A program made the translations under genes and the position numbers. From Candidatus Poseidoniaceae archaeon (GTDB lineage Archaea > Thermoplasmatota > Poseidoniia > Poseidoniales > Poseidoniaceae): a DNA stretch of 32,000 nucleotides. The stretch is from NCBI GenBank assembly GCA_943789275.1, contig CALSTM010000001.1, positions 480,001-512,000 on the forward strand, written 5' to 3'. The notes under the pieces were generated by a model. It did not search any database. It was given only the letters and a program-made list of their open reading frames with translations, and was not told the DNA's origin. Of this stretch, positions 1 through 32,000 are shown one piece after another (positions within the stretch are counted from its first letter, which is position 1; each line of letters opens with the position of its first letter).

Positions 1-285
1 TGAAGCATAAATTGCACATATTTCAGTAGGGCTTTGTGTCGCATAATGTATGTTATACGACAATGGCCCTAATGTGGCAATGGACGGCCCGTATCAATCC
101 ACTACAGATGTAGAGCAGTGCACCGTTTAGAAAAGGATTCGCCGATAAGGTGTCAACAAATTTGCATTTTTTGCCTCCAAGTAGGGGGGTTGGGTGGTAA
201 AAACCCAGGAAAGTGAAGACGTACAATTTGGCTTCCTTTGATAGAAGATTCTAAGACAAAGAGCCATGTCCAAAGAGTGATTGAC

Positions 286-438
286 ATGGCGGTAGTAGAG
301 GGATTTTGTCTGAAGTGCAAAACCTATGGGCCCATCAAAGATGGACAGCTCATTAAAATGAAGAACGGCAGAACGCGTATGGCGGGCACCTGTTCTCAAA
401 ACGGCTGCACCGGTAAAATTTCCAAGATCGTGAGTTAA
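286..438 (+). CDS. Small zinc-ribbon protein, DUF5679-like (51 aa from ATG 286; the track start at 238 is a TTG extension)
   Basis: Sequence 'FCLKCKTYGPIKDGQLIKMKNGRTRMAGTCSQNGCTGKISKI' has the CxxC ... 'KNGR' ... 'GxC..(C)GxK' layout I associate with DUF5679 small proteins. The antisense 90-aa ORF at 127..399 has no recognisable features. Confidence 0.6.
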   Translation: MAVVEGFCLKCKTYGPIKDGQLIKMKNGRTRMAGTCSQNGCTGKISKIVS

Positions 439-461
439 TGCCTAAAACTTCCACCGATGTG

Positions 462-469
462 ATTTAATA
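462..469 (+). promoter_or_regulatory. TATA-like box (ATTTAATA) upstream of tRNA-Val
   Basis: AT-rich octamer resembling the archaeal TATA consensus (TTTAWATA). It lies about 27-34 nt upstream of the mature tRNA 5' end at 496. Position and sequence only, no experimental support. Confidence 0.3.
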
Positions 470-495
470 CACCGGTTCAGTGGGCAGGATACCTA

Positions 496-571
496 GGGCT
501 CGTGGTCTAGGGGTTATGACGTCGCCTTGACATGGCGAAGATCGAGAGTTCAATTCTCTCCGAGCCCACCA
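496..571 (+). tRNA. tRNA-Val (anticodon GAC), 76 nt, genomically encoded 3' CCA
   Basis: Folded by hand into a canonical cloverleaf. Acceptor GGGCTCG/CGAGCCC has 7 bp. D stem is GTCT/TGAC. Anticodon stem is TCGCC/GGCGA with loop TTGACAT (GAC at positions 34-36). Variable loop is 5 nt. T stem is GAGAG/CTCTC with loop TTCAATT. Discriminator is A, followed by CCA. No intron. Confidence 0.93.
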
Positions 572-625
572 TTCGAATCGTAACCCATTTATGATTTCCG
601 ACTATTGAGCCACCATAAAGTAATT

Positions 626-641
626 AAAAAAATTATTTTTT
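626..641. terminator. Back-to-back oligo-A/oligo-T tract (A7-TTA-T6), candidate bidirectional archaeal terminator
   Basis: T6 on the + strand lies 65 nt downstream of the tRNA. T7 on the - strand lies about 30 nt downstream of the stop of the 662..1024 gene. Archaeal termination typically uses oligo-T tracts. Confidence 0.35.
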
Positions 642-661
642 GATGTGAGAATGAGTATATT

Positions 662-1024
662 TCATTCCGAAAGGATTTCTGGCTCTGGTAATTCCAGATC
701 ATCGGGGTCAATCAGCGAAAGGGGTTTCTCGTCATCTTCGACCGTGAAATCAGTCGAACCACCTTTCCATGAAGCGATGTCCACTATCTCCTGGAATTGT
801 TCGTCAGGTATTGCCAATTGGTCGGATAATGAATACATCATGGGGTCGACTGCTTCACGTTCAGGAAGAGCACTTGGTAACGGTGCTTCTCTTTCTTCAA
901 GATGAATACCGGAATGGAAAGTGCCGCATTCCGCACATCGAACTGAACCTTTTGGTTCAATACAGCCACAAACTGGACACGCTGATTTGCCTTTGAAGGC
1001 ACTCAGTTTGTCTTCAACAGTCAT
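662..1024 (-). CDS. Small acidic zinc-ribbon protein (120 aa from ATG 1024; track start 1066 is TTG and would overlap the upstream gene)
   Basis: 'CPVCGC...CAECG' forms a CxxC-x13-CxxC zinc ribbon, followed by an acidic Pro/Glu/Asp tail. The ATG lies 4 nt after the stop of the upstream co-directional gene (TGAAAGGATG). Confidence 0.6.
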   Translation of the reverse strand: MTVEDKLSAFKGKSACPVCGCIEPKGSVRCAECGTFHSGIHLEEREAPLPSALPEREAVDPMMYSLSDQLAIPDEQFQEIVDIASWKGGSTDFTVEDDEKPLSLIDPDDLELPEPEILSE

Positions 1025-1028
1025 CCTT

Positions 1029-2891
1029 TCACTCCAAGAAAATATCTTTTTGGTAGCCAGTGACAAGGTCGCCAGAACCGTCTTCTTCGATGGTTACTGT
1101 TTCTTCCTCATCGTCAAATTCAATGATTGTGCCGAATACATCCTCATCCTCAAAGGCGAGGCCAATGTGGGAGCCAATATCGATTTCATCATCGTCATCC
1201 GCGTCCTCTTCTTCATCATCTTCCGACTCATCGTCTTCTTCGTCATCAAACACTTCTTCCTCGTCATCCAACTCTTCTCCATCGTCTGCCTCTTCCTCGA
1301 CATCGGCTTCTGATTCTGCATCTACTTCATCGTTCGAGTTCTCGGTACGTGCTTCATCTGTATCATCTGAAACTTCCTTCATCGCTTTGGATCGAGCCCT
1401 CCAACCAGGGACAACTACGAAATGCATAGCAAGCGAGCCGAGCAGCCCAACAGTTCCGAGGACCATCATGAGGATTCCATCCCAATAAAATCCAGCAGGC
1501 ATGGAAGATGAATCTCCCGAAAGTGGAGTAAGTGAGTTTCGACATTCACCGACTTGTACATCTGGTTCGCAAGGATAAATATCTCCTTCCTCCCAAGATT
1601 CATATCCGATTTTGTAGCTGGTTTCCAATGCGATTGGGCCACCTTCTCCACTCACGCTGAGAGGTCCAATGCCCCCCATTCCGTTAATCAACCACGCGGC
1701 TATGAACAGTCCAAAGGTCATATGTATGAGAGGCCAAACAACATCATTCCACTTTTTACCCATCATTTTTCTTTGAAGGTCAGTAGGGAATGGCTTGTCC
1801 ACTTTCTTCGATAGCCGTGCCTCGTCATCGATTGCATCATCGGTATCATCAAGTGATTCGAGAATTTCGACAAATTCAATAATGTCAATGGTCCCGTCGT
1901 TATCTTCGTCTGCGTCAGACAAGAACGATTCTATGTCTTTATGAGTCACTTCTGAACCGATTAAATCGGAAATGGATTCTTTGAACTCAGCGGCAGAAAT
2001 TTGGCCGTTGCCGTCGTTGTCAAGGGCGTTGAAGAATTTATTCGGTGAATCGCCTGATTCATCCATTGCATCAGAGATGAGTTGCAATATGGACTGTGGT
2101 GATTGAATCTCATTGTCAATCTCATCAACATCATCCATCTCGGCAACATAACCCTCGTCGAGTTCTTCATCCTCAAAGTCCTCAATCTCTTCAGATTCAA
2201 CATCTGGTTCATCCTCGACTTCATCAGACTCAAGAACATCGTCATCTTCTTCATCTGGGTCAACATCCATTGAATCCTCCATGGAATCGTCCTTTTCTGA
2301 CCCCTCATCAGAATCTTCATCTGTGTTTTCGAGTGGTTTTTCATCTTCGTCGGAATCTCCATCCACTTCATCGACGGAATCATCCTTTTCGGGTTCGGTG
2401 TCGGTCGAAGGTTGATCAATTTCTTCGGATTCATACTCCACTCCAGTAATAGTTTCATGTAGTTCAGATAGGTCGATTTGACCGTCGCCATCTTCGTCAA
2501 TGGTATTTACCAATCGTTCGACTTGCGAGGGTGGTAAATCTGCCAAGTTGAGGCTTAACAAACCGGTTTTCAATTCGCTCGAATCGATGAGATTATCGTT
2601 GTTTGTATCGAACTTTTTGAAGAGAGTTGGAATGCTGATGCCTGTTGTTTCAAGCCATTTTCGTAGAACTTCGACAACGTCATCTGCTACGAAAATTGTC
2701 CCGCAGTGAGGGCATTTAGTTGAATCAAGGGGGACCAATCCGTGGCAGGCACCACATTCACCAAGAGCTTCATCGGAGACTCCGGTAAAGGAGATGTTAC
2801 ACTCAGGGCAGTTCTCTGAATTGAGTGGCACGATTGCTCTGCATGCGCCACATTCAGCCATTGGGACTTCTTCTTTCGTCTCGTCAGACAT
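1029..2891 (-). CDS. Membrane protein: N-terminal double zinc ribbon, 2 EF-hand pairs (4 canonical Ca2+ loops), 2 TM helices, poly-acidic tracts
   Basis: Two CxxC...CxxC ribbons: 'CGACRAIVPLNSENCPEC' and 'CGACHGLVPLDSTKCPHC'. Four 12-residue EF loops: 'DTNNDNLIDSSE', 'DEDGDGQIDLSE', 'DNDGNGQISAAE', 'DEDNDGTIDIIE'. Hydrophobic segments 'VVWPLIHMTFGLFIAAWLINGMGGIG' and 'GILMMVLGTVGLLGSLAMHFVVV' flank a ~60-aa loop with a Cys pair. Long D/E tracts are present. ATG at 2891 is preferred over the GTG at 2897. Confidence 0.8.
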   Translation of the reverse strand: MSDETKEEVPMAECGACRAIVPLNSENCPECNISFTGVSDEALGECGACHGLVPLDSTKCPHCGTIFVADDVVEVLRKWLETTGISIPTLFKKFDTNNDNLIDSSELKTGLLSLNLADLPPSQVERLVNTIDEDGDGQIDLSELHETITGVEYESEEIDQPSTDTEPEKDDSVDEVDGDSDEDEKPLENTDEDSDEGSEKDDSMEDSMDVDPDEEDDDVLESDEVEDEPDVESEEIEDFEDEELDEGYVAEMDDVDEIDNEIQSPQSILQLISDAMDESGDSPNKFFNALDNDGNGQISAAEFKESISDLIGSEVTHKDIESFLSDADEDNDGTIDIIEFVEILESLDDTDDAIDDEARLSKKVDKPFPTDLQRKMMGKKWNDVVWPLIHMTFGLFIAAWLINGMGGIGPLSVSGEGGPIALETSYKIGYESWEEGDIYPCEPDVQVGECRNSLTPLSGDSSSMPAGFYWDGILMMVLGTVGLLGSLAMHFVVVPGWRARSKAMKEVSDDTDEARTENSNDEVDAESEADVEEEADDGEELDDEEEVFDDEEDDESEDDEEEDADDDDEIDIGSHIGLAFEDEDVFGTIIEFDDEEETVTIEEDGSGDLVTGYQKDIFLE

Positions 2892-2922
2892 TTCCACACC
2901 TGCTCTTCCCAGTGCATCGTCG

Positions 2923-2930
2923 GATATAAT
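2923..2930. promoter_or_regulatory. TATA-like element (GATATAAT / ATTATATC) in a 100-nt divergent intergenic region
   Basis: It lies about 32 nt upstream of the ATG (2891) of the minus-strand EF-hand gene, compatible with a leaderless or short-leader transcript. It lies about 65 nt upstream of the ATG at 2994, which has a GGGGGGT SD-like motif at 2982-2988. Confidence 0.3.
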
Positions 2931-2993
2931 GATTCATAGACTTTGAATGATGAACTCGCAATACGAGCGGTCAAATGCGACGGGGGGTAAAAA

Positions 2994-3863
2994 ATGGAAA
3001 TCGGCAAAATATACACCTGTGAGTTTGTGACTGATGAGGAAACTCTTGCTTGGGTCGATCGTCAAAGCCAATCCCAAGAGGGACATGTTTTGTTGTTTTC
3101 TCGTCTACCACACCGTCGACTCGTCGAGCACCTTGACATCAACACTGTCGAGGCGTATTGGCTCACTGAACGAGTCACTGAGGGTGCAATTCGTCCCGAC
3201 CTTGACGGCATATCGAACATCATTTTATCCCACCTTTCAAACCATAATGGAGTTATCATGGTTGAAGGGTTGGAGTGGTTGGTCACTCAAAACGGAGAAG
3301 ACAACACACTTGCATTTGTCCGTATGTTGAGGGAATCAGTTCATCGAAAGAATTGGACCATACTTATCCCCATCCGCACACTCGCCTTCGATCCGCTGTG
3401 GTTGGCACGCCTACGAAGGGAAGCCCCCGGAATAGTTCTGAGTGAACGCTCGGATTCCGAAGAAGATATCCAAAATGAAGGAGGTCAAACCGAGTTGGAA
3501 CCGGAGCCAGTGGAAACCATTCCAATGAGCATACTCGAGGATGGCTCGCCGCAACTCATTCAATTGACACGATTGCCACGAATTGGATTCACCACATCAC
3601 TGCTTCGTAAGCGTATTCTTCAATGGAGGCGGATGGGTCTTGACGTTTCAGAAGTTGAGCCTGCGCTCAGTGTAATGGGCGAAGAACAAGCATACGACCT
3701 GTATTCGGTTGTAGAAGAAAAAGTCCGTAAAGCCGTAGATTTAGACCGATATCTCACAGCCCACCGTGATCGATTTTCAGCATCTGAAGAAGCATCAGCG
3801 CGGTTTCGGATTCGACAATTAACTGGACTCGAGGAACTTTCAAAGATGTACTTGGAACCTTAA
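2994..3863 (+). CDS. DUF835 domain protein (inactivated KaiC/RecA-like fold) with acidic linker and helical C-terminal region
   Basis: N-terminal ~145 aa match the DUF835 pattern as I remember it: 'VLLFSRLPHRRL', 'AYWLTE', 'AIRPDLDGISN', 'VIMVEGLEWLVTQNG', 'FVRMLRESV'. No Walker A motif is present. ATG is preceded by a GGGGGGT SD-like motif. Confidence 0.75.
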   Translation: MEIGKIYTCEFVTDEETLAWVDRQSQSQEGHVLLFSRLPHRRLVEHLDINTVEAYWLTERVTEGAIRPDLDGISNIILSHLSNHNGVIMVEGLEWLVTQNGEDNTLAFVRMLRESVHRKNWTILIPIRTLAFDPLWLARLRREAPGIVLSERSDSEEDIQNEGGQTELEPEPVETIPMSILEDGSPQLIQLTRLPRIGFTTSLLRKRILQWRRMGLDVSEVEPALSVMGEEQAYDLYSVVEEKVRKAVDLDRYLTAHRDRFSASEEASARFRIRQLTGLEELSKMYLEP

Positions 3864-5407
3864 CGGTTTAATCTGCCAACCTCTGCCTCAATGCGGGCAA
3901 GCCATTTCGAATCGAGAAGTTCATTCGCTACTGCGATAAGGTCGCCACTGGTACTACGGTCTCCTTGAAGTGGTTTGACAAGAGTTCGAACCCTCTTTTT
4001 GAGAGCGTGAACAAATGGTGACGGTTGAAGGGGATTGAGTTCGAGGGCTTCGCATGCGACCACCAATTCGCATGCAAGTACTTCTGCGAGGCGGGATGTT
4101 GCTTGAAGGAGATTCCACGTAGCAGTTGCACCCATACTCACATGATCTTCTTGCCCAGCAGATGTAGATGTTGAAAAAATAGTACGTGGGGCTGCATGGC
4201 CATGAAGTTCGGATAATGAAGCGCCGGCCACATACTGTACAATCATCAATCCAGATTCAAGTCCTGAATCTTTGGCGAGGAATGCTGGCATTCCACTTCG
4301 TGCAGGGTCCAGCATTTGGTCAATTCTACGTTCTGAAATGGATGCCAACTCAAAAAGAGCTGCTGACATCGAGTCTGCCGTCAAAGCAAGTACTTCGCCA
4401 TGGAAATTCCCCTGGGAAAGCACCTCATGCGGGCCAGGGTTTGAATGATCGGGGAATACCAAGGGATTATCAGTGGCACTGTTGAGTTCAATATTCAACG
4501 TGTTTTGAAGAGCAGAGAAGCGCTCATACACCGCTCCATGTACTTGTGGAGCACACCGAAATGAATAGGCGTCTTGGACTTGGTCGCAATTGGCATGGGA
4601 TTCCATAATCGGTGAATTCGCTAAAATTGTTCGAATCCTTCTGGAGATCGTCAACTGACCTTCATGCGGTCTTGCATTATGTACTCGCTCGTCTGCAGGA
4701 GTGACACTGGCCTTTCTCGCCTCAATAGAAGTACAAAGAACAAGGTCGGCATAGACCATGAGATTGGTCAGCCTTTGTTCAGAAAGTGTAAGGAAACTGC
4801 ACATCTGACTTGTACCGTTAATGAGAGACAATCCGTCTTTAGCACGAAGCTCGAGCGGAATGAGTCCGTGCACTTTCAATTGGTTTGCTGATGGTTCAGT
4901 CGTACCGTCCGATGTGAGCACATCTCCTTCCCCTATCAAAGCCAGCGCCATATGCGAAAGAGGGGCGAGGTCGCCACTTGCACCAAGACTTCCGATACGT
5001 GGTATCGCAGGAATGATGTCGAAATTGAGAAAATTAACGATTTGTCCTAGGACGTCTGGATGAACACCTGAGTGCCCTTTCGCGAGTGAATTGATTCGAA
5101 CAGCCATCATAGCGCGTACTGATTCCTTCGACATGAGTTCACCAATTGCTGTTGCGTGTGAACGAATGAGATTGACTTGAAGTTGAGTCAAATCACCAGG
5201 TGAGATTCGTTGGTGGACAAGCGCTCCAAATCCCGTATTAATCCCATAGACCGTTTCGTCGTTTGTAAGAATTCTTTCGACCACAGAACGAGCGGAAAGT
5301 ACGCGGGCCATTGCGTCGGTTGAAACCTCCACTTTTGCATTACCTGTTGCAATGTGCATAACTTCTGAAGGAGTGAGTGTGTGTCCGTCGAGTGAAATTG
5401 TAATCAT
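3860..5407 (-). CDS. hutH: Histidine ammonia-lyase
   Basis: Full-length 515 aa. MIO-forming 'GSLGASGDLAPLSHMAL' motif and typical 'YGINTGFG' N-terminal motif. Its ATG overlaps the hutU stop (ATGA). Confidence 0.95.
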   Translation of the reverse strand: MITISLDGHTLTPSEVMHIATGNAKVEVSTDAMARVLSARSVVERILTNDETVYGINTGFGALVHQRISPGDLTQLQVNLIRSHATAIGELMSKESVRAMMAVRINSLAKGHSGVHPDVLGQIVNFLNFDIIPAIPRIGSLGASGDLAPLSHMALALIGEGDVLTSDGTTEPSANQLKVHGLIPLELRAKDGLSLINGTSQMCSFLTLSEQRLTNLMVYADLVLCTSIEARKASVTPADERVHNARPHEGQLTISRRIRTILANSPIMESHANCDQVQDAYSFRCAPQVHGAVYERFSALQNTLNIELNSATDNPLVFPDHSNPGPHEVLSQGNFHGEVLALTADSMSAALFELASISERRIDQMLDPARSGMPAFLAKDSGLESGLMIVQYVAGASLSELHGHAAPRTIFSTSTSAGQEDHVSMGATATWNLLQATSRLAEVLACELVVACEALELNPLQPSPFVHALKKRVRTLVKPLQGDRSTSGDLIAVANELLDSKWLARIEAEVGRLNR

Positions 5408-7449
5408 TGTGAATCCTCCTTAAACAGGTCATTCAATAGTTTGTCATCAGCATGCTGGGGCAAGGTAACTCGGAGTAAAGGTTCAGACTCCATTGCCCTA
5501 CGTATAGCAAATTCCGCACCTGAGTTTCGAGCCCAAGCTCGACGTGCAACTCCATTGTTGACATCCCAGTGAAGCATTCGTTGAAGTTTTAATTCACATT
5601 CATCGCTACCGTCAAGAAGCATACCGAATCCTCCATTCATGACTTCACCCCATCCGACGCCACCGCCGTTATGGAGGCTCACCCAAGTGGCCCCTCTGAA
5701 AGCATCGCCCACGAAATTTTGTACGGCCATATCTGCGGTTTGTATCGACCCGTCACGGATATTTGCAGTTTCTCTGTAGGGGCTATCTGTGCCCGATACA
5801 TCGTGATGGTCACGACCAAGTACAACGGGTGCAGAAATCCGTCCAGTTGCGATCGCCCTGTTCATGGCAGAAGCAATCTTTCTTCGCCCTTCATCATCAG
5901 CATACAAAATCCTTGCTTGGCTTCCAACGACCATATCATTGGCTCCAGCACCACGAATCCATCGGATGTTATCGATCATTTGTTGTTGAATTTCTACAGG
6001 TGAATCTTGAAGCATTTGCTCGAGAACTTCACACGCAATTTCATCGGTCACCTGCAAGTCAGACGGGTCGCCAGAGCAGCAGACCCATCTGTAAGGTCCG
6101 AATCCATAATCGAAACACATGGGTCCCATGATATCTTCAACATAACTCGGGTAACGGAACGATGAACCATCAGCAGACATGACCTCAGCACCGGCTCGGC
6201 TTGCTTCAAGGAGGAAAGCATTTCCGTAATCCCAAAAGTACATGCCATCGTCTGCTAATGCATTGATTGCGGTTGCATGCCTGCGAAGCGTTGAACGTAC
6301 TTCTTCGGCGAATTTCTCAGGATGTGAAGAGAGCATCTTCGACGCTTCATCGTAGGTAAAGCCGGCTGGGAAGTAGCCGCCTTGGAAGGGATTATGGAGA
6401 CTGGTCTGGTCGCTTCCAAGGTCCACTGAGACGCCTCGTTCTACCAAACGCTCCCACAACTCGACAATGTTTCCGACAAATCCGATTGAGATTGGTTTTT
6501 TTAATTCAGCAGACGCCATCATTTGGTCGATAGCATCGTCTACATCTTCGGTAACGGTTGTCAACCATCCTTGTTCATGACGTTTGTATGCTGCGTGCGC
6601 ATTCGATTCAGCGACGATGCATGATGCGCCAGCAATAACCGCAGCTTTCGCTTGAGCACCGGACATGCCTCCGAGTCCAGATGTAACAAAAGTCACACCT
6701 CCGAGCCCCTCGTCGCCGCCGAGCCCAAGATGAGCTCGTGCTGCATTGAGCAATGTAATGGTCGTCCCATGTACTATGCCTTGGGGGCCAATGTACATGT
6801 AGGAACCCGCAGTCATTTGCCCGTATTGAGTCACACCAAGAGCGTTCATGCGCTCATAATTATCCTGAGATGATGCGTTTGGGATAACCATGCCGTTGGT
6901 TACGATAACCCGCGGGGCGTCTTTGTGTGAAGGAAACAGTCCCATCGGATGACCAGAATACATGACGAGCGTTTGCTCATCCGACATTTGAGAGAGATAC
7001 TGCATGACCAGGCGGTATTGAGCCCAGTTTTGAAAAACAGAGCCGTTACCACCATAGGTGATGAGTTCATGAGGGAATTGGGCGACAGCAGGATCTAAAT
7101 TATTTTGAATCATCAGCATTATCGATGCTGCTTGCAACGATTTGCTGGGATATGCGTCAAGTGGGTGGGCTCGCATATCGTATTCCGTTGGGCGGTACCT
7201 CCACATGATGATGCGGCCAAAAGTTTCCAACTCTTCGAGGAATTCTGGAGCCAACGCCTCATGGTGTCTTGATGAGAAATACCGTAGAGCATTTTTTAAT
7301 GCTAATTTCTTTTCTTCATCGGTCAATATTTGACGCCGTGGGGGCGCATGGTCAACAGATTCGTCCCACAATGGAGGTGATGGGATTTGGTCGGGAATAC
7401 CTTCACCCAAATGCTTGTTCAAAGCACTGAAGTCTCCGCCCATGTCCAT
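5404..7449 (-). CDS. hutU: Urocanate hydratase, long (~680 aa) form
   Basis: 'GLGGMSGAQAKAA' NAD-binding region, 'YIGPQGIVHGT', 'RDHHDVSGTDSPYRETANI', 'GGGVGWGE'. The N-terminal extension with 'ALKNALRYF' resembles the long eukaryote/Bacteroidetes-type enzyme rather than the ~557-aa proteobacterial HutU. Confidence 0.95.
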   Translation of the reverse strand: MDMGGDFSALNKHLGEGIPDQIPSPPLWDESVDHAPPRRQILTDEEKKLALKNALRYFSSRHHEALAPEFLEELETFGRIIMWRYRPTEYDMRAHPLDAYPSKSLQAASIMLMIQNNLDPAVAQFPHELITYGGNGSVFQNWAQYRLVMQYLSQMSDEQTLVMYSGHPMGLFPSHKDAPRVIVTNGMVIPNASSQDNYERMNALGVTQYGQMTAGSYMYIGPQGIVHGTTITLLNAARAHLGLGGDEGLGGVTFVTSGLGGMSGAQAKAAVIAGASCIVAESNAHAAYKRHEQGWLTTVTEDVDDAIDQMMASAELKKPISIGFVGNIVELWERLVERGVSVDLGSDQTSLHNPFQGGYFPAGFTYDEASKMLSSHPEKFAEEVRSTLRRHATAINALADDGMYFWDYGNAFLLEASRAGAEVMSADGSSFRYPSYVEDIMGPMCFDYGFGPYRWVCCSGDPSDLQVTDEIACEVLEQMLQDSPVEIQQQMIDNIRWIRGAGANDMVVGSQARILYADDEGRRKIASAMNRAIATGRISAPVVLGRDHHDVSGTDSPYRETANIRDGSIQTADMAVQNFVGDAFRGATWVSLHNGGGVGWGEVMNGGFGMLLDGSDECELKLQRMLHWDVNNGVARRAWARNSGAEFAIRRAMESEPLLRVTLPQHADDKLLNDLFKEDSQ

Positions 7450-7488
7450 TGGTTGATGCTCCCGCCCTTGAGTATTCGTATTGGTTCA

Positions 7489-8751
7489 TTACGGAATTGT
7501 TGTTTGAGTGTTCTGTCTTGAACGATCAGGGCGCCATAGTGTAAACACAATTCCCGATATCATCATCAGCACCGCGAAACTCTGGAACCCACTTTGGAGT
7601 GTTAAGTATCCGTTCTCCAATAAGTAACCAGCCGTTGCGCTTGAAGCAGAGAAGGCAATTGACATTGTCAGCATATCGATTGAAAACACTCTTCCGCGAA
7701 TTTCATCTTCGACCCATCGTTGTGTAAGGATGGTCGAAAGAACCCAATTTCCACCGCTTGCAGAGTGCGCGAACATCACAAGAATTACCGTCAACCAAAC
7801 ATTGACACCTAAGGTCAATCCAACGATGAGGTAGAAAAACCCTGAAACCACGACAAGAAGTCCAATGAGAAACGGCCACTGTTCTTCGTTGGTTAAGAAC
7901 CGACGTGCTATGATTGGCCCTAAGCCGGTACCAATTCCTCGAGCGAAGAAAAATAATCCGAACCCGATGGCTGCCCCGAAACCGTCAACATCAGACCCAG
8001 CGACCACTAAGAATACGCCAGCAAGCCCCCCTCCCGCAATATTCCAAGATGCTTTTGCGAAAACGACACGTAAAAGGCGTGATTCGTCAAGGATTCTTCG
8101 TAATCCTTTCTTTATGTTTGAAACAGCGGTAGAAAGGAGTGGACCATCCATTTCTTCACCAATCGTTTGAGGGAGTGTCAGTGGAATAAGCAGTACAGTG
8201 CCTAACAAGAAGGTTAGTGCATCGATGATGAATGCGGCTTCAACGCCGTACAGTTCGACCACAACACCACCGAGCATGGCTCCGATGCACAAAGCTGAAG
8301 ACCATGATGCGGCATCTAAGGCATTGGCTGTTGCAAGGTTTTCTTTTGATACAATATTCGGGAGTGCAGCACGTTCTGCAGTAACATACGCTCCATGTAA
8401 AAGCATCATCACTCCTGAAAGGCCAAGCATCCAACCAATGTCCTCTGGCCCGTTCACGCCAAGGAAGCACAATGCAAGGAAGATTTGGATAAAGTTCGAT
8501 GCAATCATAATATGTTTGCGATTCATTCGGTCAGCTAAAAGTCCACTAATCGGTTGAAGGAGCGCAAAGCAGAGCATTCGAACTGTAAACAAAATCCCCA
8601 ATAGGAATTCGGATTCAGTATATTCGAAAATGAGAAGGAACAGTGCGATGGTGTTGAACCATTCACCCAGCATAGATACAACAGAAGCAGACCAAAGTCT
8701 TCGGAATTGTTTGTTGGTCTTGAGGAGTTCAAGATAACCGATACTTTTCAT
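7489..8751 (-). CDS. MFS transporter (12-TM; MFS_3/EntS-like by appearance)
   Basis: 420 aa, hydrophobic throughout, with the MFS loop motif 'GLLADRMNRKHIM' between TM2 and TM3. Its ATG overlaps the stop of the upstream molybdoenzyme gene (ATGA). Confidence 0.85.
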   Translation of the reverse strand: MKSIGYLELLKTNKQFRRLWSASVVSMLGEWFNTIALFLLIFEYTESEFLLGILFTVRMLCFALLQPISGLLADRMNRKHIMIASNFIQIFLALCFLGVNGPEDIGWMLGLSGVMMLLHGAYVTAERAALPNIVSKENLATANALDAASWSSALCIGAMLGGVVVELYGVEAAFIIDALTFLLGTVLLIPLTLPQTIGEEMDGPLLSTAVSNIKKGLRRILDESRLLRVVFAKASWNIAGGGLAGVFLVVAGSDVDGFGAAIGFGLFFFARGIGTGLGPIIARRFLTNEEQWPFLIGLLVVVSGFFYLIVGLTLGVNVWLTVILVMFAHSASGGNWVLSTILTQRWVEDEIRGRVFSIDMLTMSIAFSASSATAGYLLENGYLTLQSGFQSFAVLMMISGIVFTLWRPDRSRQNTQTTIP

Positions 8752-11033
8752 TCCTCTTCATCCCCATGGAAATCTGCAAGGGTAACTTTAATCCATTTTG
8801 ACGTAGGCGTATTGGAGTCTTTTGCTGTGGAACGAAGTGGTACCAAGATATTGGCTTCGGGGAAGTAAGTTGCGATGTTCTTACGCGGAATTTCATAGGC
8901 GACCAATTGCCACCCATCAGCCGTTCTTGTCTCACCTTCAAAATGGCTGGTAATGGAGACCATTTGGCGGTTTTTCCATCCACGCTCAGCCATGTCCAAA
9001 GCGTTCATCAAAACAATTCGTCGATTCCCGCTGACGCCTCTGTAACGGTCATGAACATCGTAAATTGTGGTGTTGTATTGGTCGTGAGACCGTATTGTCA
9101 TCATGATGAATTGCTCATCATCGATGCGGACATCAGGTAAGTCGTGAGTTGTGAAATGGGCGCGTCCCGATGGCGTGTCAAATGTTCGTGAGTCACGGGG
9201 TGGATTCGGTAACAAGAATCCGTTTTCGAGGCGCACACGCTTGTTGTAGTCTTCAAAACCAGAAAGCGATTTTTCCATTAAATTCCGAATCATGTCATAG
9301 TCTTCGACCATTCCGCTCCAATCAATGGGTGAATTGGTGAAGAGGTGTTGTGAAAGTTGAGCTACGATCCAAGGCTCGCTCCTTAAGTGACTTGACGCAG
9401 GAGGGAGTGATCCGGTCGACCTGTGGACGATTCCCATGGAGTTTTCCACGGAGACGAATTGAGGCCCAGTGCCTTGAACATCCAGTTCGGTGCGGCCCAA
9501 ACACGGTAGTATCAATGCCTTCTTACCGGTCACCAAATGCGAGCGATTGAGTTTGGTGGAGACTTGAACTGTTAAGCCAACCTTACGCAAACCTTCAGCT
9601 GTCGCCATCGTATCTGGTGTAGCAGAAATGAAGTTCCCCCCCATGCAAAAAAAGACGTCGACAGCGCCGTCTCTCATGGCTTGTATTGCGCCCACGACAT
9701 CATAGCCATGTTCACGAGGAATAGAGATGTTGAGTCCCTTTTCCATCCGTTCAATAAACGAAACCGGTGCTGCTTCCCAGATTCCAACGGTTCGGTCACC
9801 TTGAACATTGGAATGCCCGCGAACGGGACAGAACCCTGCCCCAGGCCGACCCACATGACCGCCCATCAAGAGGAGGTTTACGACTTCCTGTATGACTGCA
9901 ACTCCATTTGGCTGCTGTGTAAGACCCATCGCCCAGCATGCAATCGTTGCTTTTGAACGGGCTACAACTTGGCCTACTTCGGAAATAAGTTCACGTGGAA
10001 GGCCTGAATCTCGAACGATGGCATTCCAATCTGTATCGCGAGCTTTTTCCAGCATTGAGTCGAAACCTCCAGTCTGATTTGCGATAAATTTTGAATCAAG
10101 ATGACCCAGTTCATCGTGAATCTTGATGAGGCCTTTGAGTAAAGCAGCATCTCCACCGATTTTAACCGGCAAGTGGAAATCCGAAAGTTGAGTGGATGAA
10201 AGATTCATCTTCATATAATCTTGAGGGTGTTTGAAGCGCTCTAATCCTGCTTCAGGGAGTGGATTGACATGGATGAGAGTAGCGCCCTTTAACTTCGCAT
10301 CCCTTAGTGCAGTGAGCATACGAGGATGATTGGTGCCGGGGTTCTGGCCAATGACGAGAATGACGTCTGCATGATTGAAATCATCGAGATGCACAGTTCC
10401 TTTGCCAATGCCAATTGTTGCACCTAGGCCTTTACCACTTGATTCATGGCACATGTTCGAGCAATCGGGTAAGTTGTTGGTTCCGATGCTTCGCACCATG
10501 GCCTGGTAGAGAAAGGCAGCTTCATTGCTGGTTCGCCCAGATGTGTAGAACACTGAGCGGTTCGGATTCTCAAGTTTGTTCACCTCTCCTGCAATCATTG
10601 AAAAAGCATCATCCCATGTGATCGGAACATAATGAGAACTCCCTTCTTCAAGCACCATCGGATGAGTGATCCTACCTTGCTTGTTGAGCCAGCGGTCACT
10701 TTGCATAGAGAGATATTGAATACTGTGCTTCGAAAAAAACTCTGGGGTCACGCGACGCTTCGTCGCCTCATCAGCAACCGCTTTAGCGCCGTTTTCACAG
10801 AACTCGAACTGTGTTCTGTGCGATGGGTCAGGCCATGCACAACCCGGACAATCAAAACCCTCTTGTTGATTGACCATGGTCAATGTCTTGACGGTGCGAG
10901 AAATGCCCATGTTTTGGAGACCATGCTTGAGGGATGAAGTTACGGCTGGAATTCCGGCTGCCATTTTCTTCTTTTTCTTGATTTTAAGCGGAAGAGTGTC
11001 CGGCGGGGTTTCGGCTCGTGCGTGTTCCCTCAA
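8748..11033 (-). CDS. Molybdopterin oxidoreductase, YdeP / FdhF-like 'oxidoreductase alpha (molybdopterin) subunit' family
   Basis: 'EGFDCPGCAWPDP' N-terminal Fe-S motif characteristic of YdeP-type enzymes. 'CSNMCHESSG' contains the Mo-ligand Cys. Length is ~760 aa. Start is uncertain: the track start 11033 is TTG, and the first ATG is at 10964 ('MAAGIPAV'). Confidence 0.9.
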   Translation of the reverse strand: MREHARAETPPDTLPLKIKKKKKMAAGIPAVTSSLKHGLQNMGISRTVKTLTMVNQQEGFDCPGCAWPDPSHRTQFEFCENGAKAVADEATKRRVTPEFFSKHSIQYLSMQSDRWLNKQGRITHPMVLEEGSSHYVPITWDDAFSMIAGEVNKLENPNRSVFYTSGRTSNEAAFLYQAMVRSIGTNNLPDCSNMCHESSGKGLGATIGIGKGTVHLDDFNHADVILVIGQNPGTNHPRMLTALRDAKLKGATLIHVNPLPEAGLERFKHPQDYMKMNLSSTQLSDFHLPVKIGGDAALLKGLIKIHDELGHLDSKFIANQTGGFDSMLEKARDTDWNAIVRDSGLPRELISEVGQVVARSKATIACWAMGLTQQPNGVAVIQEVVNLLLMGGHVGRPGAGFCPVRGHSNVQGDRTVGIWEAAPVSFIERMEKGLNISIPREHGYDVVGAIQAMRDGAVDVFFCMGGNFISATPDTMATAEGLRKVGLTVQVSTKLNRSHLVTGKKALILPCLGRTELDVQGTGPQFVSVENSMGIVHRSTGSLPPASSHLRSEPWIVAQLSQHLFTNSPIDWSGMVEDYDMIRNLMEKSLSGFEDYNKRVRLENGFLLPNPPRDSRTFDTPSGRAHFTTHDLPDVRIDDEQFIMMTIRSHDQYNTTIYDVHDRYRGVSGNRRIVLMNALDMAERGWKNRQMVSITSHFEGETRTADGWQLVAYEIPRKNIATYFPEANILVPLRSTAKDSNTPTSKWIKVTLADFHGDEEE

Positions 11034-11060
11034 ATGCCCACCAAGCCGTTCTGAGCGCAG

Positions 11061-11078
11061 GGGTTTTCAAGGGTTTTC
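11061..11078. repeat. Perfect 8-nt direct repeat GGGTTTTC x2 with 10-nt period (minus-strand GAAAACCC-tt-GAAAACCC) in the fdhD/molybdoenzyme intergenic spacer
   Basis: Read directly: gGGGTTTTCaaGGGTTTTCgt at 11061-11068 and 11071-11078. The function is unknown. Confidence 0.5.
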
Positions 11079-11086
11079 GTCACACA

Positions 11087-11854
11087 TCATTGTAATACGC
11101 CGATTCCAACGCTCGATTCAGTTTTCATAAACGAGAATATTCGCATGCCGAGATGTCGAGCAGTATCTGCTGCGAGCGTAGAACACGCCCCAATACAGAA
11201 TATTGTCCCAATACCTGAACGTGAGGCTTTGGCAACGAGATCCCACCCACATCGCCCAGAGAGAAGTAAAAATTGATGTGAAAGGTTGGTGTTTTGAATC
11301 AATGCAAAACCAATAGCTTTGTCGACAGCATTGTGCCGACCTATATCTTCGGCGACACAATGTAAGCCTATCGATTCACTCCATAAAGCAGCGGCGTGCA
11401 TCCCACCGGTTTCACGGAATCCATCTTGGTGCTTTTTCATATCTAAAAATGCGCTAAAAATCAGATGATGGTCGTATTGTGGGTGTTGTTCAGTAAACGG
11501 TTCCAGTGAGTCAATCAGTTCCGCGAGTCCGTCTGCCTCGCATGCGCCACAGGACGAAGTAATAATTCGTTCATTTGACGGCCGCGGGAGAATTTCCTCA
11601 CCAATTTGGGCTTGTACTGATCCAGAAGAATGCGTATGGACTTTCACTTCCGAATGTCGGATGTCTCCATAACCTTCAGAATAAGCATGCCCAACAAATA
11701 ATTCTCGAAGATTGGTTGGGGTTCCAAGTAGTCTTGAAATTGGTTTGGATTGAGAGGTGAGCTCAATAAGACATTCAACTGCCAATGCATCTTCTTGGAT
11801 TCGAAGTTTACCGTCGATGAGTCTGTGGATTCCAACACGACGGCTGCGGGCCAT
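11087..11854 (-). CDS. fdhD: FdhD-type sulfurtransferase (formate dehydrogenase family accessory protein)
   Basis: 'SSCGACE' active-site loop, 'ETGGMHAAAL', 'EDIGRHNAVDKAIG'. It lies directly upstream of the YdeP-like molybdoenzyme. Confidence 0.9.
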   Translation of the reverse strand: MARSRRVGIHRLIDGKLRIQEDALAVECLIELTSQSKPISRLLGTPTNLRELFVGHAYSEGYGDIRHSEVKVHTHSSGSVQAQIGEEILPRPSNERIITSSCGACEADGLAELIDSLEPFTEQHPQYDHHLIFSAFLDMKKHQDGFRETGGMHAAALWSESIGLHCVAEDIGRHNAVDKAIGFALIQNTNLSHQFLLLSGRCGWDLVAKASRSGIGTIFCIGACSTLAADTARHLGMRIFSFMKTESSVGIGVLQ

Positions 11855-11870
11855 GAATGTCTATTCGTAC

Positions 11871-12440
11871 TCAACTTGAAGTCTCTTCGGGTCGTTCAAT
11901 ATCAAAGAATTCGAATTGAAGTTCGACAAGTTCTGCGCTTGATTGGGCCGCAGCGTATGCTTCAAGTGGTTCCTTGTTCAATTCAAAAAAACGTTCACCC
12001 CATCGGAAAGCACCCAATACTTCACGGGCTTGGTTTTCTCTACCGATGAGGTACAGTACCGTAGCAAGTGCTTCAGCTGTTGTTAATCTACCGGGTTTAC
12101 CCCAATTAACGGGATTTGCGGCAAGCAAGAGGGGGAGCATGCGCGGTTGGAGACGCGTTCTACGCATAACCTGTGCAACACTGTCTTCGATATGGGCCCA
12201 ACTGCAATCCAGTCCAACAAGCGAGCCACCATTGATGAGGAGTTGATGATCTTCAGGGCCGAACACCTTACCGCAGAGAGGTTCGAGAATTATGCCTCTT
12301 TTTGGCAGCGAGTTCACACGTTTGTGTAACTTCATATTACCACGCTTAGAGGCAAGTACCGCAGTGTTCTTTTTTGGGTCATCTTGGGCCAACCAAACCG
12401 CATGAACAGATATTTCCGGCACCGAATCACCTGAGGTCAT
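11871..12440 (-). CDS. tsr3: 16S rRNA aminocarboxypropyltransferase Tsr3
   Basis: 'GLDCSWA', 'LPLLLAANPVNWGKPGRLTTAEALATVLYLIG', 'FRWGERFFELN'. ATG 12440 is preferred over the TTG at 12455. It overlaps the 3' end of mbf1 by 14 nt. Confidence 0.85.
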   Translation of the reverse strand: MTSGDSVPEISVHAVWLAQDDPKKNTAVLASKRGNMKLHKRVNSLPKRGIILEPLCGKVFGPEDHQLLINGGSLVGLDCSWAHIEDSVAQVMRRTRLQPRMLPLLLAANPVNWGKPGRLTTAEALATVLYLIGRENQAREVLGAFRWGERFFELNKEPLEAYAAAQSSAELVELQFEFFDIERPEETSS

Positions 12441-12930
12441 CGAGGTAATCACCAAGCGTCATGCCACGTGAACTTGAGTTGTCCACACGTTGAGTATTTT
12501 TTGAGGTTGGAGCCTCAAATAATGAGATGGATAAAACCCGTTCAAACTTACGCAGAACGGAGTCAGTAGGACGTTTGCCGCTTTCTGTAGATTTCACAAT
12601 GTTCACCGTTTCAGCCATTCGCTTCCCAAGAGTTGGCTGATTCCAACCCTTTGCTTTTCGTGCTTTCATGATACGCTGAGCAAAATCATCGACCAATTCT
12701 TTTTCTGCCTTGAGCATGATGTCTTTACCTTTCTTGCCCTTTGCAGCATAAGCAGTTTGGTGTGCAGGTCGAGCGTGCATACTTTGTGCTCGGGCAAGAC
12801 CGGGGGCAGTCTCTTTCGGGCCAAGATTCATCTTTTCAGTACAACGGGCACATGCAGCAACCTCTGCCTTGCCCATTTTGACGTGTCGGACTCCAACTTT
12901 CATTGCTCCACATAACTCACAGTCTGCCAT
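12427..12930 (-). CDS. mbf1: Archaeal multiprotein-bridging factor 1 (zinc ribbon + HTH_3)
   Basis: From ATG 12930: 'MADCELCG...CARC' zinc ribbon, an XRE-type HTH ('GWNQPTLGKRMAETVNIVKSTESGKRPT...KFERVLSISL') and the C-terminal 'TLGDYL' motif. The track's 226-aa version adds 59 non-conserved residues and would invade the pan promoter region. Confidence 0.85.
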   Translation of the reverse strand: MADCELCGAMKVGVRHVKMGKAEVAACARCTEKMNLGPKETAPGLARAQSMHARPAHQTAYAAKGKKGKDIMLKAEKELVDDFAQRIMKARKAKGWNQPTLGKRMAETVNIVKSTESGKRPTDSVLRKFERVLSISLFEAPTSKNTQRVDNSSSRGMTLGDYLDDLR

Positions 12931-13045
12931 GTACTCACCCAATTGATGGTTGTGTTGACTGTCTTTGAAGGCTTCGGAACATATCGAAGCAATACAATGA
13001 AGCGACGACTTAACAAACTGTAGCCACGAGGAAGGTTTGAGTCCT

Positions 13046-14266
13046 ATGAGTTCAGAGGTAGAAAAAAGCGGCACTCCTCGTACATCGCAATCCGATGATG
13101 ACCTCACTCTTCTCGAAGAGGATTATCAAAAGTTACTCGAGGATTCACAAAATCTCATCAACGAACGTTCGTATCTTGAAACAGAGATTCGGACGCTCAA
13201 AAAACGAGCAACACGTCTTGATGATGAAGTGCGCTTGCTCAAAACTCCACCACTGATTATCGGGCATCTACAAGATGTTCTGGATGAAAGAACCGCCATT
13301 GTTCGCTCGTCAAATGGAACCGTGTTCCAAGTCGCATTGAACCAACGACTTGAGCCAAAGAAACTCAAGCCAGGAACGCGTGTGGCACTCAACCAAGATA
13401 CGCTTGCGGTCATTGAAGTCCTCCACGAAGCATGGGACCCAATGGTGAGCGGTGCTGAAATGGTCGACAAACCGGACATCACATACGACTCTGTTGCGGG
13501 ACTTGACGAGCAAATTACAACGGTGAGGGAAGCAATTGAACTCCCCTTATTGGAACCGGAATTGTTTGAGAAGGTAGGAATTATACCTCCGAAGGGAATT
13601 TTACTCGTTGGCCCACCTGGATGTGGAAAGACCCTCCTCGCCAAGGCCGTAGCAAATCAAACAGATGCTACATTCATACGCATGGTCGGAAGTGAACTTG
13701 CGCAGAAATACATCGGTGAAGGTGGCAGGATGGTAAGGGAACTGTTCTCACTGGCTAAAGAAAAGTCACCGTCGATCATATTCTTGGATGAAATTGATGC
13801 AATCGGTGCCAAGCGCTTGGATGGTTCAACCAGTGGTGACCGTGAAGTTCAGCGAACACTCATGCAACTCCTCGCTGAACTCGATGGTTTTGATGCACTT
13901 GAGGATGTAAAAATTATCGCAGCTACAAACCGTCCAGACATACTCGATGACGCATTAATGCGCCCGGGTAGATTTGATCGAATCGTTACGATTCCACTGC
14001 CTGACCCTAAGGGTCGTCAAGCCATGCTCAAACTCCATACATCGAAAATGTCCACTTCACGATTGCAGATGAAGACCTTGGTTGAAAAAACTGAAGGGTT
14101 TTCTGGTGCAGAAATCAAGGCCACGTGTGTTGAAGCAGGCATGATTGCCATTCGTGACAAGAGGAATAAAATCTCCCAAAGCGATATGATGTCTGCCGTC
14201 GAACGGATTTTGCTCAAGAAATCAACAAGTGGCATCACTTCATCTCCAGATGCCCTTTACGGATGA
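13046..14266 (+). CDS. pan: Proteasome-activating nucleotidase (AAA+ ATPase)
   Basis: N-terminal coiled coil and an OB region. Walker A 'GPPGCGKT', Walker B 'IIFLDEIDA', 'ATNRPDILDDALMRPGRFDR'. C-terminal HbYX-type 'LYG'. ATG 13046 follows a GAGGAAGG SD-like motif; track start 13037 is TTG. Confidence 0.95.
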   Translation: MSSEVEKSGTPRTSQSDDDLTLLEEDYQKLLEDSQNLINERSYLETEIRTLKKRATRLDDEVRLLKTPPLIIGHLQDVLDERTAIVRSSNGTVFQVALNQRLEPKKLKPGTRVALNQDTLAVIEVLHEAWDPMVSGAEMVDKPDITYDSVAGLDEQITTVREAIELPLLEPELFEKVGIIPPKGILLVGPPGCGKTLLAKAVANQTDATFIRMVGSELAQKYIGEGGRMVRELFSLAKEKSPSIIFLDEIDAIGAKRLDGSTSGDREVQRTLMQLLAELDGFDALEDVKIIAATNRPDILDDALMRPGRFDRIVTIPLPDPKGRQAMLKLHTSKMSTSRLQMKTLVEKTEGFSGAEIKATCVEAGMIAIRDKRNKISQSDMMSAVERILLKKSTSGITSSPDALYG

Positions 14267-14320
14267 TTATCGTAAAACCTAGCGTTAACATTCAAAGTCC
14301 GTCGATGCAGGCAAGCATCT

Positions 14321-15367
14321 ATGGAATCCATCATTGAGTGCGTACCGAATATATCTGAAGGGAGAGATCTCGAGAAGATCGAACGCATCACATCGTCGAT
14401 TCGACATATATCTGGTTGTGCAGTATTGGGGATAGAACCGGATGCAGATTACAACCGGACAGTCATTACAATTGCAGGAAATCCAGAATCCGTCGAAAGG
14501 GCGGCATTCACACTTCTTCAAAAGGCAATAGAAGAAATCGACATGACAACACATGAAGGTGAGCATCCCCGCCTCGGGGCTGTCGATGTCTGCCCATTTG
14601 TGCCGTTACGTGGCGTGTCGATGGAAGAATGTTCGAACATAGCAAAGCGACTTGCAGTACAGGTTGCCGAAGAATGCTCGGTACCAACATTCCTCTACGG
14701 ATATGCTGCACTCCATGAGGACAAAACATTACTTTCAGCCATTCGAAAAGGACAGTATGAAGGATTGGAATCGCGGCTCTCGAACGGTGACACAGAACAT
14801 CATGAATCAACAAGGTTGCCCGATTTTGGACCAAGTCAATGGAACGACAAAGTTGCCCGTTCAGGTGGGATTACCATCGGTTCCCGCGATATCCTGGTCG
14901 CCTACAACGTTAACATCGATGAAAAGGATGCACTTGTTTCCAAAAAGATAGGTTCGTTGGTTCGCAGTTCCGGGCGACTCATCAAACAAAAGGACGGCAG
15001 AAGAATGCGCGTACCGGGTATGTTGACTTTGGTTCAAGGCATGGGAGTCACACTCGAATCACATGGCATCAGTCAGGTGTCAATGAACCTCCGAGATGTA
15101 CGCCAATGTCCTATGCATGTGGCCTATGAAGCATGTAAAACCTTGGCCGAAGATCATGGACTTCAGGCACCCGGCAGTGAATTGGTCGGTTTAGTACCAC
15201 TCGAAGCAATGCTTGATTCAGGCCGTTGGTATGCACTCGAAGGCGAAACTGATGAGGAAATATTGGTTGCGGCAGCCATCAATGGCTTGGGTTTGAGTCA
15301 ACTTGAAGAATTCGTTCCCACCGAGCGTATCATTGAGTGGGCAGTATCGAAGGCGGTGGAACAATGA
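14321..15367 (+). CDS. Glutamate formimidoyltransferase (FT domain of FTCD)
   Basis: The N-terminal 'IECVPNISEGRD' signature and 'HPRLGAVDVCPFVP' are both typical of formiminotransferase. Length ~350 aa covers both FT subdomains. Confidence 0.9.
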   Translation: MESIIECVPNISEGRDLEKIERITSSIRHISGCAVLGIEPDADYNRTVITIAGNPESVERAAFTLLQKAIEEIDMTTHEGEHPRLGAVDVCPFVPLRGVSMEECSNIAKRLAVQVAEECSVPTFLYGYAALHEDKTLLSAIRKGQYEGLESRLSNGDTEHHESTRLPDFGPSQWNDKVARSGGITIGSRDILVAYNVNIDEKDALVSKKIGSLVRSSGRLIKQKDGRRMRVPGMLTLVQGMGVTLESHGISQVSMNLRDVRQCPMHVAYEACKTLAEDHGLQAPGSELVGLVPLEAMLDSGRWYALEGETDEEILVAAAINGLGLSQLEEFVPTERIIEWAVSKAVEQ

Positions 15368-15993
15368 AATGGATGGACATGAGCCTTCAACAGTTCCAAG
15401 ATGCACTCGCTTCCAATGACCCCACTCCCGGAGGTGGTACTGCTGCTGCGGTAGCACTGGGCCAAGCATCTGCATTGACTCGGATGGTTGTTCAACTTAC
15501 GCTTGGAAAAGAGAAGTGGCAAGAGGGTTGGAAAGCGGCTGAGGCGGCTGAAATTGTGATTGGAAATGTGTATCAACGTGCTGGCGAATTGGCACAACTG
15601 GATAGCGATGCCTTTGATGGAGTTATGAATGCGTTTCGAATGTCGAAAACTTCTGATGAGGAGATAAAGAGGCGTAAAGAGAGCATTCGTTCGAACACCC
15701 TCAATGCAGCCAAAGTACCCTATGAAACTGTACTTTTAGGAATGGAATTGTTGTCGTGCCAAGCAGCACTGGCCAAACACGGTAATGCCAATGCAGTTTC
15801 TGATATCGGCGTCGCTTCCTTATTGGCAAGCGCGGCGGTAAAAGGTGCACTTTTCAATGTCGAGATAAACCTTCAATCCTTGCCGGCAGACATGGGTGTG
15901 GAAATGCGTGAGCAGTGTTCACACATCCGTTCCAAATGCAGCGAAGTGTCACGAGAAATCATGCACGCCGTACATGATCGAATGTCGGCGTAA
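15364..15993 (+). CDS. Formimidoyltetrahydrofolate cyclodeaminase (CD domain of FTCD)
   Basis: 'LASNDPTPGGGTAAAVALG' signature and an all-helical ~200 aa protein. ATG 15364 overlaps the FT stop (ATGA), so I prefer it over the track start at 15337. Confidence 0.85.
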   Translation: MKWMDMSLQQFQDALASNDPTPGGGTAAAVALGQASALTRMVVQLTLGKEKWQEGWKAAEAAEIVIGNVYQRAGELAQLDSDAFDGVMNAFRMSKTSDEEIKRRKESIRSNTLNAAKVPYETVLLGMELLSCQAALAKHGNANAVSDIGVASLLASAAVKGALFNVEINLQSLPADMGVEMREQCSHIRSKCSEVSREIMHAVHDRMSA

Positions 15994-18285
15994 TCAACGA
16001 ACTTGTGAACCTGTAGTGATGTCTCCATCTGTCGTAATGAGACGAACATTACCCTCACCATCATCCGCAGCAAGCATCATGCCTTCGGAAGTGACACCTC
16101 GGAGAGGTCGCGGTTTCAGGTTGGCAACAAAAACTACGTTTTTTCCAACCATTTCCTCTGGTTTGTAGAATTCTTTGAGCCCAGCGCAAATCGTGCGTCC
16201 ATTCTCAGTACCATCGTCAAGATTAACAACGTACAGTCGGTCTGCATTCGGATGATCTTCAACAGTCGAAATCTTTCCTATACGAAGGTCGACTTCCATG
16301 AATGTTTCAAAATTTAGGTATGTTGTTCCTTCTGGTGCTTCGGTCATATCGTTCGTCTCCACTTTGGGTTTTTTCTTCGATTTTTTACCACCTTTAACGC
16401 CGTGGCTGGGCTGTTCTGTTGCTTGATTTGAATCCGCAAGAGATTGTTCTGATGCAAGAATCTCTTCCAAGTCGAGCCGCTTAAACAACGGCTCAGGTGT
16501 TGAATTATTCCATGAAAGGGGTGCATTCCAGTCAATCGCTGAATCCCAATGGACTTCGGAAACATCTCCGTCTTGGCCGAGTGCTTTCCAAAGTTTCGAA
16601 GAACTGAACGGCAAAAACGGCTGCATCACGATTGCTAAAAACCGGGAAACTCTCCATCCAAAAGCCAAGCGTGACAAAGAAATATTTCTCGATTCAATGT
16701 ATTCCTCGTCATCTTGAACTTTCAAAAACTTCCAAGGAGTTGCAGATTGAAGCATTTGATTTCCAGTCTGTGCGGCGTTCATTGCGAGCCTCAAAGCTTC
16801 TTTGAAACGATGTCGGGTGAGTGATTCAGTAATTTCAGCATGGATCGACTCTAATTTCTCTTGCACATCACGAGTAAGTGAAAGGTCATCGTAGGGTGCG
16901 AATGGTCCGTTCGGAGTTGATTCAAGACGTGCACCCAATGTCAAAACTCTGTGAACGAAATTACCGTAAGCAGCAATTAACTCACTGTTGATTTTTTCAA
17001 CGAAATCAGGCCAATTGAAGTCCGTGTCATGGTTTTCAGGCATGTTGATGCCAAGATAGTACCGTAGAGTGTCTGGATCAAACCGTTCGAGGAAAGAGGG
17101 CAGCCAAACTGCATGCTTCCTTGATTTTGAAAATTGACCGCCTCCAAGCATGAGGTATTCCATGGCAGGAACATTCGATTCCAGAGCCAAGTCACCCGGC
17201 CCAGGGAGTTCGACAGCGTCGGCGATGGTTTTTCCATTCGCAGCATGGTTGAGACCCATGATAAGCGCTGGCCATATGACTGTGTGAAACGGTATGTTGT
17301 CTTTACCAAGGAAATACAGATGCCTTGGGGCTGTACCTTTTTCATCGACACACCACCATTTCTTCCATGCATCAGCACCCAACTCGTGGTTCGATGTGGC
17401 ATAATCTTGAGCCCAAATGCGAGCACAAGTGGAGTATCCCTGAACGGCTTCAAACCAAACGTAAACGCACTTCCCATCCCATTGTGCCTCGTCCAAGGGG
17501 AGCGGAATCCCCCACGACAAATCTCGGGTCACTGCACGTGGACGAAGGCCCATGTCAAGCCATTGTTTGGTCATGGCGCGAACATTTGATTTCCACGATG
17601 AATGCTGTTGCAATGCATGCTGCTCAAGAACGTCTTGAAAGAGGTCAAGACGATAGAACATGTGGTCGGTATCTCGGATCTCAATCTTAGCATCTGGATT
17701 CATTTTCGAAACTGGATTGAGCAGTTCAATGGCTTCGTAAGTGGCTCCACACGAATCGCATTGGTCGCCTCGTGCACCGTCTTCATTGCATGATGGGCAT
17801 GTGCCTTCGACGTAGCGGTCAGGCAAAAACCGTCCACCTGATGAGCCATCAACGTTGTTCTCATAGAATTGTTTCATCGTTTTGGTCTCAAACAAACCTG
17901 CTTCCATGAGTTGAATAAAATTATCTTGAACCATTTGTTTATGACGAGGATCAGAAGTCCTGTTGAACAGTGCACCGCCGTATTCAATCCCTCTCGAATC
18001 GACACGAGGCTCCCATGAACAACCAAGATCCAGTAACGCTTTGGAATTGATTGCATGGTAGGTATCTACCACATCTTGAGGCGTTATTCCATTTTGCTCT
18101 GCAGTTACCGTAATCGGTGTACCGTGCTCATCCGAACCGGACACCATCAAGACCCGATTACCTCGGGCACGTTCAAACCTGGACTGGATATCCGGAGGAA
18201 GATAGCATCCTGCAACGTGGCCCAAGTGAAGGGGGCCGTTTGCGTACGGCCAAGCGACACAAATGAGTACGTGTTCACCAGACAT
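15994..18285 (-). CDS. metG: Methionyl-tRNA synthetase with C-terminal Trbp111/EMAPII-like tRNA-binding domain
   Basis: HIGH motif 'PLHLGH' and KMSKS variant 'QFSKSRKH'. Zinc knuckle 'CPSCNEDGARGDQCDSCG'. C-terminal 'LRIGKISTVEDHPNADRLYVVNLDDG'. Start chosen at ATG 18285 ('MSGEHVLICVAWPYANG'), preceded by a GAGGGG motif; in-frame ATGs at 18297 and 18315 are possible. Confidence 0.95.
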   Translation of the reverse strand: MSGEHVLICVAWPYANGPLHLGHVAGCYLPPDIQSRFERARGNRVLMVSGSDEHGTPITVTAEQNGITPQDVVDTYHAINSKALLDLGCSWEPRVDSRGIEYGGALFNRTSDPRHKQMVQDNFIQLMEAGLFETKTMKQFYENNVDGSSGGRFLPDRYVEGTCPSCNEDGARGDQCDSCGATYEAIELLNPVSKMNPDAKIEIRDTDHMFYRLDLFQDVLEQHALQQHSSWKSNVRAMTKQWLDMGLRPRAVTRDLSWGIPLPLDEAQWDGKCVYVWFEAVQGYSTCARIWAQDYATSNHELGADAWKKWWCVDEKGTAPRHLYFLGKDNIPFHTVIWPALIMGLNHAANGKTIADAVELPGPGDLALESNVPAMEYLMLGGGQFSKSRKHAVWLPSFLERFDPDTLRYYLGINMPENHDTDFNWPDFVEKINSELIAAYGNFVHRVLTLGARLESTPNGPFAPYDDLSLTRDVQEKLESIHAEITESLTRHRFKEALRLAMNAAQTGNQMLQSATPWKFLKVQDDEEYIESRNISLSRLAFGWRVSRFLAIVMQPFLPFSSSKLWKALGQDGDVSEVHWDSAIDWNAPLSWNNSTPEPLFKRLDLEEILASEQSLADSNQATEQPSHGVKGGKKSKKKPKVETNDMTEAPEGTTYLNFETFMEVDLRIGKISTVEDHPNADRLYVVNLDDGTENGRTICAGLKEFYKPEEMVGKNVVFVANLKPRPLRGVTSEGMMLAADDGEGNVRLITTDGDITTGSQVR

Positions 18286-18446
18286 AAGGCCCCTCATTTC
18301 AACGGAACAACACATTGCTCTTGACTTTCACCCTTGTCAATCCTCAAAGAGTTGAATCTTGAGTTGTGTCAAACATGTTCATGGTACATTTGAATAACCC
18401 CTTGCTTCTGCTTGAGATAGGCACCCGCTAGGAGCACAGACCCCAC

Positions 18447-19481
18447 ATGGCAATGACCACCCTCATAGTGTACGCATCAATTGCTCTTGGAGTCTCCTTT
18501 TTGTGTTCAATTCTTGAGGCAGTCGTCCTCTCAATCCCTCACACATACATTGCTGTTCTTGAAAAGGATGGAGACAAGAACGGTGCTGTATGGGCCAACC
18601 TCAAAGAAGATGATGCGGTTAAGCCACTCACAGCCATATTGACTCTCAATACAATTGCTCACACAATGGGTGCAGCCGGGGTTGGTTCAGAAGTCCAATC
18701 CATTTGGGGAGAAGGTGCTCTGACCATTGCTTCAATCATTTTGACCATTGCCGTGTTGTTCCTTTCGGAAATCATTCCAAAAACTCTTGGAACTGCATAT
18801 TGGAAACAACTTGCTCCAATAACCGGTAAACTGCTTGGGGTAATCGTACGTGTTCTTGCCGTACTCATCGTTCCAATTCAAATCCTCAAAACAATCTTGC
18901 CCAAAGGGGACCACACGCTGGTCACTCGTGATGATGTAGCCGCACTCGCTGATTTAGGGGGCGAAGAAGGAATCATCGAAGAAGACGAAGAAAAAGTGAT
19001 TCAAAACCTCCTCAAGCTTCGTGATATCAAAGTTGTTGATATTATGACTCCACGTGTCGTAATGACTTCGTTTCAATCTAGGAGTACCGTAAAAGAGGTT
19101 CTGGATGAGCACAAAATCATCCGCGTTTCAAGGATTCCTGTTTACGACGACACCATTGATGATTCATCAGGCATTGCCATTCGGTCTGAAATCTTGATGT
19201 CTGCGAGCCGCGATGAATGGGATAAGCCAATGAGCGATTTCAAGAAGCCTGTTATTTCATTGAAAACCTCTGCTAATGTGGATGAGGCGCTCGAAATGTT
19301 CCTCGAAAAGCGTCAACAGTTTGCATTGGTACGGGATGAATTTGGAGGGACTGCAGGAATTGTTACCATGGAAGATGTTCTCGAAACCCTGCTCGGCGAA
19401 GAGATCGTCGATGAATTGGATGTCGTTGACGACATGCGAGAACTGGCACGCGAAAAGGCAGATTACTCAGAGCAAGAGTGA
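18447..19481 (+). CDS. CNNM/CorC-family transporter (DUF21 TM domain + CBS pair; no CorC_HlyC C-terminal domain)
   Basis: Four N-terminal TM helices with 'AILTLNTIAHTMGAAGVG' and 'EIIPKTLG' (DUF21 hallmarks). These are followed by two CBS motifs ('IMTPRVVM...RIPVY', 'ALVRDEFGGTAGIVTMEDVLE'). Confidence 0.9.
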   Translation: MAMTTLIVYASIALGVSFLCSILEAVVLSIPHTYIAVLEKDGDKNGAVWANLKEDDAVKPLTAILTLNTIAHTMGAAGVGSEVQSIWGEGALTIASIILTIAVLFLSEIIPKTLGTAYWKQLAPITGKLLGVIVRVLAVLIVPIQILKTILPKGDHTLVTRDDVAALADLGGEEGIIEEDEEKVIQNLLKLRDIKVVDIMTPRVVMTSFQSRSTVKEVLDEHKIIRVSRIPVYDDTIDDSSGIAIRSEILMSASRDEWDKPMSDFKKPVISLKTSANVDEALEMFLEKRQQFALVRDEFGGTAGIVTMEDVLETLLGEEIVDELDVVDDMRELAREKADYSEQE

Positions 19482-20465
19482 ATCGAACGATTCCAGCCAC
19501 GCCAACAAGAGATGTTCGCGCTCCGTATTCTTACGTGCACCTGAATGTGTAAGCGATTCGATGAGATGATGAGTGAGTGCATAATCCTCTCCTGCATGAA
19601 GCACCAATGCATCATAATGCGCACGGCCAAGTCTGTTGTCGTTCATCGATTGAAGGCAAAGCATAGGTGCATCAGGAAGTCCCCATTCCGGGACGTCAAA
19701 CTGTTGCAATGAATCCGTGGCAACAATTTCAGGATGCATCATCTGCACATCTCTGTAGAGGCGCTTAAGATGCATCGAGCGCAATATTTTCGGGATGCGT
19801 AAGTGTTTGCAAATTTCATCGAGGATATGTGAATAAAGCGTGAGGGGTGATTCCATGATCACGCCAGAGATATTGAATCCAAGTGGTTCAGTCTGTTGAC
19901 TCGAAAGTCGAGAGCACATGTAGCCGCCCATGCTGTGACCGTACAAGAACACGGGAGCTGGTTCAGATACCGAAATGTATGTTCGAATATTTCTTAGATG
20001 GAAGCCGATGTGTTCGGCAGAGGTAATGGCATTCCATCTGTGAAGAGGTGATGATTGGCCATGGCCAGGTAGTTCGAGGAGGACGACATTCCATTTTTTC
20101 TCTACAAACCAAAGAGCGCGGTCTTCGATTGAGGCCGACGTACTACGCCAACCGTGAATAAAAATGATAAGAGGATTCTCCGGAGCAGATGAATGCACCT
20201 GAATGTGTGTTTGGAGGCCTTTATGAACTCCGAAATGGGATATCCACTGGCTTCCTTGAGCCGAATTTTTGGGTTGAAGTGGGCGAATAAAAATGGCCGT
20301 GACCATAAACTCAAGATACGCATTAAAGAGACATACAATCGTGCAAATCGCTCCGACAATCAACATTGGAATAGAGGGTTCGGCAACAATGAGCAGCACA
20401 CATACGAGAACAAAAGTAAGCAGCCATAATTGTGTACGTAGCCACTTCCGGTGAAGGAAAATCAT
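19467..20465 (-). CDS. Membrane-anchored alpha/beta-fold hydrolase
   Basis: Two N-terminal hydrophobic helices. 'LIIFIHGW' is an oxyanion-region-like segment. Nucleophile elbow 'GHSMGG' (GxSxG). Late 'D' and 'H' candidates complete a possible triad. Its 3' end overlaps the convergent CNNM gene by 15 nt. Confidence 0.75.
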   Translation of the reverse strand: MIFLHRKWLRTQLWLLTFVLVCVLLIVAEPSIPMLIVGAICTIVCLFNAYLEFMVTAIFIRPLQPKNSAQGSQWISHFGVHKGLQTHIQVHSSAPENPLIIFIHGWRSTSASIEDRALWFVEKKWNVVLLELPGHGQSSPLHRWNAITSAEHIGFHLRNIRTYISVSEPAPVFLYGHSMGGYMCSRLSSQQTEPLGFNISGVIMESPLTLYSHILDEICKHLRIPKILRSMHLKRLYRDVQMMHPEIVATDSLQQFDVPEWGLPDAPMLCLQSMNDNRLGRAHYDALVLHAGEDYALTHHLIESLTHSGARKNTEREHLLLAWLESFDSLLL

Positions 20466-20478
20466 TCAAACACCGGAA

Positions 20479-21408
20479 TCATTTTGATTTTTTATCCGTC
20501 TTCGAATCTGCTTTCGATCCAGAATCTCCACTGGCATCGTCGACTTTTACTTCATCCGTTTCGATATTTTCAGCAAGTGTTGCTTTTTCCAGTTCAGCTT
20601 CCTTTGCCTTATCTTCACGCTTGAGTTTCTTCTCGGCTTGGCGCTGGGAATATCGGTCACCGTAACTACCCATGCTCTCAAGTTTAGCAATAAATGCAGA
20701 AGTTTCTTCACCAGCAACAGGAACGTGCTTTACCAGGTATGCGCCGAAAAGAGAATCATACAATCCTTGCTTGAGATCGCTGCGACTCTTGAAGGAAGTA
20801 TTCACGAAATATACTGCAATGAATGCAATACCGAGGAAGGAAAATACGGATGCAGTAATTTGCTCAGAACCCTTCGTGCCTAAAACAGACTGCAAATTGA
20901 CAAGCAAGAATATGACGCCAGTTAAAGCAAATATGCCTGTTGAGTTTACCAATAATGCGTGGAGGAAAATTGGTTTATTACCTGAAGAATTGACATTTTT
21001 CGTACGGGATACAAAGTTTCCAAGGGTTCTACCCGACATCACTGGCACGACTACCAAGTTGAGAATCAGTGCGATAAGGGCGATAAGAGCAAAAATCGTC
21101 GTGAAAGCATCGAGAATTGTCACTGAGAAAAGGAACATGAAAATAGGTCCCAAATTAACAACGAAGTTGGTAAACCATGCAATTCGGCGCGCGTTTGCAG
21201 ATGCAATTTCAAAGTTTTCTGGCAATCCTTGCGGTCGTGCTTTTACTGCCTTCGCAACAACAGGTTCTGCGATTTGAACTGGAGCGGGTGATGCTGCCTT
21301 TGCTTTGGGCACTGCCTTGGCGACTGCCTTTGCTTTTGGGACTGCTTTCGCAACTGGCTTCTTAGCCGCCTTTGATCCAACATCGCTTGCCTTGTCGAGT
21401 AATCCCAT
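20479..21408 (-). CDS. RDD-like polytopic membrane protein with N-terminal Lys/Ala/Pro-rich (histone-H1-like) tail and C-terminal Lys/Glu-rich tail
   Basis: N-terminus 'KAAKKPVAKAVPKAKAVAKAVPKAKAASPAP'. The core has 'ARRIAWFTNFVVN', 'SGRTLGNFVSRTK' and 'LYDSLFGAYLV', placed like the R/D/D landmarks of RDD-family proteins (weak, by eye). Four hydrophobic segments. ATG lies 12 nt after the upstream stop, with a GGAAGTGGA motif. Confidence 0.65.
   Translation of the reverse strand: MGLLDKASDVGSKAAKKPVAKAVPKAKAVAKAVPKAKAASPAPVQIAEPVVAKAVKARPQGLPENFEIASANARRIAWFTNFVVNLGPIFMFLFSVTILDAFTTIFALIALIALILNLVVVPVMSGRTLGNFVSRTKNVNSSGNKPIFLHALLVNSTGIFALTGVIFLLVNLQSVLGTKGSEQITASVFSFLGIAFIAVYFVNTSFKSRSDLKQGLYDSLFGAYLVKHVPVAGEETSAFIAKLESMGSYGDRYSQRQAEKKLKREDKAKEAELEKATLAENIETDEVKVDDASGDSGSKADSKTDKKSK
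21296..21355. repeat. Tandem 2 x 30-nt intragenic repeat encoding VAKAVPKAKA x2
   Basis: gcctttgctttgggcactgccttggcgact (21296-21325) versus gcctttgcttttgggactgctttcgcaact (21326-21355), read directly. It lies in the AKP tail of the 20479..21408 gene. Confidence 0.8.
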
Positions 21409-21420
21409 TCTTCCACTTCC

Positions 21421-22383
21421 TTACTGTCCATCACCGCTGCCCGGTTGATAGAGGGTTGCTACTGAACTGTAGACTTGAAATCCAGGTGATGCAACAAATG
21501 AGTTGATAGAATCTTCATCCATATTCCCAAGTTGAGCATCAACAATCGATACGAATTGTGAACGAAGACCGTCATCTGCAGCACTCGGGTTTTCACCAAC
21601 TTGTTGATAGATAGAGAAATCCGCACTCGCAATGAAGTCTGAAACAATGTCTTCTGGAAGGGCAGAACCGAGTAAATCATCGACAATCGATACGAATTCA
21701 ATGAAAACATCTTCGCCAGAGTCTTCGGCCACTGCAGCTTCTTGAACTTCAGTTGTTGAAGAATCTCCATCGTGAAGCATGGCCTTGATCGATTTACGTT
21801 CATTCATGAGACTTTCAAGAATTGGTCGAAGTTGTGAAAGTACCGCAGAGTCGCCCGATGCTTTAGCAGCCTGATATTCGGGTCGAAGTGTGCGGATTTC
21901 GTCTTCAATTGCTGAAAGTTGTGTTTGAAGGTCACCATCGTCTTCTTCAAGAAGTTGTACAACTGGAGCATCGCGTATCTCCGAGAGTTTTGCTTCACGG
22001 TCCTTCTTCCGCAACACAACGATTTCACGGTCTAGAGAATGGCCAAAACGGTCAGCATATCGGTCCAACAGTGAACCCGTATCTTTCTTGCTCAATCGGT
22101 CGATGTGACCGTAGATTTGTTGGAGTGGTTTGTCAGAGCGTTTTGCCCACATTTCGCCGTACTCGTTTGAAGCGACTGGTGCAGGAGACGGTGCCTCAGG
22201 CAAGGGCATAGGAGCAGCGGGGAGTGGTGCAGGTGCCGGTGCCTCAGGAAGAGGCAGTGGAGTTGGTGCGTCCGGAAGCGGTAGAGCTCCAGGCGGAAGC
22301 GGCATGCCCGGTAGCGGTGGAAGTGGCATACCCGGTGCTGGAGGGTTCTGAGCGTTCTTTTTCTTGCCTTTGCGTAGACCCAT
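21421..22383 (-). CDS. Hypothetical protein: basic N-terminus, ~56-aa proline-rich tract, coiled-coil region, twin ~33-aa C-terminal repeats
   Basis: 'PPAPGMPLPPLPGMPLPPGALPLPDAPTPLPLPEAPAPAPLPAAPMPLPEAPSPAP' is about half Pro. The heptad-like region 'LQTQLSAIEDEIRTLRPEYQAAK' follows. Repeats 'FVSIVDDLLGSALPEDIVSDFIASADFSIYQQV' and 'FVSIVDAQLGNMDEDSINSFVASPGFQVYSSV' have a 16-nt identical DNA core at 21542-21557 and 21683-21698. ATG 22383 is preferred over the GTG at 22392. Confidence 0.65.
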   Translation of the reverse strand: MGLRKGKKKNAQNPPAPGMPLPPLPGMPLPPGALPLPDAPTPLPLPEAPAPAPLPAAPMPLPEAPSPAPVASNEYGEMWAKRSDKPLQQIYGHIDRLSKKDTGSLLDRYADRFGHSLDREIVVLRKKDREAKLSEIRDAPVVQLLEEDDGDLQTQLSAIEDEIRTLRPEYQAAKASGDSAVLSQLRPILESLMNERKSIKAMLHDGDSSTTEVQEAAVAEDSGEDVFIEFVSIVDDLLGSALPEDIVSDFIASADFSIYQQVGENPSAADDGLRSQFVSIVDAQLGNMDEDSINSFVASPGFQVYSSVATLYQPGSGDGQ

Positions 22384-22478
22384 GCGGTTCACCTCTAAAC
22401 GGTTGGAAGCGGATGGAGTCTTGAACCTTACCTCTTAATCTGCACAAGATAACCAAAGTTCAAACCTCTCTGAAGCCG

Positions 22479-23693
22479 TCAAGATACAATTTCTGCCCAA
22501 CCTTTCAAAACGAGGAAAGTCGCACCCGCTTCATGGATCTCAAAACGCTCACCCGTCTGTTTGTCAAAGACTTGATCACCAAACTGGCAAATTGAATCAT
22601 CGACGATCATTTCCACTTCAAGCATGTCTTGGGTGCTGAGTGCAAGCGCTTCATGCAATGCAGAATATCGATTTGAACCATCGGGGTCGAGACGCTCAAG
22701 AGGAAACTCACTTACCCGCATTCCAGATTTCCCATGAAGCGAAGTAGGCCAACGAATTTGCCGTCGTACGTCAATCGTAACCACTTCATCGGTTTCACCT
22801 GCAGAACCTAAAACCACTGACGCATCAGTTTTCAATAAATCCAGAAAGAGTCCCTCGTATTTTTCGAGAACTCCAAAACTGCCGTTGCGTAGTCGTTCAG
22901 CCCGAGCATCATGATTAACGACCTGTGCCAAACTCTGAATTGAACCCTTACCTTTGGTAGAAGTACGGCCTTCTCGTTGAGATTGCGAGAGAAGACCCTG
23001 GTGAAGCGATTCAAGTTCTCCACTGAATCCTTGGTCTTTGCGAGCAATCATACGCAGTTTGTCAATCATATCTCCCATACCGTTGCGTATCCTTCTGGTC
23101 CAACCTTCTGAAGTCAAGTCGTGGTAACGAGCTAATCCTCCCTTGACATCCACGCCTTCGCCGCGTATGTACGAAACCATTTCTCTACGCGCTTCGGAAT
23201 CAAGGTGGAAGAGCGAAGGGTCTCGATAGTGCAGGTGGAAACCACGATGGCCAGAAAAAGTAACTTGGAGGTATTTTTCATCAAAGCCAAATTCAGGTTG
23301 CAAAAAATCATTCCATAAGGACCAAGCTTGTTCTTGAATGACTTGAATCATGCCGGGGAAATCACGGTCTGTTACACCAGGTAAGTGGTCACCGTCCAAA
23401 TCAAAAATAAGGTCGGCGCCGAGCCAATTTTTGTCAGACATTTTCATTTCAAACGGCCGTTCCCAGTAAGCGGTTGAATAGAAACATGAATGCATTGAAC
23501 GTTCTGTGATGAATTGGCGGACTGCATTCATGTCACTGAATCCCTTATGCCGAATGGGAGGTGAACCACCGAAAGGAATGAACATCCATTCACGGGTCTT
23601 CAAACGAGGAGGTGTCCAAAATTCTGAACTTCGATAGTAGGTACCGAAGCGATGTGCAAATCGTGCCCAACCTGCTGCCATAGAATACCCCAT
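22479..23693 (-). CDS. priS: DNA primase small (catalytic) subunit PriS
   Basis: AEP-superfamily motifs: 'LIFDLDGDH' (DxD), 'FSGHRGFHLHY' (sGxRGxHxH), and a later 'IDVRRQIRWPTSLHGKSG'. 404 aa. Confidence 0.9.
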   Translation of the reverse strand: MGYSMAAGWARFAHRFGTYYRSSEFWTPPRLKTREWMFIPFGGSPPIRHKGFSDMNAVRQFITERSMHSCFYSTAYWERPFEMKMSDKNWLGADLIFDLDGDHLPGVTDRDFPGMIQVIQEQAWSLWNDFLQPEFGFDEKYLQVTFSGHRGFHLHYRDPSLFHLDSEARREMVSYIRGEGVDVKGGLARYHDLTSEGWTRRIRNGMGDMIDKLRMIARKDQGFSGELESLHQGLLSQSQREGRTSTKGKGSIQSLAQVVNHDARAERLRNGSFGVLEKYEGLFLDLLKTDASVVLGSAGETDEVVTIDVRRQIRWPTSLHGKSGMRVSEFPLERLDPDGSNRYSALHEALALSTQDMLEVEMIVDDSICQFGDQVFDKQTGERFEIHEAGATFLVLKGWAEIVS

Positions 23694-23730
23694 TAATGGC
23701 GAAAGGGTGAGGGTTATTGAACAAGCCGAA

Positions 23731-23937
23731 TCATTCGGTCATCCAGAATCGTTCTTCGGCTTCACCGACTGTTGTCGAAGTATCTGCACCTGTTGCTTCA
23801 ACGTAATGGTCCCAGCACATGTAGTACTTACCGACAACCATTGCGTTACCGAAAGTGAGGCGCATTCCACATGATTCACATCGAGGTCCGATTTCGCCGT
23901 TTGGCGCTTGGGCGAGTGTGATGTGGTCGTGTGGCAT
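23731..23937 (-). CDS. Small putative zinc-binding protein (68 aa)
   Basis: 'CESCG-x19-CWDH' forms a CxxC...CxxH pattern. ATG 23937 is preceded by GAGGG 6 nt upstream. It fills the gap between the DOHH-like gene and priS. No family recognised. Confidence 0.4.
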   Translation of the reverse strand: MPHDHITLAQAPNGEIGPRCESCGMRLTFGNAMVVGKYYMCWDHYVEATGADTSTTVGEAEERFWMTE

Positions 23938-23994
23938 AGAATCCCTCTGTTTCACCGGAAGAGCATTGAGTCTTTGAACTTGAGGTTCATTTCA

Positions 23995-24489
23995 TCACCA
24001 TTCTGCATTTTCCCATTCGCTGGTCGAACACCAGTTCAGTAAATCAATAGCTACTTCACAGGATTCTGCAACTTCCGGATTTTCATCGTGAAGAAATTCT
24101 TCAAGCACCGGTTTTGCTTTGAGATTCCCGATTGCTCCGAGTGCTTCAGCTGCCTCATGGCGGACCATTATGTGCTCACCAGCGTCACTTAGTCGCTCAA
24201 TCAAAGCAGGCAAAGCAGTATCGTTTTGCATTTGACCCAAGACGTAGGCTAATTCGTGGCGCAGAAGGGCGCTGGATGCTGAGAAGCCAGAACAAAGAGC
24301 CAAACATGCCTCATCTGAACCAAGATTGCGCAGTGAAAATACACTTCTCATACGCTGAAACATAGGAAGTGATTCATCACACAAAGTAGCAGCCCATGAA
24401 GTGACATCACCTTTGAATTCTGCAGGAGCGGGATCAACTGAACCGTATTGGCTCACACCGGGCATCCGCTTTTCGACGGTCATGTCCAT
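23995..24489 (-). CDS. HEAT-repeat protein resembling one half of deoxyhypusine hydroxylase (4 HEAT repeats, 2 His-Glu motifs)
   Basis: 'FQRMRSVFSLRNLG', 'SALLRHELAYVLGQMQNDTALPALI', 'IMVRHEAAEALGAIG', 'PEVAESCEVAIDLL'. These are near-identical to the human DOHH half-repeat motifs as I recall them. ATG 24489 shares one base with the upstream gene's stop (TGATG). Confidence 0.8.
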   Translation of the reverse strand: MDMTVEKRMPGVSQYGSVDPAPAEFKGDVTSWAATLCDESLPMFQRMRSVFSLRNLGSDEACLALCSGFSASSALLRHELAYVLGQMQNDTALPALIERLSDAGEHIMVRHEAAEALGAIGNLKAKPVLEEFLHDENPEVAESCEVAIDLLNWCSTSEWENAEW

Positions 24490-25373
24490 CACTCATTCGA
24501 TCCGATAAAAGCCATACTGGCGGTGTCAAAATCATCCTGAATCATTCCGATGGCTTGACCTTCGTTGATGAATTGACGCACGGAAGCACGACCTTCCTTT
24601 TCATAATCGATGGTTCGGTCATTCACATACATTCCAACGAATTTCCGGTTGGTATCGTCGTCAATCCCCCGACCCCATTTTTTGGCAAACTCAAGTGCTT
24701 CACCAGGAGACTTAAGAGCAAACTCAATGCTCATTTTTGTGTACTTGGTGATGTCCTCCATCACCTCTTGGCCTAGATCACGTCGCACGACGTTACCGCC
24801 CAAGGGCATTGGCCAACCGTCTGTGCGCTCATTCCACCAAACACCGAGGTCAACATGGACCTGGAGATTATGATCAACATAGGTTAATTGCCCCTCGTGT
24901 ATGATAAGTCCGCTCTTGTAGGTTCCGTCGAGAACTCTCGGTATGATTTCGTCAAACGGTACAACCGCAATATCGCAATCGCCCCAAGCAAGACGGAGAC
25001 CAAGATATGCACTGGTTTTCAACCCAGGGACTGCAATGGTTGACGAACGAACTTCTTCCGTTGATGTATCTGCTAGGGAGACGACCATTGGACCGTACCC
25101 TTCACCCATAGAAGCACCACAGTTCATGAGTGCATAATCCTTCGAAATTTCGGGAAAGGCATGAATCGAAACTGCCGAGACTTCCAATTCACAGTTCATT
25201 GCCCGATGGTTGAGTGTTTCAATGTCTTGCAATTCATGAACGAAATTATAGCCCGGTGTTGGAAAGGCACCGGTTGTCATGGCGTGAAACATAAAGGCGT
25301 CATCAGGATCTGGAGAATGGCCAATGCGTACTATCTTGTTTCCGTTTTCGTCGAGAGGTAACTCTGCCATCAT
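24489..25373 (-). CDS. MqnA/MqnD family (PF02621-type) protein, MqnD-like (1,4-dihydroxy-6-naphthoate synthase candidate)
   Basis: 'RIGHSPDPDDAFMFHAM' at the N-terminus and 'GLIIHEGQLTY' (the HE-type motif I associate with MqnD rather than MqnA). Start is probably ATG 25373 ('MMAELPL'), preceded by GGTGGGAG; the track start 25412 is also an ATG. Confidence 0.7.
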   Translation of the reverse strand: MMAELPLDENGNKIVRIGHSPDPDDAFMFHAMTTGAFPTPGYNFVHELQDIETLNHRAMNCELEVSAVSIHAFPEISKDYALMNCGASMGEGYGPMVVSLADTSTEEVRSSTIAVPGLKTSAYLGLRLAWGDCDIAVVPFDEIIPRVLDGTYKSGLIIHEGQLTYVDHNLQVHVDLGVWWNERTDGWPMPLGGNVVRRDLGQEVMEDITKYTKMSIEFALKSPGEALEFAKKWGRGIDDDTNRKFVGMYVNDRTIDYEKEGRASVRQFINEGQAIGMIQDDFDTASMAFIGSNE

Positions 25374-25436
25374 GGTGCTCCCACCGACGCGACCTTGATG
25401 AACCAACCGCATGAAATGAGAACAAAATGAAACAAC

Positions 25437-25451
25437 GAATACGAAGTATTC
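25437..25451. repeat. Perfect inverted repeat GAATAC-gaa-GTATTC in the divergent intergenic region
   Basis: Read directly. It lies ~28 nt upstream of the ATG at 25479 and ~64 nt upstream of the minus-strand ATG at 25373. It could arise by chance in an AT-rich spacer. Confidence 0.35.
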
Positions 25452-25478
25452 AAACCTTAGTGGGGATTGGAGAAACTG

Positions 25479-27692
25479 ATGGCCCTGAACTCGAGAAGGT
25501 TAAGAGTTCAGACACTGCTTTGCTTAGCAATTTTTCTTCTTAGTTCTGTTTCATCGGTTGCCGGCCAATATTCGGATATTGCCTTTATTGATGTCACCAT
25601 CACACCAGGCGCTGAAGAATCCCGCACGGTCGATATTAACGGGAATGAAACGTATATTGCCAGCGGCTACGATGGCTTGGTTGCGGTTCATTCTCTTGCA
25701 ACTCTTGAAATGGTCGAATCATTTGTTGTTGATGGCGATGTCCTTGACATCAAATTTTCACCCGATGGTTCAATGCTTGCATTTGCCATGTCCGGCTCGG
25801 TCACGGACTCCGACACCATTCAGATCATCGACATGGAATCACTCGCCTTGACCTCGAAACAAAGCGGTTCGAATTCTCGTTCGGAGAGCATACAATGGTC
25901 TCCTGACGGCCATCTTTTAGCCGTCCCAAATTCGAACAATGGAGTGAATTTGTTGAGAACATCGGACATGGAAATCGAGCGAACTCTGAATGGCGAACAC
26001 AACACGAAGGTGACATGCATCGATTTTTCATCGCTTGGGAGTTATATTTTGACGGGTGATGAAAGCGGACGTGTCATCATGTGGTCCCTTGATGGAAACC
26101 CTACTGGTAAACAATGGGACCACGATTCTAAGGTCGTAACATGTGATTTTGATTCGAGCGATGAAAAACTAGCGGTGCTCACAGAACAAGGAGAAATGGC
26201 AATTTGGTCCTTCTCGGGCGGAGCACTTGGTGAGAAAGATTTCGAGGGTGGTGCGGGATTGCATTGGTCCGTGGACGACAAGCAAATTCACATTCTCGAA
26301 ACTGGGCAAGCTCAAAGGATACTTACGATTGATTCATCCTCCTTGGGCGATGTAGTTTCCATTTACCTTGCCCACCAAGGCATGGATTTCGATATTGTTG
26401 AGAACCAGTTTGGAACACGCCAAATGGCGTATGTAGCTACCGATACAGGCCATATTGCCGTGTATGGAGCGGCAGTTTCGGCAGTAGGTCAGGGCGAAAG
26501 TGGAGCCGACTTAGATGGCGATGAAATCCCAGATGAGTATGACGACGACGACGATGGAGATGCGATTCCAGATGCTCGAGACAACAATTGTGAAACCTTC
26601 ACTCAAGCATGCAGCAAAAACCCTGATGTAGAAACGATTCGACAAATCAACATCCGTTTCAATTCGACTGCGATGGTTCTTGAAGATACATTTACTCTCG
26701 ATATAGAACTCTCTTCTGCTGTACGCAATTTATCAAGACGTTCAATTGTGACTGATGCTCAACTGAGCGAAGAAGAGGCGGTTCTCTTTGCAGATGCGAC
26801 CTGTAAAAACATGAATCAAAATCACTACGTGGGTTCGTGGAAAGATGCCATACTCTTGTCTTCAGGACAACTTACAGATGCCCACGTTGAATGCAGCATC
26901 GACCGTGGAATGTCTTTCATCGCCATAAACGACCAAAAAACGCATGTTGCAATAACCTATTCAATACATTTCAACCTCAGTGAAACCGCTGTATATCCGC
27001 TTCAATTTACCCTGAAATCACAGCCAAGAGCTACCGACGCATCTCTAGCACATCATGCCGAATTGCATCCAATCGATGTGACGGCAGATGGTTCAGCAAC
27101 CACACAATTCTACTATTCACCGTGGTGGGTAAGTGAAGGGCCACTAACCGTCACCCTGGAAGAAGTCGACATTGAAGAACCGGATTTCGTTGGTAAAGTC
27201 GCAGATGCATTCAGCAATAATCCTGTGCTCTTTGTTCCTGTCCTCATGCTGATTGCTGCAGGAGTTGTCGTGCTCTTACGAACAAAAAATGCAATGGATC
27301 TCGAACTTGATATGGAAGATGAAGACAAAGCCGAACCGGATGAAAGCGGAGAGTTTGAGAATTCAGAAGAACATGCTGAAAACGATGTTGAAGACGACGG
27401 TGATGATGAACTGGGAGAGACAGATGACGAAGAAATTCAACCTGTTGAAGAAAAACCAGTACGAACTCGCAGAAAGTCAGTACGTCCGAACACATCCTCT
27501 GACGGCCCTATTACAACCGTCAAACGAAGGCGCCTCGACAGTAATATAGCCCAACCGAAAGAAATTTCAAAACGTAAGACGGCATCGAAGAAAAAAGTGG
27601 TCAAAGAAGCACCTGCAAAAAAGAAAGTAAAAACTCGAAGAGTCGTTACATACGCTGACAATGAAAAAGAACAACAGAATGTTGATGATTAA
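25479..27692 (+). CDS. Secreted, C-terminally membrane-anchored WD40-like beta-propeller protein with TSP3-like Asp-rich Ca2+ motif and charged cytoplasmic tail
   Basis: Signal-peptide-like 'MALNSRRLRVQTLLCLAIFLLSSVSSVAG'. WD-like blades: 'VLDIKFSPDGSMLAFA', 'IQWSPDGHLLAV', 'VTCIDFSSLGSYILTGDESGRVIMWSL', 'VVTCDFDSSDEKLAVLTEQGEMAIWSF'. Asp-rich segment 'DLDGDEIPDEYDDDDDGDAIPDARDNNC' at 26508-26591. TM helix 'VLFVPVLMLIAAGVVVLL'. The tail is acidic then Lys-rich ('KKKVVKEAPAKKKVKTRR'). Track start 25467 is TTG. Confidence 0.8.
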   Translation: MALNSRRLRVQTLLCLAIFLLSSVSSVAGQYSDIAFIDVTITPGAEESRTVDINGNETYIASGYDGLVAVHSLATLEMVESFVVDGDVLDIKFSPDGSMLAFAMSGSVTDSDTIQIIDMESLALTSKQSGSNSRSESIQWSPDGHLLAVPNSNNGVNLLRTSDMEIERTLNGEHNTKVTCIDFSSLGSYILTGDESGRVIMWSLDGNPTGKQWDHDSKVVTCDFDSSDEKLAVLTEQGEMAIWSFSGGALGEKDFEGGAGLHWSVDDKQIHILETGQAQRILTIDSSSLGDVVSIYLAHQGMDFDIVENQFGTRQMAYVATDTGHIAVYGAAVSAVGQGESGADLDGDEIPDEYDDDDDGDAIPDARDNNCETFTQACSKNPDVETIRQINIRFNSTAMVLEDTFTLDIELSSAVRNLSRRSIVTDAQLSEEEAVLFADATCKNMNQNHYVGSWKDAILLSSGQLTDAHVECSIDRGMSFIAINDQKTHVAITYSIHFNLSETAVYPLQFTLKSQPRATDASLAHHAELHPIDVTADGSATTQFYYSPWWVSEGPLTVTLEEVDIEEPDFVGKVADAFSNNPVLFVPVLMLIAAGVVVLLRTKNAMDLELDMEDEDKAEPDESGEFENSEEHAENDVEDDGDDELGETDDEEIQPVEEKPVRTRRKSVRPNTSSDGPITTVKRRRLDSNIAQPKEISKRKTASKKKVVKEAPAKKKVKTRRVVTYADNEKEQQNVDD

Positions 27693-28490
27693 TTACCAGG
27701 CGAATTGAGCCCCAGATTCAAGTCCACACGCCTTGGTGAGGAATTCGTTTAACCCAGCCAAGTTTTCTTCGTCGATACGATTGAATACTTCCCCAAAGTA
27801 TCGGTCGAGACGTTCGTAATCAAGATGGGAACGGGTCATAGCCCACTCAATGACGCTTTGCCGTTGAGCGTTACTTTGTTCAAATAAAGTCAAATTGTCC
27901 TTAAGTACTCCATGGGCTTGACGCAACGATTCAATTGGAGTGTCTTTACGTGCAGCGAAGACACCGAAAACCATCGGTTTTTGTGTAAATTGTAACCAGT
28001 CTTGCCCTAAGTCCAGCCGGACCGATTCAGGGAACTTTTTGGCCCCTTCTAAGGCGCGGTCACCGATGAGAAGGGCACCCTCACACTGGTCAAGCATTCC
28101 TTCAAGGTCAGGACCCATGAGGACAAAATCGGGATTCAAGTTTCTTTTCTTCAAAAGATACTTTAGAAGTTGAACAGATGTTGCTGAATCGGTTGGAAGA
28201 GCAATTGATTTCAGTTGGTCAAGCGGTTTGTTTCCGAACACGAGAACGCTACCTACTTCGCCACGACTGCAAATCCCGATATCGGGGAGAAGTATCAATT
28301 CATCAGCATGCCGAGCGTAATCGGCGGCAGGAATGGGTGCCAAAATACAATCCTTACGCAGCAAATGACCGGTGAGCCAAGCAGGTGGCGCAGGTAATAT
28401 GTTCCAATCTGCATCAAGGCCATAGAACAACGGGTCACAATTGAGGAAAGCAACTCTTCCCATCGTTTGCATCCATGTTGAATCTGTCAT
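27693..28490 (-). CDS. mqnA: Chorismate dehydratase MqnA (futalosine pathway)
   Basis: 'GRVAFLNCDPLFYGL', 'ILAPIPAADY', 'GALLIGDRALEG' are MqnA-type motifs of the PF02621 family. It lies 9 nt downstream of the radical SAM gene, with a GAGGAAGAGAG motif before the ATG. Confidence 0.8.
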   Translation of the reverse strand: MTDSTWMQTMGRVAFLNCDPLFYGLDADWNILPAPPAWLTGHLLRKDCILAPIPAADYARHADELILLPDIGICSRGEVGSVLVFGNKPLDQLKSIALPTDSATSVQLLKYLLKKRNLNPDFVLMGPDLEGMLDQCEGALLIGDRALEGAKKFPESVRLDLGQDWLQFTQKPMVFGVFAARKDTPIESLRQAHGVLKDNLTLFEQSNAQRQSVIEWAMTRSHLDYERLDRYFGEVFNRIDEENLAGLNEFLTKACGLESGAQFAW

Positions 28491-28499
28491 CTCTCTTCC

Positions 28500-29714
28500 T
28501 CAGGGGCTAGCCATTTTTAATCCTCTACGAGGTTTAGGCTCCGGTGGTACGAAAATTTCGAACCGTTCGTAAGTGGTGTTTCTCTGTACGGGGACACATC
28601 CAGCATCGGTGATGAGACGAGCAAGTCGAATTCGGTCGTGATCCAAAGGGGTAGTTGAACCAGCCAAATGCATTATTGATTCTTTTTGGACCGTTCCATC
28701 AATGTCATCTGCGCCGTACTGAAGTGCTAATTCGGCTAATTCATCGCCGATGTTCATCCTATACGCCTTGATATGAGGGATTGTATCAAGCATGAGGCGT
28801 GATACTGCAATCGTGCGAAGTATTTCACTTCCGGTTGCAAGTTGAGCCTCTGGAAGACGAGTGTGGTCCGGTAGGAAAGGATAAGGGACAAAACATTGGA
28901 ATCCAGAAGTGTCATCGTTTACTTCACGCAATTGAATCATGTGCATCAGTCGCTGTTCCAAGGTCTCAATGGTACCAAACAACATAGTGCAATTGGTTGG
29001 GATTCCTAACTCGTGTGCAGTACGATGAATCTCAAGATATTCAGATGAACTTTCCTTACCGTTGCAGATGATGGCGCGGACACCGTCATCGAGAATCTCA
29101 GCCCCACCGCCGGGAAGAGAACCAAGACCTGCCGCTTTGAGTTTCGCAAGCGTAACAGAAAAGGAAGTGCCCGAGAGTTGAGAGAGGTGCTTGATTTCAA
29201 CAGCAGTCAACGCCTTGATTGAGACATGGGGGAAACGCTCTCTGGAAGCTTTGAACAACTGCTCATAGTGCTTGATACCCCAGTCTGGGTGGAGACCACC
29301 AACGGAGTGAACTTCGTCAACATGTTCTGCATACTGCCCGAGATCTTCAAGGTAGGCTTCGACATCCAATGCGTAAGCATCCTTTGCTTTCTTAGAGCGG
29401 CGGAATGCGCAGAATTTGCATGCTAAAACACAAATATTTGTTTGGTTAACGTGGACGTTGGAATTAAAGAAAGCGTTGGAGCCAAAGCGGGCAGTACGGA
29501 CACAATTGGCAAGTCTGCCAACTTCAGAAAGATTCGGATGTTGGAAAAGAAGCAGACCGTCCTCTAGGTTGAGCCGCTGACCTCGGGAAATTTTGTTTGC
29601 GACGGGTCGAATGTTTTCGCTCCATGTCTTCGATTCCCCTACGAGTTCTGGTAACAGACTCTTCCAATCAGGATTGGAACCCGCATCGAGAACTGTTGAT
29701 TCCCATCCTGACAT
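28500..29714 (-). CDS. Radical SAM enzyme of the MqnE/MqnC (CofH-like) family: aminofutalosine synthase or cyclic dehypoxanthinyl-futalosine synthase
   Basis: 'NICVLACKFCAF' forms the CxxxCxxC cluster motif. 'HSVGGLHPD', 'SLPGGGAEI' and 'TNCTMLFG' are typical of this subfamily. I cannot distinguish MqnC from MqnE by eye. Confidence 0.85.
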   Translation of the reverse strand: MSGWESTVLDAGSNPDWKSLLPELVGESKTWSENIRPVANKISRGQRLNLEDGLLLFQHPNLSEVGRLANCVRTARFGSNAFFNSNVHVNQTNICVLACKFCAFRRSKKAKDAYALDVEAYLEDLGQYAEHVDEVHSVGGLHPDWGIKHYEQLFKASRERFPHVSIKALTAVEIKHLSQLSGTSFSVTLAKLKAAGLGSLPGGGAEILDDGVRAIICNGKESSSEYLEIHRTAHELGIPTNCTMLFGTIETLEQRLMHMIQLREVNDDTSGFQCFVPYPFLPDHTRLPEAQLATGSEILRTIAVSRLMLDTIPHIKAYRMNIGDELAELALQYGADDIDGTVQKESIMHLAGSTTPLDHDRIRLARLITDAGCVPVQRNTTYERFEIFVPPEPKPRRGLKMASP

Positions 29715-29765
29715 GATTGTTCCTGCTCCACACTGTTTTTCAAGATGTGGTTGAATCCGTAGAAA

Positions 29766-32000
29766 TCAATATCCTTGCTGTACCGCAAAGTAGCGTGATT
29801 TTACAATGAATTTTCTAAACTCTTCAATAATAAAAACGGTAGATGCTACCACAGCGATAACCATCCAATCGGTTGAACTTAGCGTCACCGTTCGTAACAG
29901 TCCACCAATTTCCAGTCCGATAAATGGTAGAGTTAAATTCGAGAGTTGAACAAAGAACAACAGGAGACCAAGTGAGATGAGAATTGCCAGATTAATCGCT
30001 CTGTTCGAGAACAATCCGAGTTGGAAAACGCTGTCGTGACTTGAACGGCAATTGATGACATTGAACAATTGATAGAGAATAAACACCGAGAAAGTCATGG
30101 TTTGAGCGTAGGCAAATTTCTCCGATGCATACGATTCAGCATCAGCCATTGCGGTAGCATCACCGGCAAGACATGCATCGATATCAAAACCAGTGAATGT
30201 AGCAGCATCGGTCATTGGAATCGTATCGCAGGAGGACGGATCAAGACCGCCGCCGGCGAGGAAAAACACGGTCAAAGTGCCAGCAACCATAATGGCTCCA
30301 AGCCAGAAAATAAGAGCAACATCACGGAAATTAGGCAAACCTTCGTTCACGGGACGAGGTGGACGTTCCATGACATTCCCATGCTTTTTCTCCACGCCCA
30401 AAGCAACAGCGGGTGGACCATCCATGAGGATGTTAATGACCAAAATCTGGGTTGCGGTAAGTGGCAACTCCCAAGGCAATACAAGTGTGGAAAGAACAAT
30501 GAGTGCAACTGCAGCAACATTGGTTGAAACTTGGTAACGGACGAAGTTACGTATGTTTTGGTAAATCTTACGCCCTTCTTCAACTGCATGGACAATGTTC
30601 GCAAAGTTATCGTCTTGGAGCACCATGTCTGCGGCATCTTTCGCCACATCCGTACCTGCAATGCCCATAGCAATGCCGATGTTAGCCCGTGACAGGGCAG
30701 GTGCGTCGTTCACTCCGTCACCGGTCATGGCCACAATTTCACCACGTTCCTGCAAACCGGAAACGATACGCATTTTTTGTTCAGGGGTCACACGAGAGAA
30801 AATACTGGCTTGTGTGGCCGCTTCGGCTAATGCTTCGTCGCTCATCGAAGCCAATGCTGCCCCGTTGATTGGTGGGATACCGCCTTCAGTGATGTTGAGT
30901 TCTTTACCGATTGCTTCAGCAGTGTACTGTTGATCACCGGTAATCATCTTGACGCGTATTCCGGCTTTCTGGCAAGTGGCAATCGCATCCTTCACTTCAG
31001 ACCGTGGCGGGTCCATGATTCCGACCAGTCCGAGGAAAATAAAACTCGATTCGACCACGTTGACATCATGGATGTCTTCGTCATCATCAAGGCGACGAGC
31101 ACAGAGGGCAAGAACTCTCATGGCTTGATTTGCCATTTCCTTGTTCGCATTCGATGCTTTTTCAAAGTCCTCAGGGGTAATTGGGACAATCTCACCATCA
31201 ACAACTTTCCATTCCACGAGAGGGACGTATCCGCCAGCCCCACCTTTGGAAAAGACCCAGCGTTCGCCTTCATATTCATGGATCACGGACATACGCTTAC
31301 GTGTTGTATCAAAAAAGAACTCGTGAATTCGAGAATGGCGTTGAGAGAATTTTCGAACATCACCGTTTATTTTCCATCCCAGTACTGCACATGCAGAATC
31401 GGTTGGGTCACCAATAGCTTGCCATTGGCCGTCAACTTTCGAAATTTGAGAATTGTGACACAAAGAGAGGCAGGCTGCCGAAAGTCGGAACGCCAAATCG
31501 CTTTGCAAATCACCCATTCCTTCATTGGTTACTTCCGTGCCGTCCAACGAAAGGTTGCCTACTGGTTTGAAACCCTCTCCAGATACGGTGAACGTCCCAT
31601 AGGTCGAACTAAATTGACGTACCGTCATTTGATTTTTAGTGAGTGTACCGGTTTTATCCGAGCATATTACAGTTGTTGAGCCGAGTGTTTCAACTGCCTT
31701 CATACGACGAATAATGGCCTTGTGACGAGCCATGTTCCGCATCCCTAAAGCAAGCGTAATGACCAAAATAATAGGTAATCCTTCGGGTACAATCGCAACG
31801 AAAATGGCGATGGCTATGATGAATTGGTCGACAGCCACTTCCCAAAGATTATCTTCTGCCACTCCGTAAGCAATGATGAGTTCAATCGAAACCAAAAGAA
31901 CGGCCACGACCAAGGCAATGAAACCTAAAAAGCGGCCAAGTGACTCCAGTTTCATCTCCAACGGGGTTTTCGGTGTTTCAGTGTCGACAATGTTGCTCGC
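29766..32000 (-). CDS. P-type ATPase, P2 (Ca2+-ATPase/PacL/SERCA-like); 5' end lies beyond the window
   Basis: 'ICSDKTGTLT' phosphorylation site, 'PEGLP' (M4), 'MITGDQQYTA', 'MTGDGVNDAPAL', 'TPLEMKLESLG' (M3 entry). The frame stays open to base 32000, so the track's 'M' at 31961 (TTG) is internal. Confidence 0.95.
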   Translation of the reverse strand, partial: ASNIVDTETPKTPLEMKLESLGRFLGFIALVVAVLLVSIELIIAYGVAEDNLWEVAVDQFIIAIAIFVAIVPEGLPIILVITLALGMRNMARHKAIIRRMKAVETLGSTTVICSDKTGTLTKNQMTVRQFSSTYGTFTVSGEGFKPVGNLSLDGTEVTNEGMGDLQSDLAFRLSAACLSLCHNSQISKVDGQWQAIGDPTDSACAVLGWKINGDVRKFSQRHSRIHEFFFDTTRKRMSVIHEYEGERWVFSKGGAGGYVPLVEWKVVDGEIVPITPEDFEKASNANKEMANQAMRVLALCARRLDDDEDIHDVNVVESSFIFLGLVGIMDPPRSEVKDAIATCQKAGIRVKMITGDQQYTAEAIGKELNITEGGIPPINGAALASMSDEALAEAATQASIFSRVTPEQKMRIVSGLQERGEIVAMTGDGVNDAPALSRANIGIAMGIAGTDVAKDAADMVLQDDNFANIVHAVEEGRKIYQNIRNFVRYQVSTNVAAVALIVLSTLVLPWELPLTATQILVINILMDGPPAVALGVEKKHGNVMERPPRPVNEGLPNFRDVALIFWLGAIMVAGTLTVFFLAGGGLDPSSCDTIPMTDAATFTGFDIDACLAGDATAMADAESYASEKFAYAQTMTFSVFILYQLFNVINCRSSHDSVFQLGLFSNRAINLAILISLGLLLFFVQLSNLTLPFIGLEIGGLLRTVTLSSTDWMVIAVVASTVFIIEEFRKFIVKSRYFAVQQGY

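What the first reader, a model, noticed from the sequence alone, without database searches (positions are those of the whole stretch)
23995..24489. Half-length deoxyhypusine hydroxylase (DOHH) homologue in an archaeon: possible pre-duplication form of the eukaryotic diiron enzyme
Eukaryotic DOHH (~300 aa) consists of two symmetric four-HEAT halves, and each half contributes two His-Glu motifs to a diiron centre. This 164-aa ORF matches one complete half almost motif for motif (human sequences quoted from memory):
- 'FQRMRSVFSLRNLG' versus human 'ARFRALFTLRGLG'.
- 'SALLRHELAYVLGQMQ' versus 'SALLKHELAYCLGQMQ'.
- 'MVRHEAAEALGAIG' versus 'MVRHEAGEALGAIG'.
- 'VAESCEVAIDLL' versus 'VRESCEVALDM'.
The two HE dipeptides (codons at 24253-24258 and 24154-24159) are 33 residues apart. 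That is the spacing I recall for H56/E57-H89/E90 and H207/E208-H240/E241 in the human enzyme. Ordinary PBS-lyase HEAT repeats share 'VRxxAAxALG' but not the HE pairs. The flanking genes are unrelated, so this is not an obviously split or truncated full-length gene. A homodimer would be needed to rebuild the four-HE site. To my knowledge no DOHH homologue is accepted for Archaea, although hypusine (not only deoxyhypusine) has been reported in some archaeal lineages. This could therefore be a candidate archaeal hydroxylase and an evolutionary intermediate.
Basis: partly seen in the sequence, partly recalled or inferred. Interest (0 to 1): 0.7.

Follow-up and report, generated by a model that had tools for sequence, protein, structure and literature searches.

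The report
Half-size archaeal deoxyhypusine hydroxylase homologue
A very abundant group of ocean archaea (Marine Group II) carries a conserved gene equal to one half of the eukaryotic iron enzyme that completes the hypusine modification of translation factor 5A; the literature says archaea lack this enzyme, so this is a testable candidate for it and for how its two-layer iron site arose.

Summary
ORF 23995-24489 (-) encodes a 164-aa, four-HEAT-repeat protein.

- **Homology:** it matches both halves of human DOHH (100 and 120 bits), against about 55 bits for generic HEAT profiles.
- **Structure:** the AF2 model (pLDDT 93) superposes on half of PDB 4D4Z at 1.2 Å.
- **Active-site residues:** both His-Glu pairs, 33 residues apart, are essentially invariant in about 235 orthologue clusters.
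- **Distribution:** orthologues occur in both families of Poseidoniales (MGIIa and MGIIb).
- **Not a fragment:** every orthologue is half-size and single-copy in all 21 loci examined. The gene always sits just downstream of mqnD and is under strong purifying selection (dN/dS about 0.02).
- **Pathway context:** a published MGII pangenome table lists deoxyhypusine synthase in 97-99% of MGII genomes.

The most likely function is a homodimeric diiron deoxyhypusine hydroxylase acting on aIF5A. This is inferred, not shown.

The "pre-duplication relic" reading is unresolved. The core is equidistant from eukaryotic N- and C-halves and has the shortest branch. The N-terminal SVDPAP cap and the C-terminal tail are C-half-like, and outgroup rooting depends on the distance correction.

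Annotation pipelines already label the protein DOHH, but no paper in the searched library discusses it.

The parts
23995..24489 (-). Half-size DOHH homologue: 164 aa, stop codon included. It consists of an N-terminal cap plus four HEAT repeats.
   Evidence: ORF and translation. Human DOHH E = 1.3e-64. AF2 pLDDT 93.3. Foldseek top hit 4D4Z, TM 0.87, rmsd 1.2 Å, 46% identity. dN/dS about 0.02.
24424..24441 (-). S17-V-D-P-A-P22 cap motif. It corresponds to the inter-domain linker motif that precedes the C-half of eukaryotic DOHH.
   Evidence: S17 and D19-P22 are invariant and V18 is at least 90% conserved in MGIIa; all six residues are invariant in 120/120 MGIIb sequences. It aligns to human 'YLSVDPAP'. 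An S.DPAP-like motif occurs in the linker of 104/134 full-length DOHHs and never at their N-terminus. pLDDT is 85-91 for residues 11-30.
24322..24405 (-). HEAT repeat 1 (residues 29-56). Its B helix carries the invariant R46, R48, F51, R54 and N55.
   Evidence: Helices 29-36 and 43-56 in the AF2 model. Invariant columns.
24229..24315 (-). HEAT repeat 2 (residues 59-87) with the first His-Glu pair, 'SALLRHELAYVLGQMQ'.
   Evidence: Helices 59-70 and 74-87. The block is nearly identical to human N-half 'SALLKHELAYCLGQMQ'.
24253..24258 (-). H78-E79. These are equivalent to human H56-E57 and H207-E208.
   Evidence: H78 and E79 are present in 114/114 MGIIa sequences. In MGIIb, H is present in 119/120 and E in 120/120. 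Coordinates.
24130..24222 (-). HEAT repeat 3 (residues 90-120) with the second His-Glu pair, 'MVRHEAAEALGAIG'.
   Evidence: Helices 90-101 and 107-120. Invariant columns.
24154..24159 (-). H111-E112. These are equivalent to the human iron ligands H89-E90 and H240-E241.
   Evidence: In MGIIa, H111 is present in 113/114 and E112 in 114/114. In MGIIb both are present in 120/120. Ligand list from PMC3306375.
24028..24123 (-). HEAT repeat 4 (residues 123-154), 'PEVAESCEVAIDLL', followed by a short C-terminal tail.
   Evidence: Helices 123-131 and 138-154. E142, S143, C144 and D149 are invariant. S143 is the C-half state, where N-halves have T.
24489..25412 (-). mqnD (1,4-dihydroxy-6-naphthoate synthase), the upstream gene. 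Its stop codon overlaps the start codon of the DOHH-half gene (TGATG), so the two are probably one transcription unit.
   Evidence: Pfam VitK2_biosynth 213 bits. PDB TTHA1568/MqnD 160 bits and AF1704 230 bits. Junction sequence. The pair is conserved in 17 species-representative loci, all named Poseidoniaceae, Poseidonia or more broadly, and in 4 MGIIb loci with a 2-nt gap despite inversion of the neighbours.

Best explanation
The ORF encodes a genuine member of the deoxyhypusine hydroxylase lineage. It consists of a single four-HEAT 'layer' plus its N-terminal SVDPAP cap, which is one half of the eukaryotic enzyme. It is a core, vertically inherited gene of the archaeal order Poseidoniales (Marine Group II).

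The most likely mechanism is as follows.
1. Two identical subunits pack concave face to concave face, as the N- and C-halves do in human DOHH.
2. Each subunit gives His78, His111 and Glu112 to one iron, so the dimer holds a diiron centre.
3. The centre binds O2 and hydroxylates the deoxyhypusine side chain that deoxyhypusine synthase has put on the conserved lysine of aIF5A. Glu79 of each subunit helps to hold the substrate's amino groups.

Shown here: the homology, the fold of the subunit, conservation of all ligand residues, the half-size architecture throughout the order, purifying selection, and co-occurrence with DHS.

Inferred: dimerisation, iron binding, O2 chemistry and the identity of the substrate.

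The evolutionary position is at or near the node where the two eukaryotic halves diverged. The data do not resolve whether it lies before the duplication or on the early C-half lineage.
For: - **DOHH-specific similarity.** Human DOHH gives E = 1.3e-64, with both halves hit. Identity is 48% to the human C-half and 46% to the N-half, whereas those halves are 41% identical to each other. DOHH half-profiles score 151-156 bits against generic HEAT at about 55 bits.
- **Fold.** AF2 pLDDT is 93.3. Foldseek to 4D4Z gives TM 0.87 and rmsd 1.2 Å; the next hits are artificial alphaRep proteins at TM 0.66.
- **Ligand residues.** H78, E79, H111 and E112 are invariant or nearly so in 114 MGIIa and 120 MGIIb cluster representatives. 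G85, R46, R48, E142 and C144 are also invariant. The human iron ligands are H56, H89, E90, H207, H240 and E241 (PMC3306375). Each arm of the dyad is proposed to form one Fe site (PMC8153317).
- **Not a fragment.** All 230+ orthologue clusters are 153-196 aa, on contigs up to 1.68 Mb. There is one copy per locus in 21 loci. dN/dS is 0.023.
- **Pathway context.** DHPS is present in 153/158 MGIIa and 91/92 MGIIb MAGs. A single 'DOHH' gene cluster is present in 119/158 and 72/92, and is listed as MGII core (Tully 2019 Supplementary Data 10).
- **Oxygen.** MGII genomes encode cytochrome c oxidase (same table), so the cells are aerobic and O2 is available.
Against: - No experiment or multimer model supports the homodimer.
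- aIF5A of MGII was not retrieved, and it is not listed in the Tully core table.
- The gene is never next to DHS or aIF5A. In both MGII families it is tightly coupled to mqnD, a menaquinone biosynthesis gene.
- The defining eight-repeat single-chain architecture of DOHH is not met.
- No hypusine measurement exists for MGII, which is uncultured.
Confidence: 0.6

Rival explanations
1. The enzyme and mechanism are the same, but the gene is not a pre-duplication relic. It descends from the C-terminal half (linker cap included) of an already duplicated eukaryotic or stem-eukaryotic DOHH, was transferred to the ancestor of Poseidoniales, and was re-adapted to work as a homodimer.
For: - The S.DPAP cap occurs in the linker before the C-half in 104/134 full-length DOHHs and never at the N-terminus.
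- The C-terminal tail and S143/V146 are C-half states.
- With the termini included, the MGII profile matches C-halves 5-65 bits better than N-halves in the ten examples printed.
- Four-point analysis with a HEAT outgroup favours (C,MGII) in 96% of bootstraps with p-distance, 91% with Poisson and 61% with Kimura.
- The family was seen only in one archaeal order, while the gene is universal in eukaryotes.
Against: - On the shared core, MGII scores the N-half profile as well as real N-halves do (149.6 against 146.6 bits). Its N-minus-C score difference is -3, against -34 for real C-halves, none of which is above -11.6.
- MGII has the shortest branch to the three-way centre (0.33, against 0.53 for C and 0.66 for N). 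The (C,MGII) signal vanishes under gamma-corrected distances, as expected if it is attraction between the long N and outgroup branches.
- No eukaryotic lineage stands out as a donor. The best full-length hits are 41-53% identical and taxonomically scattered: Catenaria, Pythium, Geosiphon and protist transcriptomes.
Confidence: 0.35
2. It is an iron-dependent oxygenase built on the DOHH scaffold that acts on another substrate, for example a step connected with futalosine/menaquinone (quinone) metabolism, because it forms a two-gene unit with mqnD.
For: - The gene pair of mqnD followed by the DOHH-half gene overlaps or is separated by at most about 18 nt in 17 species-representative loci (all named Poseidoniaceae, Poseidonia or more broadly) and by 2 nt in 4 MGIIb loci.
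- The pair survives a rearrangement that puts PriS and mqnA-mqnE on the other strand.
- mqnA, mqnD and an mqnE-like radical SAM gene surround it.
- No DHS or aIF5A lies in the 32-kb window.
Against: - From my own knowledge, unverified here: no hydroxylation step is known in the futalosine pathway.
- 46-48% identity to human DOHH, with every ligand residue and the residues adjoining the HE motifs conserved, argues for a conserved substrate.
- This genome is compact and overlapping neighbours are common. For example, 3860-5407 overlaps 5404-7449, and 7489-8751 overlaps 8748-11033. Coupling alone is therefore weak evidence.
- DHS is near-universal in the same genomes.
Confidence: 0.15
3. It works as a heteromer with a second, unrecognised HEAT protein, or as a monomer with a mononuclear 2-His-1-carboxylate iron site, rather than as a homodimer.
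For: H78, H111 and E112 on one subunit form a 2-His-1-carboxylate set by themselves. The homodimer has not been modelled or measured.
Against: - No second half-size paralogue was found in 21 loci.
- The MGII pangenome has a single DOHH gene cluster.
- The 50%-identity representative search showed only one half-size cluster among the top 150.
Confidence: 0.08
4. It is a gene fragment or pseudogene, or a generic non-catalytic PBS-lyase-type HEAT protein.
For: NCBI annotates orthologues only as 'HEAT repeat domain-containing protein' or 'PBS lyase'. Pfam has only generic HEAT models that match it.
Against: - It is order-wide and always half-size, with intact ORFs under dN/dS of about 0.02.
- The HE pairs are invariant, and they are absent from generic HEAT units.
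- The score against DOHH is two- to three-fold higher than against generic HEAT profiles.
Confidence: 0.02

Closest known systems
Eukaryotic deoxyhypusine hydroxylase (DOHH/Lia1/nero; EC 1.14.99.29; KEGG K06072; PDB 4D4Z)
   Same: - Identity to either half of the human enzyme is 46-48%.
- The four-HEAT layer fold is the same (rmsd 1.2 Å).
- The two His-Glu motifs sit 33 residues apart in the B helices of repeats 2 and 3.
- The SVDPAP cap that precedes the C-half is the same.
- The inner-helix residues are conserved in the same way.
   Different: - It has half the length: 164 aa and four repeats, against about 300 aa and eight repeats in one chain.
- The six-ligand diiron site can therefore only form between two chains.
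- It is found in an archaeon and is operon-coupled to mqnD.
- Its core is equidistant from both eukaryotic halves rather than belonging to either.
PBS-lyase-type HEAT repeat proteins (Pfam PF03130 HEAT_PBS and PF13646 HEAT_2; CpcE/NblB; E. coli YibA; artificial alphaRep proteins)
   Same: The repeat type and the 'VRxxAAxALGxIG' B-helix consensus are shared. Scores pass the Pfam gathering thresholds (56 and 55 bits). Structural TM is about 0.65.
   Different: These proteins have no His-Glu pairs at the ligand positions and no SVDPAP cap. Scores are much lower: NblB 27 bits against a cutoff of 300. They are non-catalytic or lyase adaptors, not oxygenases.
Enzymes whose single-chain pseudo-symmetric form has homodimeric half-size relatives. 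The example of retroviral versus pepsin-type aspartic proteases is from my own knowledge, not tested here.
   Same: The active site is built on a two-fold axis from two equivalent half-sites, and a half-size protein would supply it by homodimerisation.
   Different: This is an analogy only, with no sequence or fold relationship. For the DOHH half, the dimer is not yet demonstrated.

Membership tests
Deoxyhypusine hydroxylase (EC 1.14.99.29, K06072) | Sequence similarity specific to DOHH rather than to generic HEAT repeats | tested here: met
   Human DOHH gives E = 1.3e-64, at 100 and 120 bits per half. N- and C-half profiles built here score 151 and 156 bits on 116 core residues. By comparison, HEAT_PBS scores 56, HEAT_2 scores 55 and NblB scores 27 bits. 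IMG and KEGG pipelines assign K06072.
Deoxyhypusine hydroxylase (EC 1.14.99.29, K06072) | Strictly conserved His-Glu motifs in repeats 2 and 3 of each four-HEAT unit, 33 residues apart. The iron ligands are H56/H89/E90 and H207/H240/E241. | tested here: met
   H78-E79 and H111-E112 are 33 residues apart. They are conserved in 113-114 of 114 MGIIa and 119-120 of 120 MGIIb sequences. Ligand list from PMC3306375. One chain supplies only one of the two ligand triads.
Deoxyhypusine hydroxylase (EC 1.14.99.29, K06072) | Eight HEAT repeats arranged as a symmetric dyad within one polypeptide | tested here: not met
   The protein has four repeats in 164 aa. All orthologue clusters are 153-196 aa. There is no second half in the flanks of 21 loci. 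It is therefore a variant architecture, not a canonical member.
Deoxyhypusine hydroxylase (EC 1.14.99.29, K06072) | Three-dimensional fold of a DOHH half-domain | tested here: met
   AF2 gives pLDDT 93.3 and pTM 0.87. The Foldseek top hits are 4D4Z chains A and B, with TM 0.85-0.87, rmsd 1.2 Å and 145-148 aligned columns.
Deoxyhypusine hydroxylase (EC 1.14.99.29, K06072) | Substrate-binding residues Glu57/Glu208 and Gly63/Gly214 (recalled from the mutagenesis literature, not verified in the held library) | tested here: met
   The equivalents, E79 and G85, are invariant in all MGII sequences. The assignment of their role rests on my own recollection.
Deoxyhypusine hydroxylase (EC 1.14.99.29, K06072) | Two layers of repeats sandwich a diiron centre (here this requires a homodimer) | not testable with these tools
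   Only monomer AF2 was available, and no multimer prediction or coordinates could be used. The sandwich architecture is described in PMC9040561.
Deoxyhypusine hydroxylase (EC 1.14.99.29, K06072) | Fe- and O2-dependent hydroxylation of deoxyhypusine on (a/e)IF5A | not testable with these tools
   This needs biochemistry or proteomics.
Deoxyhypusine hydroxylase (EC 1.14.99.29, K06072) | Co-occurrence with deoxyhypusine synthase | tested here: met
   Tully 2019 Supplementary Data 10, 'MGII Core' sheet: DHPS is present in 153/158 MGIIa and 91/92 MGIIb genomes.
Deoxyhypusine hydroxylase (EC 1.14.99.29, K06072) | Presence of the substrate aIF5A with the modifiable lysine in the same genomes | not tested
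   aIF5A is not in the window and is not listed in the Tully core table. The literature states that all archaeal genomes encode aIF5A (PMC6105217).
PBS-lyase HEAT-like repeat superfamily (PF03130/PF13646) | Scores above the Pfam gathering thresholds | tested here: met
   HEAT_PBS scores 56.2 bits against a cutoff of 20.9. HEAT_2 scores 54.6 bits against a cutoff of 27.7. This is superfamily-level membership only.
Futalosine (mqn) menaquinone pathway component | Homology to a known Mqn enzyme, or a pathway step that requires an oxygenase | tested here: not met
   There is no similarity to any Mqn family. Only gene adjacency to mqnD is seen. That the pathway has no known hydroxylation step is from my own knowledge.

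The most novel reading that the evidence does not exclude
The MGII protein is a living representative of the homodimeric, single-layer ancestor of DOHH, from before the internal duplication that produced the eukaryotic eight-HEAT enzyme. If so, the oxidase arose as a symmetric dimer of a four-HEAT binder, and hypusine hydroxylation in eukaryotes traces to, or was exchanged with, an aerobic archaeal lineage before LECA.
Probability: 0.35. Interest if true: 0.85.

Novelty: new variant of a known kind. Interest (0 to 1): 0.62.

Why it matters
- **An open question in the hypusine field.** For about 20 years the literature has stated that archaea have DHS but no DOHH homologue, although some archaea contain hypusine. 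This family shows that one very abundant archaeal order does carry a DOHH-lineage gene as a core gene. Whether archaeal aIF5A can be hydroxylated by a DOHH-type enzyme therefore becomes directly testable. It does not explain hypusine in Crenarchaeota.

- **The origin of the enzyme.** DOHH is cited as a rare case of an O2-activating enzyme that arose from a non-enzymatic repeat scaffold, with the site sandwiched between two repeat layers (PMC9040561). A free-standing single layer that keeps all ligands is the natural experimental model for how such a site emerges by dimerisation and is later fixed by duplication and fusion. It is also a minimal, symmetric scaffold for diiron-peroxo chemistry.

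- **A note on annotation.** KEGG and IMG have labelled these proteins DOHH, and a 2019 pangenome table lists them as MGII core. NCBI calls them generic HEAT proteins, and no paper in the searched library discusses them.

Tried and rejected
- **GTDB genome scan with the single protein.** The patterns were too specific.
- **Exhaustive 50%-representative search and two 90%-cluster searches.** The listed hits were saturated by two-domain eukaryotic DOHHs or by MGII orthologues. Half-size families in other prokaryotes below about 170 bits could not be seen.
- **AlphaFold-DB fold search**, which would have given organism names, was unavailable.
- **Viral contigs:** no relative found.
- **NJ trees with bootstrap:** N, C and MGII monophyly were poorly supported (20-63%) because of short alignments and rogue sequences.
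- **Four-point outgroup analysis:** the result depends on the distance correction.
- **Parsimony on N/C-discriminating columns:** only 2-3 usable columns, with no polarity.
- **The 74-aa downstream ORF as a rubredoxin-like redox partner: rejected.** Its CxxC is not conserved in MGIIb, and it stays with PriS, not with the DOHH-half gene, after the rearrangement.
- **Split or frameshifted full-length gene: rejected.** The upstream ORF is mqnD with an overlapping stop and start, and tblastn finds one DOHH-like stretch per locus.
- **Literature gaps.** Park et al. 2006 (PMC1324997) is not held. The Rinke 2019 supplements hold no relevant entries.
- **Homodimer modelling** was not attempted because only monomer prediction on unmodified sequences is offered.
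Full report
**1. Observation.** The minus-strand ORF 23995..24489 encodes 164 aa. The two His-Glu dipeptides are at the stated codons (24253-24258 and 24154-24159), 33 residues apart. The window is archaeal. Neighbouring genes include the primase small subunit, a PAN-type proteasomal ATPase, methionyl-tRNA synthetase and futalosine-pathway genes. The closest database proteins are from Candidatus Poseidoniaceae, that is Marine Group IIa.

**2. A specific DOHH relative, not a generic HEAT protein.**
- phmmer against all PDB sequences puts human DOHH (4D4Z) first at E = 1.3e-64. The query aligns separately to the N-half (100.4 bits) and to the C-half (119.8 bits). The C-half match includes the inter-domain linker motif YLSVDPAP.
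- BLASTP identity is 48% to the human C-half and 46% to the N-half, whereas those two halves are 41% identical to each other.
- Pfam offers only generic models (HEAT_PBS 56 bits, HEAT_2 55 bits). NCBIfam's best hit is NblB at 27 bits against a cutoff of 300.
- Profiles that I built from 107 eukaryotic N-halves and 107 C-halves score the query at 151 and 156 bits on 116 core residues.
- Sixteen generic four-repeat HEAT_PBS units taken from giant repeat proteins lack His-Glu at the ligand columns.
- An AlphaFold2 model built on 66 orthologues is confident (pLDDT 93.3, pTM 0.87). It shows four helical hairpins plus an ordered N-terminal cap.
- Foldseek against the PDB returns 4D4Z first (TM 0.87, rmsd 1.2 Å, 46% identity over 148 columns). 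Artificial alphaRep proteins follow at TM about 0.65.

**3. A conserved, always half-size, core gene of an archaeal order.**
- The first homologue search returned 113 half-size clusters (153-177 aa, 63-99% identical). They come from Poseidoniaceae genomes and marine metagenomes, on contigs up to 1.68 Mb. Seven full-length eukaryotic DOHHs of about 285 aa appeared at 46-53% identity.
- A read-everything search of 1.84 billion 50%-identity representatives found 437 proteins with E <= 1e-30. The top 150 are almost all two-stretch proteins of about 300 aa. The only other half-size entry is P0236 (159 aa, 58% identical).
- P0236 heads a second large clade of 159-aa proteins, named in NCBI records as Candidatus Thalassarchaeaceae, that is MGIIb.
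- His78, Glu79, His111 and Glu112, the SVDPAP motif and most inner-helix residues are invariant or nearly so in 114 MGIIa and 120 MGIIb sequences.
- Against the nearest relative, dN/dS is 0.023. In more distant pairs synonymous sites are saturated while pN stays at 0.05-0.30.
- In 17 species-representative genomes the order is mqnE-like, mqnA, (WD40 gene in some), mqnD, DOHH-half, 74-aa ORF, PriS. Each locus has exactly one DOHH-like stretch.
- In four MGIIb contigs the neighbours are rearranged, but mqnD followed by DOHH-half remains a unit with a 2-nt gap.
- In the window the mqnD stop codon overlaps the DOHH-half start codon.
- The gene is therefore neither split, truncated nor a pseudogene. 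It was most probably present in the common ancestor of Poseidoniales.

**4. Pathway context.**
- The window holds no DHS or aIF5A.
- Supplementary Data 10 ('MGII Core') of Tully 2019 (PMC6336850) lists deoxyhypusine synthase in 153/158 MGIIa and 91/92 MGIIb genomes. It lists a single KEGG-labelled 'DOHH; deoxyhypusine monooxygenase' gene cluster in 119/158 and 72/92.
- The main text of that paper never mentions hypusine or DOHH.
- aIF5A is not in that table, so I did not confirm it. The literature holds that every archaeal genome encodes it.

**5. Mechanism.**
- In eukaryotic DOHH the iron ligands are H56, H89 and E90 in the N-half and H207, H240 and E241 in the C-half (PMC3306375).
- Each arm is proposed to form one Fe site, and the two cooperate to give the binuclear centre (PMC8153317). 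The centre lies sandwiched between the two repeat layers (PMC9040561).
- The MGII protein carries exactly one such triad (H78, H111, E112) plus the second glutamate (E79).
- The simplest working model is a face-to-face homodimer that rebuilds the diiron site and hydroxylates deoxyhypusine on aIF5A.
- The subunit fold and the ligands are shown here. Dimerisation, metal binding, O2 chemistry and the substrate are inferred. I give this model 0.6.
- The main functional rival (0.15) is an oxygenase with a different substrate, suggested by the persistent coupling to mqnD. Against it, no futalosine step is known to need hydroxylation (my own knowledge), gene overlaps are common in this compact genome, and similarity to DOHH is very high.

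**6. Pre-duplication relic or not.**
- Evidence for a position at or near the duplication node:
  - On the shared core, MGII proteins score the N-half profile as well as true N-halves do (149.6 against 146.6 bits) and the C-half profile nearly as well as true C-halves (152.8 against 164.1 bits).
  - Their N-minus-C score difference is -3.2 (range -7.8 to +4.0), against +27 for N-halves and -34 for C-halves.
  - Mean identity is 0.44 for MGII to N and 0.48 for MGII to C, against 0.39 for N to C. MGII is also closest to the generic HEAT outgroup (0.32 against 0.29 and 0.30).
  - MGII has the shortest branch to the three-way centre (0.33 against 0.53 and 0.66).
- Evidence for descent from the C-half:
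  - The S.DPAP cap is found in the linker of 104/134 full-length DOHHs and never at their N-terminus.
  - The C-terminal tail and positions 143 and 146 are C-like.
  - Four-point analysis with the outgroup prefers (C,MGII) in 96%, 91% and 61% of bootstraps under p-distance, Poisson and Kimura distances.
  - That preference falls to 23% under a strong gamma correction, where (N,C)|(MGII,outgroup) reaches 46%. This pattern is typical of long-branch attraction between the N-halves and the outgroup.
- NJ bootstraps are uninformative.
- No eukaryotic group stands out as a donor, which argues against a recent transfer from a crown eukaryote.
- I conclude that the lineage split from the eukaryotic halves at or close to the duplication. 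The order of the two events is unresolved: about 0.35 for a true pre-duplication form, about 0.35 for early C-half descent, and the remainder undecided.

**7. Comparison with what is known, and novelty.**
- The family passes every DOHH criterion I could test except the defining eight-repeat single-chain architecture. It is therefore best filed as a new architectural variant, a half-size and presumably homodimeric form of a known enzyme kind.
- Reviews and primary papers from 2012 to 2021 state that no DOHH orthologue exists in archaea.
- Searches of 8 million full texts for DOHH together with Marine Group II, Poseidoniales, Thermoplasmatota or Asgard found no paper that discusses an archaeal DOHH.
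- The gene has nonetheless been machine-labelled as DOHH by KEGG and IMG, so the finding is overlooked rather than invisible.
- It does not account for hypusine in Sulfolobus and other Crenarchaeota, where it was chemically detected.

**8. Limits.**
- No multimer modelling was possible.
- Trees were distance-based, on 116 columns.
- The role assigned to E57/E208 and G63/G214 in substrate binding is from my own memory.

Noticed in passing
window 23731-23955 (-); L018 8855-9052 (-): A 74-aa ORF with no Pfam or NCBIfam family lies between the DOHH-half gene and PriS. It is conserved in all 17 species-representative Poseidoniales loci and is homologous (35% identity, E = 1e-12) to a 65-aa ORF in MGIIb. 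After the MGIIa/MGIIb rearrangement it stays directly upstream of PriS, so it may be a primase-associated small protein. Its CxxC is not conserved.
   Followed up: partly
window 25467-27692 (+): A 741-aa WD40 beta-propeller protein has a signal-like N-terminus, a C-terminal transmembrane segment and an acidic/lysine-rich tail. It is inserted between mqnA and mqnD only in the window's subclade (L001-L009). It is absent from L010-L017 and from MGIIb. It evolves fast (51-84% identity where the neighbours are 88-97%).
   Followed up: partly
L018-L021 7645-12486 compared with window 22479-29714: Between MGIIa and MGIIb the two-gene unit mqnD plus DOHH-half is inverted relative to PriS and the small ORF, and relative to mqnA and mqnE. 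The rest of the neighbourhood (MetRS, CNNM, PAN, Tsr3-like) remains syntenic.
   Followed up: partly
window 1029-2897 (-): A 622-aa protein with several EF-hand calcium-binding motifs (EF-hand_1 68.6 bits, EF-hand_7 65 bits), which is unusual in an archaeon.
   Followed up: no
window 3860-7449 (-) and 14321-15993 (+): Histidine-utilisation genes are present: histidine ammonia-lyase-type (Lyase_aromatic, 556 bits), urocanase, glutamate formimidoyltransferase FtcD and a methenyl-THF cyclohydrolase FchA-like gene. They are split into two blocks by unrelated genes.
   Followed up: no
window 20479-21408 (-) and 21421-22392 (-): Two conserved MGII proteins have no family hit. One has a Lys/Ala-rich N-terminal repeat region and membrane segments. 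The other has a proline-rich 'PLP' repeat N-terminus. The second is conserved at 46-88% identity across the 16 loci that extend that far.
   Followed up: no
window 28500-29714 (-): The radical SAM gene next to mqnA scores best as MqnE (413 bits) but falls below the NCBIfam equivalog cutoff (434.55 bits). It also scores 331 bits as MqnC. Its exact assignment within the futalosine pathway is therefore open.
   Followed up: no
Tully 2019 (PMC6336850) Supplementary Data 10, not in the window: The 'MGII Core' table carries other eukaryote-flavoured KEGG labels (APC6/CDC16, DHX57, ADARB). These are automated labels that may hide further overlooked eukaryote-like genes or may be misannotations.
   Followed up: no
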